DNA from: Lysobacter sp.
GTDB taxonomy: Bacteria; Pseudomonadota; Gammaproteobacteria; Xanthomonadales; Xanthomonadaceae
Direction: 5' to 3'
NCBI GenBank assembly: GCA_027306995.1
Contig: DAHUXS010000018.1
Coordinates: 73,426-137,425 of the forward strand
Length of the DNA stretch: 64,000 nt
In this document: piece by piece, positions 1-64,000 of the stretch
How positions within the stretch are numbered: the first letter of the stretch is position 1
How the letters are laid out: the number at the start of each line of letters is the position of its first letter
The notes under the pieces: generated by a model
The model's database searches: none
Seen by the model: the letters and a program-made list of their open reading frames with translations, nothing else
What the model was told of the DNA's origin: nothing
Program-made: the position numbers and the translations under genes

Positions 1-158
1 GCTTCGATTCGCCGCGCGATGCCGGCCGTCGCGTCGCCGCGATGAAGGAAGGCGCGCTGGAAGGCAACGAGGACTTCCGGCTCGCCGATGGCGTCAGCAG
101 CGATGAGGTCAATGCTGCCTTGGCGCGCTTTGTCGCGGCGCAACTCGAGCAGAACTGA
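1..158 (+). CDS. 3' end of an unidentified CDS (5'-truncated by window edge)
   Basis: Open frame from window start to TGA at 156-158 (..AMKEGALEGNEDFRLADGVSSDEVNAALARFVAAQLEQN*) with high GC3. Family not recognised. Confidence 0.3.
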   Translation, partial: FDSPRDAGRRVAAMKEGALEGNEDFRLADGVSSDEVNAALARFVAAQLEQN

Positions 159-161
159 CTC

Positions 162-554
162 TCACCAGGTTTCGCGCATCCACGTGTCGGCGACTTCGCC
201 GGCGCGTGCCGGGTCGCTGGTGACCAGCACCAGGTTGTGATCGTGATCGCTGTAGAGCACCTCGATATTCACGCTGGCGTCGGCCATGCGCTGGGTCAGC
301 AGACCGAGCTGTCCCGGTCGCGACTGATGCAATCGCAGCATCACCACCTCGCTGACGCGCGCGACGTTCAATCCGCGATTTTCCAGCGCGGTGCGCGCGG
401 CGTGGCCGTCGACGAACAGGAAGTGGGCGAAGCCGCGGCCTTCCACCACCCAGGCGCCGCCGCCTTCGATGCTCAGCCCGGCGTCCGCCACGGCGGCGCC
501 CATTTTCGCCAGGGCGCCCGGAACATCGTCGAGCAGGATCGCGACGTCATGCAT
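162..554 (-). CDS. ACT-domain protein (about 130 aa)
   Basis: Internal ATG at 554 of ORF 162..761 gives MHDVAILLDDVPGALAKMGAAVADAGLSIEGG.., a typical ACT fold N-terminus. It overlaps the upstream OsmC gene by 8 nt. Confidence 0.7.
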   Translation of the reverse strand: MHDVAILLDDVPGALAKMGAAVADAGLSIEGGGAWVVEGRGFAHFLFVDGHAARTALENRGLNVARVSEVVMLRLHQSRPGQLGLLTQRMADASVNIEVLYSDHDHNLVLVTSDPARAGEVADTWMRETW

Positions 555-1029
555 GGTCCGTGTCTCCTTCGATCGCCGGTTCGTGGGTGATGCGCGATTT
601 GACCGAATTGGCCAGGAAGCAGCGGTCGTGCGCCTCGGCGTGCGCGGCGTGGAATTCACCGGAGGTCGGTGCGACGCCGGCGAAACGCACGCGTGGCCGC
701 AGCACGACTTCGGTGACCATTTCGCGGCCATTGGCGTCGGTGCCCATGTGGCCGAGGGCATCGTCGCTGTAGTCGTCCACCGTCCAGCCGCGTTCGGCGG
801 CGAGCGACAGGAACCACAGCATGTGGCAACTGGCGAGACTGGCGACGAAGGCTTCCTCGGGATCGACCAGCGTCGGATCGGAGAATGGCGTACGCACGAC
901 GTGGGGCGAGGACGATGCGGCGATACGCGCGCCGCCGTCGAAGCTCCAGTCGTGCACGCGGCTGTAGCGGTTATCGGTGAAGCGCGCGCCGTCGCGTCGC
1001 CATTCGATTCGGACGGAATGGGTGCTCAT
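547..1029 (-). CDS. OsmC/Ohr family peroxiredoxin-like protein
   Basis: 160-aa ORF with the OsmC-like pattern (..EEAFVASLASCHMLWFLSLAAE.. and C-terminal ..AHDRCFLANS..). ATGA overlap with the upstream gene at 1026-1029. Confidence 0.8.
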   Translation of the reverse strand: MSTHSVRIEWRRDGARFTDNRYSRVHDWSFDGGARIAASSSPHVVRTPFSDPTLVDPEEAFVASLASCHMLWFLSLAAERGWTVDDYSDDALGHMGTDANGREMVTEVVLRPRVRFAGVAPTSGEFHAAHAEAHDRCFLANSVKSRITHEPAIEGDTDHA

Positions 1030-1706
1030 GCGGGTTGCAGGTCTCCGAGTCTGGTCAAAAGATCGTCCACCAGCCGTTTGCGGCTGCTGTGCGGGTATTC
1101 CGCGGGTGAAAAGGGCATGCAGCTTCCGGCGTAATCGAGGATCAACGCATGCAATTCATTCCTGGAGATGGCATCCGTTGCGATCGTGCTGCCGTTGTGC
1201 GTCACCGCGGTCAGTTTTTCCTGCAGGATTTCCTTGCGCGCGATGGACGATGCGCTGGACGGGTCGGCAACGCAGAGATTGAAGGTTCCATCGAGGAAGC
1301 TCTGCCATGCCGATTCCGATCTCTGTTGGATGCCGCTCGGGATTTCATTTCCCTCGTCATCGAATGCATCGACAAGGCGCCATGTCGTTTGGTTCAGGCC
1401 AGCCAGTGCCTGCCTGAATTCGCGAGTGAAACCATCGTGCATGGCATGGGCATCATTCAATCGTTTTGCCAACGCGATCCAGGGAGATGCGGCGGTCCTG
1501 AAGTAGAAGCCTGGCGCTGCATCGCCGGCAGGAGAGGTGCTGAACACGCGCGATGAAATCATTCCTTCGGCAGAAACGGCATAGGACGGCCCCGGGGCGG
1601 CGGTTCCAGCCAGTTCACGCAAGTCTGCTGGCGTGATGCCGCAGTGGGCGGCGAATTGCTCTTCCCGTTGGAAATGGGTCGCGAGGTAGGCAGCGATGGC
1701 GTCCAT
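1026..1706 (-). CDS. hypothetical protein (226 aa)
   Basis: Start chosen at the ATG at 1706 (MDAIAAYLATHFQ..), because the longer ORF would run into the divergent ArsR gene. First gene of a three-gene minus-strand operon. No family recognised with confidence. Confidence 0.5.
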   Translation of the reverse strand: MDAIAAYLATHFQREEQFAAHCGITPADLRELAGTAAPGPSYAVSAEGMISSRVFSTSPAGDAAPGFYFRTAASPWIALAKRLNDAHAMHDGFTREFRQALAGLNQTTWRLVDAFDDEGNEIPSGIQQRSESAWQSFLDGTFNLCVADPSSASSIARKEILQEKLTAVTHNGSTIATDAISRNELHALILDYAGSCMPFSPAEYPHSSRKRLVDDLLTRLGDLQPA

Positions 1707-1777
1707 GGGCGTTCCGGCGTGGTACGGCGTCCACTGTAAATCTTGAATGACACGAATGTTTCGACCATGATCGAAGC

Positions 1778-2479
1778 ATGGGCGCACGCGATCCCTGGCA
1801 ACCCGACATCGCACGGCTGGCGGCATTGATCGCCGATCCGGCCCGGGCGCACATGCTGGTGGCATTGCTAGGCGGGCAGGCGCTCACCGCTGGCGAACTG
1901 GCGCGGATCGCCGACATCACGCCGCAAACCTGCAGCAGCCATCTCGCCCGCCTGCGCGAAAGCGGACTGCTGAAGATGGTCGCGCAGGGGCGGCATCGCT
2001 ATTACGCGTTGGCGGATGCGCGCGTCGCGGCCTTGCTCGAACATCTGCACGATCTCGCCGGCGACCAGGTGCCGACCGACCTCCAACTTGGGCCAAAGGA
2101 CGCGCAGCTGCGCCGTGCGCGGGTGTGCTTCGATCATCTCGCGGGCGAAAGCGGAGTGCGGATGTTCGATGCGCTGGTGCGTCGACGCTGGTTGCGGCAC
2201 ATCGGCGATGCAGTTGAAGTCACGCCTGCCGGCGAATCGGGGTTGTCCGGATTGGGCATCGATGTCGATGCCTTGCGCGCGCAACGCCGACCCCTATGCC
2301 GCAGCTGCCTCGACTGGAGCATGCGCAAGCCACACCTGGCGGGCGGGCTTGGCGCCGCCTTGCTCGATCATTTCTTCGATGCCGGTTGGGCGAAACGCCA
2401 GCGCGGCAGCCGGATCGTGGTGTTCAACGCCGAAGGGCAGCGGCGGTTCGATGCCCTGTGCGACTCGGCGCGAGCCTGA
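1778..2479 (+). CDS. ArsR/SmtB-family winged-helix transcriptional regulator with C-terminal extension
   Basis: N-terminal ..LIADPARAHMLVALLGGQALTAGELARIADITPQTCSSHLARLRESGLL..GRHRYYAL matches the ArsR HTH pattern. Divergent from the operon at 1706. Confidence 0.8.
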   Translation: MGARDPWQPDIARLAALIADPARAHMLVALLGGQALTAGELARIADITPQTCSSHLARLRESGLLKMVAQGRHRYYALADARVAALLEHLHDLAGDQVPTDLQLGPKDAQLRRARVCFDHLAGESGVRMFDALVRRRWLRHIGDAVEVTPAGESGLSGLGIDVDALRAQRRPLCRSCLDWSMRKPHLAGGLGAALLDHFFDAGWAKRQRGSRIVVFNAEGQRRFDALCDSARA

Positions 2480-2488
2480 TTGCTGCGA

Positions 2489-2875
2489 TCAATCCCAGCT
2501 TTTCGGCGCGGTGCCGCGTTCGGGATGGTGCATCTTCACCACGCAGAAGCGTTGGCCGGTCGGTGCTTCCATCACCCACCAGCGCTTGACGAAAGCGATC
2601 TTCTTCGCGCCCAGCTTCTCGAGACGATCGGCTTCGGCATCGACGTCGTCGGCCTCGATGTCGAGGTGGACGCGCGAGGGATGCGCGACCTTCTGCACCT
2701 CGATGTGCAGATCGCCCGGCGTGTCGCCGAATTGCTGGTATTCCGCCGTCGCGTCGCCGGCATCGCGATTGGCGATGGCGCAGCCCAACGCCTGCGCCCA
2801 GAAATCGGCCGCGGCGTCGAGGTCATCGGTCTGGCAATCGATGATGAAACCGGCGAGACGGCTGCGATGCGCCAT
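2489..2875 (-). CDS. VOC (glyoxalase/bleomycin-resistance/dioxygenase) family protein
   Basis: C-terminal 128 aa of the spurious long ORF 2489..4138, starting at the ATG at 2875 (MAHRSRLAGFIIDCQTDDLDAAADFWAQALG..VHLDIEADDVDAEADRLEKLGA..). Its ATG overlaps the E2 stop codon by 1 nt. Confidence 0.75.
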   Translation of the reverse strand: MAHRSRLAGFIIDCQTDDLDAAADFWAQALGCAIANRDAGDATAEYQQFGDTPGDLHIEVQKVAHPSRVHLDIEADDVDAEADRLEKLGAKKIAFVKRWWVMEAPTGQRFCVVKMHHPERGTAPKSWD

Positions 2876-4203
2876 CAGTTCGGCGAGGCCATGTCGTCGA
2901 GCAGCGCCTTGAGGAAGCGCGCGGCTTCGCCGCCGGTGGCGGCGCGATGGTCGAAGGTCAGCGAGATCGGGATGCGGCGATGCACCTCGATGCCGCCCAT
3001 CACCGCGACCACGTCGTGCGAGAGCTTGCCGGCGCCGACGATGGCCACGCACGGCGGCACCACCACCGGTGTCGCGTAGCGGCCGGCGAACATGCCGAAG
3101 TTGGACAGCGAGATGGTGTAGCCGCTGAGTTCGCTGGACGGGATCGAACGATCCTCGACTTGCGCGCGCAGGCGCTTGATAGCCGCGCGCACGCCGTTGC
3201 CGTCGAGCATGTCGGCGTTGCGCAACGCCGGCACGAACATGCCGTCGTCGGTATCCACCGCGATGCCGATGTCGACCTGCGGATGCATCGTGCGGGTGAG
3301 GTTGGCGCCGTCGAACCAGGCGTTGAGCGCCGGCACCGTCTTGCAGGCGGTGACGATCGCGCGCACCAGGCGCGAGGTGATGTCCTGCTTGCCGATCCAT
3401 GCATGCAGGTCGGCATCGTCGACCAGCGTGGTCGGGACGACTTGCGCATGCGCGTCGGCCATCACGCGCGCCATGTTGCGACGCACGCCCTTCAGCTGTT
3501 CCGGCTGGCCGGTGACGGCCACGCCCGGCGGCTGGGTGCGCATCGGTTTGCCCGACTGTGACAAGGTGCTGCGCTGTTGCGCCGGCGCTGCAGCGGCAAC
3601 CGGTGCATCGACGGCACGTTGCGTCGGCGCGGCGCCGATTTTCGCGGAGCCATCGGCGGCGGCCTGCTTCACGTCCTGCATCGTCACCACGCCATCGGGA
3701 CCGCTGGCGCGGACGCGGGCGATATCGACGCCGAGCTTGCGCGCCATCGCGCGCACCGCGGGCACGGCCTTGACGCCACCGATGCTGGTCGCGGCTTCGG
3801 CATGCACGGAATCGCCGACCTGCATCGCGCCGACCACGGTGCCGGCGTCTTCGCTCTTGGCCGCGGCGGGTGCCGGCGCGGCTGCAGGGGTCGCAGCAGG
3901 CGCGGGTGCGCCGCCATGGTGATGGCCGGTGTCCTGGCCTTCCGCGCGCTGCGGCATGTTGGGATCGATCTCGAACTCGGCCAGCATGTGGCCGGTGATG
4001 ATCACGTCGCCTTCGCCGCCGGAGAGCTTCAGCACCTTGCCGCTGACCGGCGAGGGCACGTCGACCACGGCTTTCGCCGTTTCCATCGACACCAGGTTGT
4101 CGTCGAGGCGGATGGTGTCGCCTTCCTTGACGTACCACTTGACGATGGTGGCGTCGGGCAGGCCTTCGCCGAGGTCAGGGAGATTGAAAGTCTTGTTCGC
4201 CAT
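2875..4203 (-). CDS. bkdB: dihydrolipoamide acyltransferase (E2) of a branched-chain 2-oxoacid dehydrogenase complex
   Basis: Lipoyl domain with the ..SMETAKAVVDVPSP.. lipoyl-lysine motif, an Ala/Pro linker, a subunit-binding domain, and a catalytic domain ending ..SLTFDHRAATGGEAARFL.. (DHR motif). Confidence 0.9.
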   Translation of the reverse strand: MANKTFNLPDLGEGLPDATIVKWYVKEGDTIRLDDNLVSMETAKAVVDVPSPVSGKVLKLSGGEGDVIITGHMLAEFEIDPNMPQRAEGQDTGHHHGGAPAPAATPAAAPAPAAAKSEDAGTVVGAMQVGDSVHAEAATSIGGVKAVPAVRAMARKLGVDIARVRASGPDGVVTMQDVKQAAADGSAKIGAAPTQRAVDAPVAAAAPAQQRSTLSQSGKPMRTQPPGVAVTGQPEQLKGVRRNMARVMADAHAQVVPTTLVDDADLHAWIGKQDITSRLVRAIVTACKTVPALNAWFDGANLTRTMHPQVDIGIAVDTDDGMFVPALRNADMLDGNGVRAAIKRLRAQVEDRSIPSSELSGYTISLSNFGMFAGRYATPVVVPPCVAIVGAGKLSHDVVAVMGGIEVHRRIPISLTFDHRAATGGEAARFLKALLDDMASPN

Positions 4204-4212
4204 GTGTGTTCC

Positions 4213-5217
4213 TTACTTGTGCGCCATCGCGCGGTGCGCCGCGGCGACGACCTTGTCCACGCTCGGCATGAACTTCATTTCGAGGCGGAACAGCGGGATG
4301 TGGGTGTCGTAGCCGGTGACGCGCTCGACCGGCGCGAGCAGGTCGAACAGGCATTCCTCGGCGATGCGCGCGGCGATCTCGGCGCCGAAGCCGGCGGTCT
4401 TCGCCGCTTCGTGCACGATCACGCAGCGACCGGTCTTGGCCACCGACTCGGCGATGGTCGCGAAGTCGAGCGGCTTCAACGTGGCGACGTCGATTACTTC
4501 GGCGCTGATGCCTTCCTTCGCCAGGGCGTCGGCGGCCTCCAGCGTTTCCTTGACCTGCGCGCCCCACGTCACCAGGGTGATGTCGCTGCCGTCGCGCAGC
4601 ACGAAGCAGACATCGAGCGGCAAGGCTTCGCCGTCATCCGGCACCAGTTCCTTGTACTGGCGATAGATGCGCTTCGGCTCCATGTAGATCACCGGATCGG
4701 GATCGCGGATCGCGGCCAGCAACAGGCCGTAGGCGCGCTGCGGTGACGACGGCATCACCACGCGCAAGCCGGGCACGTTGGTGAAGATCGCTTCGTTGGC
4801 TTCGGAATGATGTTCCGGCGCGCGGATGCCGCCGCCCCACGGCACGCGCAGCACCATCGGGCAGTGCAGGCGTCCGCGCGTGCGATAGCGCATGCGCGCG
4901 GCGTGGCTGACGATGAAGTCGACCATTGGATACATGAAACCGTCGAACTGCGCTTCCGCGACTGGCTTCATGCCCTGCGAGGCCATGCCGACGGTCAAGC
5001 CGGCGATCGTGGTTTCGTCGAGCGGCGTGTCGAGGATGCGCTGGTCGCCGAAGCGCTGCTGCAGACCGGCGGTGGCGCGGAACACGCCGCCGTTGACGCC
5101 GACATCCTCGCCGAGCACGACGACGGAATCGTCGTGGGCGATTTCATAGGCCAGCGCCTGCGTGATCGCTTCGATGAGCGTGATTGGAGTCGGGGTGATG
5201 GGCGTTGCGTCGCTCAT
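4213..5217 (-). CDS. bkdA2: 2-oxoisovalerate dehydrogenase E1 beta subunit
   Basis: 334 aa with transketolase-like pyrimidine-binding and C-terminal domains (..VVVLGEDVGVNGGVFRAT..). ATGA overlap with the E1 alpha gene. Confidence 0.92.
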   Translation of the reverse strand: MSDATPITPTPITLIEAITQALAYEIAHDDSVVVLGEDVGVNGGVFRATAGLQQRFGDQRILDTPLDETTIAGLTVGMASQGMKPVAEAQFDGFMYPMVDFIVSHAARMRYRTRGRLHCPMVLRVPWGGGIRAPEHHSEANEAIFTNVPGLRVVMPSSPQRAYGLLLAAIRDPDPVIYMEPKRIYRQYKELVPDDGEALPLDVCFVLRDGSDITLVTWGAQVKETLEAADALAKEGISAEVIDVATLKPLDFATIAESVAKTGRCVIVHEAAKTAGFGAEIAARIAEECLFDLLAPVERVTGYDTHIPLFRLEMKFMPSVDKVVAAAHRAMAHK

Positions 5218-6287
5218 GCGCGCTTCTCCAGGGCGATGGCGGCATCGCGTTGTTCGCGGATATCGGCGGGCATGTCGGCGTACAGGTAATCGAACATCGC
5301 TTCCACCGGCTGCACCGGCGTCTCCAGATAGGCGTTGATTTCAACGTCGACGACCTTGCCGCATTCCTCGATCCACGCGGCTTCTTCCTGTTCGCTCCAC
5401 ACCTTCTTGTCGATCAGGAATTTGCGCAGGCGGAGGAAGGGTTCGCGCGTCCAGGCGTCCTTCACTTCGTCCTCGCCGCGATAACGGCGGGCGTCGTCGG
5501 CGGTGGTGTGGTCGTGCAGGCGATAGGTCATGAATTCGATCACGCTGCCGCCTTCACCCTTGCGCGCGCGCTCGTTGGCGCGGCGCATCGCTTCGAGCAC
5601 GGCGATCAGGTCGTTGCCGTCGACCTGCAGGCAACTCAAGCCGCCGGCCAGGCCCTTCTGCGCAAGCGTCTGCGCGCCGGTCTGCGATTTGCGCGGCACC
5701 GAAATCGCCCAGCCGTTGTTGATCACGCACAACACCAGCGGCAGCGAATACGCGCCGGCGGAATTGACCGCGGCGTAGAAATCGGTCTTCGACGAGCCGC
5801 CGTCGCCGCAGCAGGCGACCGCGATGCGCGGCTGCTTGCGCAGCTTGAACGCCAAGGCCGCACCGGCTGCCATCAGGCATTGGGTGGAAATCGGCACGCA
5901 CCAGGGATAGTCGTTGCGTGGGCCTTCGAAATCGTTGCCGCGCTCGTCGCCGCCCCAGTACATCAGCACTTCGCGCGGACGCACGCCGCGCATGAATTGC
6001 GCGCCGTATTCGCGGTAGCTCGGGGCGAACACGTCTTCGGGCGCCATCGACGCGCCGATGCCGACATGCGTCGCTTCGTGGCCGAGGCTGGCGGCGTAGG
6101 TGCCGAGCTTGCCGGTGCGCTGCAGGGCGATCGCCTTGGAGTCGAAGGTGCGCACGAACAGCATGCGCTTGAACAGCGGAACCAGCTTGGCGGGATCGTT
6201 GAACGCCGCCGGCAGCGGTGCCGCCAGCGTGCCATCGGGCTTGAGGTATTGCAGGTATTCGATCTCGAACGATGCAGCGATGGTCAT
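5214..6287 (-). CDS. bkdA1: 2-oxoisovalerate dehydrogenase E1 alpha subunit (TPP-dependent)
   Basis: 357 aa with the TPP-binding motif ..CCGDGGSSKTDFYAAVNSAGAYSLPLVLCVINNGWAIS.. Confidence 0.9.
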   Translation of the reverse strand: MTIAASFEIEYLQYLKPDGTLAAPLPAAFNDPAKLVPLFKRMLFVRTFDSKAIALQRTGKLGTYAASLGHEATHVGIGASMAPEDVFAPSYREYGAQFMRGVRPREVLMYWGGDERGNDFEGPRNDYPWCVPISTQCLMAAGAALAFKLRKQPRIAVACCGDGGSSKTDFYAAVNSAGAYSLPLVLCVINNGWAISVPRKSQTGAQTLAQKGLAGGLSCLQVDGNDLIAVLEAMRRANERARKGEGGSVIEFMTYRLHDHTTADDARRYRGEDEVKDAWTREPFLRLRKFLIDKKVWSEQEEAAWIEECGKVVDVEINAYLETPVQPVEAMFDYLYADMPADIREQRDAAIALEKRA

Positions 6288-6427
6288 CTGGGCTCCGTGG
6301 GCGGACCAAGACCGCCAATGATACCGGCGGCGCGGAAAACTCCCGTTGCGCGCTGCGCAAACGCCGGGAGGCTAAACGGAAAACCCGGCCGGAGCCGGGT
6401 TTTCCTGGTGAAGCACGGGGACGGCGA

Positions 6428-9400
6428 TCAGGGCACGCCGACGATGCGGTTGCTGTAGTTCGCCGAATTGTTGCCGGCGACCGGGTCGGGCGTGCTTGCG
6501 GACGCGCTGGCGCCCAGGTTCAGGCTTTGCGTGCTGTTCGGGCGCGCCGGGATGGTGATGGCGAAATCGAACTGCTGGCGCTCGCCGGAGGTGAACTCCA
6601 TCGTGGACTGGCAACGCGTGGTGAAATCGCCGCTGCCGCCGGTGGTCGTGCAGTTCCAGCCCGTGGGTGCGCCCAGCGACACGTTCGCGGCAGGGGCGTC
6701 GCCGTGCAGGACCAGCACGGGTTGCCACGCCGTGTCCGGTCCGGCATTGCGGAGCACCACCGGGAAGGGTTCGACACGGCCGTAGTGCAGCTTCTTCGCC
6801 GGTCCGGACATCGAAACCGCAAGATCGGCGTTGGCATTGACCGTGACCACGGCATCGGCGCGGTTGTTGCCGCCGGCCGGATCGGTGGTCTGCGAGGTCG
6901 TCGCCATCGCGACATGCAGCTTGCCGCCGCCGTTCGCAGGAAGCGTGACCACGCTGATCGAGAACGCGGCGTGTTCGCCCGCGCCCAGCGACGGCGTGGC
7001 GCAGGCAACGGTGGTGGCCGTCGCGGATACGACCGGCTGCTCGCAGGTCCAACCCGCTGGTGCGGAGACTTGCGGCGACACCTGCGCGTCGAAGGCGAAG
7101 GCGACGCTGGCCGCTTCCGCCGCACTCGGGCCGGCGTTGGACACTTCGGCGTCGAACTGCGCGGCATCGCCCACGTGCACCGAGTCCGTGCGCGCGACGA
7201 GCATGGCCGCGAGGTCGGCGCTGCGGAACGCCGGCACGGCGATCGCGATCCGCACCGGATCGTGGTCGGACACACGCACCGGCACGCTGGCGTTGCCGAA
7301 GTTGTCAACGCCGAACTCGGCGTTGATGCGCGCGTGATCCACCCGCACGCCGAGCGCGGAGTCCAGCAACGCACGGTTCAGCAGTGCGTGGTCGAGCGAT
7401 TGCGCATTGCCCTGGAAGACGTAGGAGTAACGCTCGGCCGGGTCGGTGATCAGCGACGAGCCGTCGACCAGCGGCGTGGTGACCGGGCTCGGCACCCAGG
7501 TCAGCACCTGGTCTTCCGGCACCTCGTTGCCGCGGATGATGCCGAGTACATCGACATAGCCGTCGTTGAACTCGAAGGCATTGAAGTCGCCGAGGAGGGC
7601 GATGTGCTGCGACGGGTCCGCCTGCTGCAGCTGCTGCACCAGGTTGGCGAGGTAGGCGGCCTGCGCCGCGCGCTTGGCGCGCACGCGGGCACCGCCGGTG
7701 GACCAGCCGTTGCCGCCGGCGGTCACGTCGTCGACGCCGTTCAGTGAACGCAGATGGTTGATGATCACCGTGACCGGATATCCCGCGCCGTTGTCCTGGT
7801 GCACCACCGCGCGTAGCAGCAGCGGCGGGCGGTCGTTGAGCAGGCTGGTGCTGCCGTCCGGGTTGGCGAAGGTCGTGGTCTTGCCGTACTGGGTCACCTC
7901 GGTCACTTCCACGCGTGGCACGCCGGCGCCGTTGCCGTCGGTTCCAATCAGGCGTGTACTGACGAGGAAGCCGACGTCGATGCCGCCGACGTCGTTGCCC
8001 TCGACCAGGTACGGAACGTACTTCGGTGCACGCGGGCAGGTGCCGTTGATGCGATCGGCGAGCAACTGCAACACGTGCAGGTTCTCGACTTCGACCACGC
8101 CGAGGATGTTCGGCGCCTTCAGGTAGTCGCAGATCGCCCCGCTGGTCTTGCCGAGGCGCTTGTCCAGTGCGACCGCGGTCAGGGTCGGCGCGCTGTTGCC
8201 GTCGGCGACGTCATCGAAGAAGCGCTCGAGGTTGAATCCGCCGATGGTCACGTCTTCGTAAGCGACGTCCGGAACCGGTTGTGGCGCCATGCCGCCGGAC
8301 ACCGTCGGCGGCGTCGCGCTATCGGGGAGCAGCGCCCAATCGGCGTCGTAGTAGTCGAGCACGCCGACCAAGCCGTCGACCTGCGCGCCCTTGTCGACCG
8401 AGATCGGCTGCGCGCCGATCTGCTGGAAGCTGCGCACCATCAGCCGTTCCGGATTGTGGTCGAAGCGTGGCGGATGCTTGTCCGCCGGCACCGGGACCGC
8501 GTCGAGCACGTCGAGTCCGGCCTCGCGGAACGGTGTGGCCGTGGTCGGCAGGGTGACGTAGAACACGCCATCGCTGGTGGAGGTGGCATTGGCCTCGTCG
8601 ATGCTGCCGTCGGAGGCGCCGACCACGATCGAGTGGGCGACGCTCACGCGCATGCCTTCATAGCGTTCCAGCGTGAGCGGCGTGGCGGCCGGCGACAGCT
8701 CGGTGGCGCTGAGTTCGATCGGCGCGGGCAGCGTGTTGCCGGTGCTGACGACCTCGACCGTGGGCGACACGATTTCGGTGATGCTGAGCTGGCTCGGGTT
8801 GGAGGCGGGCGTGAATTCGCTCACCTTGCCCGTCACGCGCACGCGGTTGCCCACTGCGGCCGACGCAGGCGGTGCACTGCCGGTGTAGACGAACACGCCG
8901 TCGGAGGTGGCCGGGTTGCCGTCGCCGGTCGGATCCTGGATGAAGAAGCCGCTGTTGTACTTGCGCGCGGTGACCACGCCTTCGGTGACCACGTTCTCGC
9001 CGTTGTGCGAAGACACCAGGTCGGAGCCCTGGATTTCGGGGATGGTCAGTGCGGTCGGCGGCGCCGGCGGGGCGGAGCCGCTGTTGCGCGGGGCGGGCGC
9101 GCCGGTCGCGAAGTCGGCCGCGTTGTTGTTGCTGTCGATGGAGCCATCGCCCTTGCGCAGGATCGCGCTGGAGTTGCTGGGGGCGGGGGCGGCTGCGCTG
9201 CCTTCGAAGCAGTTGGCGCCGCCGAAGCCGACCAGGTCCAGGACCGCGCCACCCAGCGGGCAACTGCCGCTGAGCGTGGTCTGGGCGCCAACCAGTGCGA
9301 CCTTGCCTGCGGTCGCGGACATGGGGATCGTGCCGGTGGCGTCGGGCGCGGGCAGGCTGGTCGTGCCGCCAGTGCCGTCGGCTTCCTTGACCAGGTAATA

Positions 9401-9661
9401 GGCGCCCGGCGCGATGCTGCCGGAGAGGTTGGTGCGCTGCCAGCTGGTGCCCGCGGCGGAGGTGTATTGCACGCTCCAGCCGTCGACCGACACCGCGGTC
9501 GCGCCGTTGTTGCGCAACTCGATGAAATCGCTCTTCAGCGTCGCGCCGGAATTGCCGCCGCCGCCGTAGATTTGGCTGATCACCACCTGCGCATTCGTGG
9601 CGCCCGCGGCGAAGGTCAACAGGAAAGCAAGCGCCCAGCGGCGCATGGAAGCGTTGGTCAT
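6428..9661 (-). CDS. ExeM/NucH-type secreted nuclease: lamin-tail domain, endonuclease/exonuclease/phosphatase domain and C-terminal DUF11-like repeats
   Basis: Start at the ATG at 9661 gives a signal peptide (MTNASMRRWALAFLLTFAAGATNA|Q). LTD signature: ISQIYGGGGNSGATLKSDFIELRNNG..GWSVQY. EEP domain ends ..VSDHDPVRIAI. The C-terminus has repeated ..NAGPS/NAGPD.. Ig-like modules. Confidence 0.8.
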   Translation of the reverse strand: MTNASMRRWALAFLLTFAAGATNAQVVISQIYGGGGNSGATLKSDFIELRNNGATAVSVDGWSVQYTSAAGTSWQRTNLSGSIAPGAYYLVKEADGTGGTTSLPAPDATGTIPMSATAGKVALVGAQTTLSGSCPLGGAVLDLVGFGGANCFEGSAAAPAPSNSSAILRKGDGSIDSNNNAADFATGAPAPRNSGSAPPAPPTALTIPEIQGSDLVSSHNGENVVTEGVVTARKYNSGFFIQDPTGDGNPATSDGVFVYTGSAPPASAAVGNRVRVTGKVSEFTPASNPSQLSITEIVSPTVEVVSTGNTLPAPIELSATELSPAATPLTLERYEGMRVSVAHSIVVGASDGSIDEANATSTSDGVFYVTLPTTATPFREAGLDVLDAVPVPADKHPPRFDHNPERLMVRSFQQIGAQPISVDKGAQVDGLVGVLDYYDADWALLPDSATPPTVSGGMAPQPVPDVAYEDVTIGGFNLERFFDDVADGNSAPTLTAVALDKRLGKTSGAICDYLKAPNILGVVEVENLHVLQLLADRINGTCPRAPKYVPYLVEGNDVGGIDVGFLVSTRLIGTDGNGAGVPRVEVTEVTQYGKTTTFANPDGSTSLLNDRPPLLLRAVVHQDNGAGYPVTVIINHLRSLNGVDDVTAGGNGWSTGGARVRAKRAAQAAYLANLVQQLQQADPSQHIALLGDFNAFEFNDGYVDVLGIIRGNEVPEDQVLTWVPSPVTTPLVDGSSLITDPAERYSYVFQGNAQSLDHALLNRALLDSALGVRVDHARINAEFGVDNFGNASVPVRVSDHDPVRIAIAVPAFRSADLAAMLVARTDSVHVGDAAQFDAEVSNAGPSAAEAASVAFAFDAQVSPQVSAPAGWTCEQPVVSATATTVACATPSLGAGEHAAFSISVVTLPANGGGKLHVAMATTSQTTDPAGGNNRADAVVTVNANADLAVSMSGPAKKLHYGRVEPFPVVLRNAGPDTAWQPVLVLHGDAPAANVSLGAPTGWNCTTTGGSGDFTTRCQSTMEFTSGERQQFDFAITIPARPNSTQSLNLGASASASTPDPVAGNNSANYSNRIVGVP

Positions 9662-9776
9662 CTGGTTTTTCCCCTCAAAGTGGCGCACGCGGGGCGCCAT
9701 CATTCGATGATGCCCCAAATCGATGCCAATGATGTGACAGCCGACCCACTTCAATGGCGCATGCGAGAATCGCCGG

Positions 9777-10640
9777 ATGAGCATCGAAGACAACACCCGC
9801 GCGCTGGAAAGCGGCATCCATACGGACCTGTCCGGACGCATGACCTATGCCGGCTACCTGCAACTGCCGACGCTGCTGTCGGCGCAGCAACCGTTGTCGC
9901 AGCCGCCGCACCACGACGAAATGTTGTTCATCATCCAGCACCAGACGTCCGAACTGTGGCTGAAGCTGCTGGTGCACGAACTGACCGCAGCGGTCGAACA
10001 GTTGCGGGAAGATCGCGTCTGGCGCTTCGGCAAGATCGTCGCGCGCTGCAAGCGCATCCTCGACCAGCTCACCGCGCAATGGTCGGTGCTGGAGACGTTG
10101 ACGCCGTCCGAGTACCTGGAGTTCCGCGACATCCTCGGGCCGTCGAGCGGTTTCCAGTCGCGCCAGTACCGCACCGTCGAATTCCTGCTCGGCAACAAGA
10201 ATGCGGGCATGGTCAAGGTGTTCAAGCACGATCCGGCCGAACAGGCGGCGCTTGAAGCGGCATTGCTCGCGCCGAGCCTCTACGACGAATTCCTGCGCTA
10301 CCTCGCGCGCTGGGGACACGCGATCCCCGAACGCCACTTGCAGCGCGACTGGTCGATCGCGCACGCCAGCGATCCCGAACTGCTGCCGGTGTTCCGCAAC
10401 ATCTACGAACACACCGACCAGTACTGGCGCGAATACCAGTTGTGCGAAGACCTGGTCGATCTCGAGACGCAATTCCAGCTGTGGCGCTTCCGCCACATGC
10501 GCACGGTGATGCGGGTGATCGGTTTCCGCCGCGGCACCGGCGGCTCCTCGGGCGTCGACTTCCTCAAGCGCGCGCTCGACCTGACCTTCTTCCCGGAACT
10601 GTTCGAGGTCCGCACCCACCTCGGCGTGGAGGGCGAATGA
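9777..10640 (+). CDS. kynA: tryptophan 2,3-dioxygenase
   Basis: 287 aa. ..[37 protein letters not shown].. and ..[22 protein letters not shown].. are canonical TDO motifs. Confidence 0.92.
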
Positions 10641-10769
10641 TCCCGCAGGCGTGACCGCTGCCCGGAAATCACGGGGATGAATGGGGTTCCGGTTTGACGG
10701 CGACCGCCAAAGTCCGGTAAATCTCGCAGGATTGCCCACCGGGCGCCTGTTCACCCAAGGAAAAACCGC

Positions 10770-12308
10770 ATGACCACAGCCATGCCCGATCGTGTCGAGC
10801 CTGCCGGCCCGGCGATGGAAGCGCCCAGCAACGGCAATCCGCCGGATTTCGCCACGATGATGGGGCACCCACGGCCGCTGTGGATGCTGTTCATGACCGA
10901 GTTCTGGGAACGCTTCGCGTTCTACGGCATTCGTTGGGCGATGGTTCTCTACATCGTTGCGCAGTTCAAGAACGGCGATCCCGCCGGACAGAAGGACGCC
11001 AGCCACATCTACGGCGCCTATCTGGCATTGGTCTATGCCGCCGCGATCTTCGGCGGTTACATCGCCGACAAGCTGATTGGCTACCAGCGCTCGATCCTGA
11101 CTGGTGCCCTGATCATGGGCGCCGGGTTGTTCATGCTGGCATCGCCGACCGAACCGCTATTCAAGCTCGGCCTCGCGACGGTCATCGTCGGCAACGGCAT
11201 GTTCAAGCCGATCATCTCGACCCTCGTCGGCAAGATCTACCGGCAAGGCGATGAACGCCGCGACTCCGGTTTCACCATCTTCTACATGGGCATCAACCTC
11301 GGCGCGATGATCTCGCCGATCATCACCGAGTACCTCGCGCGCAACGTCTTCGGCATGGGCGACCAGCCGGCCTACAAGGTGGTGTTCGTCGCTTCCGGCG
11401 TCGGCATGATCCTGAGCTTCCTGTGGTTCTGGTTCGGCCGCGCGCAATTGAAGGGCGTGGGCGCACCGGACGCCGCGCAATCGAGCGTTGCCCGCCTTGC
11501 CGGCGTGATCGTGGCCAGCCTGGTGATCGGCATTCCGCTCTACTACTTCCTGCTCAACATCGACGCCAAGATCCTCAACTGGATCTTGATCGCCTGCCTG
11601 ATCGGGCCGGCCATCATGCTGGTGGTCGAGGGGCTGCGCGAAGGCAAGGTGCCGCGCGACAAGGTGGTCGCGATGCTGATCATCCTCGTCTTCAACGTGT
11701 TCTTCTGGGCCTTCTTCGAACAGGCCGGCAGCAGCTTCACCTTCCTCGCCGACAAGATCGTCAACCGCGACCTTGGCTTCACGATCTTCCAGAACGCCTG
11801 GTTCCAGTCGGTGAACTCGGTGGCGATCATCTGCCTCGCGCCGATCATCGCGTGGATCTGGGTGAAGATGGGCCGCAACAATCCGACCATCCCGCGCAAG
11901 TTCAGCCTTGGCCTGATCTTCAACGGCCTGGCCTTCCTGTTGCTGATGTTCGCATTGTCGTCGCTGGTGGACCCGACGACCGGCAAGATCCCGTTCTGGA
12001 CGCTGTTCGCGGTGTACTGGATCCAGTCGATCGGCGAGCTGTGCCTGTCGCCGATCGGTTTGTCGATGACGACCAAGCTGGCGCCGGCGCGCCTGACCGG
12101 TTTCGCGATGGGCGCATGGTTCCTGTCGATCGCTGTGGGCAACAACCTGGCCGGCCTGTTCGCGGGCGAGGCCAGCGGTGAGGGCGGCATGACGGTGCAG
12201 TCCGCGCATGCGGCCTATACGCAGGGCTTCTGGATCCTGATGATCGCCGGCGTGGTACTGTTCCTGGTCGCGCCGCTGGTCAATCGCCTGATGCATGGCG
12301 TGAAGTAA
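10770..12308 (+). CDS. POT/PTR2 family di-/tripeptide:proton symporter
   Basis: 512 aa, multi-TM. The ..FWERFAFYGIRWAMVLY.. and ..GNGMFKPIISTLVGKIY.. motifs are typical of DtpT-like transporters. Confidence 0.9.
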   Translation: MTTAMPDRVEPAGPAMEAPSNGNPPDFATMMGHPRPLWMLFMTEFWERFAFYGIRWAMVLYIVAQFKNGDPAGQKDASHIYGAYLALVYAAAIFGGYIADKLIGYQRSILTGALIMGAGLFMLASPTEPLFKLGLATVIVGNGMFKPIISTLVGKIYRQGDERRDSGFTIFYMGINLGAMISPIITEYLARNVFGMGDQPAYKVVFVASGVGMILSFLWFWFGRAQLKGVGAPDAAQSSVARLAGVIVASLVIGIPLYYFLLNIDAKILNWILIACLIGPAIMLVVEGLREGKVPRDKVVAMLIILVFNVFFWAFFEQAGSSFTFLADKIVNRDLGFTIFQNAWFQSVNSVAIICLAPIIAWIWVKMGRNNPTIPRKFSLGLIFNGLAFLLLMFALSSLVDPTTGKIPFWTLFAVYWIQSIGELCLSPIGLSMTTKLAPARLTGFAMGAWFLSIAVGNNLAGLFAGEASGEGGMTVQSAHAAYTQGFWILMIAGVVLFLVAPLVNRLMHGVK

Positions 12309-12322
12309 TCCGCGCAGATGCG

Positions 12323-12355
12323 AAAACGGCGACCTTCGGGTCGCCGTTTTTGTTT
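12323..12355. terminator. bidirectional Rho-independent terminator between the POT transporter and AraC genes
   Basis: Perfect hairpin aaaacggcgacc-ttcg-ggtcgccgtttt followed by tgttt. Confidence 0.6.
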
Positions 12356-12368
12356 GCGGGTGCCTGTT

Positions 12369-13202
12369 TCAGGCGTGTCCGCGCACGAATGCCGTCGCCA
12401 GCCGCAACGCGTCTTCGCTGTCGGGATCGCCGCGCAGGGCGCGAACCAGTTTTGCGGGCGTGATGCCGGTCCAGTGCGCCAGGTCTCGGGTGGCGTGCGC
12501 TTGGTCGCTGTAGCCATGGCGTGCCGCCGCATCCGCGATGCTGTCGCGCTCGGCGTCGAGGGTGCGCAACAACGCCTGCAGTCGGCGGATGCGGGCATAT
12601 TCCTTGGGCGTCAGGCCCACCGCATCCAGGAAGCGTGTTTGCAAAGTGCGAATGCTGGTGTCGAGTTGTTTTGCCAGCGCGCCGATGCGCAGGTCGCCGT
12701 CGTGTGCGTCCAGTGCGTCGACGGCACGCTCCGCCAGCGGGTCCGGGTCGAAGCCGGAGCAACGCGCGCGCAACAACCGCCACAGCGGTTCGGGCGATCC
12801 GCTATCCGCGCTGGCCTGTGCGGCATGGCGGAAATCCTCGGCGAATGCAGCATCCAATGCATGCAGGTCCGGGGCTTGGTCGCGCAGTTCTGGCAGTCGC
12901 ACGCCCGCGATCAGCGCACTGCAGGCCGGGGTCAGGCGCAGGCCGATGCAGTGCACTGCACCAACGGCTTGCAAGCGGATCGGACCGAGTTGCTGCCCGG
13001 CGAAACAGAAGGGCTGGTCGGCGCGGATGCCACCGTCGGCGCCATGGAAACGCAACGGCACGCCGAGTTCGGCCAGCAATTCGCAGCGTCCATCGGGATA
13101 GATCGTCTGGATCTCGTTCTCGGGCGCGGGATCGCGCAACTCCCACAGGCATTGCACGTGTCGGCGCAGGTCATCCGGAGCGGGATGTTCGGTGTAATCC
13201 AT
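12369..13202 (-). CDS. AraC/XylS family transcriptional regulator
   Basis: Start at the ATG at 13202 (MDYTEHPAPDDL..). C-terminal double HTH: ..IGALAKQLDTSIRTLQTRFLDAVGLTPKEYARIRRLQ....GYSDQAHATRDLAHWTGITPAK.. Confidence 0.8.
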   Translation of the reverse strand: MDYTEHPAPDDLRRHVQCLWELRDPAPENEIQTIYPDGRCELLAELGVPLRFHGADGGIRADQPFCFAGQQLGPIRLQAVGAVHCIGLRLTPACSALIAGVRLPELRDQAPDLHALDAAFAEDFRHAAQASADSGSPEPLWRLLRARCSGFDPDPLAERAVDALDAHDGDLRIGALAKQLDTSIRTLQTRFLDAVGLTPKEYARIRRLQALLRTLDAERDSIADAAARHGYSDQAHATRDLAHWTGITPAKLVRALRGDPDSEDALRLATAFVRGHA

Positions 13203-13292
13203 GCAGGCATCCAATCGCGGCTTGCGTGTTTTTACAAGAGATCGCCGTTCGGGCGGACTAGTCTGGGGTTTCACCAACGGGGAGGATCGGAA

Positions 13293-13751
13293 ATGCGATA
13301 CGCAAAAATGCTCGTGGTCATTGGCCTGGCGTCATGCAGCGGGCAGGCGATGAGTGGCGAAGCAAGGATGGATTGGATTGCAGGTCATTGGTGTGGCGGC
13401 CAGCCAGGACGCCAGATCGAGGAAGTGTGGTTGCCCGAAGCGGGCAGCGCATTGCTTGGCATGTCACGCACGGTGCGTGGCGAACGGATGGAATCGTTCG
13501 AATTCATGCGCGTGGTACCGGAGGGCAAGGACGCGGGGTTCCATGTCCAACCCAATGGCGTGCCGCCGACGGTGTTCGCGATCGTCGCGCATGGGAAAGA
13601 TTGGGTGCGCTTTGAGAATCCCGCGCACGACTTCCCCAAGCAAATCGAATACCGGCGCGAGGGCGAGCGCCTGCATGCCTGGATTGCCGGGCCGGGCCGC
13701 GACGGCAAGGAAAAGAAGATCCCATTTGAATACCGGCGCTGCGCCGGATAA
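13293..13751 (+). CDS. small secreted protein, DUF6265-like (family name from memory)
   Basis: ATG at 13293 preceded by the ggagga RBS at 13281-13286. Signal peptide MRYAKMLVVIGLASCSGQAMS. Conserved-looking ..FENPAHDFPKQIEYRREGERLHAWI.. Confidence 0.55.
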   Translation: MRYAKMLVVIGLASCSGQAMSGEARMDWIAGHWCGGQPGRQIEEVWLPEAGSALLGMSRTVRGERMESFEFMRVVPEGKDAGFHVQPNGVPPTVFAIVAHGKDWVRFENPAHDFPKQIEYRREGERLHAWIAGPGRDGKEKKIPFEYRRCAG

Positions 13752-13775
13752 AGCACGTCGCCGCCAGCGCGTGTT

Positions 13776-14273
13776 TCAATCCTGTGGCGCGTCGCCGTCC
13801 TTGCCGGCGTGCTCCGCGCGCAACTCCATCTCGTCGAGGCGGTCGAGCAGGCGGAACAGCAGGGTGCGTTCATCCTCCGCCATGCCTTCCAGCATCTGGC
13901 GCTCGAAGCCCAGCGCCAGCGGCGCGATCTGGTCGTAGATGACGTAGCCGGCCTCGGACAGCCGCAGCACCGAGCGGCGGCGGTCATCGTCGTCGAAGTC
14001 GCGGGCGATCCGTCCGGAGTCGAGCAGGCGCGCCACCGCGCGGCTCACCGCCACCTTGTCCATCGCCGTGCGCTGGGCGACCTGGGTCGCCGACAGGCCC
14101 GAATAGCGGCCAAGGACCGCCATGACCCGCCACTCGGTGATGCTGAGGGCGAAGCGCTGCTGGTATTCGCGGGCGATCGCGCCACTGATGCGGTTGGACA
14201 GCACGCTCAGCCGGTAGGGCAGGAAGCGTTCCAGGGCGAGTTCGGCGTGGCGGGCGAGGCGGGACTTGGACAT
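13776..14273 (-). CDS. MarR family transcriptional regulator, divergent from hppD
   Basis: Start at the ATG at 14273 (MSKSRLARHAEL..). wHTH: ..ITEWRVMAVLGRYSGLSATQVAQRTAMDKVAVSRAVARLLDSGRI.. Confidence 0.85.
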   Translation of the reverse strand: MSKSRLARHAELALERFLPYRLSVLSNRISGAIAREYQQRFALSITEWRVMAVLGRYSGLSATQVAQRTAMDKVAVSRAVARLLDSGRIARDFDDDDRRRSVLRLSEAGYVIYDQIAPLALGFERQMLEGMAEDERTLLFRLLDRLDEMELRAEHAGKDGDAPQD

Positions 14274-14344
14274 CCGGGAGGGGGCACCTTGAGATGGTTG
14301 CAATTGAAACTATAGAATGGGGGTTCAACGAGAGGAAGCTTGCC

Positions 14345-15430
14345 ATGAACGCGCAACCCAACGTCGGCATGACCGTCACCACCTTCGAGAACCCGATGGG
14401 GATCCACGGATTCGAGTTCGTCGAGTTCGCCGCGCCGGCCGGCCAGGGCCAGGCCATGCGCGCCTACCTCGAGAACCTCGGCTTCACCGCGGTTGCGAAG
14501 CACAAGTCGCGCGACATCACCCTGTTCCGCCAGGGCCGCATCAACTTCCTGCTCAACGAAACCACCGATTCCTTCGCTTCCGATTTCGCGCAGAAGCACG
14601 GTCCGTCCGCCTGCGGCTTCGCGATCCGTTTCCGCACGCCGAGCGCCGAAGTGCTGAAGCACGTGCTGGCCAACGGCGGCGAAAAGATCGACTTCCGCGC
14701 CGAGACCGGTGCGGTCGATGCGCAGGTGATCAAGGGCATCGGCGACTGCATGCTCTACCTGATCGATGACGGCCGCGAGGATCTCTACGCCGATTTCGTG
14801 CCGCTGGCCGGCGTCGACCAACATCCGCCGGGCTTCGGGCTGACCTTCATCGATCACCTGACCCACAACCTCTTCCTCGGCAACATGCAGAAGTGGTCGG
14901 ATTACTACGAGAAGCTGTTCAACTTCCGCGAGATCCGCTACTTCGACATCAAGGGCGCCAAGACCGGCCTGCTGTCCAAGGCGATGACCGCGCCGGACGG
15001 CATCGTGCGCATCCCGCTGAACGAATCCAGCGACGAGAAGTCGCAGATCAACGAGTACCTGCGCGAATACAACGGCGAAGGCATCCAGCACATCGCGCTG
15101 TTCACCGACAACATCTACGACACGGTGGAAGCGATGCGCGCCAAGGGCATCGATTTCCTCGACACGCCGGACACCTATTTCGACGTGATCGACATGCGCG
15201 TGCCCAACCACGGCGAGGACGTGCCGCGCCTGGCGAGGAACAAGATCTTGATCGACGCCGATCCGGAAACGCACCAGCGCAAGCTGCTGCAGATCTTCAC
15301 CAAGAACGCGTTCGGCCCGATCTTCTTCGAGATCATCCAGCGCAAGGGCAACGAAGGCTTCGGCGAAGGCAACTTCCAGGCGCTGTTCGAATCGATCGAG
15401 CGCGACCAGATGCAGCGCGGCGTGCTGTAA
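14345..15430 (+). CDS. hppD: 4-hydroxyphenylpyruvate dioxygenase
   Basis: Start at the ATG at 14345. ..[14 protein letters not shown].. and C-terminal ..[44 protein letters not shown] are canonical HPPD motifs. Confidence 0.93.
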
Positions 15431-15461
15431 TCGATCCGGCCAACACCAGCGAAGAAGCGCC

Positions 15462-16766
<1,305 letters not shown>

Positions 16767-16767
16767 G

Positions 16768-17475
16768 TCAGGCGCGCATTTCGAAACGAACCACGTTGCT
16801 GCCGGTGTCGGCGGCCGATAAGTCGTTGACGATCATCTGCTGCCACGCCGCTTCGATTCCGGCGAGGTAGGCCTCGGGCACGATTTCCTTCAAGCGTTCG
16901 GCCACGCGTTCGCACACCGAGGCCTTGGTCGCCGTGCGCAGCCAGGTCAGGGCATCGACCAGCGCCAGCGCGCGTTCGTCGTCGTCCTGCGCCGTCTGCA
17001 GCGCAACCGCCAGCGATGCCGCTTCCGGCGTGCGTTGCAATTGCAGCATGTCGATCATGTACATCTTGCAGGCGGCCATCGAGCGCCGCGATTGCGTCGC
17101 GCGCGGTGGCGTCGATGCGACTGGGGTTGCTGCCACGGCAACGGCAGGCGCAGGCACGGGAGATGGGGCTGCCGGTGTTGCAGCCGTTTCAGGTGCGCTT
17201 GTCGTCGCTTGGCGCGGACCACCGGCGAGGCGACCGAACAATCCCTTGCCCGCCGACGGTGTCGATGAAGGCGCCGCGGCCGTGCCTTGCGCGAGATAGC
17301 CCGAGGCGATCAGCGACTGGATCATCCCCAGCGAATCGACGCCGAGCATCGAGACGATGTCATTGAGGTTGCGCTGTCCGTCGCAGAGGATCAGCACCTG
17401 GCGTTCGCGCCGACCCAGTTCGGTGCCGGTGCGGGCGAGCGTGGCGCGTGCGAGTTCGGTCTTGTGCAGCAGCAT
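16768..17475 (-). CDS. hypothetical protein with a central Ala/Pro/Thr-rich linker
   Basis: Start at the ATG at 17475 (MLLHKTELARATL..). The N-terminal roughly 65 aa look like a small wHTH-type module. The low-complexity linker is ..TAATPAAPSPVPAPAVAVAATPVASTPP.., followed by a helical C-terminal domain. GC3 is high. Confidence 0.5.
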   Translation of the reverse strand: MLLHKTELARATLARTGTELGRRERQVLILCDGQRNLNDIVSMLGVDSLGMIQSLIASGYLAQGTAAAPSSTPSAGKGLFGRLAGGPRQATTSAPETAATPAAPSPVPAPAVAVAATPVASTPPRATQSRRSMAACKMYMIDMLQLQRTPEAASLAVALQTAQDDDERALALVDALTWLRTATKASVCERVAERLKEIVPEAYLAGIEAAWQQMIVNDLSAADTGSNVVRFEMRA

Positions 17476-17564
17476 GTCGGGGGCAACATGTGGGTCGGGA
17501 GGACTGCAAGCTAGTTGTCGCCGATGTACGTTCGATGACGCTGGCATGGCAGCGCCTCTTGGGA

Positions 17565-18794
17565 ATGAGCGAAACTACGGAAATGCCGGACCACGTCACG
17601 AAATCCGTTCGCTTCGACATGCGCATGCGGGCCATGCGCGCGTTGCAGGAATTCTTCCGGCTGGAAGCGGCGGGCGGATTGCTGCTGATCGTGGCTGCGG
17701 CCCTGGCATTGGCGATCGCCGATTCGCCGTGGCAGGCCGTTTACGCGCAATGGCGTGGCCATGCGTTGCACTGGATCAACGATGGCCTGATGGCGGTGTT
17801 CTTCCTGCTGGTGGCGCTGGAGATCAAGCGCGAAACGGTGTCGGGGCAATTGTCCGGAAGAGGGCAGCTGTGGCTGCCCGTGGCCTGCGCCATCGGCGGC
17901 ATGGTCGTTCCGGGCATCTTCTACGTCGTGCTTTCCGGCGCGGACCCGGGCGCGCAACGCGGCTGGGCGATTCCCACCGCGACCGACATCGCGTTCTCGC
18001 TCGGTGTGCTGGCGCTGCTCGGTCGCCGCGTGCCGACCGCGTTGCGCCTGCTGCTGTCGACGATCGCCGTTGCCGACGATCTCGGCGCGATCCTGATCAT
18101 CGCGCTGTTTTACGCCGGGCAATTGTCGTGGCTGGCATTGGCGGGCGCGGTATTGGCGTGGCTGCTCATGGTTGCGCTGAATCGCAAGGGCGTCCGCAGC
18201 GCGTGGCCCTACCTGCTGATCGGCGTGGCGATGTGGGCCTGCATGCTGCATTCGGGCGTGCACGCGACGCTGGCGGGTGTGGTCACGGGGTTGATGATTC
18301 CGCATCGTGCCGCTGCCGATGACGACGCAAGCGAGACGCCGCTCGAGTCACTCGAACACGCGCTGCATCCATGGGTGGCTTACGCCATTTTGCCGATCTT
18401 CGCCTTCGCCAACGCTGGCTTGACCCTGCACGGCCTGCAGTTGGGCGATCTCGCGCACGGGGTGCCGTTGGCGGTGATCGCCGGACTGGCGCTCGGCAAG
18501 CCGCTCGGCATCTGTGCCGGCGCTCTGTTCTGCCATGCCACGCGGCTCTCCAGGCTGCCGGCGGGAATTTCGCCGGGCGCGTTGCCCGGACTCGGCCTGC
18601 TCTGCGGCATCGGCTTCACCATGAGCCTGTTCATCGCCTCGCTGGCATTCGGCGGCGATGGCCCGCGCTTCGATGGCGCGGTGCTCGGCGTGTTGTGCGG
18701 ATCGCTGATCTCGGCCTTGCTCGGATTGGCATGGCTGCGTTTCGTCCCGCGCCGCGTCGATCAGGTTTCCGGCATCGGCGGCGATACCGCCTGA
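17565..18794 (+). CDS. nhaA: Na+/H+ antiporter NhaA
   Basis: ..LQEFFRLEAAGGLLLIVAAALALAIANS-like start and ..IPTATDIAFSLGVLALLG..LLSTIAVADDLGAILIIALFY.. are canonical NhaA motifs. The start is uncertain (ATGs at 17565, 17583, 17619 and 17625). Confidence 0.88.
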   Translation: MSETTEMPDHVTKSVRFDMRMRAMRALQEFFRLEAAGGLLLIVAAALALAIADSPWQAVYAQWRGHALHWINDGLMAVFFLLVALEIKRETVSGQLSGRGQLWLPVACAIGGMVVPGIFYVVLSGADPGAQRGWAIPTATDIAFSLGVLALLGRRVPTALRLLLSTIAVADDLGAILIIALFYAGQLSWLALAGAVLAWLLMVALNRKGVRSAWPYLLIGVAMWACMLHSGVHATLAGVVTGLMIPHRAAADDDASETPLESLEHALHPWVAYAILPIFAFANAGLTLHGLQLGDLAHGVPLAVIAGLALGKPLGICAGALFCHATRLSRLPAGISPGALPGLGLLCGIGFTMSLFIASLAFGGDGPRFDGAVLGVLCGSLISALLGLAWLRFVPRRVDQVSGIGGDTA

Positions 18795-19669
18795 CGACCA
18801 CGCTGCAGCTGGCGGATGGCGATGACGAACACGCCGCCCAGCACCAACGCGCCGCCGATCCATACCCGCGTTCCCGGGCGATCGCCGTAGAAGGCGATGC
18901 CGAGCGCCATCGCGAACACCGGCACCAGCAGCAACCACGGCATCAGTTGCGCGACCGGACGCCGCTGCACCAGGGTGTAATACAGGCCATGGCCGAGCAG
19001 TGACGATGCATAAGCCGCGAACGCCGCGCCGAACCATGCCTTCCACGATACCTGCGGTAGGTGCGCGATCGCGCCCGGTTCAAGCCATGCGCTCAATGCC
19101 AGCAACGGGAGGATGCTGAGCGCGGCCATCCAGCCTTGCTGCGACCATACGTTGATGCCGGACTGTCCCTTCATCATGATGGTGGCGATGGCGAGCATCA
19201 ACGCGGCCGTCAGCATCGCCAACGACGCCATCGGTTTCGCCAGCACGTCGGGATCGAGGCCGAGCACCAGCACGCCGACGAAACTCGTCGCGATCGCCAA
19301 TCCGGTGCGCCAGCCGAAACGTTCGCCGAGCAGCCACCACGCCAGCAGCGTCGTCATCGGCACATAGCTCTGCATCAGGATGGCGGGCGAGGTCAGTTGC
19401 CCGGCCAGTTTCACCGCGACGAAACCGAGGGTGAAATGCAGCACGCCGACCAGCAGCGAGCTGGCGATCAACCGTGGCCACTGCGCGGGTGGCGGTCGCC
19501 GGATCAGCGGCAGCAACACGACCAGCAGCAGGATGAAGCGCAGCGCCGTGAACAGGATCGGTGGCACTTCGCGCAGCGCGATCGCCGAGGTCAGGAAATT
19601 GCAGGCCCAGGTCAGGCAGACCAGCATCAGCAGGGCGATATCGCGCCCGCGCAGGTCGCCCGCCGCCAT
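18761..19669 (-). CDS. EamA/DMT family transporter
   Basis: 302 aa, about 10 TM, two EamA repeats. Its 3' end overlaps the nhaA 3' end (convergent) by 34 nt. Confidence 0.85.
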   Translation of the reverse strand: MAAGDLRGRDIALLMLVCLTWACNFLTSAIALREVPPILFTALRFILLLVVLLPLIRRPPPAQWPRLIASSLLVGVLHFTLGFVAVKLAGQLTSPAILMQSYVPMTTLLAWWLLGERFGWRTGLAIATSFVGVLVLGLDPDVLAKPMASLAMLTAALMLAIATIMMKGQSGINVWSQQGWMAALSILPLLALSAWLEPGAIAHLPQVSWKAWFGAAFAAYASSLLGHGLYYTLVQRRPVAQLMPWLLLVPVFAMALGIAFYGDRPGTRVWIGGALVLGGVFVIAIRQLQRGRQAVSPPMPET

Positions 19670-19670
19670 T

Positions 19671-20150
19671 TCAGTACGCGATGCCGAGCTTGCGATAGAG
19701 CTTGGCGAGCACCCACAGCGGGCCGATCAGGAGGTAGGTGAGGTCGGTGAAGAAGCTGGGCTTGCGTCCTTCGATCTTGTGGCCGACGAACTGGCCGATC
19801 CACGCCACCACGAATACCGCCAGCGCCAGCCACGTCAGCTGCATGCCGCCGATCGCACCGTGCAGCCAGCGCATGCTCCACGAAATGACGATGAAGACCA
19901 GCAACATGCCGAGGCCGAGCGGCCGCGACAACCGGAAGTAGTACGACCACGCGATGAACATCGCCAGCGCCGCCCACAACCCCTGGCGGAACAGCGAGCC
20001 CGGCACCGGGATGCACCACAGCAGCGCGATCACCGACCAGAAAATCGCCGGCACGCAGATGACGTGGATCAGTTGATTGGTCGGATTGACGTGGTCGCTC
20101 GAATAGCTCGAGAACCAGCGATCGACCGGGCGTTCGGCTTGGGTGTTCAT
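19671..20150 (-). CDS. DUF962 (Mpo1-like) membrane protein
   Basis: 159 aa. ..[30 protein letters not shown].. is typical of the family. ATGA overlap with purC. Confidence 0.8.
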
Positions 20151-21040
20151 GCGTCGATTCCTGCAAGGCGTTGCAGCGCTTCCGCGTACTTGGCGCGGGT
20201 CTTGGCGATCACGTCGGCGGGCACGTTCGGGCCCGGCGCGCGCTTGTTCCAGTCCAGCGTTTCCAGATAGTCGCGCACGAACTGCTTGTCGTAGCTCGGC
20301 GGGCTGGTGCCGACGTGGTAACTATCGGCCGGCCAGTAGCGCGACGAGTCCGGCGTCAGCATCTCGTCCATCACGTACAGGGCGCCGCTGTCATCGGTGC
20401 CGAATTCGAACTTGGTGTCGGCGAGGATGATGCCGCGTTCGGCGGCGTAGTCGCGCGCGAACGCATACAGCTTCAGCGTCGCGTCGCGCACCTGCGTTGC
20501 GAGGGATTCGCCGACCGTCGAGACCGCCGTGGCGAAATCGATGTTCTCGTCGTGGTCGCCGACCGCCGCCTTGGTCGACGGCGTGAAGATCGCTTGCGGC
20601 AACTGCTGCGCCTGCTGCAGACCGCTCGGCAGTTCGATGCCGCTGACCTTGCCGGTCGCCTGGTAATCCTTCCAGCCGCTGCCGATCAGGTAGCCGCGGG
20701 CGATGCATTCCACCGGCACCGGCTTCAGCTTCTTCGTCACCACGCTGCGCTTGGCATACAGCGTCGGATCGACGCCGGCCGGCAGCACGCTGGCGACATC
20801 GTCGCCGGTCAGGTGGTTGGGCAGGAGATGCGTGGTCTTCGCAAACCAGAAATTGCTGATCTGGGTCAGCATCTCGCCCTTGCCGGGAATCGGATCGGGC
20901 AGCACCACGTCGAACGCCGACAGGCGATCGCTGGCGACCATCAGCAGGCGGCCATCGTGCAGGTCGTAAACATCGCGGACCTTGCCGCGGTGGATCAGGT
21001 CGAGACCGGGCAGGTCGGACTGCGAGAGAGTGGTGGCCAC
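20147..21040 (-). CDS. purC: phosphoribosylaminoimidazole-succinocarboxamide (SAICAR) synthase
   Basis: GTG start at 21040 ([27 protein letters not shown]..). The long-form PurC pattern runs throughout (..[10 protein letters not shown]..). The upstream part of ORF 20147..21379 is Arg-rich junk. Confidence 0.93.
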
Positions 21041-21102
21041 GCGGGACTCCGGCAAAAAACCATTGTATCGGGCCACCGGCAGCGGGCGGGTATCATGATG
21101 CG

Positions 21103-21456
21103 ATGAGTAGCCACTGGACAGGACGGGCGATCGCTGCCGTGGCGGGCGCCCTGTTGATGCGCGGCAATCCGCTGGTCGGCGCCCTGATCGGCGTACTGCT
21201 GTGGGTCGTTGCGCTGGAACGCCGTTTTCCGGCGAACCGTCCTGCCAACGCAGGCGTCTCCGATGATCCCTACGCCGTCCTCGGTGTGAGTCCGCAGGCC
21301 AGCGATGCCGAGATCGAACTGGCATGGCGACGCGCGGTCGCAACGGCCCATCCCGATCGCCAGGTGGATGCCGCGGCACGTGCTGCCGGCGAACGGCGCA
21401 TGCACCAGCTCAACGCGGCCCGTCGCCGCATCCAGGCCCTGCGCCGCAACCGTTGA
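21103..21456 (+). CDS. membrane-anchored J-domain (DnaJ-like) protein
   Basis: 117 aa with N-terminal TM segment(s) and a C-terminal J domain: [32 protein letters not shown], with the HPD tripeptide. Confidence 0.7.
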
Positions 21457-21473
21457 TCCAGGAAAGAAATTCC

Positions 21474-22145
21474 ATGCAGTCCACCGTCATCGCCCCGTCG
21501 ATCCTGTCCGCCGATTTCGCCCGTCTCGGCGAAGAGGTCGACAACGTCCTTGCCGCCGGCGCCGACTGGGTGCATTTCGACGTGATGGACAACCACTACG
21601 TGCCCAACCTCACCATCGGCCCGATGGTGTGCGAGGCACTGCGCAAGCACGGCGTGACCGCGCCGATCGACGTGCACTTGATGGTGGAGCCGGTCGATGC
21701 GCTGGTGCCGATGTTCGCCAAGGCCGGCGCGACCCACATCAGCTTCCATCCCGAAGCCTCGCTGCATCCCCATCGCACCGTGCAGCTGATCCGTGCCAGT
21801 GGCTGCCAGCCCGGGGTGGTGCTGAATCCGGCAACGCCGGTCGACGTACTCGACTATCTGCTGGAAGACCTCGATTACGTGTTGCTGATGTCGGTCAACC
21901 CCGGCTTCGGTGGCCAGGCCTTCATTCCGTCGACGCTGCGCAAACTGCGCGAAGTGCGCGCGCGCATCACGGCCCTCGGCAAGCCGATCCGCCTGGAAGT
22001 CGATGGCGGGGTCAAGCCGGACAACATCGGCGAGATCGCCGCTGCCGGCGCCGATACCTTCGTCGCCGGGTCGGCCATCTTCGGCCAGCCCGACTATCGC
22101 AAGATCGTTGCGGAAATGAAGGCCGCGGTCGCCGCGACGCGCTGA
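21474..22145 (+). CDS. rpe: ribulose-phosphate 3-epimerase
   Basis: ATG at 21474 after an aggaaag [50 protein letters not shown].. is canonical. Confidence 0.95.
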
Positions 22146-22431
22146 TCGCCGCAGGCAAAAAAAGGGCGCCCGGAGAGGCGCCGTCGTCTCGAAATTGAAT
22201 GGCGCCCGAGGGCGTCATTCGGAATATTTGGAGGCTCCATCCCCCGCGTTTCTTCCCTGCGATGGCCTTCCATGCTGCAGGTGCGTCATGACGCGCGAAT
22301 GACACTGCTCCCGGACATGACCAAATGTTCATGTTGGGGCAAACCTGCGGGCAGCCCCGCCGGCGCACTGTGGACCCACGGTGGATGTTCCACCGCGTGT
22401 TGCACCCCCACACAGTCATGAGGAAGTTCAA

Positions 22432-22665
22432 ATGAAGCTCTCCGCCCTGCTGTTCGCCGGCCTGCTCGCTTTCGGCGCCAATGTCGCCTTTGCCCAGGAC
22501 GCTACTCCGGCGCCTGCCGCTGCCCCGGCTTCCGATGCCAAGCCGATGGCCAAGCATCATCACAAGAAGATGCACCACAAGAAGCACCACAAGATGCACA
22601 AGGCTGCCGCCGCCAAGACCGACGCCGGCATGGATGCTCCGAAGGACGCGACCCCGGCCAAGTAA
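22432..22665 (+). CDS. small secreted His/Lys-rich protein (77 aa)
   Basis: ATG at 22432 after a gaggaag RBS. Signal peptide MKLSALLFAGLLAFGANVAFA|QD. The mature part contains KHHHKKMHHKKHHKMHK. A terminator follows. Confidence 0.6.
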   Translation: MKLSALLFAGLLAFGANVAFAQDATPAPAAAPASDAKPMAKHHHKKMHHKKHHKMHKAAAAKTDAGMDAPKDATPAK

Positions 22666-22720
22666 GGGACGCGCACCCGATGCGGGGCCGCAGGGCACCC
22701 GCATCGTGGGAACCAACGAA

Positions 22721-22748
22721 CCGCCCGCCCTGCGCGGGCGGTTTCGTC
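22721..22748 (+). terminator. Rho-independent terminator after the His-rich gene
   Basis: ccgcccgc-cctgc-gcgggcgg hairpin followed by tttcgtct. Confidence 0.55.
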
Positions 22749-22766
22749 TGAAAGAACGGAGAACGG

Positions 22767-23051
22767 ATGATGTGGCGGGTGGCGTTCATCGCGATGTTGC
22801 TGGTGATGGTGGGCGCCTCGGCGCACGCCGTGCCGGTTGCCGCCCAGGTGGCCGCGAGCGAGCCTGCAGTGACGGCGGTTGATCCCGTCGATCCCGGCAA
22901 CGCCGCCGGCCATGTCCGCAAGAAAGTGGTGCGTCGCTGCGCGCGTCGCAGCCATCTCGGCATCTGCGAACGCTGGAACATGCCGAAATCGGCGATGCCG
23001 GCAAAGCCCGATCCGGGTTCCGATGCACGGAATACACCGGCAAAGCATTAA
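22767..23051 (+). CDS. small secreted protein with a Cys pair (94 aa), upstream of the response regulator
   Basis: ggagaa RBS before the ATG. Signal peptide MMWRVAFIAMLLVMVGASAHA. ..RRCARRSHLGICERW.. High GC3. Ends 33 nt before the RR gene. Confidence 0.45.
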   Translation: MMWRVAFIAMLLVMVGASAHAVPVAAQVAASEPAVTAVDPVDPGNAAGHVRKKVVRRCARRSHLGICERWNMPKSAMPAKPDPGSDARNTPAKH

Positions 23052-23084
23052 GCTCTCGGTTTCGGTCTGAAGCGGAGTTGGTGC

Positions 23085-23759
23085 ATGCGGATCCTGATCA
23101 TCGAGGACGATACGCAGACGGCGGATTTCGTCCTCAAGGGATTGCGCGAGGACGGCCATACCGTCGATGGCGCCAGTGACGGCCGCGAAGGCCTGTTCCT
23201 CGCCACCACCGAACAGTACGACGCCATTGTCATGGATCGCATGCTGCCGGCCCTCGATGGCCTGACCGTGCTGCGCACGCTGCGTGGCGCCGGCAACCGC
23301 ACGCCGGTGCTGCTGCTCACCGCGCTCGGCGATGTCGAACATCGCGTCGAAGGATTGCGCGCCGGCGCCGATGATTATCTTGCCAAGCCGTTCGCCTACG
23401 CCGAGCTGAGCGCGCGCCTCGACAGCATCGCGCGCCGCGGCAATTCCGGCGGTTCCGAACCGGTGAGGCTGAAAGTCGCCGATCTCGAGCTCGACCTGCT
23501 CAAGCGCGAAGCGGTCCGCGCCGGCAAGCGCATCGAGCTGCAACCGCGGGAATTCCGCCTGCTCGAATACCTGATGCGCCACGCCGGGCGCGTCGTCACC
23601 CGCACCATGCTGCTGGAATCGGTGTGGGACTACCACTTCGATCCGCAGACCAACGTCATCGACGTCCACATCAGCCGCCTGCGCCAGAAGATCGACAACG
23701 GCTTCGATCGTCCGCTGCTGCAAACGGTGCGCGGCGCCGGTTACCGACTGGACGGCTGA
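23085..23759 (+). CDS. OmpR/PhoB-family response regulator
   Basis: REC domain (MRILIIEDD..DAIVMDRMLPALDG..ADDYLAKPF) plus winged-helix Trans_reg_C (..LQPREFRLLEYLMRHAGRVVTR..VRGAGYRL). Confidence 0.92.
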   Translation: MRILIIEDDTQTADFVLKGLREDGHTVDGASDGREGLFLATTEQYDAIVMDRMLPALDGLTVLRTLRGAGNRTPVLLLTALGDVEHRVEGLRAGADDYLAKPFAYAELSARLDSIARRGNSGGSEPVRLKVADLELDLLKREAVRAGKRIELQPREFRLLEYLMRHAGRVVTRTMLLESVWDYHFDPQTNVIDVHISRLRQKIDNGFDRPLLQTVRGAGYRLDG

Positions 23760-23760
23760 G

Positions 23761-25128
23761 ATGGCGCCGTGGCGCTCCACCAGCCGGCGCCTGGCGTTGA
23801 TGGTGTCGGCCGCCTTCCTGCTGGCCTTCATGTTGATCGGCGCCGGCGTGTATTTCGGCGTGTCGGTCCTGCTCGAGAAGGACAGCCAGGACGTGCTGCG
23901 CCTGCAGACCGCTGGCCTCCTCGATGTCGCGCGTTCCGGCGGCATGCCGGCGTTGCGCCAGGAAGTGCAGTCGCGCACCGAGCAACCCGACGATCCCGAT
24001 AGCGCGTTCGCGTTGTGGGATGCCAATGGCCGCCTGTTGGCGGGTACCGCATTGCCGTTGCCCGCCAGTGGCGCGACCACCGCCGTCGGCACCAGCTACA
24101 GCTATGAATTTTCCGACGAGGACACCGACGACGATGCCCGCACGATGGCGCACGCCACGCCGCTGGGCGATGGCAACGTGCTGGTGGTGGCCTTGCGTAC
24201 GCGGGCACAGGACGGGTTCCGGCGGTTGATGTTGCGCACGTCGGTCGCGACCCTGGTCGCCGCCATCGCGCTCGGCATGTTGCTGGGCTGGTTGGTCTCG
24301 CGCTGGGTGACCGAACGCCTGCGCGCGCTGGATGCCACCACGCAACGCATCACCGCCGGCGACATGACGCAACGCGTTCGCGTCGACGGCAGCGGCGATG
24401 CCTTCGACCTCCTGGCCCAGCGCGTCAACAGCATGCTCGATCGCATCAACGGCTTGATGGAAGGCGTGCGCGCCGCCACCGACCATATCGCCCACGACCT
24501 GCGCACGCCGCTGACGCGCCTGCGCAACCGTCTCGACGATTTGCGCGAGGACGCGGAACCGGGATCGTCGCAACGGACCTCGCTGGATACCGCGGTCAAC
24601 GACACCGACCAGTTGCTCGGCACCTTCGCCGGCCTGCTGCGGCTGTCACGCATCGAGGCGCAATCCCTCGGGCCGGATGCGCCACGCGTACCGCTGTGGC
24701 CGTTGCTGGAAGACGCGCAGGACATGTATGCGCCGATCGCGGCGGAACGCGGCATCCGCATCGAAGTGGATGGCGAAGCCGCGGATGCGCAGGGCGATGC
24801 CGACCAGTTGTTCCAGATGGTGCTGAACCTGCTCGACAACGCGATCAAATACACGCCCGACGGCAGCATGGTGCGACTCGCCGTGCGGCCCCATGGCCCT
24901 GTCGTCGTCGTCGATGTCGCCGACCAGGGCGCCGGCATTCCCGAGGAAGACCGACTGCGCGTGTTCGATCGTTTCGAGCGCCTGGAAGCGCATCGCGGTT
25001 CGCCCGGCAGTGGGCTGGGGTTGAGCCTGGTGCGCGCGATCGCCACCCGTCACGGCGGCCGCATCGAGTTGCTCGACCACCACCCAGGCCTGCTGGTCCG
25101 GGTTACCCTTCCACGCGCCGTTGCCTGA
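23761..25128 (+). CDS. sensor histidine kinase (2 TM, HAMP, HisKA, HATPase_c)
   Basis: H-box ..ATDHIAHDLRTPLTRL.., N-box ..LLDNAIKYTP.., G-boxes ..DQGAGIP.. and ..GSGLGLSLV.. Starts 1 nt after the RR stop codon. Confidence 0.9.
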   Translation: MAPWRSTSRRLALMVSAAFLLAFMLIGAGVYFGVSVLLEKDSQDVLRLQTAGLLDVARSGGMPALRQEVQSRTEQPDDPDSAFALWDANGRLLAGTALPLPASGATTAVGTSYSYEFSDEDTDDDARTMAHATPLGDGNVLVVALRTRAQDGFRRLMLRTSVATLVAAIALGMLLGWLVSRWVTERLRALDATTQRITAGDMTQRVRVDGSGDAFDLLAQRVNSMLDRINGLMEGVRAATDHIAHDLRTPLTRLRNRLDDLREDAEPGSSQRTSLDTAVNDTDQLLGTFAGLLRLSRIEAQSLGPDAPRVPLWPLLEDAQDMYAPIAAERGIRIEVDGEAADAQGDADQLFQMVLNLLDNAIKYTPDGSMVRLAVRPHGPVVVVDVADQGAGIPEEDRLRVFDRFERLEAHRGSPGSGLGLSLVRAIATRHGGRIELLDHHPGLLVRVTLPRAVA

Positions 25129-25159
25129 CGCCAGGCTTCAAACAAACTCTTCGCCTTCC

Positions 25160-25879
25160 ATGCCCGACCCCGGACATTTCGTCGTTTTCGATTTCGACCA
25201 CACGCTCTACAACGGCGATTCCGGCAGCCACCTGTTCGCGTGGCTGATCCGTCGCAGCTGGTGGCGCCGCCTGCTGGCACTGCTGATCCTGCCGGTCGCG
25301 GGGCCGATGGTCGCGTGGCTGCCGACGCGTCGCCACGGCATTTCGGCATTCGTCTGGGTCGGAACGGTGGGGATGTATCGCAGCCGCGATCTCGACGCGC
25401 TGATCGACGAATACGTCGCGACCCACGCGGACCAGATCCGCGCCCGCCTACTACCGGATGCGCTCAAGGTGCTGCACCTGCATCGCGCCCGTGGCGATAC
25501 CGTGATCGTCGCGACCGGCGCGCCGCCGGAACTGGCGCGCGCCATCCTCGATTTCGTCGCCCACGACGACCTGCCAGTGATCGGGACCGAGATCGGGCCG
25601 CGCTTCGGTGGCGTGGTGGCGACGCGCCATTGCCATCACGAGATGAAGATGGCGATGATCCGTGATGCCGGCTACACCGCGCCGATCGATGCCGCCTACA
25701 GCGACAGCACCGCCGATCTGCCCCTGTTGCTGGCGGCGCGGCGCCCGGTGGTGGTGAATCCCAAACCCGGCTCGGTCGAGGTGTTCCGCCGCCTGTTGCG
25801 TCCGGACACGCCCATCCTCAACTGGGGTTGCCCCGGCCGCGCCGGCGATCCCGATCCTAGAGCGATGGCGCGAGGTTGA
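25160..25879 (+). CDS. HAD-IB family hydrolase/phosphatase
   Basis: Start at the ATG at 25160. Motif I is VVFDFDHTLY. ..IVATGAPPELARAIL.. and ..AYSDSTADLPLL.. fit HAD subfamily IB. Confidence 0.75.
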   Translation: MPDPGHFVVFDFDHTLYNGDSGSHLFAWLIRRSWWRRLLALLILPVAGPMVAWLPTRRHGISAFVWVGTVGMYRSRDLDALIDEYVATHADQIRARLLPDALKVLHLHRARGDTVIVATGAPPELARAILDFVAHDDLPVIGTEIGPRFGGVVATRHCHHEMKMAMIRDAGYTAPIDAAYSDSTADLPLLLAARRPVVVNPKPGSVEVFRRLLRPDTPILNWGCPGRAGDPDPRAMARG

Positions 25880-26282
25880 GGCGCAGCGTCTCGATCAGCG
25901 CGCCGATGTGCTCGCGCCAGGTTTCTTCCGACACGTCGCGGAACTCGCCGGCATCGTAATAGCGGCCGTAGCAGTTCAGGCAACTCTCGAAATGGATATG
26001 CGGCTGGGCGCTGTCCACCATGTGGATCAGTTCGCGATCGACGCAATACGGGCACGGCATCGTGCGATGGTCATCGGCGTCGTTAGGGCGATCGGCCACC
26101 ACGGCGCCGGTGTCGATCGCTTCGGCCCGGTCGCGCAGATGGGCGTAGGCGTTCATGCCCAGCCACAAGCCCTTGCACTGTTCGCAGCGCCAGGCGTCGT
26201 CTTCGGCGATCGCCAGCTTGGGCATGTTGCTGCCGCACTTGGGGCAGGTCAGGGATTTGGGAACGATGGGACTGCTGGACAT
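25857..26282 (-). CDS. double zinc-ribbon (zf-TFIIB-like) protein
   Basis: Two CxxC...CxxC units: CPKCGSNM..RCEQCKGLWLG and CPYCVDREL..ESCLNCYGRYYDAGEF. Lies 2 nt downstream of the GNAT gene. Confidence 0.7.
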   Translation of the reverse strand: MSSSPIVPKSLTCPKCGSNMPKLAIAEDDAWRCEQCKGLWLGMNAYAHLRDRAEAIDTGAVVADRPNDADDHRTMPCPYCVDRELIHMVDSAQPHIHFESCLNCYGRYYDAGEFRDVSEETWREHIGALIETLRLNLAPSL

Positions 26283-26284
26283 GT

Positions 26285-26752
26285 TCAGGCGGCGCCGAGG
26301 TATTTGACGAAACGGACAGTGCCGTCGCTGTAATTGTTGTCGCGGTAGAACTTGTGGGCGTCGGTACGCTGCGATCCGCTGGTCAGCTCGATGCGGGCGG
26401 CGCCGGCGGCGCGCGCGCGGCGCTCGGCCTCGCGCAGCAGCTGGCGACCGATGCCGCGCCCCTGCGCCTCCGTCGTCACCACCAGCGCGGTGATGCGGCA
26501 GGTGGTCGTGTCCAGCGGCAGGTAGTACATGAAATCGAGGGCGATCAGGCCGGAGACCGCGCCATCGGAACCGCGCGCCAGCACCAGCGTCTGGCGGTCG
26601 TTCTCGATGATGGTAAGGATGCGGTTGGCCGCGTCATGGCGATCACAGGGATAGCCAAGCGTGGTCAGCAGGGAGGCGACGTCCTCGGCATCCATCACCG
26701 AGGCCAACCGCAGGTCGGCCTCGGGCAGGGCGCCGTATGGATCGCGGGTCAC
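26285..26752 (-). CDS. GNAT family N-acetyltransferase
   Basis: 155 aa, GTG start. Acetyl-CoA motif ..LVVTTEAQGRGIGRQLLREAERRARAAGA.. Confidence 0.85.
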   Translation of the reverse strand: MTRDPYGALPEADLRLASVMDAEDVASLLTTLGYPCDRHDAANRILTIIENDRQTLVLARGSDGAVSGLIALDFMYYLPLDTTTCRITALVVTTEAQGRGIGRQLLREAERRARAAGAARIELTSGSQRTDAHKFYRDNNYSDGTVRFVKYLGAA

Positions 26753-26755
26753 GCC

Positions 26756-27445
26756 TCAGCGGCTGCCGTAGAGGACGATGGTCTTGCCGCGGGCGTGGAG
26801 CAGGCCGTCGGCCTGCAGCTTCTTCAGCACGCGGCCGGCCATTTCGCGCGAGCAGCCGACCAGACGGGCGATTTCCTGGCGGGAAATGCGCAGCTGGGTG
26901 CCCTGCGGATGGGTCATCGCCTCCGGTTCCTGCGCCAGGTCGTGCAGGGTGCGGACGATGCGGTCGGTGACGTCGAGGAAGGCCAGGCGGCCGGCCTTGC
27001 GCCCGGTATCGCGCAGGCGGCGGGTTAGCTGGGCGCCGATCGCGAACAGGATCTTGGGGGAGTCCGCGGCCAGCTCGCCTGTCAGCAGCTGGGTCAGGTG
27101 CTCGTAGCTGATTTCGGCCAGCTCGGTCTGGGTGCGGGTGCGCAGGGTGACTTCGCGGCGCTCGGAATGGATGTAAAGGCCCATTTCGCCGACGAATTCG
27201 CCCTTGCCGTAGTAGCCCAGGATCAGCTCGTGGCCATCCTCTTCCTCGGTCAGGATGCTGACCGAGCCATCCAGGACGTAATAGAGGGTGCTGGCCGGGT
27301 CGCCGGGACGGAAGACGTCGACCCGGGACGGATAGCGGTGGCGCTGGCAACGGGACAGGAACCTGTCGACTGTCGCGGCATCGAGGGACAACGGGCTCGC
27401 GGGAAGGCGTTGGGCACCGATTTGCGACAGGGCGTGGTAGTTCAT
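26756..27445 (-). CDS. clp: CRP/FNR-family global regulator (Xanthomonad Clp-like)
   Basis: Start at the ATG at 27445. cNMP-binding domain (..YYVLDGSVSILTEEEDGHELILGYYGKGEFVGEMG..) and C-terminal HTH (..ISRQEIARLVGCSREMAGRVLKKLQADGLL..). Confidence 0.9.
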   Translation of the reverse strand: MNYHALSQIGAQRLPASPLSLDAATVDRFLSRCQRHRYPSRVDVFRPGDPASTLYYVLDGSVSILTEEEDGHELILGYYGKGEFVGEMGLYIHSERREVTLRTRTQTELAEISYEHLTQLLTGELAADSPKILFAIGAQLTRRLRDTGRKAGRLAFLDVTDRIVRTLHDLAQEPEAMTHPQGTQLRISRQEIARLVGCSREMAGRVLKKLQADGLLHARGKTIVLYGSR

Positions 27446-27644
27446 TCTGAACCGTATGGCATGAAATCTTCCCAAGAGTATGGCGAAGAATTGTCCACGG
27501 CAACTCGTGACCGCCACCTGCGGTCACACATGGATTCATGACGGGGTTCCGTTCAGGTTCGCGATGGCTGTCATGGCGCCGCGGTTTCGGCGGGGGGAGG
27601 TTTGCCTCATAATCGCCGCCTTGCCGGATCCTTAAGGCCCGCTG

Positions 27645-28436
27645 GTGATCAAGCCGCTGCCCCGTTTGAAGCTGCAAGGCTTCAACAATCTCACCAAATC
27701 GCTCAGCTTCAACATCTACGACGTCTGCTATGCGGCGTCGGAAGACGAGCGCAAGCGCTACATCGAATACATCGACGAACAGTACGATGCCGACCGCCTG
27801 ACCCAGATCCTGACGGACGTGGCGGAGATCATCGGTGCCAACATCCTCAATATCGCGCGCCAGGACTACGATCCGCAGGGCGCGTCGGTGACCATCCTCA
27901 TTTCCGAGGAACCGGTGATCGACAAGGCCGATGCCAAGGGCGTGATTTCCGACGCGGTGGTCGCCCACCTCGACAAGTCGCACATCACCGTGCACACCTA
28001 TCCGGAAACGCATCCGGACAACGGCATCGCGACCTTCCGCGCCGACATCGACGTGTCGACCTGCGGCGTGATTTCGCCGCTGAAGGCCCTGAACTACCTG
28101 ATCGAAAGCTTCGAGTCGGACATCGTCGTCGCCGATTACCGCGTGCGCGGCTTCACCCGCGACATCAAGGGCAAGAAGCACTTCATCGACCACAAGATCA
28201 ATTCGATCCAGGACTACCTGGCCAAGAACATCAAGTCGCGCTACGAAATGCTCGACGTGAACGTCTACCAGGAAAACCTGTTCCACACCAAGATGCATCT
28301 CAAGGAATTCGACCTTGATACGTATCTGTTCGAGGAGAAGGCCAAGAACCTCTCCTTCAAGGAACGGATGAAGATCGAGGCGCGCCTGAAGCGCGAGATC
28401 GAGGAGCTCTACCAGGGCCGCAACCTGGTCGAATGA
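27645..28436 (+). CDS. speD: S-adenosylmethionine decarboxylase proenzyme (class 1B, SpeD)
   Basis: GTG start. ..[22 protein letters not shown].. and ..[16 protein letters not shown].. (self-processing site region) are canonical. Confidence 0.93.
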
Positions 28437-28444
28437 TCCATCAA

Positions 28445-28470
28445 GAAGCCGGCGCAAGCCGGCTTCGTTG
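28445..28470. terminator. bidirectional terminator hairpin between speD and coq7
   Basis: gaagccggc-gcaa-gccggcttc, perfect 9-bp stem. Confidence 0.6.
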
Positions 28471-28479
28471 CATGCGGCA

Positions 28480-29118
28480 TCAGACTCTGTAAGCCACCGT
28501 CTTCATCAGCCAGCTGGCGGCCGCCATCACTTTCGGGATCGGGAACGGCAACTTGCGCGCCCCGGCAGCCTCGGCGGCATCGGCGTGGCGGGCCTCGTCA
28601 GCCTTCATTGTCTGCAGGATGGCGCGGCTGCGCGCATCGGCGGCCGGCAGTTCCTGCAAATGCTCGTCGAGGTGGGCTTCGACCTGGCGTTCGGTCTCGA
28701 CCACGAAGCCGAGGTTCCAGCCATCCCCGCGCAGGCCGGCCAGGGCGCCGATGGCGTAGCTGCCGGCGTACCACAGCGGGTTGAACAGGCTGGGGCGGCT
28801 GTCGAGTTCCTGCAGCCGATCCGCGCACCAGGCGAGGTGATCGGTTTCCTCCTGCGCGGAATGCAGCAGGTGGGAGCGGGTCGCGGGGTCGCGGGCGACC
28901 GCGGCCTGGCCGAGGTAGAGCGCCTGGGCGCAGACCTCGCCGACGTGGTTGATGCGCATCAGCCCGGCGGCGTGGCGGCGCTCGGGCTCGTCCAGCACCA
29001 GGTCGGCTTCGCCGTCGCCGGGATTGGCGCGTTCGGCGACCGGATGCCCGGCCACCGTCTGCACGGCGTTCTGGGCGTCGGCGAGCAGGGCGTCGAGGGT
29101 GGAAGGCTGGCGGAACAT
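28480..29118 (-). CDS. coq7: demethoxyubiquinone hydroxylase (Coq7 family di-iron)
   Basis: Start at the ATG at 29118. ..[18 protein letters not shown].. and ..EETDHLAWC.. / ..ADEARHAD.. are ExxH di-iron motifs. Confidence 0.9.
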
Positions 29119-29251
29119 GGCCGGATTGTTGCACGGCCCCGGAATCCGGGCTATCATCCCGCCTCTTTCGTCCCCGATTCGCACATCGCGTGGTGAAGTT
29201 CCGGCCCCGGAACCAGCCCGACCATGTACCGATCACACAGAGTCAATGCTC

Positions 29252-29680
29252 ATGAAGACCTTTTCTGCCAAAGCTGACAACGTGCAGCAAGATTGGTACG
29301 TGGTGGATGCCGAAGGGCAGACCCTCGGCCGCCTCTGCGTCGAACTGGCGCACCGCCTGCGCGGCAAGCACAAGCCGACCTATACCCCGCACATGGATAC
29401 CGGCGACTACCTCGTCGTGATCAATGCCGAGAAGATCGTGGTGACCGGCAAGAAATTGACGGACAAGAAGTACCACCGCTTCACCGGCTACATCGGCAAC
29501 CTCAAGACCGAAACCCTGGGCCAGGCGCTGGAGCGCCACCCGGAACGCGTCATCGAAATCGCCGTCAAGGGCATGCTGCCGAAGAATCCGCTCGGTCGCG
29601 CGATGTACCGCAAGCTCAAGGTCTACGCAGGCTCCGAGCATCCGCACGCTGCCCAGCAGCCCAAGCCGCTGTCCTTCTGA
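29252..29680 (+). CDS. rplM: 50S ribosomal protein L13
   Basis: 142 aa. [28 protein letters not shown].. is canonical. Confidence 0.97.
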
Positions 29681-29688
29681 GAACTCAC

Positions 29689-30081
29689 ATGGCTATCCAG
29701 CAGAATTACGGCACCGGCCGTCGCAAGTCCTCCACCGCTCGCGTGTTCCTGCGCAAGGGTCAGGGCAACATCACCATCAACGGTCGTTCGATCGATGAGT
29801 TCTTCGGCCGCGAAACCGCACGCATGATCGTGCGCCAGCCGCTCGAGCTCACCCAGTCGACCGACAAGTTCGACGTCGTCGTCACCGCCACCGGCGGCGG
29901 CACCACCGGCCAGGCCGGCGCCATTCGCCTCGGCATCGCCCGCGCGCTGGTCGAGTACGACGAATCGCTGAAGTCCGAACTGCGCAAGGCCGGCTTCATG
30001 ACCCGTGACGCCCGTGAAGTCGAGCGCAAGAAGGTCGGCCTGCACAAGGCACGTCGCGCAACGCAGTACTCGAAGCGCTAA
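29689..30081 (+). CDS. rpsI: 30S ribosomal protein S9
   Basis: 130 aa ending ..[14 protein letters not shown]. Confidence 0.97.
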
Positions 30082-30093
30082 AATACGTTTCAT

Positions 30094-30168
30094 AGCCCGT
30101 TCGCCAAGCGGTAAGGCACCTGACTCTGACTCAGGCATTCGGAGGTTCGAATCCTTCACGGGCTGCCA
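30094..30168 (+). tRNA. tRNA-Gln (anticodon CUG)
   Basis: Hand-folded cloverleaf. Acceptor AGCCCGT/ACGGGCT. D-arm GCCAAGCGGTAAGGCA identical to E. coli tRNA-Gln. Anticodon stem CCTGA/TCAGG with loop CTCTGAC. T-arm GGAGG-TTCGAAT-CCTTC. Encoded CCA. Confidence 0.9.
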
Positions 30169-30193
30169 CACACCAACCGGTTCGCCGGACGCA

Positions 30194-30217
30194 AAAGCCC
30201 GCCTCGGCGGGCTTTTC
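30194..30217 (+). terminator. Rho-independent terminator after tRNA-Gln
   Basis: aaaagcccgcc-tc-ggcgggctttt. Confidence 0.7.
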
Positions 30218-30232
30218 GCGTTTTATAGTGGG

Positions 30233-30988
30233 ATGAACATGAGCGACATCAGCTTCCCACCACCGTACACGCCACTGGCGCGACTCCACGAAGCCGTGCG
30301 CACGCGGGGTTTCGCGGTGTTGTCGCCGACGGATGTCGCGGCATTGACCGGTGTCGACGCGGGTGCATTCGATGCATTGCTGCCGTCGTGGAGTCGCCTT
30401 GAACCCGATGGCTATCTGCGCGATGGCGGGCGCTATCGCCGTCGCCGTCATTCCAGTTTCATTGTTGAAAACGATGCCTTGGCGTTGCAGCCGCATCGGG
30501 CGCACTGGCAGCCGGTGGAATACAACGCGTTGCATGGCGGCATGCAGCGCTGGTTCGAGCCGGTGGAAGAGGCGACGTGCGCGCAATCGGCGTGGTCGAA
30601 GCTGTTGCTGGCGCTTGCATCCTCCTGCAGTGCGCTCGCCGCGAATCCGCCGCGCTGGCACGTCGAGGCGCACCAGTTCCGCATCGATACCGCCGATGGC
30701 ATCGGCCGGCCGACGCCGGAAGGCGCGCATCGCGATGGCGTCGATTTCGTCGCGGTGCTGCTGGTCGGACGCGAGGACATCATCGGCGGCGAGACGCGGG
30801 TATTCGATGTCGCCGGTCCCGATGGTCAGCGTTTCACCCTCGATGCGCCGTGGAGTCTGTTGTTCATGGAGGATGCGCGCGTCATCCATGAGTCGACCCC
30901 GATCCGTCCGCGCCGGGGCGCGACATCCGGCCATCGCGACACCCTGGTGGTGACGTATCGCGCCAGCGGTTTCCTTGGCAGCGATTGA
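30233..30988 (+). CDS. 2OG-Fe(II) dioxygenase family protein (PF10014-like, amino-acid hydroxylase-type)
   Basis: MNMSDISFPP.. The putative facial triad is visible: ..PEGAHRDGVDFV.. (HxD) and ..ARVIHESTPI.. (distal His). Confidence 0.7.
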   Translation: MNMSDISFPPPYTPLARLHEAVRTRGFAVLSPTDVAALTGVDAGAFDALLPSWSRLEPDGYLRDGGRYRRRRHSSFIVENDALALQPHRAHWQPVEYNALHGGMQRWFEPVEEATCAQSAWSKLLLALASSCSALAANPPRWHVEAHQFRIDTADGIGRPTPEGAHRDGVDFVAVLLVGREDIIGGETRVFDVAGPDGQRFTLDAPWSLLFMEDARVIHESTPIRPRRGATSGHRDTLVVTYRASGFLGSD

Positions 30989-31041
30989 AAAGTTACAATT
31001 GAAACCAACGACACATCCATCATTTTGAGTCTGAGGGCGCG

Positions 31042-32025
31042 ATGAAACTGGGTTCACTGAAGGAAGGCGGACGCGACGGCACCTTGATCGTGGTGTCGCG
31101 CGATCTCGGCAAGGCCGTGCGTGCCACTACGATCGCGCCGACGCTGCAGCGCGCGCTGGAAGACTGGTCGAACGTGGCGCCGCGCCTCAATGCGCTGTCC
31201 GAAGCCTTGAACGCCGGCAACGCCGAGGGTGCGTTCGATCTCGACATGGCCGATCTCGCCGCGCCGATGCCGCGCGCCTACGAATTCGTCGATGGCAGCG
31301 CCTACCTGCCGCACGTCGAGCGCGTGCGTCGCGCCCGCGGCGCCGAAGTGCCGGAATCGTTCTATGTCGATCCGCTGATGTACCAGGCGGTGAGCGCCGG
31401 TTTCTACGGCCCGCGCGATGCGGTGAAGGTGACGAGCGAGGACTACGGCATCGATCTCGAGGCCGAAGTCGTGATCGTGACCGACGACGTGCCGATGGCG
31501 GTGACGCCGGCGGATGCCGCTGCGCACATCCAGCTGGTCGGCCTTGTGAATGACGTCAGTCTGCGCGGCCTGATTCCGCCGGAACTCGCCAAGGGCTTCG
31601 GCTTCCTGCAATCCAAGCCGCGCTCGGCGCTGTCACCGGTGTTCGTGACGCCGGACGAACTGGGCGATGCCTGGAAGGACAACAAGGTCCACCGTCCGAT
31701 GCTCACCCACATCAACGGCCAGTGGTTCGGTGCACCGGAAGCGGGCGTCGACATGCAGTTCGATTTCGCGCAACTGGTCGCGCACGCCGCCAAGACGCGT
31801 CCGCTGACTGCGGGCACCATCGTCGGCTCCGGCACGGTCGCGAACGAGGACACGTCGCTGGGTGCGTCGTGCTTTGCCGAACAACGCACCGTCGAAACCC
31901 TGCGCGACGGCAAGCCGTTGACGCCGTTCATGAAGTTCGGCGACACCGTACGCATCGAGATGCTGGACGCCGAAGGCAAGACGATCTTCGGCGCGATCGA
32001 ACAGAAGATCGAGCGCGCGGGCTGA
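31042..32025 (+). CDS. fahA: fumarylacetoacetate hydrolase (bacterial FAH family)
   Basis: 327 aa. MKLGSLKEGGRDGTLIVVSRDL.. and ..GTIVGSGTVAN.. are typical. Followed 2 nt later by maiA. Confidence 0.88.
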   Translation: MKLGSLKEGGRDGTLIVVSRDLGKAVRATTIAPTLQRALEDWSNVAPRLNALSEALNAGNAEGAFDLDMADLAAPMPRAYEFVDGSAYLPHVERVRRARGAEVPESFYVDPLMYQAVSAGFYGPRDAVKVTSEDYGIDLEAEVVIVTDDVPMAVTPADAAAHIQLVGLVNDVSLRGLIPPELAKGFGFLQSKPRSALSPVFVTPDELGDAWKDNKVHRPMLTHINGQWFGAPEAGVDMQFDFAQLVAHAAKTRPLTAGTIVGSGTVANEDTSLGASCFAEQRTVETLRDGKPLTPFMKFGDTVRIEMLDAEGKTIFGAIEQKIERAG

Positions 32026-32027
32026 TC

Positions 32028-32699
32028 ATGGCCGACGCATCGCTCCGATTGTTTGCCTACTGGCGTTCGAGCGCGTCGTATCGCGCGCGGATTGGTCTTG
32101 CGTTGAAAGAACTGCAATACGAACTGGTGTCGGTCCATCTGGTGAACGATGGCGGGCAGCAGCATTCGCCGGAACACCACGCCCGCAATCCCCAGGAACT
32201 GGTGCCGGCGCTCGAGCACGATGGCCACATGCTCACGCAGTCGCTGGCCATTCTCGAATACCTCGATGAAGTCTGGCCGGATCGTGGAGCACGCCTGGTC
32301 CCGGGCGATGCCGCGGATCGCCAACGCATCCGCGCACTGGGGCAGGCGATCGCCTGCGAAATCCAGCCGCTCGGCAACCTGCGCGTGCTCAAGGCGCTGG
32401 GTCGTGATTTCGGCGCCAGCGAGGAACAGCGCGAGGCGTGGTCACGGCACTGGATGAGCCTTGGCCTGCAGGCCTTCGAGGAAATGCTGGCGAACTCGCC
32501 GCAGGGACGCTACTGCTACGGCAATGTGCCGACGCTCGCCGATTGCCTGCTGATTCCGCAGCTCTACAACGCGGATCGGGTTGGCCTCGATCTCGCGGCT
32601 TATCCGCGCATCCGTGCGATCCGGCAACAGTGCGCGACGCATCCGGCCTTCATCGCCGCGCATCCGGACAACCAGCCGGACGCGCCGAAGGCTGCCTGA
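32028..32699 (+). CDS. maiA: maleylacetoacetate isomerase (GST zeta class)
   Basis: ATG at 32028. ..LFAYWRSSASYRARIGLALK.. and ..NPQELVPALEHDGHMLTQSLAILEYLDE.. are canonical zeta-GST motifs. Confidence 0.9.
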   Translation: MADASLRLFAYWRSSASYRARIGLALKELQYELVSVHLVNDGGQQHSPEHHARNPQELVPALEHDGHMLTQSLAILEYLDEVWPDRGARLVPGDAADRQRIRALGQAIACEIQPLGNLRVLKALGRDFGASEEQREAWSRHWMSLGLQAFEEMLANSPQGRYCYGNVPTLADCLLIPQLYNADRVGLDLAAYPRIRAIRQQCATHPAFIAAHPDNQPDAPKAA

Positions 32700-32711
32700 T
32701 CGCAGATGACG

Positions 32712-32738
32712 AAACGGCACCCGTGGGTGCCGTTCGTT
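32712..32738. terminator. bidirectional terminator hairpin between maiA and the pilU-like gene
   Basis: aacggcacc-cgtg-ggtgccgtt followed by cgttcg. Confidence 0.55.
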
Positions 32739-32741
32739 CGA

Positions 32742-33980
32742 TCAATACATGTTCTCGAAGCCCTGACTCAGGTTGGGCATCGTCGGTGGCGTGATCGCCT
32801 CGTCCTTGCCAGGAGTCTTCGCTGTTTCCGCTTCCGGCTCGGTTGCCATGGAAGGTGCGGACGCAGCTGCGGCTTCCTGGGCCTTGAAGATTTCGGCGTA
32901 AGGATCGTGGTCGGCGTCGGCGCCTTCCGACAGACGGAACTTCACGGCGAGGCCATCGCGCGAGTCGGCGGCGTTGAGCGCTTCTTCCTGTGTGATCCGC
33001 CCCGACTTCGCCAGCTGGAACAGCGACTGGTCGAAGGTGTGCATGCCTTCCTCCAGCGACTCTTCCATCGCCTGCTTGATGGCATGGACCTGGCCGCGGC
33101 GCATCAGGTCGCGGATGTGCGGCGTGTTGATGAGCAACTCGGTGGCGGGCAGGCGCTTGCCGTCGACGCCCTTTACCAGACGCTGCGAAATTACCGCGTG
33201 CAGATTGAGCGACAGGTTCATCAACACGTTCTTGTGGGCGGCTTCCGGGAAGAAGTTGAGGATGCGTTCCAGCGCCTGGTCGGCATTGTTGGAATGCAGC
33301 GTCGCCAGGCACAGGTGGCCGGTTTCGGCGAAGGCGATCGCAGCTTCCATGATCTCGGCGTCGAGGATCTCGCCGATCAGGATCACGTCGGGCGCCTCGC
33401 GCATGGCGTTGCGCAGCGCGCTGTGGAAGCCCTTGGTGTCGATACCGACGTCGCGCTGGTTCACCAGCGAGCGCTTGTGGCGGTGCAGGAACTCGATCGG
33501 ATCCTCGATGGTGAGGATGTGGCCGGTCATCGTGTTGTTGCGATGGTCGATCATCGACGCCAGCGTGGTCGACTTGCCGGAGCCGGTCGATCCCACCACC
33601 AGCACTAAGCCGCGCGGGGTGCTGATGATGTCGCGGAACAGCGGCGGCAACTGCAGCTCGTCGATGCTCGGGATCTGGGTGCGGATGGCACGGATCACCA
33701 TGCCGACTTCGCCGCGCTGGCGGAACACGTTGACGCGATAGCGCCCGGCGTCGGCCAGCATCAGGCCCATGTTGAGCTCCATCTCGCGCTCGAACGTGGC
33801 CTGTTGCTCCTCGTCCATCAGCGAATAGGCGATCCGCTTGACCAGCCCCGGCGGCAGCGGCGAGGTGCCGAGCGGGTGGATCTTGCCTTCCACCTTGATG
33901 TGGATGGGCGCACCGGTGGTCAGGAACATGTCTGACCCGTTCTTCTGGGTCATCAACTGCAAGAAATTGGTGATTTCCAT
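32742..33980 (-). CDS. pilU: PilT/PilU-family type IV pilus retraction ATPase (PilU-like) with acidic/Ala-rich C-terminal tail
   Basis: ..GSDMFLTTGAPIHIKVEG.., Walker A GSTGSGKST, ..ILTIEDPIEF.., ..ILIGEILD.., ..GHLCLATLHSN.. Confidence 0.88.
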   Translation of the reverse strand: MEITNFLQLMTQKNGSDMFLTTGAPIHIKVEGKIHPLGTSPLPPGLVKRIAYSLMDEEQQATFEREMELNMGLMLADAGRYRVNVFRQRGEVGMVIRAIRTQIPSIDELQLPPLFRDIISTPRGLVLVVGSTGSGKSTTLASMIDHRNNTMTGHILTIEDPIEFLHRHKRSLVNQRDVGIDTKGFHSALRNAMREAPDVILIGEILDAEIMEAAIAFAETGHLCLATLHSNNADQALERILNFFPEAAHKNVLMNLSLNLHAVISQRLVKGVDGKRLPATELLINTPHIRDLMRRGQVHAIKQAMEESLEEGMHTFDQSLFQLAKSGRITQEEALNAADSRDGLAVKFRLSEGADADHDPYAEIFKAQEAAAASAPSMATEPEAETAKTPGKDEAITPPTMPNLSQGFENMY

Positions 33981-34231
33981 GGCGGGGGGACCTGGAACCC
34001 GGAACCTGAATTCGATTCACCCATGGCATCACGCCGGCGTCATTTGTGCAAGCGCAGGCACAGGGGGAATTTCACCATCCGTGGCCGTATGGTGGGCGTT
34101 TATCCGTTACCTTCAACTTCAATGGGGCTCGGGACTTGCGGGCCGGGAAGACAGGGGAGTAGGGTCGAATCGTGGTCAATCCACCGATCCCCCACGGCGC
34201 CGGCGGCGCCCACAACCCAGGAGGTTCTGCG

Positions 34232-34450
34232 ATGTTCGAAGGGCAACCCCAGGAATCGATCGAGACGTTGATGAAGGCCAACCCAGAGTTCCGCCAGCTG
34301 TATTACCGACACCAGGAACTCGACCGCAAGACCGCCGAGGCCGGACTTGGCGTCCTTCCACTCGATGATGCGACCCTGGGCAGCATCAAGCGCGAAAAGC
34401 TCCAACTCAAGCAGCAACTCAACCGGATCTACGCCGACCTCAGCCACTGA
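34232..34450 (+). CDS. DUF465 (YdcH-like) small coiled-coil protein
   Basis: aggagg RBS at 34219-34224. ..NPEFRQLYYRHQELDRK.. is typical. Confidence 0.75.
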   Translation: MFEGQPQESIETLMKANPEFRQLYYRHQELDRKTAEAGLGVLPLDDATLGSIKREKLQLKQQLNRIYADLSH

Positions 34451-34472
34451 CGGCGGGGCGAGCCAACAGGAA

Positions 34473-34511
34473 GCCGGCGCGGACGCAGAGGCGTCTTCGC
34501 CGGCATTTTTG
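34473..34511 (+). terminator. imperfect terminator hairpin with T-tract
   Basis: gccggcg..gacgc-agag-gcgtc..cgccggc followed by atttttgtg. Confidence 0.5.
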
Positions 34512-34577
34512 TGTTCACGATGAGGCCACTTGATCGGCGATAATGGCCGATCGTCACATTCTGCGTGCCCGCCGTCC

Positions 34578-34961
34578 ATGAGCCGATCGAATACCGTCCG
34601 CGAGCTGATCAAGCGCGCCCCGATCACCACCAACCCGGCCGATCCGCTATCCGAGGCCTATCGGTTGATGCGCGAGCACGACGTCTCGCAACTGCCTGTC
34701 CTCGACGGCGACCATATCGCCGGCATCGTCGACGAATCCGACATCCTGCTGCACGTTTATGGCGATCCGAAGCGCTTCGCCGATCCGGTGTCGATCGCCA
34801 TGGTCACCCGCCTCGAGCTGACCCCTGCCGATGCCTCGCTGGAAACCCTGTTGCCGATCTTCGAGCGCGGCCATGTCGCGATGATCGCCGAGGGTGGGAA
34901 ATTGACGGGGCTGATCACAAGGGTGGATTTGCTGGATTGGTTGGGTAGTGTTGTTGCGTGA
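34578..34961 (+). CDS. stand-alone CBS-pair domain protein
   Basis: 127 aa. ..PITTNPADPLSEAYRLMREHDVSQLPVLDGDHIAGIVDESDIL.. plus a second CBS motif ..LLPIFERGHVAMIAEGGKLTGLITRVDLLDWL. Confidence 0.8.
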   Translation: MSRSNTVRELIKRAPITTNPADPLSEAYRLMREHDVSQLPVLDGDHIAGIVDESDILLHVYGDPKRFADPVSIAMVTRLELTPADASLETLLPIFERGHVAMIAEGGKLTGLITRVDLLDWLGSVVA

Positions 34962-35013
34962 AGTGACCGCTTTGAATCCAATCAGTAGTCGTGCGAAACG
35001 GAGATGGCTGGCA

Positions 35014-36282
35014 ATGTTCAGCCAGTTGCGGACGATCGCGCCGTTGCGCGCGTTGTATCAGACGTTGCCAATAGGTTTGCGAACGCGCATTTCACATCGC
35101 AATCTCGATTATGCGGTGGTGGCGAGCAACGCCACCCATTTTCCGCAGACTCCTGCCTGGGACCGACCTATTCCCAAGGATCCGCCGGTATTCGGATCTC
35201 GTGCGCAACTCGGCGGCGAAGGAATCAATGTCTTCGGATTTTTCAAAGGACAATTTGGGCTTGCAGAAAGCGCAAGACTCTACACCCGGGCACTGATCGA
35301 GTGTGGTGTTCCGGTGGCTGTTAATAACATCGAGATCGATCAGCCGCACCAAAACGGAGATACCGATTTCGATGGTTTCCTAGTGGACGAAGCGCCATAT
35401 CCGTCGACCATAGTCTTTGCGAATCCGGATCATTTCCTTGATCCTTCTTTCAGGGGGCTGCTGGAGAAAATCCGCGGCACGCGAATCATCGGCTGCTGGT
35501 TCTGGGAACTGGAAGATGTACCGGAAGCGTGGTTGCCAGCATTGGACATGGTCGATGGGTTGCTGGTGGCATCGCGATTCATCGAAAACGCCTTCCGCAA
35601 GATAACTGACAAGCCCATCAACCGGGTGCCGATTCCATTGTCGGCGGAACGTCCGGACAGCGGTCTCCAGCGTGGTGATTTCGGGTTGCCCGAAGACAAA
35701 TTCATTTTCCTCACGACGTTCGATTTCAGTTCCTCGCTGGAGCGAAAGAACCCTTTCGCGACGATCGAGGCATTCAAGCAAGCCTTTCCGGAGCGAGGTG
35801 ATGTCCGCTTGCTGGTTAAATCCAGCAACGGGTTCAGGCATCCGTTGGAGCTGCAGAGATTGATCAATATTGCTGCCGGAGACCAGCGAATTATTTTCAT
35901 TGACCAGGTGATCGACGCTGCTCATTTGAGATCACTGCAGCGTTGCTGCGATGCTTTCGTGTCCTTGCATCGCTCTGAGGGTTTCGGACTGGGAATTGCC
36001 GAATGCATGTTGCTGGGCAAGCCGGTGATTGCAACAGGCTGGTCAGGGAATACGGATTTGATGGTCGATGATGCGTTCCGCGTGGAATACGTGCTCGTAC
36101 CCGTAAACGGAAGGTATCAAGAGGGGGGATCGAGTTACTGGGCGGAACCGAACATCGAAAATGCAGCCGACAAGATGCGCATGACGAATGAACGCCAAAT
36201 CATTCCGACTCCTGTGCATTCGTTAGAGGAAGTGGAGGTGCGGAAGATTCTAAGAGCTACGGGGATGGTTGGGCTGCCATGA
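35014..36282 (+). CDS. GT4-family (GT-B) glycosyltransferase
   Basis: C-terminal ..VSLHRSEGFGLGIAECMLLGKPVIATGWSGNTDLM.. (EX7E motif). The start is uncertain (ATG at 35014 or GTG at 34948). ATGA overlap with wzm. Confidence 0.8.
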   Translation: MFSQLRTIAPLRALYQTLPIGLRTRISHRNLDYAVVASNATHFPQTPAWDRPIPKDPPVFGSRAQLGGEGINVFGFFKGQFGLAESARLYTRALIECGVPVAVNNIEIDQPHQNGDTDFDGFLVDEAPYPSTIVFANPDHFLDPSFRGLLEKIRGTRIIGCWFWELEDVPEAWLPALDMVDGLLVASRFIENAFRKITDKPINRVPIPLSAERPDSGLQRGDFGLPEDKFIFLTTFDFSSSLERKNPFATIEAFKQAFPERGDVRLLVKSSNGFRHPLELQRLINIAAGDQRIIFIDQVIDAAHLRSLQRCCDAFVSLHRSEGFGLGIAECMLLGKPVIATGWSGNTDLMVDDAFRVEYVLVPVNGRYQEGGSSYWAEPNIENAADKMRMTNERQIIPTPVHSLEEVEVRKILRATGMVGLP

Positions 36283-37094
36283 AGAACGTTGGAAAAGGCA
36301 TGGCACGGCGCGCGGCGGCGGCTTGGAAATACAGAGGCTTCGTTCGAAGCTCTGTGTTAAATGAATTTCGAGCCCGGTTCGCAAGAAGTCGCTTCGGGAC
36401 GTTATGGATGATCCTGCAACCCTTGGCGCAAGTTGGCGTGATGTCGCTTGTGCTCTCGCAGGTTCTTGGCGCCAAGTTGCCTGGTGTCGGAGGGCGGTAC
36501 AGCTATGCGATTTACCTCATGGCAGGGATGCTTTGCTGGAATCTTTTCTCCGAAGTGGTCATGCGCTGCCTGACGGTATTCATCGATAACGCCGCATTGT
36601 TGAGAAAAATCCAATTTCCTCGCATAACTTTGCCTTTGATCGTGGGTGGATCTGCTGTGCTCAATAACTTGGCGCTGCTGGTTGCCGTATTTGTCTTGCT
36701 TGTTGCATTTGGTGCTCCTTTTGCCTGGTCGATGCTTTGGCTGCCCGTGCTCATGATGATCACGGTTGCTCTATCGCTTGGTGTAGGCTTATTTTTCGGG
36801 GTGTTGAACGTATTCATGCGGGATATTGGTCAAGTTGTGCCAGTGGTGCTGCAATTTCTTATGTGGCTAACTCCTATCATGTACCCCGCCACTATCGTTC
36901 CACCTGCATTGGTGCGATTTCAATCCGCCAGCCCACTAGTGTGCCTGGTAAACGCGTACCACGATGTTCTCCTTTACGGGCGGGGGCCGCAACTTGGTTC
37001 TCTCTTATATGTTCTTGCTGTCGCCTTTTTTGTGCTGGCAATTGCCTTGATCATTTTTCGCCGTGCCTCTTCCGAATTGGTTGACGTCTTGTGA
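36279..37094 (+). CDS. wzm: O-antigen/polysaccharide ABC transporter permease (ABC-2 type)
   Basis: 271 aa, 6 TM. ..RFARSRFGTLWMILQPL.. is an ABC-2 signature. Coupled to wzt by a GTGA overlap. Confidence 0.9.
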   Translation: MKNVGKGMARRAAAAWKYRGFVRSSVLNEFRARFARSRFGTLWMILQPLAQVGVMSLVLSQVLGAKLPGVGGRYSYAIYLMAGMLCWNLFSEVVMRCLTVFIDNAALLRKIQFPRITLPLIVGGSAVLNNLALLVAVFVLLVAFGAPFAWSMLWLPVLMMITVALSLGVGLFFGVLNVFMRDIGQVVPVVLQFLMWLTPIMYPATIVPPALVRFQSASPLVCLVNAYHDVLLYGRGPQLGSLLYVLAVAFFVLAIALIIFRRASSELVDVL

Positions 37095-38326
37095 GCAACG
37101 TCATTCTTCTCGCGGAAAACATTGGCAAGGCTTATTCGAGCTATCGAAGCGAATTGCAACGCATCGCGAGTTGGTTCGGAATCCGCGCGGGCGATCCCCA
37201 GCGCAAATGGATTCTTAGGAATATCAGCTTCCGTCTGCATCGAGGCGAGGCCGTCGGTATTGTTGGGCAGAACGGCGCCGGTAAGAGCACCTTGCTCAAG
37301 GTGCTCACTGGAACGGCCGTAGCGACAGAAGGCCTTGTGCATCGGCAGGGTCACATAGCTGCCCTGCTTGAACTTGGCTTGGGATTCAACCAGGAACTGA
37401 CGGGTCGGGCAAACGCCACTCATTCCGCCGGGCTAATGGGCGTGCCCATGAACCAAATCGACCAACTCGTTACTGAAGTGGAAGAGTTTGCCGAGATTGG
37501 AGAGTACTTTGATGAGCCTCTGCGAACCTATTCCAGCGGCATGCAAATGAGGCTGGCTTTCTCTGTTGCAACGGCCAAGCGTCCGGAATTGTTGATCATC
37601 GACGAGGCGTTGGCGGTCGGCGACACCTATTTCGTACACAAGAGTTTCCAGCGGATCCGTGAGTTCCGCGAGCAAGGAACTGCGCTCCTGTTTGTGTCCC
37701 ACGATCCCACCGCAGTAAAGGCACTCTGCGACAGGGCGATACTGCTTGATAGCGGCAAAATTGCGCTTGATGGTGAGCCGGCAGAAGTATTGGATCTCTA
37801 TAACGCCATGGTTGCGGAAAAGGAAAATCGCACGATCAAGACGGAACGCAGGAATGCAGTAGTGGCGACGGAGTCTGGCACCGGAGAAGCGGCCATCGAG
37901 AGTGCCGTAATGCTGGATTTGGCGGGCGATCCGGTGGAGTTCGTTGCCGTTGGGGATGAGGTCGCTATTCGGGTAGTGGTCCGGATTGTTGCTCCCATTC
38001 CAGCGCTGACGCTTGGATACATGATTCGAGATCGCCTCGGGCAGCCGGTTTACGGAACAAATACCGCGTATACCGATCAGTCTGTCGAGAATCTTGGTGT
38101 TGGTGACATAGTCGAATACATGATCCGTTTCCCCGTTGCATTCGGGGCTGGAAGCTATTCTGTTTCCATTGCTTTGCATAGTGCCGAGACCCATCTGGCG
38201 AGCAATTATCAATGGCGTGATTACGCAATCATGTTCAATGTGGTGAACATCAGGTTTCCTTCGTTCGTCGGGTTGGCATTTGCACCGTCACTGATTTCAA
38301 TCGAGCATAAGAAGGCGATTTTGTGA
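37091..38326 (+). CDS. wzt: O-antigen ABC transporter ATP-binding protein with C-terminal Wzt_C-type glycan-binding domain
   Basis: Walker A GQNGAGKST, signature YSSGMQMRL, Walker B LLIIDEAL. About 155 extra C-terminal residues form the glycan-binding domain (..TLGYMIRDRLGQPVYGTN..GAGSYSVSIAL..YQWRDYAIMFNV..). Confidence 0.92.
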   Translation: MSNVILLAENIGKAYSSYRSELQRIASWFGIRAGDPQRKWILRNISFRLHRGEAVGIVGQNGAGKSTLLKVLTGTAVATEGLVHRQGHIAALLELGLGFNQELTGRANATHSAGLMGVPMNQIDQLVTEVEEFAEIGEYFDEPLRTYSSGMQMRLAFSVATAKRPELLIIDEALAVGDTYFVHKSFQRIREFREQGTALLFVSHDPTAVKALCDRAILLDSGKIALDGEPAEVLDLYNAMVAEKENRTIKTERRNAVVATESGTGEAAIESAVMLDLAGDPVEFVAVGDEVAIRVVVRIVAPIPALTLGYMIRDRLGQPVYGTNTAYTDQSVENLGVGDIVEYMIRFPVAFGAGSYSVSIALHSAETHLASNYQWRDYAIMFNVVNIRFPSFVGLAFAPSLISIEHKKAIL

Positions 38327-39965
38327 TGCGCGAGAAAAGTGCACAGGAAATTGTTTCCGAAGTGAGGAGCCGGCTGGCGTCGATCAACTTGGGTGCGCGC
38401 GCGTCCGTGGATGGGGTAATGGCGTGGTGGCCAGGGGTGAACTCCACGATTGAATATAAGGACAGTTATACGGTCGGAGACTTTTTACGGTATTCCGACA
38501 GTGTCTTGGTCGAGGCTGCTTACCGTTGCATCCTGAAGCGTCCTCCGGATCCTGAGGGCTTGGCTCACCATGCGGCCAAACTCAGGTCTGGGGAGACCGA
38601 TGTGATCGATCTGCTTGCTGGATTTCGATGGTCGCCCGAAGGGGAGGTCCATAGAGTTCACATCGATGGATTGCTTCTGCCTACCAAATTGAGGCAGTGG
38701 GGCAAGCTGCCCCTGCTCGGTCGCGTCATCCGTTGGGGGCATGGCTTGTACCGGCTGGGTAGTGTCGATCGACGAGCAAGCGCGAGCGCCGCTCGTCAAG
38801 CTTATGAATTCAAGGAGCTTGGCGATCATCTGAACAGGTTGGTCGCGCAGATTTCAAGCCGGCTTGCAGCAAATGCCGAACTGTCCATGTCGGCCGAGGC
38901 CCATGCGAGTCGGGCCATAAGCAATATAGAGCGCACCGATCAAGCGATAAATGATGTTGAAGAAGCGTTCGTTGCAAGGTCCCATGCAGCGGAACTGCAG
39001 ATCCAGCAAGCGAATGCCGAGACGACTGCTTTAAGGTCCATGATTGCGAATTTGGAAAAAGATCTCGTACATGGAAAGAAACTTGCTGGTGCGGTAGCTG
39101 ATGAGTTGCGAAAGCATGAAGACAACGCAGCACGATTGGGAGCTGATGTTGTTTTCTTGTCAAGTCGCCATGAGGCTTTCGCGCGGGAACTCTTGGGGTT
39201 CCGCCAGCTCGCAACTGAGGTTGAAGGCGCACGGGCTATTCTCGAGCGCCACAAGCGCGAACAAGATGCCGCCGCAGAAGCGGAAAGACGCCTCGATTCC
39301 CTGTATGTCGAATTCGAGAGCAAGTTCAGGGGAGACAGCGCGTTGTTGCGCACTAGGATGTTGCCTTACATCGACAGCCTCAAGGAAGCCGGAGTACTGG
39401 ATTCCGGATTGCCCGTGCTGGATGTGGCGTGCGGCAATGGCGAATGGCTGCAAATTCTTCGGGAGCACGAAATTGCTGCGTGCGGAGTAGATTCGAATGG
39501 GACGTTCGTTGGCCTCTGCAAGTCGAAGGGACTCGATGTTCATGCAATGGATGCCTTGGAGTTCCTGAAGCGTCAACCCGAATCGGTTTATTCTGCCGTG
39601 ACCTCGATGCATTTGGTCGAGCACCTAGCGTTGGCTGATCTGGTGGCACTGTTGGATGAGGCGCACCGCACCTTGCAGCCGGGTGGACTGCTAATCCTCG
39701 AGACTCCCAACCCGGAGAATTTCATGGTGAGCAGCATCGATTTTTACAATGATCCTACGCATCGGAATCCGATTCCACCCAACACCTTGAAATGGATGGT
39801 TGAAGCCAGGGGGTTCAAGCAAGCGAGAATTGAGCGCTTGACCGCTGGGCGCGATTGGGGGGCACCGGAGTTGCTTGATCCAGCATTGCCCGGAGCAAAC
39901 TCGATCAATCAGCTCCTAGATCGCGCTCGCGCCGCACCGGATTACGCGGTCATCGGAGTCAAGAT

Positions 39966-39969
<4 letters not shown>
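38326..39969 (+). CDS. DUF4214 + long coiled-coil + class I SAM-dependent methyltransferase (putative O-antigen chain-terminating methyltransferase)
   Basis: N-terminal ..YRCILKRPPDPEGLAHHAAKLRSGE.. (DUF4214-like). About 170 aa of heptad-like helical sequence. C-terminal ..YVEFESKFRG..VLDVACGNGEWL..LQPGGLLILETPNPEN. The start is either the ATG at 38326 or the GTG at 38323. Confidence 0.8.
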
Positions 39970-41833
<1,864 letters not shown>

Positions 41834-41849
41834 TCTGCGGAGCCAATAG

Positions 41850-44800
41850 ATGATCCGGATTGCCCTCGACCTGCAGGCGGGACAAACTGAGTCCCGGCAT
41901 CGCGGGATTGGCCGCTACAGCCTGGATCTGATGCAGCATGTAATTCGCGAAACGCTCCCCTCGGGCGGCCACGAGCTGGCATTCGGGATTGATGGCACCT
42001 ATGGCGACTCGGCACGGGAAATGGAATCATTCATCCGCGCCAATGCCGGCGACAAGGCACAAACCAGTCGATACTTTTATGCGGGCGCGCGCTACCCGCA
42101 TGGTCACCCGGAAGACAGATTGCGCCCCATGGCGCGAGAAATCGTTCGCGACCATTACCAGCGCCTAGGGGCAGACGTAGTCCACGTCAACAGTCTGTTT
42201 GAGGGTTTTGTCGAGCACGCGACCGGCGTGGCCGGAGTGGCTGATGTCGAATCCGCCATCACATCGGTCACGATGTACGACTTGATTCCACTCGTTTTCG
42301 CCGATCACTACCTACGTAACGAGGAATACGCTGCGTGGTATCGGCGCGCGCTCGCCGATCTGCAGCGTTTCGACTTACTGCTATGCATTTCGGAAGCCAC
42401 CCGGCGCGACGTGGTGAACCTTCTCGGTATCCCGCATTTCCGGACTGCTGTCATCCATGCTGGTGTGTCCGGGATGTTCCAGCCAGTACCGAATGCCCAA
42501 GCGATGTATCGCGACTTTTTGCGTGGCTATGGAATCCAGCGTCGATTTGTTCTCTATACAGGCAATGGTGACTTCCGCAAGAATCTTCCTTTTGCGATTA
42601 AGGCATTTTCAAGAATCAGCCCGGATGATCGACAAGGGGTGCAACTGGTATTCAACCAAGTGGAGCATGAGGAGAACTTGTGCGCGCTCGCATCTCGGGA
42701 AGGACTCACCCCGAACGATTTCGTGATTACCGGGAAAGTTCCGGATCAAGATCTGGTCAAATTATTGCAATCGTGCGATGCGTTCTTTTTTCCGTCGCTT
42801 TATGAAGGTTTCGGCCTTCCCGTCGTCGAGGCCATGGCATGCGGTGCTCCTGTGCTTGCTGCGGCAAATTCAAGTCTGGAAGAAATCGTCCAGCGCGGGG
42901 ATGCATTGTTCGATGCGACAAATGTCGACGAAGCTGCGGCTGGATTGACCAAGGTGTTGCAAGATCGGGACTTTAGCCATTCGCTGTCCGAGTGGGGCAA
43001 GCGCCACGCGCGGCAATTCACATGGGAGAACTCGGCAAAGCTGTCTTTGACGGCGTGGGAGCAGGCGGTAGAGCGCCGGCGGGCGCAGCACAATTCGCGG
43101 CGCTTCCACAAACAGCGGCAACGCATTGCGGTAGTAACGCCCTTACCGTCAGAAGCTACGGGGATTGCAGGATATGCGGCGCTTGTATTGCCATCACTGG
43201 CGTCCCGCTTCGATCTCGAGATATTCACGACAGCGGAAATTGCGAGGGTCCCCGAATATCTCAAGGCATATCCAACCTATAGCTGGCATTTATTTGATGC
43301 ACGCGCAGGCGAATTCGATGCCATCGTGTATCAATTTGGAAACTCGCCTTTCCACATGCACATGTTTGAATTGCTGGACAAACACCCGGGTGTGGTCGTC
43401 ATGCATGATGCTTACCTGAGTTCGATACTCGCCTACATGGATTCTGCCCACCCAGGTCTTTTCGCCAAGGAGCTTGGGTACTCACACGGACGGTCCGCCA
43501 TTGCATGCCTTGAAAAGGATGGTGTAGCAGCCGCCAAGTTGAAATTCCCGACTTCGCGTCGCGTCATCGAACGAGCGGACGCACTTATCGTGCATAGCGA
43601 TCATTCTGTGGATGTTCTTTCGGAGTTTTTCCCGCTTGCGGCGCGGCCGTCCATTTTTCGCGCGCCGATGCCACTGCATCCTGCCAGCCGGGAAGGCGCG
43701 GCGCGTCGACGTCAATCCGCCCGTGACCTTCTGGGGATTTCAGAGCGCGAACTTCTGGTCGTTTCCTTTGGATTCCTGGCCGATACGAAACTCAATGATC
43801 TTTTTCTGGAAGCTGCATCAATCCTTCCGGAGCGATTGCATTCGCGCGTCAAGATCGTTTTTGTGGGGGAAAACGAAGGCTCGGACTACGGTGCGCGCAT
43901 ACGCACGATGATCGCCGAGAGCCCGATTCAGGCGCGAATCACCGGGTTTGTCGATGATGAAACGTATTCGACCTATCTAGACGCCGCCGACTGTGCTGTC
44001 CAGTTGCGGGCCAGCAGTCGTGGTGAAACGTCCAAGGCGGTTTATGACTGCATGGCTGCGGGTATTCCCACGATTGTGAACGACTACGCGAGTTTTTCCG
44101 AAATCGACTCCGGCGCAGTAATCAAGGTTGAGCAAAGACCAACAGTTACCGGGCTTGCCAAAGCGATTGAGAACCTATTGATGGATCCTGTCGAGCGATC
44201 GTGTATTTCGGATGCTGCCCGGCAGTGCATTGAGCGTGAGCACGATCCCGACCTCACAGCTGCGGTCTATCGGGCGGCCGTGGATGCCGCCATGGCGGCG
44301 AGAAGCGCTAAAAATGCCTCCAGTCTGATTGAATCTATGGAGCAATGGTATCGCGGCCGGGAGCGGGACGCGGCCATCGAGCTTCCCGCCATCGCGCATG
44401 CACTGTCGCGCGAAGATTCGGCGAATGGCGTCCCACAAATCGTACTGGATCTTAGTGAAGTCATTGATCAGGACTATGGAACTGGTATTCATCGCGTTGT
44501 ACGTAATTTCGCACGAGAGCTGATGCTCTCCGAACAACCGACGCTGTGGACATGCAGGGCTATCGCGCATGCTCCTGATGGAGTCATTCGAAACGCCGAA
44601 GCACACGTGCCGAATCTTCTCGGACTGCCTGAAATGGAGCCTGTGCGCCGATGGGCAGCGGGGGACATTTTCTTTATGCTGGATTCTGCTTGGGAATCCC
44701 CAGAACGCTTTAACGCAACCATTAAGGCTGTCCATGATGCAGGCGGTCGAGTAGGAACCTTTCTCCACGATTTGATTCCTCTGCGATACCCGCAATATTG

Positions 44801-45572
44801 CGTTGACTATATGCCAATGGTTTTCAGGCGTTGGTTGGAATATGCAGTGTTAAATAGCGACCTGATCGTTTGCAACTCCAAGGCGACGGCAGACGATTTA
44901 CGCGCTTGGATTAAAGAGACTGACATGGAGCAGGTAACATCTCCGTGTATCGAGGTTGTGCAGCTTGGTTGTGATTTACGAGAGATTGCTGATGACATCC
45001 CCGTTAGTAAGCATGTAAAGAGCGCTATAGGGGAGCGGCCCGGAGCATTTATGATGGTCGGCACAATAGAGCCGCGAAAAGGTTATGGCACTGTGCTGGA
45101 CGCTTTTGATCTTATCTGGAACTCAGGTGTAAATACCAGTCTGGTGATTTTCGGGAAACGGGGATGGAACACTGAAAGCATCTGCGACCGTATTTTGAAG
45201 CATGAGGAATTTGGGAAACGTTTGTTTTGGTTTGAAGATGCCAGTGATATAGACCTGACTCATGCCTATCGAAATGCGGCATGCCTGATTCAAGCATCTT
45301 ACTGCGAGGGCTTTGGTCTACCGATTGTAGAGGCCGCACAATGGCATACCTCCTTAATCTTGTCCGATATTCCGGTGTTTAAGGAACTGGCCGGGGAAAG
45401 AGCTCGCTACTTTACTCCTGGTGATTCAGAAGCTCTATTTCGACTTCTAACTGAAGACCATCCCAACGAAGAGAAAAACACGCTCGAGTTTAACTGGTCA
45501 TGGCAAGCTGCCGCAGGCAGGCTTAAAAATGTTCTTCGCGAAAAATCGTCCCGTCAAATATGGAACCATTAG
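41850..45572 (+). CDS. 1240-aa multi-module glycosyltransferase (three GT-B/GT4-like modules), putative O-antigen polymerising enzyme
   Basis: Three separate GT-B C-terminal signatures: ..FPSLYEGFGLPVVEAMACGAPV.., ..LRASSRGETSKAVYDCMAAGIPTIV.., ..QASYCEGFGLPIVEAAQWHTSL.. Confidence 0.85.
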   Translation: MIRIALDLQAGQTESRHRGIGRYSLDLMQHVIRETLPSGGHELAFGIDGTYGDSAREMESFIRANAGDKAQTSRYFYAGARYPHGHPEDRLRPMAREIVRDHYQRLGADVVHVNSLFEGFVEHATGVAGVADVESAITSVTMYDLIPLVFADHYLRNEEYAAWYRRALADLQRFDLLLCISEATRRDVVNLLGIPHFRTAVIHAGVSGMFQPVPNAQAMYRDFLRGYGIQRRFVLYTGNGDFRKNLPFAIKAFSRISPDDRQGVQLVFNQVEHEENLCALASREGLTPNDFVITGKVPDQDLVKLLQSCDAFFFPSLYEGFGLPVVEAMACGAPVLAAANSSLEEIVQRGDALFDATNVDEAAAGLTKVLQDRDFSHSLSEWGKRHARQFTWENSAKLSLTAWEQAVERRRAQHNSRRFHKQRQRIAVVTPLPSEATGIAGYAALVLPSLASRFDLEIFTTAEIARVPEYLKAYPTYSWHLFDARAGEFDAIVYQFGNSPFHMHMFELLDKHPGVVVMHDAYLSSILAYMDSAHPGLFAKELGYSHGRSAIACLEKDGVAAAKLKFPTSRRVIERADALIVHSDHSVDVLSEFFPLAARPSIFRAPMPLHPASREGAARRRQSARDLLGISERELLVVSFGFLADTKLNDLFLEAASILPERLHSRVKIVFVGENEGSDYGARIRTMIAESPIQARITGFVDDETYSTYLDAADCAVQLRASSRGETSKAVYDCMAAGIPTIVNDYASFSEIDSGAVIKVEQRPTVTGLAKAIENLLMDPVERSCISDAARQCIEREHDPDLTAAVYRAAVDAAMAARSAKNASSLIESMEQWYRGRERDAAIELPAIAHALSREDSANGVPQIVLDLSEVIDQDYGTGIHRVVRNFARELMLSEQPTLWTCRAIAHAPDGVIRNAEAHVPNLLGLPEMEPVRRWAAGDIFFMLDSAWESPERFNATIKAVHDAGGRVGTFLHDLIPLRYPQYCVDYMPMVFRRWLEYAVLNSDLIVCNSKATADDLRAWIKETDMEQVTSPCIEVVQLGCDLREIADDIPVSKHVKSAIGERPGAFMMVGTIEPRKGYGTVLDAFDLIWNSGVNTSLVIFGKRGWNTESICDRILKHEEFGKRLFWFEDASDIDLTHAYRNAACLIQASYCEGFGLPIVEAAQWHTSLILSDIPVFKELAGERARYFTPGDSEALFRLLTEDHPNEEKNTLEFNWSWQAAAGRLKNVLREKSSRQIWNH

Positions 45573-45631
45573 GCGCGCACACTAAGTGATGACGCAATGC
45601 CTTCCTTGAAAAATATCATGGAAAAACTTTT

Positions 45632-46372
45632 GTGAAAGAAATTCCTAGCTTGGAAAATTCAGTTTCGTTTCTCACATCGCATTGGGGTGTATGTGAGTTA
45701 ATAAGTCGGGCGGAAGAATTTCATCTGCAGTTGATTCACCGGGCGCGAATACTTATGGTCAATCGTTTACTGCCGCCTGCTGCGAGAATCTTGGATCTTG
45801 GAGGGGCCAATGCGCCGTTGTACCATATGGGATATCAGCATCTCTTCCAGGAACTCGTAATGGTTGACCTTCCGAAGGAAGATCGCCATGAGATGTATAA
45901 GGATATCGATATATCGGTTGATGCCCCGGGGCGGGTGAGCATTCATTACAGCGATATGACGCATCTGCCTATGCTTTCTGACGAATCCTTTGATCTGATA
46001 TGGTCAGGTCAATCCATTGAACATGTCGACCTGCACGGGGGGGTTAACATGTGTAAAGAGGCATTTAGATTACTGAAACGGGGGGGGCATTTTTGCTTGG
46101 ATACCCCCAATCGGGAGCTTACAAAAATCCATACCAGTGATTGGCATGGAGGATTTATTCATCCAGAGCATAAGCACGAGTACACCAATAATGAATTGCG
46201 ATTGTTATTGGAGAAGACCGGATTCGGAATTAAGGAAAATATGGGTGTTTGTGAGATGCCCAAAACAGTAGAAACAGGCAAGTTTCATTATACGGACTTT
46301 GTAGTAGGCAATCCGTTGACCAGTAAGCCTGAAAGTGCCTATTGTATTTACTTTGATTGTGTACGCCCTTGA
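45632..46372 (+). CDS. class I SAM-dependent methyltransferase
   Basis: GTG start. ..ARILDLGGANAP.. (motif I), ..FDLIWSGQSIEHV.., ..LLKRGGHFCLDTPN.. Very AT-rich codon usage. Confidence 0.72.
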   Translation: MKEIPSLENSVSFLTSHWGVCELISRAEEFHLQLIHRARILMVNRLLPPAARILDLGGANAPLYHMGYQHLFQELVMVDLPKEDRHEMYKDIDISVDAPGRVSIHYSDMTHLPMLSDESFDLIWSGQSIEHVDLHGGVNMCKEAFRLLKRGGHFCLDTPNRELTKIHTSDWHGGFIHPEHKHEYTNNELRLLLEKTGFGIKENMGVCEMPKTVETGKFHYTDFVVGNPLTSKPESAYCIYFDCVRP

Positions 46373-46438
46373 GTGGGCTTTCAGGCTGAAATCATTAGAG
46401 CGCGACGTAACTTGCAGAGACTTATTCTATGGCAGAAC

Positions 46439-46461
46439 CCGCGCTAGCTAGAGTAGCGCGG
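46439..46461. terminator. hairpin at the convergence point of the two island operons
   Basis: ccgcgcta-gctagag-tagcgcgg, 8-bp perfect stem. No clear T-tract. Confidence 0.35.
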
Positions 46462-46481
46462 AATTCGCATGATCGATCAGA

Positions 46482-47036
46482 TTAAAGGGGGCCAATCACA
46501 ATAGGGGAGTCTCCAGCATCTGTGTACCAATGCACGCCTTCCTGAACGGCTGCCACTCTGAGCTTGCGCTCTTTCGTTCGCGCATCATTTGCAGGAATGT
46601 TTACATCGACCTCGGCAGTCGCACCCGGTTGAATGAGTGGAAGAGCTGCACGCACGAAATCTACAACTGCTCCGGGGCCAGTAACAGTTCCGTCGTTGCC
46701 GAGGATTTGTACCCCGAGATTTACAGGAAATTTCCCTGCCCCCTTAATCGGCTGCTTGCCGGCGTTCGTAACACTTATCTTCAAGACGCGGAACTTCCCG
46801 TCTGCAGAAGTCTGCAAGTCACCTTGCTGAGCCACTAGTGCCAAATGAAAGTCGGCTGCGGGAATCGCCGCGTTGACACCTTCTGGATCAATCGGTGGTG
46901 TATTTTGCTGCTGCGCTTGTTTTTTTTGTGACGCGTCAGCACCAGTCACGGATGGGGTGTTTGCCTTATCACAAGCGCCAAGTGCCATGCATAGCGTGGC
47001 AACGACGCAGGCAGTAGTAAAATTTGATTGCTTCAT
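46482..47036 (-). CDS. lipoprotein with Ig-like beta-sandwich domain
   Basis: Lipobox ..LCMALGAC|DK. Gln-rich linker. Domain ..FRVLKISVTNAGKQPI..PVNLGVQIL..LPLIQPGATAEVDVNIPA..KLRVAAVQEGVHWY.. Confidence 0.65.
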   Translation of the reverse strand: MKQSNFTTACVVATLCMALGACDKANTPSVTGADASQKKQAQQQNTPPIDPEGVNAAIPAADFHLALVAQQGDLQTSADGKFRVLKISVTNAGKQPIKGAGKFPVNLGVQILGNDGTVTGPGAVVDFVRAALPLIQPGATAEVDVNIPANDARTKERKLRVAAVQEGVHWYTDAGDSPIVIGPL

Positions 47037-47159
47037 GCCGTTGTGCCTCTCCGATACGGTAATGTCAACATAAAAATACGCCCAGGTCCGCTTTGCGACC
47101 TAGGTTCCAGTTTACCTCAAACAGTCGAAGAACAGTGGCTAGTGTAGTTCTGCCCTAGC

Positions 47160-48008
47160 TCAACGGAATGTGAGTTTGGTCAGCCCGATACCAAGTAATC
47201 GGCCATCCGGTGAGATCCCAAGCTGAGAGGGAGACATCGGGTGGTCTAAATTGAAACTAATTTCGATAACTCCGTCACGCTCTTTGAGCTCATTCACGGA
47301 AATTGTTATGACCATATTCGACGGAATATTATTCGGCTTTGCCACGATTGGTGATCGATCATGGCCATTAATGCTAGGGATTATTGTGAGAGCTTCGTGG
47401 CTGCCTGCAAGAAACGCGGTGTAATCAATGTCCACTATTAATGGACCTAATACATCGGGGGCTTTGAATCTGATGTACGCAGTCGATGAAGTTGACCATG
47501 CCCCCCATTTCTCGGGGGTCGCCCAAGTTTCATCCAAAAATTGCTTGAATGAAGGGTTGCTCGAAGGAAGATAGATCTCTCCCCTTGCCGCAATTACCAT
47601 CATTTCATCAATAGCTTGGGGGGACACTAAAAAAGAGGCATGCGGTTCTGACGAGAAGCGCGATGCGAAAAGACTCAACACTTGGCTGGCCGAACTTTCA
47701 GACATGTTGCAAAGACTACGGGAGTATAGGTGGGCTTCTGTCCCTGGCCCCAAGAACATTGCTTTTCTGCAGTGAGGCCCAAGAATAATGGAGGGACGGA
47801 TAATAGGGACTTCTCCCAGGCCAGAATATCGCTCAAAAAAAACCTCTTCTGGGGGATCGTAAATCGATGGGGCCAGCGTATATATGATTTTCGCGGCTGG
47901 CGATGGCTCAGTATAGATTTGTGGCTTGGACGGCCAATATTCGATTGAATTCCAAATTGCGGATACAAGAAAAAGAGCGCTCGCAGAAAAGAGTAAAGTT
48001 TTACTCAT
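47160..48008 (-). CDS. N-terminally membrane-anchored periplasmic protein, partner of the upstream GT-C-like protein
   Basis: MSKTLLFSASALFLVSAIW (one TM), then a soluble domain ending ..PSQLGISPDGRLLGIGLTKLTFR. ATGAGTAA 8-nt overlap with the upstream gene. Confidence 0.6.
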   Translation of the reverse strand: MSKTLLFSASALFLVSAIWNSIEYWPSKPQIYTEPSPAAKIIYTLAPSIYDPPEEVFFERYSGLGEVPIIRPSIILGPHCRKAMFLGPGTEAHLYSRSLCNMSESSASQVLSLFASRFSSEPHASFLVSPQAIDEMMVIAARGEIYLPSSNPSFKQFLDETWATPEKWGAWSTSSTAYIRFKAPDVLGPLIVDIDYTAFLAGSHEALTIIPSINGHDRSPIVAKPNNIPSNMVITISVNELKERDGVIEISFNLDHPMSPSQLGISPDGRLLGIGLTKLTFR

Positions 48009-49116
48009 GACGAGCTCCAAGCGCGCGCTGAATCAAGAGCCGCAGCGGAAAATAGAAGACCGGGATATACCACAACGCATATCTGGACACGTATACGGTA
48101 GCGCCGGAGTTCATGTTCTCACTTGCGCCGTGCGCATATAACGTAGCCCCAAGATATGTAATTACAAGAAGCGCAACTTGAGTGTCGATTTTTTTTAATT
48201 CTTCTTTGTTTTTGAATAGAACGTAAAAAGAGCTAAGCAGAATTAGGATGCCGACCGGCCAATTCGGAAGCAATCCAATGTCAGGATCAAAAATGTAATA
48301 CAGGCCGTTAAAATGGCCCTTAAGATTCGCCCCTCCAGCAAGTAGCTGGGGGGTCAAAACTCCATAACGACTCATATAGTAGATGGGATGCAGCAACACG
48401 ATACCTGCACTAGCTACGAGGCATATTAACTCCAGCAGAGATATGGTGCGCGCCTTGCATGATGCAAACAAGGCAAAAACCCAGCATGCTCCCGCCGGCA
48501 GCGCAAAACTGATGTTCTGGGTGCTGACAATGCTCAACAATAACGCGGCTAAAGACCATTTTTTCTGGGTGGCAGCTGCAACCGCGCTAATTGTGAGCGT
48601 AACGGTCCACCATTCCGTATGCACCTTATTGATAAACCAAAAAGTGGGCGAGAACGCGACGAGAACAAATGCAGTGATCAATCCTGATTTGCCATGCAAC
48701 TTCCAGCAGGCTGCCAACATGAAGCTTAGCAAAGCTGAATGGAGTAGGAGAAATGCTGCATGAATATGCCCTGGAAAGGCCAGTTCAAAAACGGAAGCAG
48801 CAAGAGGGTATGCCCAGAAATGATTGAAGTCGGCTGTGTTGCCTCGTCGTAACGCAGGGAACTTATTTCTTAATTGTTCTTCGGGCTCCAGTCCAGAAAC
48901 TGAGTTGCTGCTTACGAAATCGCCGTAAGAGGCCCAAGAGTCAGCATTCATATAAGGCTTGTGGGTTTTTGCCCACGCAATTTCCATTGCATAGTATTCA
49001 GAGCCATCACCGACGTTGACAGCTCTGAAGTGATGCGCACAGGCATACGTAAGCATGAATGCCGAAAGCACCAATATGGCAAACTTAGACGGGGGGAAAA
49101 ATCGCATGGCTTTCAT
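48001..49116 (-). CDS. polytopic membrane protein, GT-C-fold glycosyltransferase-like
   Basis: 371 aa, about 10 TM. The first loop carries ..VGDGSEYYAMEIAWAKTH.., which resembles the ArnT/PMT DExRYAEIARE-type loop. It sits in a GtrA/GT2 context. Confidence 0.55.
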   Translation of the reverse strand: MKAMRFFPPSKFAILVLSAFMLTYACAHHFRAVNVGDGSEYYAMEIAWAKTHKPYMNADSWASYGDFVSSNSVSGLEPEEQLRNKFPALRRGNTADFNHFWAYPLAASVFELAFPGHIHAAFLLLHSALLSFMLAACWKLHGKSGLITAFVLVAFSPTFWFINKVHTEWWTVTLTISAVAAATQKKWSLAALLLSIVSTQNISFALPAGACWVFALFASCKARTISLLELICLVASAGIVLLHPIYYMSRYGVLTPQLLAGGANLKGHFNGLYYIFDPDIGLLPNWPVGILILLSSFYVLFKNKEELKKIDTQVALLVITYLGATLYAHGASENMNSGATVYVSRYALWYIPVFYFPLRLLIQRALGARHE

Positions 49117-50441
49117 GCGTGACTCAGAATGCGCCCCAATTTTCGACCTTCTTTAACAGCATAATTGGTTCCTCGATCCTCCGGATAGACTTGAGCCATG
49201 CTCGTCAGGAAGACGTTCGGTAGAGGTGTCGAATTGCCAGGAACCAAGGTGGAATAGTGGCGCTCAGCAATGGGTTGTGCAAATTCTGCTTTCCACACAT
49301 GGGCATCCAGTATCCAGGACTTCTCAAAATCGGGGAACATCTTTTTCAGATGGGGTAATGAGAAATCAATGAGTTCCTGGTCGCTCATTTGATACATCTG
49401 GTGATCTGTAGGGAGGTATTTGGATAAATAAACAATGTGCCGTCCTCCGTAGGAGCTCGGCGGCTCGAAGTTGGTATGCTCGATCACCCCGACATATGGA
49501 AATCCGGGATCATTTACGTTAAGCCAATATGTGTCCGACAAGCTTCTGTCGAGGGATAAAACCAGGCAGACATTAGCGAGATACCGAATGCGTCGAAGCC
49601 TATCTAGGAACTCTGATGGAGCAACTTGTTGCAACAAATTGGCTGAAATGGGGAATGCAGTCGACAGGACTACGTTGTCTGCCTCAATGATCTCGCCATT
49701 CGCCAGTAGAATGCCTGTTGCCAGGCCATTTTCAGCCGCAACAGAAGACGCCGTGCTAGAAAGCAAGATAGTTCCACCCTGATTCCGAATCGCCTCGGCA
49801 AGACGCTCAGCTAAAGCTGCGAAACCACCTTTGTAGTACGCAAGGACCTCATCACCGGAACTGCTCCTGCTGCCGCCGCGGAGGACAAGTTTTTTCCAGA
49901 ACCAAACAGCGGAAACATCGTCTGCCACTGTCCCGAACTTTCCAACCAAAAGGGGGTCCCAGACAACGTCATATGCGCGTTGGCCACAAAGCTTTATCAG
50001 CCACTCTTTGGCGGTCAGTCCTTCCAGCTTCTTCCAGTCCTTGACTCTTCGGGCACGGAGCACAGCTAGCCCAAGGCGAATTCTGTCGACCATGGGGAGC
50101 GCTGAAAAGCGAAGCAAATCTAGGGGGGTGCTTAGCCGAAAAAACTGATTGGCATAGTACATTCCTGTTCGAGTTGGTCGGAGCAGAACGTTATCTTTGA
50201 CTCCAAGCTCTTCAATTATCTCCATGATCGCAACATCATTGTTGAACCAGTGGTGATAGAACTTTTCCAAGGTCTCGTCTTCGACCTTGAAGCCGCCTGC
50301 GAGTCCTCCAACCTCAGAATCGGCTTCGACAAGCGCAACAGATTTTCCCGCAAGTGTTAATTCATATGCGACAGCAAGCCCGGCAAAGCCACCGCCAACG
50401 ATAACTGTATGAAATTTACTTGCAATTGAATTGACTGGCAT
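49113..50441 (-). CDS. FAD/NAD(P)-binding oxidoreductase (amine-oxidase / phytoene-desaturase / HemY-like fold)
   Basis: N-terminal dinucleotide motif ..VIVGGGFAGLAVAYELTLAGKSVALVEADSEVGGLAG.. 442 aa. ATGA overlap with the GT-C-like gene. Confidence 0.85.
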   Translation of the reverse strand: MPVNSIASKFHTVIVGGGFAGLAVAYELTLAGKSVALVEADSEVGGLAGGFKVEDETLEKFYHHWFNNDVAIMEIIEELGVKDNVLLRPTRTGMYYANQFFRLSTPLDLLRFSALPMVDRIRLGLAVLRARRVKDWKKLEGLTAKEWLIKLCGQRAYDVVWDPLLVGKFGTVADDVSAVWFWKKLVLRGGSRSSSGDEVLAYYKGGFAALAERLAEAIRNQGGTILLSSTASSVAAENGLATGILLANGEIIEADNVVLSTAFPISANLLQQVAPSEFLDRLRRIRYLANVCLVLSLDRSLSDTYWLNVNDPGFPYVGVIEHTNFEPPSSYGGRHIVYLSKYLPTDHQMYQMSDQELIDFSLPHLKKMFPDFEKSWILDAHVWKAEFAQPIAERHYSTLVPGNSTPLPNVFLTSMAQVYPEDRGTNYAVKEGRKLGRILSHA

Positions 50442-50443
50442 GT

Positions 50444-50857
50444 TTACACCCGGGGAGCATGAGGCCGGAAGGTTATGGCCTTATTGATGGAAAATTGGAG
50501 AATTAAAACGAAGACAAGAGTGGCAAGCTTGGCTGCTATGGGGTGAATAGAGAAAATGCCAACGAGCACCCATAGTAGTGCGCTCGACAACAAATAGCCT
50601 AGTAGCGCAGTAGCGAGGAACAGCCCGAGTCGCTGGAGGGTGCGGTCGTAGGTCTTGAAAGTAAAATGCCTGTTTAATAAGAAGCTGACCAATGTACCCG
50701 ACGCGTAGCTTGCGAAGTTGGCAGGCTGATAGCCGATGCTTCGTTCAACAAGAAGTGAATAAATGGTCAAATCGATCAAGACACCAGTGCCGCCGCAAAC
50801 GGCGTACATGATGAATTGTTGAAGTTGCGCCCGGTTAGATAGAAGTTTTCGAATCAT
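50444..50857 (-). CDS. GtrA-family membrane protein (lipid-linked sugar translocation-associated)
   Basis: 4 TM. ..QFIMYAVCGGTGVLIDLTIYSLLV.. and ..FSINKAITFR are GtrA-like. The start is uncertain (50857 or 50917). Confidence 0.8.
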   Translation of the reverse strand: MIRKLLSNRAQLQQFIMYAVCGGTGVLIDLTIYSLLVERSIGYQPANFASYASGTLVSFLLNRHFTFKTYDRTLQRLGLFLATALLGYLLSSALLWVLVGIFSIHPIAAKLATLVFVLILQFSINKAITFRPHAPRV

Positions 50858-51821
50858 TCGAGGGGTTATTCGTATTGATTGTTGATGCAACGATAGTTTG
50901 CTGGCGCCCATTGACATGCAGCAATACTCGCCCGAGATATTCGCCGATGATCCCGATCGAAAGTAACTGAATTCCCCCTAGTATCATTGTGGAAACCATC
51001 AGTGACGACCAACCTACGGGCATGGCGTTTATCGTGAATCTTTGGATGATAAAGGCGATTGCTGCCAGAAAACCCAACCCAGAAAATGCAAGGCCGATTA
51101 GAGAGGCTATTCTAAGTGGGGCGACAGAAAAGCCCGTCGCCATTTTCAACCACAGGGAGATTGATTTTCGAAGACCGTAGCCAGATCGACCATCAGCGCG
51201 CTCATGATGATCAATTTTGACCGTCGCGATCTTGTTTGTTGTATTCAAGATCAGGCCGTCTAGGTAGACGTTCGGTCCCTCGAAGTGAATCAATTCATCT
51301 CTGACCCCCTTACAAATAGCTTTGAAAGGCGATAGATAAAGCCCCTTCGGCTTGCCGAGTAGTATCCCCGCAATTAAGTCGTTGAACTTGCTACCTATGC
51401 GTTTCCATAGCGCGTGCTGCTTGGAATGGAACTCTCCGTAGCTCACATCGTAGCCCTTCGACAGGGGCGCTAACAAAGCAGCGATGTCATCAGGGGAGTG
51501 TTGTAGATCATCATCCATCATGACGATCCTTTGCCCGGAACAGTATCTGAGACCGCACAGGATTGCATTGTGTTGCCCTGCGTTTTTTCTCAAATCGATG
51601 GCTTTCAACCAGGAATAGGATTTTGCAAGCTCTGCGAGCACTGCCCATGAGTTGTCGGGACTGCAGTCGTTGACCATGACGACTTCAAATTGGCCGTCAT
51701 GTAGTTTGGACAGTACGGCTTCAAGTCGTTTGACAAGCGCAGGAAGTATCGTTTGACTGCGATAAACAGGAATGACTACTGAAATTTCAGGCTTCACCGT
51801 ATTGCCCGTAGTATCTGTCAA
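50835..51821 (-). CDS. GT2 polyprenyl-phosphate glycosyltransferase (GtrB/ArnC/DPM1-like)
   Basis: ..ISVVIPVYRS.., ..VVMVNDCSPDNS.., ..IVMMDDDLQHSPDDI.., plus two C-terminal TM helices. The start is uncertain (TTG at 51821 or GTG at 51797). Confidence 0.88.
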   Translation of the reverse strand: MTDTTGNTVKPEISVVIPVYRSQTILPALVKRLEAVLSKLHDGQFEVVMVNDCSPDNSWAVLAELAKSYSWLKAIDLRKNAGQHNAILCGLRYCSGQRIVMMDDDLQHSPDDIAALLAPLSKGYDVSYGEFHSKQHALWKRIGSKFNDLIAGILLGKPKGLYLSPFKAICKGVRDELIHFEGPNVYLDGLILNTTNKIATVKIDHHERADGRSGYGLRKSISLWLKMATGFSVAPLRIASLIGLAFSGLGFLAAIAFIIQRFTINAMPVGWSSLMVSTMILGGIQLLSIGIIGEYLGRVLLHVNGRQQTIVASTINTNNPSNDSKTSI

Positions 51822-52485
51822 GGATACGTAGAGTGTAACCTTGGGTCAGGTCGATATTATTTCGGCCTGCCAATTTCAGCATGATCGAAGGGTCTGGAAT
51901 TGTCCCGCCGCCTCTATCCAACAATTCGTATTGAGCAGGCAAATTCAGGATTTGTTCCATCATCTTGACTAGCTCCAGCATTGATACCGTTTCCGGGGGG
52001 GCGACTTCATATAGGTATTGTTGTTGTTGGCCGGATTGAAGCAAGGCAGAAGCAATAGTTGCGACATCTTCTACATCGACAATGCATCGGAGTGCATTTT
52101 TCCAAACGCTAAATTTCGTGCCGTGAGTGATGTTATTGGCAATAAAGTTTGTCAGGGTATTTGGGTTTGATGTTTTTCCGACAACTTGAGGCAAGCGCAA
52201 GATCAGGGGGTTGGGGTGCGTTGCCACAAATTTTTCCATTTGCAGCTTATGCGTGACGTAAGTGCTTTTTGCTCGATCCGGATCCGAGATGCTGCAGGTG
52301 CTAAAATAAACAAAAGGTCCTTGGCTGGTCTTTAGGTGCGCAGCAAGTAGAGTAGCTTCGCGCTCAAATTCTACTGAACTCGTTTCTTGCGAGTTTGATA
52401 CCCCTGAAGCGAATATCGTCCCCGGACCATCAAAGCGTCTGGCCCTTAGTGCCGTTGCCAACATTCCGCTGCCTACGAAATCCAC
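51787..52485 (-). CDS. extended-SDR (NAD-dependent epimerase/reductase-like) protein, 5' end apparently frameshifted or degraded
   Basis: The YxxxK catalytic motif is present (STYVTHK). The ORF begins VDFVGSGMLATAL, so the first beta-strand and first Gly of the Rossmann motif are missing. An upstream out-of-frame stretch encodes KTLLTGFLSGF. Confidence 0.55.
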   Translation of the reverse strand: MDFVGSGMLATALRARRFDGPGTIFASGVSNSQETSSVEFEREATLLAAHLKTSQGPFVYFSTCSISDPDRAKSTYVTHKLQMEKFVATHPNPLILRLPQVVGKTSNPNTLTNFIANNITHGTKFSVWKNALRCIVDVEDVATIASALLQSGQQQQYLYEVAPPETVSMLELVKMMEQILNLPAQYELLDRGGGTIPDPSIMLKLAGRNNIDLTQGYTLRILDRYYGQYGEA

Positions 52486-52610
52486 TCAAAAATCCCGTCA
52501 ATAGTGTTTTGTGAGCAAACCAACGGTAAAGAGGCCGTGGTTTGGGTGGACGCAATCCGCTTTGGATGAGCCTGCGATGCGTCTGGATACAGCAAGAGCG
52601 CAGCTTGCGA

Positions 52611-53555
52611 TTATGCAAGGTTGGACTCAATCTCGGGTAAAAGAACAAACAAATCTCCCACCAGCCCCACATCCGCGATCTCGAAGATCGGCGCGTCGCC
52701 GTCCTTGTTGATCGCGACAATCGTTCCGGCGTCCTTGATGCCGGTCAGGTGCTGGATGGCGCCTGAGATGCCGATAGCGATGTAAAGTTCCGGTGCGATG
52801 ATCTTGCCAGTCTGGCCAACCTGCAGTTCGTTTGGAACGTAGCCGGCGTCGACCGCGGCACGCGAGGCGCCGACCGCAGCGCCGAGCTTGTCGGCAAGGT
52901 CGTAGACGATCTTGAAGTTTTCGGCGCTGCCGACCCCGCGACCACCAGAGACCACACGTTTGGCGCTCTGCAGGTCGGGGCGGTCGGACTTGCCGGCGGC
53001 CAGTTCGACGAAGCGGGTGTGTGTCGGCAAGGTGGCGCTCACACTCGCCGCTTCGACCGTCGCGCTGCCACCCTTGGCGGCTTCCGGCCACGAGGCGGTG
53101 CGCACGGTGGCGACCACGACGTGGTTGGTCGGCGCTTCGACGGTCACGATGGCGTTGCCGGCATACATCGGGCGCTTGAAGGTATGCGTGCCCTCGACGG
53201 CCATCAGGTCGGAGACTTGACCGACGTCGAGTAGGGCGGCGACGGCGGGCATCACGTCCTTGCCGAAGGTGGTGCTCGGGCCGAACACATGGCTGTAGCC
53301 GCTCTTCGCGACTTCGGCGATCTGTGGCGCCAGCACTTGGGCGATGGCGTGGGCGTTCGTAGCATTGGCTACGGTCAGTACCTTGCTGACGCCGGCGATC
53401 TGCGCGACTTCGGCGGCGACGGCGTCCGGTGCATCGGACAGCACCAGCACGTCGATTGCGTCCGGTTTCAGTGCCTGGGCGGCCGACACGGTCTTGGCGG
53501 TAGCAGTATTGAGCTTGCCGTTCAGGTGTTCAGCAATAACGAGAACCTTGGACAT
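52611..53555 (-). CDS. etfA: electron transfer flavoprotein alpha subunit
   Basis: Start at the ATG at 53555 ([15 protein letters not shown]..). ..[11 protein letters not shown].. and ..[26 protein letters not shown].. are canonical. 314 aa. Confidence 0.95.
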
Positions 53556-54301
53556 TACAGCAACCCCTTCTGCTTGAGTACGGCGATCAATTCGGCCGCA
53601 TCCTTGACCATCACCCCGCGCTGGCGCTGGGCCGGAGGTGCGTACCGGGTGGCCTTTGGCGCGTCGGCAGCGGCAATGGCGAGATCGGCCAGCTGGAGGG
53701 TTTCCAGCGGCTTGCTCTTGGCCTTCATGATGTCCGGCAGCTTGATGAAGCGCGGCTCGTTGAGGCGCAGGTCGGTGGTAACCACGGCCGGGAGGTCGAC
53801 TTCCAGCGTTTCCAGGCCGGCATCGACCTCGCGGGTCACGGTGGCCTTGCCGCCGTCGACCACCAGCTTGCTGGCGAAGGTCGCCTGCGGACGGCCCCAC
53901 AGGGTGGCCAGCATCTGGCCAGTCTGGCTGGAGTCGTCGTCGATCGCCTGCTTGCCCATCAGGACCAGGTCGGGCTGCTCCTTCTCGATCAGCTTGAGGA
54001 AGGCGCGGGGGGCGGCCAGCGGGGGCACAGCCTCGTCGGCGACCACGTGGATGGCGCGGTTGGCGCCCATGGCCAGGCCATTGCGCAGGTGGGGTTGGGC
54101 GTCGGCCGGGGCGATCGTGGCGACCACGACCTCGGTGGCCTTGCCGGCATCGCGCAGGCGCAGGGCCTCTTCCAGCGCGATGTCGTCGAAGGGGTTGGCG
54201 GACAGCTTGACGCCGTCGGTGACGACGCCGCTGCCATCGGGCTTGACCTGCACGCGGACGTTGGCGTCCACCACGCGCTTGTAACCGACCAGGATCTTCA
54301 T
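53555..54301 (-). CDS. etfB: electron transfer flavoprotein beta subunit
   Basis: MKILVGYKRVVDANVRVQVK..NPFDDIALEEALRL.. is canonical. Its stop codon overlaps the etfA ATG by 1 nt. Confidence 0.95.
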   Translation of the reverse strand: MKILVGYKRVVDANVRVQVKPDGSGVVTDGVKLSANPFDDIALEEALRLRDAGKATEVVVATIAPADAQPHLRNGLAMGANRAIHVVADEAVPPLAAPRAFLKLIEKEQPDLVLMGKQAIDDDSSQTGQMLATLWGRPQATFASKLVVDGGKATVTREVDAGLETLEVDLPAVVTTDLRLNEPRFIKLPDIMKAKSKPLETLQLADLAIAAADAPKATRYAPPAQRQRGVMVKDAAELIAVLKQKGLL

Positions 54302-54334
54302 TGAGCAAGGACCTATGGAACGTAGCCCGCCATT

Positions 54335-55126
54335 CTAGACGATCAGGGTCTGACTACCTTGCCAATGCTCGCCCGCCTGCAAGCTCACGGGTCGCATCAC
54401 TGCTGCTGCTTCCACGCAAACAAAGCGCGAGTACTCCTCCGCGCCCAGGTCGGGCATGGCGGCCGCCAGTTCGGGTCCAGGGTTCCACACCACCGTATCG
54501 CTGAAGCCCGATTGCCGAATCGTGATCGGCGCCGGATCGCCTTCCAGCCTCACAGAGGAGGGGCTGTCGCAGTAGATGCGGTCGATTTCGCTGCCAAATG
54601 CAACGAATTCGGTTTCGTCGATGTGGTCATGGCGTTCTCCTCCCGCGCAATCGAGATAACGATATCCCTGCAGTCCCGACAAACGGATGCGCGCGAGATC
54701 GCCGACACCAATGTAGGTGTGCAGCGCGCAGGTGAAGCTGGCATCGCGCGTACCGAGGTTTTTGATCGATAGCGCCGTGCTGAGGGCACGCGCATGGCAT
54801 TTTGCTTCGAGGACGGCTTCGAACTCGTATGGCCAGAGGGCCAGGGTTTCGGTGGAGTTGCGCAGGCGGTACACGAGGTGCGTCGCCGTCGTTTCCAGGC
54901 AGTCCCAGGTGGCAAGTCGTGCGAATCCATGGCGCGGGCCGGGGCCGAAGGTATTGAATTGCGGGAAAATCACCGGGATGCCGCCACGATGCGCTCGACC
55001 GGAGGCGATTGGTGAGTTCGGGCTGGAGTAGAGGCGTTCGACCCCGGCGATCCTCCAGGACAGGACCTGCCCGCCGAAGGGCGTTCCGGTAATCGCAATA
55101 TTGGCTTGATCCTGACTCTGTAACAT
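54335..55126 (-). CDS. D-hexose-6-phosphate mutarotase (aldose 1-epimerase family, YeaD-like)
   Basis: ..RGGIPVIFPQFN..HGFAR.. and ..ALHTYI.. patterns. ATG at 55126 (an alternative TTG is at 55141). Confidence 0.78.
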   Translation of the reverse strand: MLQSQDQANIAITGTPFGGQVLSWRIAGVERLYSSPNSPIASGRAHRGGIPVIFPQFNTFGPGPRHGFARLATWDCLETTATHLVYRLRNSTETLALWPYEFEAVLEAKCHARALSTALSIKNLGTRDASFTCALHTYIGVGDLARIRLSGLQGYRYLDCAGGERHDHIDETEFVAFGSEIDRIYCDSPSSVRLEGDPAPITIRQSGFSDTVVWNPGPELAAAMPDLGAEEYSRFVCVEAAAVMRPVSLQAGEHWQGSQTLIV

Positions 55127-55155
55127 GTCGGAGTTCTTCAAGGAGCAGTTAACGG

Positions 55156-56568
55156 ATGCTACATCCCATCATTCTCAGCGGCGGCAGCGGGTCGCGCCTG
55201 TGGCCGCTTTCCCGGCAGAACCAGCCCAAGCAGTTCTTGGCCCTGCTCGGAGATCACTCGCTGTATCAGGAAACAGTCCTGCGTGCAGGGCGCCTGCCCG
55301 GTGCACAGCCGCCAATCACCGTCTGCAGCGAGGACCATCGCTTTATGGTTGGCGAGCAACTGCAAGCGATCGGACAGGCAAGTGGCGGCATCCTGCTGGA
55401 GCCGATGGCGCGTAATACAGCGCCAGCGATCGCGTTGGCGGCGCTGCATGTGCTGTCCAGCGATCCCGATGGAATCATGCTGGTGATGCCGGCGGACCAC
55501 CTGATCCAGGATGAAGTCTCCTTCCGCAGCGCGGTCGACGCGGCACAGCCCTTGGCTGGCGAAGGCTGGCTGGTCACCTTTGGAATCAAGCCGGATGCCC
55601 CCGAGACTGGATACGGCTACATCAAGGCCGGGCATGCGCTTGGAGCGGATGCTTTTGCGGTCCACAGTTTTGTCGAGAAGCCCAGTCTCGAGGTGGCCGA
55701 GCAATACCTGCAGAGTGGCGATTACGCATGGAATTCCGGCATGTTCGCCTTCCGGGCTGATCGTTATCTCGAAGAGCTGAAGCGTCTCCAGTCAGAGATG
55801 GAGCAGGCAGTGCGCAAGGCGTACGCGGACTCAAAGAACGATCTCGATTTCATTCGCGTCGGTGCCGACGCGTTTGCTAAGGCACCCGACGACTCGATCG
55901 ATTACGCCGTGATGGAAAAAACCGAGCATGCCGCGGTGGTGCCGGTCAGCTGCGGCTGGAGCGACATCGGTTCATGGTCGTCGCTGTGGGCTGTTGCGGA
56001 ACGAGACGGTGACGGCAACCATCATGAAGGCGATGTGGTCACGGTCGATACCCGGGGCTGCCTTGTGCGGGCATCGGACCGCCGAATGATCGCGACCATC
56101 GGCGTCGAGGACCTTGTAATCGTGGATACGGCAGATGCAACGCTGGTGGCGCGCAAGGATCGTGTGCAGGACGTCAAGAAGATCGTCGACCAGCTCAAGG
56201 CGGCCGGTCGCCAGGAGCATCTCTTCCACCGCAAGGTTTACCGGCCTTGGGGCAATTACGACTCGATCGACATGGGAGAACGTTTCCAGGTCAAGCGCAT
56301 CGAAGTCAAGCCGGGCGCCGCGCTGAGCTTGCAAAAACATCACAAGCGCGCCGAGCACTGGATTGTGGTCAAGGGCGTGGCCGAGGTCACTTGCGACGAC
56401 AAGGTGTTCGAGTTGCGCGAGAATGAGAGCACTTATCTGCCGATCGGCAGCGTCCATCGTCTGCGAAATCTCGGCACTGAGCCGGTACAGCTGATCGAGG
56501 TGCAGTCCGGCAGCTATCTCGGAGAAGACGATATCGTGCGTTTTGAGGACGTGTATGGACGCGTCTGA
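55156..56568 (+). CDS. xanB: bifunctional mannose-1-phosphate guanylyltransferase / mannose-6-phosphate isomerase
   Basis: MLHPIILSGGSGSRLWPLSR.. and C-terminal cupin ..RPWGNYDSI..KRIEVKPGAALSLQKHHKRAEHWIVV.. are canonical (ManC/AlgA/XanB). Confidence 0.93.
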   Translation: MLHPIILSGGSGSRLWPLSRQNQPKQFLALLGDHSLYQETVLRAGRLPGAQPPITVCSEDHRFMVGEQLQAIGQASGGILLEPMARNTAPAIALAALHVLSSDPDGIMLVMPADHLIQDEVSFRSAVDAAQPLAGEGWLVTFGIKPDAPETGYGYIKAGHALGADAFAVHSFVEKPSLEVAEQYLQSGDYAWNSGMFAFRADRYLEELKRLQSEMEQAVRKAYADSKNDLDFIRVGADAFAKAPDDSIDYAVMEKTEHAAVVPVSCGWSDIGSWSSLWAVAERDGDGNHHEGDVVTVDTRGCLVRASDRRMIATIGVEDLVIVDTADATLVARKDRVQDVKKIVDQLKAAGRQEHLFHRKVYRPWGNYDSIDMGERFQVKRIEVKPGAALSLQKHHKRAEHWIVVKGVAEVTCDDKVFELRENESTYLPIGSVHRLRNLGTEPVQLIEVQSGSYLGEDDIVRFEDVYGRV

Positions 56569-57925
56569 TCGCGTTGTATCCAGTCCGTTCAAGGCCTACG
56601 ACGTACGTGGCCGTGTTCCCGACGAACTGAACGAGGATGTGGCTTGCAATATCGGCGTGGCGCTGGCGCCACAATTGCAGACCGGTCCTGTCGTGCTCGG
56701 GCGCGACGTCCGCCTGACTAGCCAGTCCCTGCAAGAAGCGCTCGCCGAAGGGTTGGCAAGTGCTGGACGCGAGGTGCTGGACATCGGTCTGTGCGGCACT
56801 GAGGAAGTGTATTTCCAGACGCAGCACCTGAAGGCTGCGGGTGGCGTGATGGTGACCGCCAGCCACAACCCGATGGACTACAACGGGATGAAGTTGGTTC
56901 GCGAACAGTCCCGACCGATTAGCGGCGATTCCGGCCTGAACCAGATTCGTGCTGATGTCGAAGCAATGTCGATGCCCACAGCCGCGGTGCCTACTCGCAT
57001 GCAACCACGTTACGATAAGGCGGCCTATGTCGACCATTTATTGGGTTATGTGGATGCCGCGCGGCTGAAATCGTTGCGCATCGTCACCAACCCGGGTAAT
57101 GGCGCGGCCGGTGTCGTTATCGATGCGCTGGCGCCGCATCTGCCGTTTGAATTCATCCGTATCCAGCATGAGCCGGACGGCAGCTTTCCGAATGGCATCC
57201 CGAATCCGCTGTTGCCCGAGATGCGTCAGGCGACGGTGGACGCAGTGCGAGACCACCGGGCGGACATCGGTATTGCCTGGGATGGTGATTTCGACCGCTG
57301 TTTTTTCTTCGATGCCGATGGCCGCTTCATCGAGGGCTACTACCTCGTTGGTCTCCTGGCCAAGGCAATGCTCGAACGGCATCCCGGCAGCAAGATCATC
57401 CACGACCCGCGCCTGGTCTGGAATACGGTGGAAATTGTCTGCGAGGCCGGTGGCATTCCTGTTATGTCCAAGACCGGACATGCCTTCATCAAGGAGCGCA
57501 TGCGCCAGGAGGACGCAGTATATGGCGGAGAAATGAGCGCGCACCACTACTTCCGTGATTTCGCCTATTGCGATTCAGGGATGATTCCCTGGTTGTTGGT
57601 TGCGTCGTTGATGTCTGCTTCCGGCATGTCGCTTGCGGACATGGTCGATGAGCGGATGAAGCGATTTCCATGCTCCGGGGAAATCAATTTCAAGGTTGCT
57701 GATTCGCATGCCGCGATTGATGCGATCGACCAGCGCTATGCCGGACTGTCTCCGGTGGTCGATCATGTCGATGGCGTATCCGCGGATTTCGGCGAGTGGC
57801 GCTACAACCTGCGAAGGTCGAACACGGAACCGTTGCTGCGACTGAATATCGAAACGCGTGGCAATGCGCAGTTGCTGTCCGAACGTGTTGGCGAAATCGA
57901 AGAAATCATTCGTGGATTCAACTGA
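56555..57925 (+). CDS. xanA: phosphomannomutase/phosphoglucomutase
   Basis: ..[14 protein letters not shown].., active-site ..[13 protein letters not shown].., ..[10 protein letters not shown].., ..[10 protein letters not shown].. Overlaps the xanB 3' end by 14 nt. Confidence 0.93.
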
Positions 57926-57935
57926 GACCCATTCG

Positions 57936-58988
57936 ATGACTACTTGGCTTGTCACCGGCGGTGCCGGTTTTATTGGCGGTAATTTCGTGCTCGGAGCCGT
58001 ACGGGATGGCGTGAAGATCGTCAATCTCGACGCTCTGACCTATGCTGGCAATCGCGATACCCTGACGTCGCTGGAGGGCAACTCCAACCATGTCTTCATC
58101 CATGGCGATATCGGTGATCGCGAGCTGGTGTCCATGCTGTTGGCTGAGCATCGCCCGGATGCGGTAGTGAATTTCGCTGCAGAAAGTCACGTCGATCGCT
58201 CGATCGATGGTCCAGCGGCATTCGTCCAGACCAATGTCGTCGGTACGCTCGGCTTGCTGGAGTCGGTGCGCGACTATTGGAAGTCGCTGGAAGGCGCTGT
58301 GCGCGACGATTTCCGCTTCCACCATGTCTCGACCGATGAGGTTTATGGCGCGCTGGGCGAAACCGGCCTGTTTACCGAGGAGACCCCATATGCCCCGAAC
58401 TCGCCCTATTCGGCATCGAAGGCAGCGTCCGATCATCTGGTGCGCGCGTTTCACCACACGTATGGGTTGCCAGTATCGACGACGAATTGTTCGAACAATT
58501 ACGGACCGTACCACTTCCCGGAAAAACTCATTCCACTAGTCATCGCCAAGGCGCTGGCCGGTGAAGCGTTGCCGATCTATGGCGATGGCAAACAGGTGCG
58601 CGACTGGCTGTATGTTGGTGACCACTGTGTCGCGATCCGCAACGTGATTGCCAAAGGCAAAGTCGGTGAAACCTACAATGTCGGCGGCAATGCCGAGAGG
58701 CAGAACATTGAGGTGGTGAAGACGATTTGCGCATTGCTGGACCAGCGCAAGCCGAAGGCCGATGGCTCGAAGTACGAAACGCAGATCACCTACGTACAGG
58801 ATCGTCCGGGCCACGATCGCCGCTATGCCATCGATGCATCGAAGTTGAAGCGCGAACTTGGTTGGGAACCTGCTCACACCTTCGAACAGGGCATCGCCGA
58901 CACGGTCGACTGGTATCTCGCCAACCAGCCGTGGGTGAACCGCGTGCTTGACGGCAGCTATCGCTTGGAACGTATCGGGCAGGGCTGA
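57936..58988 (+). CDS. rfbB: dTDP-glucose 4,6-dehydratase
   Basis: ATG at 57936. [14 protein letters not shown].., ..HVSTDEVYG.., ..[14 protein letters not shown].. Confidence 0.96.
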
Positions 58989-58997
58989 GGAGACGAC

Positions 58998-59882
58998 ATG
59001 CAACGCAAGGGCATCATCCTCGCCGGCGGTTCCGGCACGCGCCTGTATCCGATCACGCAGGCGATCAGCAAGCAGCTGTTGCCGGTGTACGACAAGCCGA
59101 TGATCTACTACCCGTTGAGCGTGCTGATGCTGGCGGGCATCCGCGAGGTACTTGTCATCAACACGCCGCACGAACAGGCACTGTTCAAGGTGCTGCTAGG
59201 CGATGGTTCGCAATGGGGCATGAGGCTGGAATATGCCGCGCAGCCGAGTCCGGATGGGCTGGCGCAGGCTTTCACTATTGGTCGTGACTTTCTTGCGGGC
59301 GCACCGAGTTGCCTCGTGTTGGGGGACAACATCTTTCATGGTCCTGGCCTTACCGCGATGCTCAAGCGGGCCGATGCACGCGAGCAAGGAGCAACGGTAT
59401 TCGGTTACTGGGTGAGAGACCCGGAGCGCTATGGCGTCGCCGAGTTCGATGGCGAAGGTAAGGTGATCGGGCTAGAAGAAAAGCCGATGAAGCCGCGTTC
59501 GAATTACGCGGTGACGGGACTGTATTTCTACGATGGGCGTGCGCCGGAATTTGCCGCCACGTTGAAGCCATCTCCGCGCGGTGAATTGGAGATTACCGAT
59601 CTCAACAAGCGCTACCTTGATGAAGAGTCATTGCATTTGGAACGACTAGGCCGCGGTTATGCTTGGCTGGATACGGGGACACACGGTTCTATGCTGGAGG
59701 CAGCTAACTACATCGAGACGATCGAGGCCCGCCAAGGGCTGCGTGTGGCCTGCCCGGAAGAGATCGCCTACAACAATGACTGGATCGATCGCGATCAGTT
59801 GTTTGCGCTGGCCAAGCCATTGGCCAAAAATGGATACGGTCAATATCTGATGGCGCTGCCAGAACGGGGCTACGTGCCATGA
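58998..59882 (+). CDS. rfbA: glucose-1-phosphate thymidylyltransferase
   Basis: ..[35 protein letters not shown].. is canonical. Confidence 0.96.
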
Positions 59883-60436
59883 AGGTGATTGAAACCGATC
59901 TGCCGGATTGCCTGGTATTCGAGCCGCGCGTGTTCGGTGACGATCGTGGGTACTTCTACGAATCGTTCAATGCCGACAAGCTCGCGCCGCTGGGGCTCGA
60001 CCTGCAGTGGAGGCAGGGCAATGTGTCGTCGTCGGCGAAAAATGTATTGCGTGGTCTTCATTATCAGTGGCCAAAGCCGCAAGGAAAACTGGTGTCCGTA
60101 GTCGAAGGCGAGGTGTGGGATGTTGCAGTGGACATCCGACGTGGTTCGCGGACATTCGGTAAATGGGTTGCCGCCATGTTGAGCGCAGACAATAAGCGCC
60201 ACATATGGATCCCACCGGGATTCGCTCATGGCTTCGCGGTGTTGAGCGAACGAGCAGTGTTTTCCTATCTTTGCACCGAAACCTACGATGCAGCTGCAGA
60301 TGCCAATATCCGCTGGGATGATCCCGAACTGGCGATTGACTGGCCGATCAGTGATCCATCGCTGTCGCCCAAGGACGCCGCTGCGCCATTGTTGAAGAAC
60401 GTCGCTGCTGACCGCCTGCCGATGTATCAGGCCTGA
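59879..60436 (+). CDS. rfbC: dTDP-4-dehydrorhamnose 3,5-epimerase
   Basis: ..[13 protein letters not shown].., ..LRGLHYQ.., ..[19 protein letters not shown].. Confidence 0.95.
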
Positions 60437-60441
60437 GCGCA

Positions 60442-61344
60442 ATGCGCATTCTGTTAGCTGGCGGTAATGGACAGGTCGGGCATGAGCTGCGTCGCAGTCT
60501 CGCGCCCTTAGGTGAGGTCGTCATCACCACGCGCAATGGCGAGCTGGGGGGCGGATCGGTACTTGCCTGCGATCTGATGCAGCCGGGAGCGTTGGCTGCG
60601 ATCCTTCGCGAAACGCAACCGGACATTGTCGTCAATGCGGCAGCCTATACCGCAGTCGACAAGGCCGAAAGCGATCGTGATGCGGCATTCCGCGTTAATG
60701 CCGGCGCCGTGGAAGAATTGGCAAGGGAATGCGCTTCCCGCGGTATTACACTGATCCATTATTCGACCGACTATGTGTTCGACGGGCAGGGCAAGCATCC
60801 ATATCTGCCGGGCGATGCGACATCGCCGCTTGGCGTCTACGGCGAAAGCAAGCTGGCTGGCGAAGACGCAATCCGCGCATCTGGCACGAAACACCTGATC
60901 TTGCGCACGGCCTGGGTATACGGCCTGCACGGCCACAACTTTCTTAAGACCATACTGCGTGTTGGCGGCGAACGTGACGAGTTACGCGTAGTGTCCGACC
61001 AGATCGGTTCGCCGACGCCGGCGTGGTTGATCGCTGATGTCACTGCGCAAATCCTGCGGCAGGGCGTTGGCGTAGGGGGGGTTCAGCATCTCGTCGCTGC
61101 AGGCCAGACCAGCTGGCATGGATTCGCCAAGGCTATCTTTGACGAAGCGGTTGCCATTGGAAGGCTGGAACGCAAGCCGATTACCCATGCTATCCCGAGC
61201 AGTGAATACCGGACGCCTGCGCGACGTCCGTCGTGGTCGGTGCTGGATTCGTCCAGTTTGGAAAAGAGTTATGGAATCAAGCTGCCTGACTGGAGATTAG
61301 CCTTGGCGCAGACATTTCGGATGTTGGGTCAACATGATGAGTGA
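60442..61344 (+). CDS. rfbD: dTDP-4-dehydrorhamnose reductase
   Basis: MRILLAGGNGQVG.., ..VVNAAAYTAVDKAE.., ..HYSTDYVFDG.., ..YGESKLAGE.. Confidence 0.93.
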   Translation: MRILLAGGNGQVGHELRRSLAPLGEVVITTRNGELGGGSVLACDLMQPGALAAILRETQPDIVVNAAAYTAVDKAESDRDAAFRVNAGAVEELARECASRGITLIHYSTDYVFDGQGKHPYLPGDATSPLGVYGESKLAGEDAIRASGTKHLILRTAWVYGLHGHNFLKTILRVGGERDELRVVSDQIGSPTPAWLIADVTAQILRQGVGVGGVQHLVAAGQTSWHGFAKAIFDEAVAIGRLERKPITHAIPSSEYRTPARRPSWSVLDSSSLEKSYGIKLPDWRLALAQTFRMLGQHDE

Positions 61345-63099
61345 TTAGGCGATCTCGACATCGATCAAACAACCGGACGCAGCATTTTTTTCTATGAACC
61401 ATGCCACGTCTTCTTGGACCAAGGAGATTGCAAGCCGATAAGTTCCAGGCTCATCAGGAGCACGAACGAGCAGGGGTGCAATTACCGAGTTTCCTCCGGC
61501 AACATCGTCTGGGAGTATGCTGCGTAATCCGTCCGGAACGATTAGATCTCCTTCCTGCGAGTACCAGCGATATGTCAGGCATACGGGACGGCAATATCCG
61601 CTGGCAGACCAGGCTTCCAGACCAGAGTTTTTTACGCGTAGCTGCAGGAATGAGTCTGTTGCAGCCGGGAGCGCATGTTTTGGTGAAAGCAATTGTATCG
61701 ATGCGTCAAATTGGCTCAGCGGTGGATTCATTCGTCCAAACGAGCGAACACCGGCTTGCTCTACATGAACCCGATCGATTCGTGGCTCTGGACTGTCATC
61801 GATCGAAGACAAAGCAAAATCAGGATCCAGCATGAAGCGACCTTCGAAGTAATTCGTTACAAGGTCATAGATCTCGAAACGAGCCGCGTCTTCGAACCAA
61901 TGGTAACAACCATCGTGGTGGGAAAGATCCTTGATCAGAGAGACATCAATGCAATATTGGCCGCGGCCTAAGCGATTAAGCATTGAAAAATTAGCGACGT
62001 ATCGCCCAGGCTCCAGCTCTATCGCGTCGCCCAGCAACCTGGAGTTGGTGCCAAAGAGCAGGGCGCCCCGCTCATCGCGGATTCCGATGCCCACAGTGAC
62101 ATTCTCGATCACCTCATGCGCGGCTATTTCCATTTCGATCAGTATGGGTTCGCCGCACAACATTTCTGGTGCACCTGTAACGCTTCCTTTTGCGATAACT
62201 CGAGTTACCTCGCATCGCTTGTCCCCGAAATTCCTTGGCTTCCGTCCTTGCTTGATTGATGTTATCCGTCGATCGACCGGTTTCACAGCTGTCTGAATGT
62301 TGTCCGCTGTGCGATGTTCTTTTGCGATGGAGGGGTTGCTAGTGCTGCTCGTGATATGGCGCCGACGATCTCGCCGGAATCGATCGCGCGCATATTCGTA
62401 CAGCTCTATTTCTGGAGCGAGCACCGTTTCAATCAACTTCTGCTGCGCAGTGTTTAGATCGCTGACGGAAATTCGTTTCCAGGTTTGATTTGCCCAGGGC
62501 AGGGTCTTTTGAGGCCATTCCATTTCGGCGGCCAACATACAGGTTGCATCATCGAGGTCTTCCTGGATTCCAATGAGGTCAAATCTGTCGATTGCTTTCT
62601 TGGCCGCAGCCAGCTTCTCGGAAACTCCTAAATTGCAATCGGTTTCCTTCGCGCCGATTGGGTACAGCATTGAGAGCTGAAGCGCGACGGCGTCTTGGCG
62701 TTCGTGCTGAATCTTCGAGATATAAGAATCAAGGTCAGCGAGTCGTAGCCGGGCATCGCGAGGTTGATCAGGGCTTTGATGCTTCCCGTAAAACAGATCG
62801 GAAAGGAATCTGTCTACGGGGTCGCGCAAAAACGTCATGGCGTAATAATCAGATGGAATCTCATCGCCTTGATGAAACACTACATGCCCGCTCAGGACTT
62901 GCTTGTGGTCCCATTGGAGTAGTGCGTCAGAAAATCGGATTCCGCCGAGCAACGGTGTAATTTGCGACTCCCCGGCTTGGGCAATCAGGTATTCGCGAAT
63001 CGCTGTTCCACCAGTCTTAGGGATATGAAAGTGGAAGATTTTTCTGGAGCCGGGCACATCAAACCCGATAAATGTTTCGTGTCGCGATTCTTTCATCAT
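61345..63099 (-). CDS. three-domain cytoplasmic protein: PAPS-type sulfotransferase + Wzt_C-like glycan-binding domain + Ig-like domain
   Basis: Start at the ATG at 63099 (MMKESRHETF..). 5'-PSB loop FHFHIPKTGGTA and 3'-PB ..FLRDPVDRFLSDLFY.. The middle domain ..TVGIGIRDERGALLFGTN..GRGQYCIDVSL..YHWFEDAARFEI.. aligns by eye to the Wzt C-terminus encoded at 37853-38323. The region is AT-rich (61381-61440 is 43% GC by hand count). Confidence 0.8.
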   Translation of the reverse strand: MMKESRHETFIGFDVPGSRKIFHFHIPKTGGTAIREYLIAQAGESQITPLLGGIRFSDALLQWDHKQVLSGHVVFHQGDEIPSDYYAMTFLRDPVDRFLSDLFYGKHQSPDQPRDARLRLADLDSYISKIQHERQDAVALQLSMLYPIGAKETDCNLGVSEKLAAAKKAIDRFDLIGIQEDLDDATCMLAAEMEWPQKTLPWANQTWKRISVSDLNTAQQKLIETVLAPEIELYEYARDRFRRDRRRHITSSTSNPSIAKEHRTADNIQTAVKPVDRRITSIKQGRKPRNFGDKRCEVTRVIAKGSVTGAPEMLCGEPILIEMEIAAHEVIENVTVGIGIRDERGALLFGTNSRLLGDAIELEPGRYVANFSMLNRLGRGQYCIDVSLIKDLSHHDGCYHWFEDAARFEIYDLVTNYFEGRFMLDPDFALSSIDDSPEPRIDRVHVEQAGVRSFGRMNPPLSQFDASIQLLSPKHALPAATDSFLQLRVKNSGLEAWSASGYCRPVCLTYRWYSQEGDLIVPDGLRSILPDDVAGGNSVIAPLLVRAPDEPGTYRLAISLVQEDVAWFIEKNAASGCLIDVEIA

Positions 63100-63173
63100 C
63101 CTTTCATAATATTGTAATGATGGAAGTTGGTTGTTAAATCTCAGTGGGAAAAATCGATGGCTTGGCGTAACGT

Positions 63174-64000
63174 ATGAACTGTCATTTGGTTGACATCGAA
63201 TCCAACAGCATCCGCATCCTGCGCGAGGTTGCGGCCTGTTTCCGCAACCCGGTGCTGCTGTACTCGATCGGCAAGGACAGTTCCGTCCTGATGCACCTGA
63301 TGCGCAAGGCATTCTGGCCCGCACGTGCGCCGATTCCGTTGCTGCACGTCGATACCGGCTGGAAATTCGCCGAGATGATCGCCTTCCGCGATCGTCGCGT
63401 GGTCGAGGAGGGCATGACCCTGCATGTGCACATGAATCCCGATGGCATTGCCCAAGGTGTTGGACCGATCAGTCATGGCGCGACGATCCACACCGACGTG
63501 ATGAAGACGCAAGGGCTCCGTCAAGCGCTTGAAAAATTCGGCTTCGATGCCGCGATCGGTGGCGCGCGCCGCGACGAGGAGAAATCGCGTGCCAAGGAAC
63601 GGGTGTTCTCGTTTCGCAACGCGCAGCATCGTTGGGATCCACGCCAGCAGAGGCCCGAGTTGTGGCATTTGTGGAACACACGGCTCGGCTCCGGCGAGAG
63701 CGTACGGGTGTTTCCGCTCTCGGACTGGACCGAGCTCGACGTCTGGGAATACATCGCGCACGAAGGCATCGAAGTGCCTTCGTTGTACTTCACAAAAGAA
63801 CGTTCCGTGGTCGAGCGCGATGGTGCGCTGATCATGGTCGCCGACGCACGGCTACCGCTTGCGCCCGGAGAAATACCGGCGATGCGCAAGGTCCGCTTCC
63901 GCACGCTGGGTTGCTACCCGCTGACCGGTGCGATCGAATCCGATGCCGAGACGCTGGACGAGGTCATCGCGGAATTGCGCGCGTCACGCCTGTCAGAGCG
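63174..64000 (+). CDS. cysD: sulfate adenylyltransferase subunit 2 (3'-truncated by window edge)
   Basis: Not in the ORF track because it has no stop in the window. ATG at 63174. ..[59 protein letters not shown].. is canonical CysD. Confidence 0.93.

Follow-up and report, generated by a model that had tools for sequence, protein, structure and literature searches.

A Gtr-like glycosylation operon of Lysobacter sp. with a flavoprotein outside the characterised families, possibly serving the decoration of a D-rhamnan O-antigen

The 64,000-nucleotide stretch of Lysobacter sp. DNA analysed here (the window) carries on its minus strand, from position 52485 to 47160, genes for a short SDR-like protein, a GT2 of the ArnC/GtrB type, a protein of the GtrA family, an FAD protein of 442 aa and a membrane protein with the GT-C fold. 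All seven ORFs of the initial annotation, which had also included a TM-anchored periplasmic protein and a lipoprotein, are present where it had placed them on this strand, and the overlapping or abutting arrangement that it described holds at all junctions but one, a 123-nt gap before the gene of the predicted lipoprotein (46482..47036, minus strand; 184 aa, lipobox LGAC, weak DUF4232 match). The gap holds a terminator-like hairpin (47104-47081), found in a scan in which hairpins overall were not above chance, and the lipoprotein exhibits no similarity to the 181-aa ORF that occupies the same place in the closest relative, L. soyae. Having no counterpart there, the lipoprotein probably lies outside the module to which it had been assigned.

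The GTG-initiated gene at 51787..52485 (minus strand) encodes the short SDR-like protein (232 aa), which matches the Pfam Epimerase profile (2.3e-06) over profile positions 88-230 alone. Its N-terminus contains the glycine motif F-V-G-S-G-M-L-A, followed by S62/T63-Y76-K80, which confirms the YxxxK motif as Y76-x-x-x-K80; the S/T-Y-K triad is invariant in the alignment of orthologues. The protein is roughly 80-90 residues short of a normal Rossmann domain, which makes it only a putative NAD(P) binder. Nonetheless, it is not truncated, because it can be aligned end to end with orthologues of 227-231 aa; a search for the family yielded 2650 matches, and those listed range from 225 to 265 aa, nearly all being 226-233 aa. 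The motif and the Epimerase match support the original description as SDR-like, but the protein is a full-length, abbreviated member of the extended (nucleotide-sugar type) SDRs rather than a classical SDR of the DprE2 type. Among solved structures it comes closest to 8v4g, a putative nucleotide-sugar dehydratase (9e-06). The longest conserved operon, found in 15 loci, comprises seven genes, and in it the SDR comes after a CDP-glucose 4,6-dehydratase-type SDR, an assignment made by an equivalog-level match in the one operon scanned (Yersinia, L055), whose gene order is common to the 14 other loci; in this operon a 4-ketoreductase is required anyway. Because a member of the family is also found in a Wzy-type cluster lacking the flavoprotein (L089), where it adjoins a Polysacc_synt_2 dehydratase, and because elsewhere a dehydratase-type SDR is followed by a second SDR, the protein is most simply read as an NDP-4-keto-6-deoxy-sugar 4-reductase producing the donor sugar, rather than as the partner of an oxidase.

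The GT2 (50835..51821, minus strand; 328 aa, PF00535 3.3e-26) belongs to the ArnC/GtrB/PgfS type of polyprenyl-phosphate glycosyltransferases, with the motif MMDDDLQHS and two C-terminal hydrophobic (TM) helices. It matches the NCBIfam profiles of ArnC (1.6e-45) and PgfS (1.7e-41), reaching the equivalog cut-off of neither, and among solved structures it is closest to ArnC (9hwj, 1e-41, full length over residues 12-322), with GtrB/sll0501 (5ekp), likewise matched along its whole length, at 2.4e-34. The longest ORF of the small GtrA-family membrane protein (50444..50917, minus strand; PF04138 1.6e-22) spans 157 aa; orthologues are called at 121-140 aa, and translation probably begins inside this ORF, at M21 or M37. 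As a candidate flippase, this protein would bring the lipid-linked sugar across the membrane. These matches uphold the earlier identification of both proteins.

The 371-aa polytopic protein (48001..49116, minus strand; about 10 helices) has no match in Pfam. However, the 20 best PDB matches found by Foldseek with its AlphaFold2 model (pLDDT 85.8) are all GT-C enzymes, namely AglB, ArnT, ALG12, ALG3, EmbA/B/C, AftB, PglB, STT3 and Pmt. The TM-scores normalized to the query are mostly 0.35-0.51 (one chain 0.24) and the best E-value is 6.9e-04; these values are moderate and marginal, respectively, yet the top matches unanimously point to the GT-C fold. The proposed GT-C likeness would have been contradicted by a match to an O-antigen ligase, Wzy or an acyltransferase, and none of the 50 Foldseek matches listed is so described. 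In the first periplasmic loop the residues G36-D37-G-x-E40-Y41 are invariant. What had been annotated as two proteins, a "10-TM" and a TM-anchored periplasmic one, corresponds in relatives to the two halves of a single protein of about 650 aa, since both align to one Stenotrophomonas protein of 654 aa: the 371-aa part, predicted to be catalytic, to residues 39-384 (39% identity), and the TM-anchored domain encoded at 47160..48020 (minus strand; 286 aa from TTG 48020 or 282 aa from ATG 48008) to residues 402-654 (27% identity, E 2e-25). The latter ORF overlaps the stop of the former at ATGAGTAA. The DUF7024 profile scores 0.045 in the 286-aa protein, compared to 7.5e-08 and 3.1e-06 in fused orthologues. 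Judging from these alignments, the two ORFs correspond to a GT-C enzyme and its DUF7024-like C-terminal domain, probably a glycan-binding module. A recent frameshift could account for the split, which would leave the module of this strain inactive. Run SRR10333324, in its Logan assembly, shows the same split.

The 442-aa FAD protein (49113..50441, minus strand; PF01593 7e-34) is cytoplasmic, with no TM helix, and belongs to NCBIfam NF005560/PRK07233 ("hypothetical protein"; 516 bits against a cut-off of 252). Its best match among characterised families is HpnE (1.9e-29, full length), but its scores for HpnE (103, cut-off 283), PDS (41.6, cut-off 569) and PPOX (42.4, cut-off 97.85) all remain below the curated cut-offs, which places it, by profile comparison, outside every characterised family; a literature search found no paper on it. 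The model (pLDDT 88.8) suggests a phytoene desaturase/protoporphyrinogen oxidase-like fold (PDS 5mog, TM 0.80; PPOX 2ive, 0.80). We collected 5526 homologues, which exhibit 51-62% identity across phyla and share many invariant His, Arg, Asp, Asn, Trp and Tyr residues.

The proposed co-occurrence of the flavoprotein with glycosylation genes was borne out in 63 loci with enough flanking sequence, from many phyla: 54 have a GT2 nearby, 47 encode a polytopic membrane protein close by and 41 a flippase-like protein, while 29 combine all three. Across phyla, genomic context ties the flavoprotein tightly to genes of the GT2, flippase-like and GT-C-like kinds. Its gene sits between those for the flippase and the GT-C enzyme, while Bacteroidia possess GT2-flavoprotein pairs with neither a flippase nor a GT-C nearby. 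The GT-C-like proteins encoded downstream fall into many unrelated clusters, in contrast to the conserved flavoprotein. A constant flavoprotein combined with a varying GT-C repeats the pattern of constant GtrA/GtrB and variable GtrC, as expected if the flavoprotein helps to make a common donor.

The whole cassette (short SDR, GT2, GtrA, flavoprotein, GT-C) also occurs in Stenotrophomonas, Lysobacter soyae, Xanthomonas campestris pv. trichodesmae, Massilia and two metagenome contigs, a recurrence of gene order that argues against chance. In the window, in the first three of these relatives and in the two contigs, the cassette with GT-C/DUF7024 is embedded in O-antigen loci of the ABC-transporter, gmd/rmd type. 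The same low-GC cassette (48-57%, compared to about 65% in the flanks) includes a backbone half, which occupies 34948..46372 on the plus strand and encodes, according to Pfam, a GT4, wzm, wzt (with Wzt_C), a methyltransferase terminator, rmd, gmd, a 1240-aa triple GT4 and a 246-aa methyltransferase, a gene set predicted to direct the ABC-transporter-dependent synthesis of a D-rhamnan O-antigen. This O-antigen is the likely acceptor of the side sugar, and we lean slightly towards regarding the operon as the side-branch half of the D-rhamnan locus.

The initial annotation's Gtr-like periplasmic glycosylation module is retained, as it comprises a polyprenyl-phosphate-type GT2, a GtrA protein and a GT-C-fold transferase. 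On balance, we consider it a three-component system of the Gtr kind to which two cytoplasmic enzymes, the flavoprotein and the SDR, have been added. In the scheme we propose, the short SDR would reduce an NDP-4-keto-6-deoxyhexose, presumably supplied by Gmd and RmlB (both encoded within the window), to a 6-deoxyhexose donor; the GT2 would load this sugar on undecaprenyl phosphate at the inner membrane face; the flavoprotein would modify the polyprenyl-phosphate-linked intermediate rather than the nucleotide sugar before export; GtrA, to judge from its family, would flip the donor; and the split GT-C (the 371-aa catalytic part with the 286-aa DUF7024-like part) would move the sugar onto the exported D-rhamnan, an acceptor suggested by the locus context. 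Taken jointly and with the exact chemistry left aside, a Gtr-like system whose flavoprotein acts on a lipid-linked intermediate is, in our view, somewhat better than an even chance. Against it weigh the moderate GT-C scores, the missing Rossmann residues of the SDR, the split GT-C gene and the Bacteroidia pairs that lack a flippase and a GT-C nearby. A lipid-linked substrate is preferred because minimal modules (GT2-flippase-flavoprotein-GT-C) have no NDP-sugar genes and the nucleotide differs between module types, because UbiA-family prenyltransferase genes abut the flavoprotein gene in three loci (L083, L042, L046), because a flippase-like domain is fused in frame to the flavoprotein in L007 (a single case, from a MAG), and because PDS and PPOX, whose fold it shares, are membrane-associated enzymes with lipophilic substrates. 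It is therefore quite unlikely that the flavoprotein works upstream on a nucleotide sugar in an otherwise ordinary GtrABC-type system: it is soluble and cytoplasmic, and NDP-sugar genes lie alongside it in about a quarter of the loci, but the nucleotide would be CDP in the Yersinia-type operon whereas no cytidylyltransferase was found in the window, and the minimal modules, the gene position between flippase and GT-C, the fusion and the adjoining UbiA genes all speak against it.

The single most likely reaction of the flavoprotein, put forward tentatively, is the FAD-dependent dehydrogenation of a sugar hydroxyl, with redox-neutral ring isomerisation and a change in the polyprenyl chain close behind. 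To our knowledge, flavin-dependent sugar oxidases have VAO and GMC folds, different from that of the flavoprotein. If the product were a keto sugar, most loci would be left without an encoded processing enzyme, which counts against this mechanism.

Epimerisation or deoxygenation of a lipid-linked sugar, as originally suggested, is possible. In its specific form, the flavoprotein would oxidise a hydroxyl of the undecaprenyl-phosphate sugar to a ketone and the SDR would reduce it from the other face, as a non-orthologous counterpart of DprE1/DprE2. This reading has only a small probability, although it fares best among the alternatives. Both genes share one cassette in at least eight loci (the window, L048, L075 and L084-L088), the SDR triad is invariant, the flavoprotein is cytoplasmic with a fold typical of membrane-peripheral dehydrogenases, and lipid-level precedents exist in DprE1/DprE2 and in the single SDR ORF13 acting on undP-Ribf (PMC11127046). 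The oxidase-reductase pairing is nevertheless weakened by the presence of any SDR near the flavoprotein in only 24 of the 63 loci, by the occurrence of the SDR family without the flavoprotein, by the SDR of the seven-gene operon being needed as a ketoreductase, and by the resemblance of the window's SDR to nucleotide-sugar enzymes rather than to DprE2.

Alternatively, and with slightly lower probability, the flavoprotein could be a redox-neutral pyranose-to-furanose mutase of a lipid-linked (or nucleotide) sugar. In both module types the flavoprotein is found together with a 4,6-dehydratase and a small SDR, a trio that mirrors the dTDP-D-fucofuranose route of E. coli O52 (RmlB, Fcf1, Fcf2); the branch would then be a 6-deoxyhexofuranose, or Galf in minimal modules. 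Lateral alpha-D-Fucf on D-rhamnans has reportedly been found in Pseudomonas syringae, in agreement with this reading, and a self-contained isomerase would explain why so many loci lack a redox enzyme as partner. UDP-galactopyranose mutase (UGM) is the sole carbohydrate enzyme known to us in the flavoprotein's superfamily, and the family profile matches E. coli UGM (1i8t) at 3.9e-10 over residues 9-216, with a second matching stretch, LNVNDPxFPfVGVIEHTNF, facing INFTDANVPYTRIIEHKHF. On the other hand, a Pfam search detected no GLF domain (PF03275), Foldseek placed no UGM among its 50 best matches, where PDS, PPOX and amine oxidases appear instead, and the Arg of the UGM 'YTR' stretch, the ligand of the diphosphate, is replaced by Gly in the family alignment. 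Moreover, classical UGM genes are common, and the existence of another mutase family would call for an explanation.

More doubtful again is the possibility that the flavoprotein saturates, desaturates or isomerises the carrier's polyprenyl chain and so marks a dedicated donor pool for the GT-C enzymes. The best sequence match (HpnE) and the best fold match (PDS) are both isoprenoid-chain enzymes, the adjoining UbiA genes fit, and the flavoprotein is highly conserved whichever sugar pathway accompanies the module. However, the HpnE and PDS scores are far under the family cut-offs, the invariant polar and aromatic residues would equally suit a sugar-phosphate site, no obvious benefit can be named, and we know of no modified undecaprenyl carrier in Gtr-type systems.

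Overall, we regard the operon as a probable machine for adding a side sugar to the D-rhamnan O-antigen outside the cytoplasm, with the flavoprotein as an unexplained tailoring step; its presence beside the same machinery in many bacterial phyla makes it a good experimental lead. The combination of a GT2 bearing C-terminal TM helices, a GtrA protein and a GT-C resembles GtrA/GtrB/GtrC of Shigella and Salmonella phages and CsbB/GtcA/YfhO of Gram-positive bacteria, in which synthase and flippase are likewise conserved and the GT-C is variable. The module departs from both by adding the flavoprotein and the short SDR, by the replacement of GtrA in most of its relatives with a flippase of the LPG_synthase_TM/UPF0104 type, and by a GT-C from a family that Pfam does not model, which has a DUF7024 domain and in the window is divided between two genes. 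The proposed tailoring between the synthase and flippase steps follows the logic of the Arn (ArnC-ArnD-ArnE/F-ArnT), Francisella FlmF2/NaxD/FlmK, Bordetella LgmABC and mycobacterial arabinose pathways. In the first three, the product of an ArnC-type GT2 is tailored at the cytoplasmic side of the membrane, then flipped and transferred by a GT-C, but a deformylase or a deacetylase does the tailoring and lipid A serves as the acceptor, whereas here these roles would fall to the flavoprotein and, most likely, the O-antigen. DprE1/DprE2 likewise perform redox tailoring of a polyprenyl-phosphate sugar before export, with the GtrA-family Rv3789 and Emb/Aft GT-C genes nearby. However, DprE1 has the VAO/PCMH fold, as opposed to the amine-oxidase fold of the flavoprotein, DprE2 is a classical SDR, and the SDR of the module is dispensable in most flavoprotein loci. 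The three-component pentofuranose system of C. youngae O2 (ORF15/ORF14/ORF12) employs the SDR epimerase ORF13 at the lipid level (PMC11127046), and both it and the mycobacterial pathway differ from the module in their synthase, a UbiA-type phosphoribosyltransferase that uses PRPP instead of a GT2. The O52 pathway (RmlA, RmlB, the reductase Fcf1 and the mutase Fcf2) shares the dehydratase, small SDR and flavoprotein with both module types, but Fcf2 is a GLF-domain homologue of UGM that acts on the nucleotide sugar. With PDS, PPOX and HpnE, finally, the flavoprotein agrees in its overall fold of three domains, at a TM-score of about 0.8, and in the GxGxxG motif for FAD near the N-terminus, whereas its genomic context is that of glycan assembly, not of carotenoid, haem or hopanoid synthesis.

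All seven minus-strand ORFs listed in the initial annotation are present as described. The genes of the module proper (52485-47160, minus strand: a short SDR, GT2, GtrA, flavoprotein and a GT-C protein in two parts) abut or overlap as claimed, but this does not extend to the lipoprotein gene (184 aa, 46482..47036, minus strand), which is preceded by a gap of 123 nt. This gap holds a terminator-like hairpin, in a scan that overall did not rise above chance; promoter and terminator predictions were in fact fewer than in shuffled sequence and give little information on the ends of the operon. As a component of the module the lipoprotein was rejected because it has no similarity to the ORF at the same position in Lysobacter soyae, and, with the hairpin-bearing gap ahead of its gene, it probably does not belong to the module. 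The GT2 protein matches PF00535 (3.3e-26), aligns over its full length with the solved structures of ArnC (1e-41) and GtrB sll0501 (5ekp, 2.4e-34), and shows the DDDLQH motif and the two hydrophobic C-terminal TM helices reported for it; it is a predicted polyprenyl-phosphate glycosyltransferase of the ArnC/GtrB/PgfS type. The GtrA-family assignment also holds (PF04138, 1.6e-22), the gene being located between those for GT2 and the flavoprotein.

Since searches of Pfam, NCBIfam and the PDB returned no sequence match for the 371-aa polytopic protein, fold comparison was the sole informative search for this GT-C candidate. With its AlphaFold model (built on 26 homologues, pLDDT 85.8), the best 20 PDB matches found by Foldseek are exclusively GT-C enzymes, namely AglB, ArnT, ALG12, ALG3, EmbA/B/C, AftB, PglB, STT3, a GPI transamidase subunit, GPI mannosyltransferase I and Pmt1/2, at moderate scores (TMq mostly 0.35-0.51, 0.24 for one PglB chain; best E-value 6.9e-04). 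The first helix is followed by the motif G-D37-G-S-E40-Y-Y, already noted in the initial annotation, of which G-D37-G-x-E40-Y is invariant in 21 of the 21 homologues that cover it, as would fit a GT-C catalytic loop. The fold matches and this motif bear out the suggestion that the 10-TM protein is GT-C-like. Of the other identities considered for it (ligase, Wzy or acyltransferase), Wzy_C and Acyl_transf_3 gave no Pfam match, and the descriptions of the 50 listed Foldseek matches include no such enzyme.

The TM-anchored ORF that follows also exists, but the two were mistaken for separate proteins: they correspond to the halves of a single protein of ~650 aa in Massilia, Yersinia, Pseudomonas, Rheinheimera, Stenotrophomonas and Xanthomonas. 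The 371-aa ORF aligns with residues 39-384 of the Stenotrophomonas protein (39% identity) and the 286-aa ORF with residues 402-654 (27% identity, E 2e-25); the C-terminal part carries DUF7024, detected at 7.5e-08 in the fused orthologue and at 0.045 in the window. The split point is the ATGAGTAA overlap. The Logan assembly of run SRR10333324 shows the same split, and L. soyae (CP080544, 11326-13285 of the fetched locus) has a 372-aa membrane part only, without the DUF7024 part, so that the split may be tolerated. It may, alternatively, be a recent inactivating frameshift. By every feature that can be tested at the level of sequence (GT2, GtrA, GT-C with an acidic first loop), the module belongs to the Gtr-type three-component class.

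The module lies in a cassette (34000-52500) whose GC content of 48-57%, compared to ~65% in the surrounding DNA, suggests horizontal acquisition; the minimum, 48-49%, is reached over the side-branch operon. The genes of the plus-strand half (34948-46372) are wzm, wzt (encoding a Wzt_C domain), rmd, gmd and those for a GT4, a 1240-aa protein containing three GT4 modules and two methyltransferases, one of 548 aa and of the chain-terminator type, the other a separate protein of 246 aa; they amount to an ABC-transporter-dependent D-rhamnan O-antigen locus. To the right of the cassette are etfB/etfA, genes for a mannose-1-phosphate guanylyltransferase/isomerase and a phosphomannomutase, and rmlBACD. 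The 565-aa ORF at 52611-54308 (minus strand) is an over-extended frame, of which only the C-terminal part, starting at about [10 protein letters not shown], is EtfA, while the remainder overlaps etfB (53555-54301) in another frame. The arrangement around the module is common to Stenotrophomonas, Xanthomonas campestris pv. trichodesmae and L. soyae, the last of which provides the nearest relatives of the module proteins (79% identity for the flavoprotein, 48% for the GT-C part). In L. soyae, rmlB-rmlA-rmlC are followed by CoA-transferase genes, and rmlD is absent from the fetched stretch. In Stenotrophomonas and X. campestris pv. trichodesmae a second methyltransferase gene follows the GT-C gene, and the branch sugar may therefore be methylated. 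Our literature search yielded no published O-antigen structure that could be tied to the cassette.

The component that sets this module apart is the 442-aa flavoprotein (49113..50441, minus strand). It was correctly recognized as an FAD protein, with an Amino_oxidase match of 7e-34 and an FAD-binding beta-alpha-beta unit at the N-terminus, and it belongs to the NCBIfam family NF005560/PRK07233 ("hypothetical protein"; score 515.9 bits, cut-off 252, alignment covering residues 12-437 of 442). It falls far below the cut-offs of the characterized NCBIfam families HpnE (103.3 vs 283), PDS (41.6 vs 569), CrtI (48.4 vs 238) and PPOX (42.4 vs 97.85). The closest fold to its AlphaFold model (pLDDT 88.8) is that of rice phytoene desaturase (TM 0.80), with protoporphyrinogen oxidases (0.75-0.80), an uncharacterized Methanosarcina oxidoreductase, and amine and nicotine oxidases among the other matches. 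Membership in the UGM family was rejected, because the GLF domain (PF03275) is missing and the profile match to UGM (1i8t, 3.9e-10) is distant, covering mainly the N-terminal half plus a similar stretch around "VIEHTNF"; UGM is also absent from the top 50 fold matches. Neither a signal peptide nor a TM helix is present, which, together with the N-terminal FAD unit, places the activity of the protein in the cytoplasm or on the inner membrane face.

The family is large, with 5526 matches among 8000 candidates scored, and its sequences show unusually strong conservation. Among the matches listed, members from Alpha-, Beta- and Gammaproteobacteria, Cyanobacteria, Gemmatimonadota, Acidobacteriota, Bacteroidia, Nitrospirales, Chloroflexi and others are 51-62% identical to the window protein; Stenotrophomonas, Xanthomonas, Yersinia, Pseudomonas, Legionella and cyanobacteria all possess it, and the Stenotrophomonas orthologue (P0014, "MULTISPECIES: Stenotrophomonas") occurs on many contigs. 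We found no paper characterizing the family in a literature search. A possible member is on record: in the LPS loci of X. citri and X. oryzae a "phytoene desaturase" gene adjoins genes for an NAD epimerase, GtrA, UbiA and oxidoreductases/dehydrogenases (PMC2238763; bioRxiv 2022.03.02.482478), the strains with such a gene in the LPS locus being X. citri 306 and Xoo BXO8 (PMC2238763). Its neighbors there include DprE1/E2-like genes but no GT2 gene. Kelly et al. remarked, without analysis, on "more elaborate systems" in Xanthomonas.

To place the flavoprotein in its genomic context, ORFs were called in 80 fetched loci, a sample rather than a census, and clustered; ORF calling missed the flavoprotein gene in 7 high-GC loci, and the counts refer to the 63 loci with enough flank and to a distance of five genes. 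A GT2 of the polyprenyl-phosphate type is found within this distance in 54 of the 63 loci, a polytopic membrane protein (at least 7 TM helices and at least 330 aa) in 47, and a flippase-like protein in 41 (LPG_synthase_TM in 38, GtrA in 4), with all three together in 29. Thus the flavoprotein does recur beside GT2, flippase-like and GT-C-like genes across phyla. An SDR of any kind is present in 24 loci and missing from 39, and a glucose-1-phosphate cytidylyltransferase is present in 16. The downstream polytopic proteins form many unrelated clusters, some with PMT_2, GT87, DUF2298, PTPS_related or DUF7024 signatures, which indicates that the transferase is variable while GT2 and the flavoprotein are constant.

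Two types of module can be distinguished. Type A is in its minimal form GT2-LPG_synthase_TM-flavoprotein-GT-C. Its larger form is a seven-gene operon encoding, in order, an SDR of ~360 aa, an SDR of 275-315 aa, GT2, an RfbF-like cytidylyltransferase, an LPG_synthase_TM flippase-like protein, the flavoprotein and a GT-C-like protein. This operon occurs in 15 loci (Yersinia frederiksenii, L055 5291-13284, and L004, L014, L021, L054, L056, L061, L065, L066, L067, L072, L073, L079, L080 and L081), its order is kept from Alphaproteobacteria to Chloroflexi, and we found no published description of it. In the Yersinia locus, the only one scanned, the ~360-aa SDR is a CDP-glucose 4,6-dehydratase, and both it and the cytidylyltransferase are matched at the equivalog level. 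Type B, to which the window belongs, is short SDR-GT2-GtrA-flavoprotein-GT-C/DUF7024, attached to ABC-transporter O-antigen loci.

Some individual loci deserve mention. In a Thermosynechococcaceae MAG (L007 8870-11326) an 818-aa ORF carries LPG_synthase_TM (33-356) fused in frame to the flavoprotein (378-811), the only such fusion among the loci sampled and one derived from a MAG. UbiA-family genes abut the flavoprotein gene in L083 (11286-12533, with an 8-nt overlap), L042 (11374-12261) and L046 (11385-12272), with DUF2298 and PMT_2 membrane proteins nearby. Genes for sugar C-methyltransferases (Methyltransf_13/14) lie near the GT2-flavoprotein-GT-C module in three cyanobacteria and a Legionellales MAG (L008 13024-14232, L016 14671-15879, L022 14737-15945, L075 19469-20707); FkbM-type and class I methyltransferases are present as well.

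Taken together, circumstantial arguments make a polyprenyl-phosphate-linked intermediate, and not a nucleotide sugar, the most likely substrate of the flavoprotein. Nucleotide-sugar genes are missing from the minimal modules; the flavoprotein is highly conserved although the module types use different nucleotides; its gene has a UbiA-family gene immediately beside it in three loci; and in one cyanobacterial MAG the flavoprotein is fused in frame to a flippase-like protein. Moreover, its nearest folds, those of phytoene desaturase and protoporphyrinogen oxidase, belong to membrane-associated enzymes that act on lipophilic substrates. In the scheme we propose, GT2 would move a sugar from a nucleotide sugar to undecaprenyl phosphate, the flavoprotein would tailor the lipid-linked sugar between the synthase and flippase steps, GtrA would flip the donor, and GT-C would add the sugar to the exported D-rhamnan. 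Such a transfer of a single sugar from Und-P-sugar to an exported O-antigen would fit the locus, the genes of an ABC-transporter D-rhamnan system being in the same cassette. The DUF7024 part perhaps binds the polymer, by analogy with the CBM of Citrobacter youngae ORF12 (PMC11127046).

It is tempting to go further and consider the NF005560 flavoproteins as a new and very widespread enzyme class whose direct substrates are polyprenyl-phosphate-linked sugars, the reaction being that of a lipid-level oxidase/epimerase or of a lipid-level pyranose-furanose mutase. Periplasmic glycosylation systems of Proteobacteria, Cyanobacteria, Gemmatimonadota, Acidobacteriota and others would then possess a conserved fourth component, the maker of a so far unrecognized donor sugar, possibly an unusual branch sugar of Xanthomonas, Stenotrophomonas or Pseudomonas O-antigens. 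We advance this proposal tentatively, our confidence in it as a whole falling a little short of even.

As to the chemistry itself, the flavoprotein could oxidize a sugar hydroxyl in the manner of DprE1, in agreement with the dehydrogenase character of most of its relatives and with the sugar C-methyltransferase genes beside the module in cyanobacteria and the Legionellales MAG. However, most loci encode no enzyme that could use the keto product. We rank this reaction first of the three, though as less likely than not. A redox-neutral pyranose-furanose mutase would be self-contained, and would parallel the Fcf1/Fcf2 pathway of E. coli O52, which consists of a dehydratase, a small SDR and a flavoprotein; the window protein, however, is not a member of the UGM family. 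Such an activity seems to us unlikely. Modification of the polyprenyl chain, which would match the similarity to HpnE and PDS and the conservation of the flavoprotein regardless of the sugar pathway, has no known precedent in Gtr-type systems, and appears the least probable of these reactions. The initial annotation had envisaged epimerization of the lipid-linked sugar by the flavoprotein together with the SDR, a model now weakened, since the flavoprotein usually has no SDR neighbor, the SDR family is also found beside a 4,6-dehydratase without the flavoprotein, and the seven-gene operon already needs an SDR as a 4-ketoreductase.

The short SDR itself is unusual. A TGA directly upstream, another frame reading ..KTLLTGFLSGF and a partial Pfam match raised the suspicion of an N-terminal truncation or frameshift, which was rejected because orthologues in six taxa share the start site and measure 227-231 aa; the same start, M-I-(I/V)-G-N-G-L-x-A, is seen in L. 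soyae, Stenotrophomonas, Massilia, a Legionellales MAG and a Sphingomonadaceae MAG. A profile search returned 2650 relatives, the 120 listed being 225-265 aa long and nearly all 226-233 aa. Gly5, Gly7 and Ala10 (the glycine motif G5-x-G7-x-x-A10), Ser62, Thr63, Tyr76 and Lys80 are invariant. Only positions 88-230 of the PF01370 (Epimerase) profile align, and the catalytic Tyr stands at residue 76 instead of ~150 as in normal extended SDRs, a shift of ~80 residues toward the N-terminus; both features imply that the SDR lacks part of the Rossmann domain. Of the solved structures, that of a putative nucleotide-sugar dehydratase comes nearest (9e-06, over the C-terminal half alone).

Among three members sampled for their context, two lie in a cassette of the window type (wzm-wzt-methyltransferase-large GT4-SDR-GT2-GtrA-flavoprotein-GT-C). 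The third (L089 7001-7681, a metagenome contig) lies in a Wzy-dependent cluster near a Polysacc_synt_2 4,6-dehydratase, with a Glycos_transf_4 initiating transferase, a deacetylase, GT2/GT4 genes and Wzy_C, and without the flavoprotein, GtrA or GT-C. The simpler role predicted for the window SDR is to reduce an NDP-4-keto-6-deoxyhexose that Gmd or RmlB provides; the branch sugar would then be a 6-deoxyhexose distinct from the backbone D-rhamnose. In X. campestris pv. trichodesmae (CP022263; L084 6758-8409) an IS insertion (DDE_Tnp_1) cuts the short SDR to 188 aa and leaves GT2, GtrA, the flavoprotein and a fused 679-aa GT-C intact, amounting to a natural SDR knock-out.

Three-component (Gtr-like) systems are a main source of diversity in O-antigens and cell-wall glycans, and the variety with a flavoprotein step is widespread enough to merit experimental work. 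Once worked out, the reaction would provide a large "hypothetical" family, thousands of members strong, with a function, probably show how one particular branch sugar of O-antigens arises, extend glycoengineering toolkits by a new type of enzyme, and explain serotype-determining cassettes in plant and human pathogens.

To our knowledge, tailoring at the lipid-linked stage has few known cases (ArnD, NaxD, DprE1/E2 and the C. youngae SDR), and with ArnD, NaxD and DprE1/E2 the module would share the logic of tailoring between the synthase and the flippase. It falls, however, outside the DprE1/DprE2 system, since it departs from it in fold, SDR type and synthase alike. DprE1 is an FAD-binding protein of the PCMH/VAO type, whereas the window flavoprotein is of the Amino_oxidase/NAD_binding_8 type with a PDS/PPOX fold and has no FAD_binding_4 match; DprE2 is a classical SDR and an obligate partner of the oxidase, whereas the window SDR appears to be a shortened extended SDR and its family is also found without the flavoprotein; and the DprE synthase is a UbiA-type polyprenyl-phosphate phosphoribosyltransferase, whereas the ORFs scanned in the cassette (34.9-52.5 kb), each of them either assigned or lacking a Pfam match, gave no UbiA match. 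Thus, the new part is a conserved, uncharacterized flavoprotein step in an otherwise known Gtr-like system.

Follow-up and report, generated by a model that had tools for sequence, protein, structure and literature searches.

The 64,000-nt stretch of DNA analysed here (the window; Lysobacter sp., GCA_027306995.1, DAHUXS010000018.1:73426-137425) encodes a 584-aa protein in which an N-terminal domain, confirmed by its sequence as a carbohydrate sulfotransferase of the HS2ST type, its PAPS motifs and catalytic His being intact, is followed by a carbohydrate-binding domain (CBD) of the Wzt_C type and by an Ig-like domain. This fusion of domains suggests sulfation of a surface polysaccharide just ahead of its export. 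We consider it rather probable that the protein is a soluble, PAPS-dependent cytoplasmic sulfotransferase acting on the und-PP-linked O-polysaccharide of the Wzm/Wzt pathway before export, targeted by its own CBD and adding the sulfate as a decoration.

The fusion gene and its locus

A 28-kb LPS locus that includes wzm/wzt, gmd/rmd and rmlBADC ends with this gene. The features of this region are the following:

36279-38326, plus strand: wzm and wzt (Pfam ABC2_membrane; ABC_tran and Wzt_C, 116 bits); the Wzt CBD is residues 259-395
38323-45572, plus strand: putative terminal methyltransferase (DUF4214 and methyltransferase), rmd and gmd (GDP-D-rhamnose) and a 1240-aa triple-GT4 polymerase (Pfam)
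57933-61344, plus strand: rmlB-rmlA-rmlC-rmlD for dTDP-L-rhamnose, converging on the fusion gene (S. silvestris counterparts 76-95% identical; Pfam annotation of locus L080)
61345-63099, minus strand: fusion gene, sulfotransferase-CBD-Ig, 584 aa (ORF list and translation; stop codon 61345-61347)
63100-63173, no strand: divergent AT-rich spacer between the fusion gene and cysD (74 nt, 37.8% GC)
63174-64000, plus strand: cysD (sulfate adenylyltransferase subunit 2), cut by the end of the window (Pfam PAPS_reduct, E 3e-51; synteny with locus L080)

The first-pass annotation placed this gene at 61345-63176. The first boundary stands, while 63176 belongs to the ATG of the divergent cysD (63174-63176) and the ORF reaches only to 63099. 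The 584-aa product, the 74 nt that separate its start from cysD (63100-63173) and the contact between the stop codons of the fusion gene and rmlD (there named rfbD) were all borne out, the TGA of rmlD (61342-61344) touching the TTA (reverse TAA) at 61345-61347 with no spacer. The start codon is the first of two adjacent ATGs, and an NCBI entry of 583 aa (P0001) is identical to the window protein. It was also rightly noticed that the gene is AT-richer than its neighbours: its GC content is 51.5% (GC3 52.6%, and 43.3% at 61381-61440, where 43% had been given), versus 60.5% for the window, 56.5-58.9% for rmlB/A/C/D and 61.1% for cysD. A scan for promoters and terminators between 61000 and 63500 gave nothing above chance, and this includes the single sigma-70-like site of the fusion/cysD spacer (63137-63108, minus strand).

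The description of the gene as a single-gene insertion holds in part. The nearest relatives have no fusion gene between rmlD and cysD, but in the closest one xanB occupies that slot, and therefore the region has been rearranged and is not simply the site of an insertion. The orthologue from Solilutibacter silvestris has 72% identity to the fusion protein (95% for RmlA), and its dN (0.197), similar to that of rmlD (0.168), counts in favour of an active enzyme; the dS of the fusion gene is saturated. In S. silvestris cysD is followed by cysNC, the latter with an APS kinase domain.

The genes wzm and wzt are 23 kb distant from the fusion gene, which is adjoined by the L-rhamnose genes. Among the Pfam-annotated ORFs (about 31-64 kb of the window) there is a single ABC-type glycan cluster, and capsule export genes were not found. 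The DUF4214-methyltransferase gave no match to WbdD in a PDB search, and because of this it is called only a putative terminal methyltransferase. As had been claimed, the fusion protein has no signal peptide; it has no transmembrane segment either (maximum Kyte-Doolittle 19-residue window, 1.08), and for these reasons it is predicted to be cytoplasmic.

Domain architecture

The AF2 model of the fusion protein (pLDDT 82.7), the family alignments and the profile searches divide it into four parts, all of them on the minus strand:

62335-63042, minus strand: sulfotransferase domain, residues about 20-255 (5'-PSB PKTGGT 27-32, catalytic His72, 3'-PB RDPVDRFLS 92-100)
62230-62334, minus strand: flexible linker, residues about 256-290 (AF2 pLDDT below 50 at 259-284; unconserved in the homologue alignment)
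61825-62229, minus strand: Wzt_C-type CBD, residues about 291-425 (N352, H394, C398-Y-H-W401)
61348-61824, minus strand: C-terminal segment, Ig-like beta-sandwich, residues about 426-584 (confident AF2 beta strands; related to NBR1 FW / N_BRCA1_IG)

The sulfotransferase domain

Both domains that had been recognised by eye exceed their gathering scores in HMM searches, the N-terminal one matching Sulfotransfer_2 (PF03567) with 29.5 bits (gathering score 22). The family profile retrieves HS2ST (E 1.8e-14) and HS6ST (E 2e-7), and in Foldseek the sulfotransferase domain of the model matches HS6ST (5t03). The families that match (Sulfotransfer_2, Gal-3-O-sulfotransferase, HS2ST and HS6ST) are all carbohydrate sulfotransferases; Sulfotransfer_1 and Sulfotransfer_3 gave no Pfam match at E <= 1 in the fusion protein, and a fold search against viral structures returned generic sulfotransferase and Ig folds only.

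The PAPS motifs named by the first-pass annotation were located at residues 27-32 (PKTGGT) and 92-100 (RDPVDRFLS), and they are invariant or nearly invariant across 29 homologues, in which this is true of H25, P27, T29, G31, G71, H72, R92, P94, R97 and S100. The invariant G71-H72 pair aligns to the H-G-H of HS2ST and RDPVDRFLS to its RDPIERLVS; His72 is presumably the catalytic base, the role of its counterpart in HS2ST. The possibility of a pseudo-enzyme was rejected, the catalytic motifs being invariant.

The domain belongs to the family of HS2ST/HS6ST (Sulfotransfer_2; PDB 3F5F, 4NDZ, 5T03), has their fold and aligns with them at the 5'-PSB, at the 3'-PB and at the catalytic His. However, identity is only about 16%, and those proteins are type II membrane enzymes of the eukaryotic Golgi that act on glycosaminoglycans and carry no appended binding domains. 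In bacteria, LpsS from Sinorhizobium meliloti is a PAPS-dependent enzyme reported to sulfate LPS. So far as is known, it is a single-domain protein without a Wzt-type CBD.

The carbohydrate-binding domain

The middle domain is a genuine Wzt_C CBD by family and by fold. Residues 315-420 match Wzt_C (PF14524) with 72.5 bits (gathering score 30.4; E 4.5e-20), and the family profile matches the Wzt from A. aeolicus with E 9e-31. The AF2 middle domain superposes in Foldseek on 8dky_A, the Aquifex Wzt CBD with bound 3-O-methyl-mannose, with an rmsd of 1.3 Å over 127 columns (TM 0.84, E 3e-11, 30% identity), in accordance with what had been expected from the sequence; the model of the fusion CBD also matches 5hno and 2r5o (jelly-roll beta-sandwich). 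The block-for-block resemblance to the C-terminal domain of the window's own Wzt (37091-38326), previously seen by eye, was recovered by BLASTP (28% identity over 94 aa, E 5e-6) in a match that spans the named blocks. The Pfam family and the jelly-roll are thus held in common with the Wzt CBDs from A. aeolicus (6O14/8DKY), K. pneumoniae O12 (5HNO) and E. coli O9a (2R5O). Unlike Wzt, the fusion CBD is not joined to an ABC ATPase (ABC_tran gave no Pfam match in the fusion protein, whose N-terminus is the sulfotransferase) and is placed between the sulfotransferase and the Ig domain.

The residues that contact the cap in the A. aeolicus CBD include L300, N313, T346, A348, H350, H355, W362 and V380 (PMC9445017). 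Among the fusion CBDs, N313 is kept in 53 of 59 sequences, W362 in 48/59 and H355 in 40/59, with A or S at position 348 in 52/59. The window CBD has, as Wzt CBDs do, the CYHW motif and the three residues (Asn, His and Trp) in contact with the capped terminal sugar, here N352, H394 and W401. Position 348 is S in this CBD, while 300 is G, 346 is D, 350 is I and 380 is E. The subgroup to which it belongs differs from the Wzt CBDs at the same positions (L300 to G/A, T346 to D, H350 to I/V/L, V380 to E), and these changes in the methyl pocket imply that either the ligand of the CBD differs from that of the resident Wzt or the binding mode does. The resident Wzt CBD keeps N313, A348, H350, H355, W362 and V380 and has S for T346; it differs at 299, 300 and 353.

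The fusion CBDs form a clade of their own, apart from the co-resident Wzt CBDs, to which they have 18-29% identity. A recent duplication of the resident Wzt CBD was considered and rejected given 18-28% identity and this separate clade.

The C-terminal domain

The third domain is probably a divergent NBR1/FW-type Ig domain. The Ig-like fold that had been assigned to it is seen in the AF2 model as confident beta strands, and the domain has conserved Trp residues, a likeness to NBR1 FW / N_BRCA1_IG (PF16158; ILRUN 6VHI). The Pfam match of the window copy is weak and below the gathering score (15.0-18.6 bits versus 28, E 0.037), in contrast with multi-repeat relatives of 34-38% identity, which reach 82-133 bits; PF16158 is weakly matched by 13 of 30 relatives. 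Sequence searches of the PDB with this domain were marginal (E 0.1-0.9; ILRUN 6vhi, E 0.1). An FW-type Ig module is also found appended to a SAM methyltransferase (P0055).

Family and genomic neighbourhoods

The sulfotransferase-CBD architecture is a real family. Of the 150 best-scoring clusters at 50% identity, about 100 match over the full length, and the architecture is found in 54 non-redundant genomic loci spread over several phyla, their sources being Xanthomonadales, Betaproteobacteria, Methylobacter, Competibacter, Treponemataceae, Syntrophobacteraceae and Bacillota. The survey of neighbours called for in the initial proposal showed that wzm/wzt, gmd/rmd and PAPS-synthesis genes recur beside the fusion gene. 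Within 10 kb, wzm or wzt occurs in 27 of the 54 loci, gmd in 16, rmd in 14 and multi-GT4 genes in 18, and 21/54 have none of the reference glycan genes (at least one short-form locus, L081, is without any glycan genes). In Dyella, Rhodanobacter and other loci the fusion gene is flanked by the same set as in the window (methyltransferase, rmd, gmd and GT4); in Dyella, Rhodanobacter and L082 it lies inside the wzm/wzt-gmd/rmd cluster. Another member (L037) belongs to an ABC cluster of the capsule type, in which a KpsS/C-like Capsule_synth gene and an OPX gene are also present, and therefore the family is not confined to O-antigens.

PAPS genes are within 10 kb in nine of the 54 relatives' loci, as well as in the window, in several different arrangements: i) cysD/cysNC in the window, L001, L002, L007, L010, L029 and L082, ii) a stand-alone APS kinase, which in L037 and L042 directly adjoins the fusion gene and in L031 is near it. 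Besides, one homologue (P0046) is an APS kinase-sulfotransferase-CBD tri-fusion. Direct adjacency to cysD is a property of this lineage only (the window and S. silvestris). A binding protein, permease and ATPase beside cysNC in L029 were considered as a sulfate importer and set aside; PF12849 fits a phosphate importer too.

In seven loci (L010, L029, L030, L037, L041, L059 and L082) the ATPase paired with the fusion gene lacks a CBD (238-263 aa), and the fusion gene is the sole CBD-bearing ORF within 10 kb. One homologue (P0039) has in addition long coiled-coil repeats and a basic tail, an extension that we take to be reminiscent of the molecular ruler of WbdD.

Proposed function

In the mechanism that we favour, the CBD of the enzyme would dock on the sugar at the non-reducing end of the completed chain, which in this genome is most likely a D-rhamnose-rich polymer with a methylated terminal sugar. 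The catalytic domain, on its disordered tether of about 35 residues, would then move sulfate from PAPS, supplied by the divergent cysD-cysNC, to hydroxyls near the terminus, and the outcome would be completed chains with a sulfated decoration and not a new chain-stopping cap. The earlier proposal that the Wzt_C-like module binds the nascent O-antigen and that the enzyme sulfates it is thus supported at the sequence level by the Pfam matches, the superposition and the neighbours. It had left two options for the sulfate, cap or decoration, of which the latter is the likelier in this genome because the putative terminal methyltransferase adjoins wzt and the resident Wzt CBD keeps most of the methyl-cap contacts.

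WbdD from E. coli O9a/O8, a terminator with kinase and/or methyltransferase activity, is not known to have a CBD. The proposed enzyme would resemble it as a cytoplasmic modifier of the non-reducing end region of a lipid-linked polymer, as is established for WbdD (PMC9445017). Unlike WbdD, the window protein has a predicted chemistry of sulfate transfer from PAPS, and it has neither a coiled-coil ruler nor a membrane-binding tail nor a kinase/methyltransferase domain; it ends right after the Ig domain, the coiled-coil tail being found only in P0039. Sulfated LPS in this or any related organism was not reported in the literature searched, and in Aeromonas salmonicida an ORF with a sulfotransferase domain lies beside wzt, yet no sulfate was found in the O-antigen (PMC4483657).

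The sulfate might instead be a chain-terminating cap that licenses export, the fusion protein being the terminator and its CBD reading the terminus in trans, so as to replace or supplement the CBD of Wzt. The seven loci with a CBD-less ATPase would fit this idea, as would the repeats and tail of P0039 if, as we presume, they are ruler-like. Besides, a separate CBD has been reported to restore in vivo transport to a CBD-truncated WzmWzt (PMC9445017). However, the window Wzt has its own CBD with most of the Aquifex cap contacts beside a putative terminal methyltransferase, methyltransferases of the FkbM or DUF4214 type are also present at CBD-less loci (L010, L082 and L029), and the Asp at pocket position 346 in the window subgroup is unfavourable for the reading of a sulfate. 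CBD-less Wzt/KpsT systems are not known to need a cap. A sulfate cap is regarded as unlikely. A different acceptor (capsule, exopolysaccharide, LPS core or another cytoplasmically assembled glycoconjugate) is likewise given a low probability. It would suit the capsule-type cluster of L037, the members from Gram-positive bacteria without an O-antigen (Desulfosporosinus and Bacillota; L031, L042), the locus from Rudaea, where the fusion gene is accompanied only by a methyltransferase and a GT2 gene, and the window itself, where the gene is 23 kb from wzm/wzt and beside the L-rhamnose genes; against it are the single ABC-type cluster without capsule export genes in the annotated part of the window and the position of the gene within the wzm/wzt-gmd/rmd cluster in Dyella, Rhodanobacter and L082.

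Another reading of the CBD is that it no longer binds sugar and instead mediates dimerisation or docking, for instance by strand-swap with the Wzt CBD, placing the enzyme at the transporter. Wzt CBDs do dimerise via exchange of a C-terminal strand (PMC9445017); the equivalent segment, FEGRFMLD, is conserved in the fusion CBDs (G420 invariant) and poorly modelled in the monomer (pLDDT below 50 at 416-421), and several pocket positions are unlike those of Wzt CBDs. Nevertheless, the equivalents of N313, H355 and W362 are the best-conserved residues of the domain, the low identity and separate clade described above do not favour pairing with co-resident Wzt CBDs, and in seven loci there is no such partner, all of which makes this role improbable. 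In Xanthomonadales the cysD/cysNC homologues raxP/raxQ supply PAPS for the tyrosine sulfation of RaxX, and the position of the fusion gene divergent from cysD could recall a sulfotransferase that acts on a peptide (tyrosine) or a small molecule, as does Xanthomonas RaxST on the former, the adjacency to PAPS genes being by chance. That is very improbable, as only carbohydrate sulfotransferase families match, the enzyme is fused to a CBD and glycan genes are the conserved neighbours of the family.

Implications

No paper describing a sulfotransferase-Wzt_C fusion enzyme was found in the literature searched, in agreement with the first-pass annotation; the architecture as such is already present in NCBI, as 'Wzt carbohydrate-binding domain-containing protein', and in UniRef, as 'Sulfotransferase family'. 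Wzt-type CBDs are treated in the literature searched solely as a part of the exporter that checks chain capping. A reader module on a modifying enzyme would be a general way to steer late tailoring onto completed lipid-linked chains. On the preferred reading, that of a CBD-targeted decoration, soil Xanthomonadales (Solilutibacter, Dyella, Rhodanobacter, Dokdonella), methanotrophs and others should have sulfated O-antigens or capsules; for these groups no report of sulfation was found in the literature searched. The sulfate would alter the charge of the surface, its metal binding and its recognition by phages and antibodies. The family is a source of candidate compact, soluble, self-targeting bacterial polysaccharide sulfotransferases, of possible use in glyco-engineering.

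A broader view, to which we give little credence, is that these proteins form a new class of 'finishing' factors for O-antigens or capsules, terminal sulfation stopping growth and/or licensing export and the CBD acting in trans as cap reader for CBD-less transporters. If true, sulfate would join methyl, phospho-methyl and Kdo as a fourth kind of chain cap, and this would be the first case of cap recognition shifted from the transporter to a modifying enzyme. The loci with CBD-less transporters offer a direct genetic test of such delegated cap reading.

The fusion gene and its locus

The sulfotransferase fused to a Wzt_C carbohydrate-binding domain (CBD) and a C-terminal Ig-like domain, proposed in the first-pass annotation, is real and had been read correctly. 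It is an uncharacterised, fairly widespread architecture, in which a known type of enzyme and a known reader domain form a new combination.

61345-63099, reverse strand, fusion gene (ORF, 584 aa)

The identical NCBI protein (P0001) starts at the second of two adjacent ATGs. The interval first assigned to the gene ran to 63176, which is the end of the ATG of divergent cysD (63174-63176) and lies beyond the fusion ORF (63099). The 74-nt spacer between both genes is confirmed (37.8% GC), as is the zero spacer to rmlD, whose TGA (61342-61344) abuts the reverse-strand TAA (61345-61347). The protein indeed has no signal peptide, and a membrane segment is likewise absent (maximum 19-residue Kyte-Doolittle mean 1.08). 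The gene is also AT-richer than its neighbours, as had been noticed: its GC content is 51.5% (GC3 52.6%), against 56.5-58.9% in rmlBADC, 61.1% in cysD and 60.5% in the window, and falls within the range of the O-antigen genes at 35-46 kb (45-57%).

A 28-kb LPS super-locus of the Xanthomonadales type ends with the fusion gene (Pfam assignments):

Forward strand: GT gene, wzm, wzt (with CBD), DUF4214-methyltransferase, rmd, gmd, 1240-aa triple GT4, second methyltransferase
Reverse-strand block: three ORFs without Pfam match, amine oxidase, GtrA, GT2, epimerase, ETF-domain ORF, aldose 1-epimerase
52611-54308, within the reverse-strand block: ORF with ETF domains (etfA-type)
End of the locus: xanB, xanA, rmlBADC, then the fusion gene, then cysD

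The presence of gmd and rmd points to a polymer derived from GDP-D-rhamnose. For the Wzt CBD of Aquifex aeolicus, the residues in contact with 3-O-methyl-mannose or -rhamnose have been defined (PMC9445017), and the resident Wzt CBD shares most of them: N313, A348, H350, H355, W362 and V380 are kept, with S for T346, and positions 299, 300 and 353 differ (Y, M, E). A methyl group is therefore the most likely O-antigen cap in the source organism. Within the region, GC is lowest (45.1%, GC3 46.2%) in the second methyltransferase gene (45632-46372), with which the O-antigen operon ends.

The gene had also been described as a single-gene AT-rich insertion. In Solilutibacter silvestris the arrangement is that of the window (cysNC-cysD / fusion / rmlDCAB-xanA-xanB-etf). 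The genome with the closest RmlD (81%) shows etfAB / rmlBACD-xanB-cysD-cysNC-CoA-transferase and lacks the fusion gene, and in the synteny comparison the slot lacks both the fusion gene and cysDNC in two more relatives. Thus the gene is accessory and compositionally foreign, but the slot has been rearranged, with xanB occupying it in the RmlD-closest relative, and this is not a clean one-gene insertion. In this lineage the cysD-cysNC pair, too, is an accessory block bordering the LPS locus, a hint that PAPS synthesis is built into LPS precursor operons. The site was compared in L085, L086, L087 and the window (63174-64000), two other relatives being without the block there; in L085, the locus of the closest relative, cysD-cysNC (with APS kinase, 8361-11062) follows rmlBACD-xanB after a 2-nt gap (8359-8360), and the fusion gene is absent.

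Domain architecture

Both HMM searches proposed at first gave matches above the Pfam cut-offs: Sulfotransfer_2 (29.5 bits, cut-off 22) and Wzt_C at residues 315-420 (72.5 bits, cut-off 30.4, E 4.5e-20). The AlphaFold2 model, built from 29 homologues (mean pLDDT 82.7), contains:

Residues 20-255, alpha/beta domain
Residues 259-284, disordered linker between the first two folded parts
Residues 295-415, beta sandwich (middle domain)
Residues 427-584, second beta sandwich

The N-terminal domain model matches heparan sulfate 6-O-sulfotransferase (Foldseek). The PAPS-binding motifs recognised by eye show little or no variation across the 29 aligned homologues; RDPVDRFLS aligns with RDPIERLVS of HS2ST, and the invariant G71-H72 with its H-G-H, which includes the catalytic histidine of that enzyme. 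The middle domain superposes, as expected, on the A. aeolicus Wzt CBD co-crystallised with 3-O-methyl-D-mannose (8dky; rmsd 1.3 A over 127 columns, TM 0.84, 30% identity), and BLASTP against the resident Wzt recovers exactly the blocks originally aligned (28% identity over 94 residues, E 5e-6). The family profile matches A. aeolicus Wzt (E 9e-31), HS2ST (1.8e-14), the K. pneumoniae O12 CBD (1e-8) and HS6ST (2e-7).

The terminal Ig-like domain corresponds to the second beta sandwich and is probably a divergent NBR1 'FW'-type Ig domain. Its N_BRCA1_IG match is weak and below threshold; PF16158 is matched in 13 of 30 relatives, and scores up to 133 bits in multi-repeat relatives (34-38% identical).

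Phylogeny and pocket of the carbohydrate-binding domain

A neighbour-joining tree of 84 fusion and Wzt CBDs groups the fusion CBDs, except for three divergent ones, in a single clade distinct from the Wzt CBDs found at their own loci; fusion and co-resident Wzt CBDs share only 18-29% identity. A recent copy of the local Wzt is thereby ruled out and, from these sequence comparisons, the fusion is therefore judged to be old.

Across 59 fusion CBDs, conservation is highest at the positions equivalent to the Aquifex ligand contacts (N313 in 53, A or S at 348 in 52, W362 in 48, H355 in 40, H350 in 28). The positions lining the methyl pocket differ systematically from Wzt: position 300 has A, G, S, H or E where Wzt has L or M, and position 346 has D or G in place of S or T. 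The window's subgroup carries I, V or L at 350 and E at 380. We read this as sugar binding probably kept with a different fine specificity.

Distribution, gene neighbourhoods and PAPS supply

A word-indexed search gave 54 fusion relatives, and an exhaustive search of 1.84 billion representatives gave 188 proteins at E <= 1e-30; among the best 150, about 100 align over the full length of the query. Databases name these proteins automatically 'Wzt carbohydrate-binding domain-containing protein' or 'Sulfotransferase family'. A genome scan found 54 non-redundant loci with sulfotransferase and CBD; hosts are Dyella, Rhodanobacter, Dokdonella, Rudaea, Casimicrobiaceae, Methylobacter, Competibacter, Actimicrobium, Rhizomicrobium, Treponemataceae, Syntrophobacteraceae, Desulfosporosinus and other Bacillota.

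How often the fusion neighbours LPS or cysDN genes, a question already raised, was surveyed within 10 kb. LPS-type genes accompany it in at least 33 of the 54 loci (wzm or wzt in at least 27, gmd 16, rmd 14, multi-GT4 18), these counts being minimum figures because several contigs are short and the probes were the window's own proteins only. In Dyella japonica the gene lies between xanA-rmd-gmd-GT4x3-methyltransferase-wzt and a GtrA/GT2 block, and in Rhizomicrobium a shorter form without Ig domain follows wzm-wzt-wzt. In a Dokdonella-like contig (L084) it comes after metB on the border of the LPS locus; about 8 kb away (1-1819) there are two more sulfotransferases (Sulfotransfer_1/3, one with TPR repeats), adjoining DUF4214 and methyltransferase genes. 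In L030 (7907-13741), wzm and a wzt without CBD are followed immediately by three tandem fusion paralogues (560, 569 and 565 aa), whose CBD pocket residues are strongly diverged and include no Trp at 362.

Genes cysD and cysNC (with APS kinase domain) occur within 10 kb in the window and six other loci (L001, L002, L007, L010, L029, L082). A stand-alone APS kinase ORF overlaps the fusion gene 3' end in Actimicrobium (L037); in L042, a Bacillota MAG, such an ORF stands before the gene, and in Desulfosporosinus (L031) one is close by. The metagenomic protein P0046 is a tri-fusion of APS kinase with sulfotransferase and CBD. Linkage in several independent forms supports real use of PAPS by the fusion enzymes. 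In the Treponemataceae MAG (L029, 1-5504), cysNC and a PBP_like_2/permease/ATPase importer, for which Pfam does not distinguish sulfate from phosphate, stand directly upstream of gmd-rmd-wzm-wzt-fusion-FkbM methyltransferase.

Proposed function and alternatives

The protein is very probably an active carbohydrate sulfotransferase. Its acceptor is likely to be an ABC-pathway polysaccharide, and binding of the CBD to the terminus of this polysaccharide is favoured somewhat beyond even chances. At the cytoplasmic face, the CBD would bind the non-reducing end of the finished, lipid-linked chain, the catalytic domain tethered to it would sulfate nearby hydroxyls with PAPS from cysDNC, and the sulfated chain would then be exported via Wzm/Wzt. 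Limiting sulfation to finished chains may keep sulfate from interfering with the polymerising glycosyltransferases.

Alternatively, sulfate could itself be the chain cap, the terminus being read in trans by the CBD of the fusion enzyme. Related to this, P0039 carries behind its Ig domain a repeated coiled-coil stretch of about 100 residues and a basic tail, which resemble the WbdD ruler. In seven loci (L010, L029, L030, L037, L041, L059, L082) the fusion gene accompanies a CBD-less Wzt/KpsT-like ATPase (238-263 aa) and no other ORF within 10 kb bears a CBD; a CBD expressed as a separate protein is reported to complement truncated Wzt (PMC9445017). The methyl-cap machinery of the window, however, makes this reading unlikely, and the pocket Asp would argue against the window's fusion CBD reading a sulfate group. 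It is equally improbable that another glycan is the acceptor, for which the capsule-type ABC cluster of L037 speaks, and a mere docking or dimerisation role of the CBD is less probable still. Sulfation of a peptide or small molecule is disfavoured because only carbohydrate sulfotransferase families are matched.

Full-text literature searches found no paper on a sulfotransferase-Wzt_C fusion or on a sulfated D-rhamnan O-antigen. The nearest published case, a 216-aa sulfotransferase-domain ORF adjoining wzt, is from Aeromonas salmonicida, where no sulfate was found in the O-antigen (PMC4483657). The fusion architecture gives a clear and testable prediction, sulfated ABC-pathway polysaccharides.

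Associated modules

The FW/N_BRCA1_IG-like module (61348-61824 in the window) also occurs outside the fusion (P0055; L064, L068, L069, L075; P0074, P0080): appended to the SAM methyltransferase P0055, in small ORFs with lipoprotein-like N-termini, and repeated 4-12 times in tandem in proteins 800-1800 aa long, one of them with a Peptidase_M6 domain. P0108 (332 aa) and P0183 (337 aa) contain Wzt_C and Ig/FW only, lacking sulfotransferase and ABC ATPase, and may be free-standing CBD proteins or truncated gene calls. The Actimicrobium sp. CCI2.3 cluster (L037, 301-17882) holds KpsS/C-like Capsule_synth, Poly_export OPX, several GT4, a 1288-aa DUF4214 protein and the gene row gmd-fusion-APS kinase-rmd. 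The GtrA and GT2 block (window 46482-51821, reverse strand; L079 5365-9834; L082 11861-16420) recurs directly beside the fusion gene and looks like a Gtr-type periplasmic glycosylation module; it includes large unannotated ORFs (687-694 and 443-446 aa in Dyella and L082) and, in the window, an amine oxidase-like flavoprotein.
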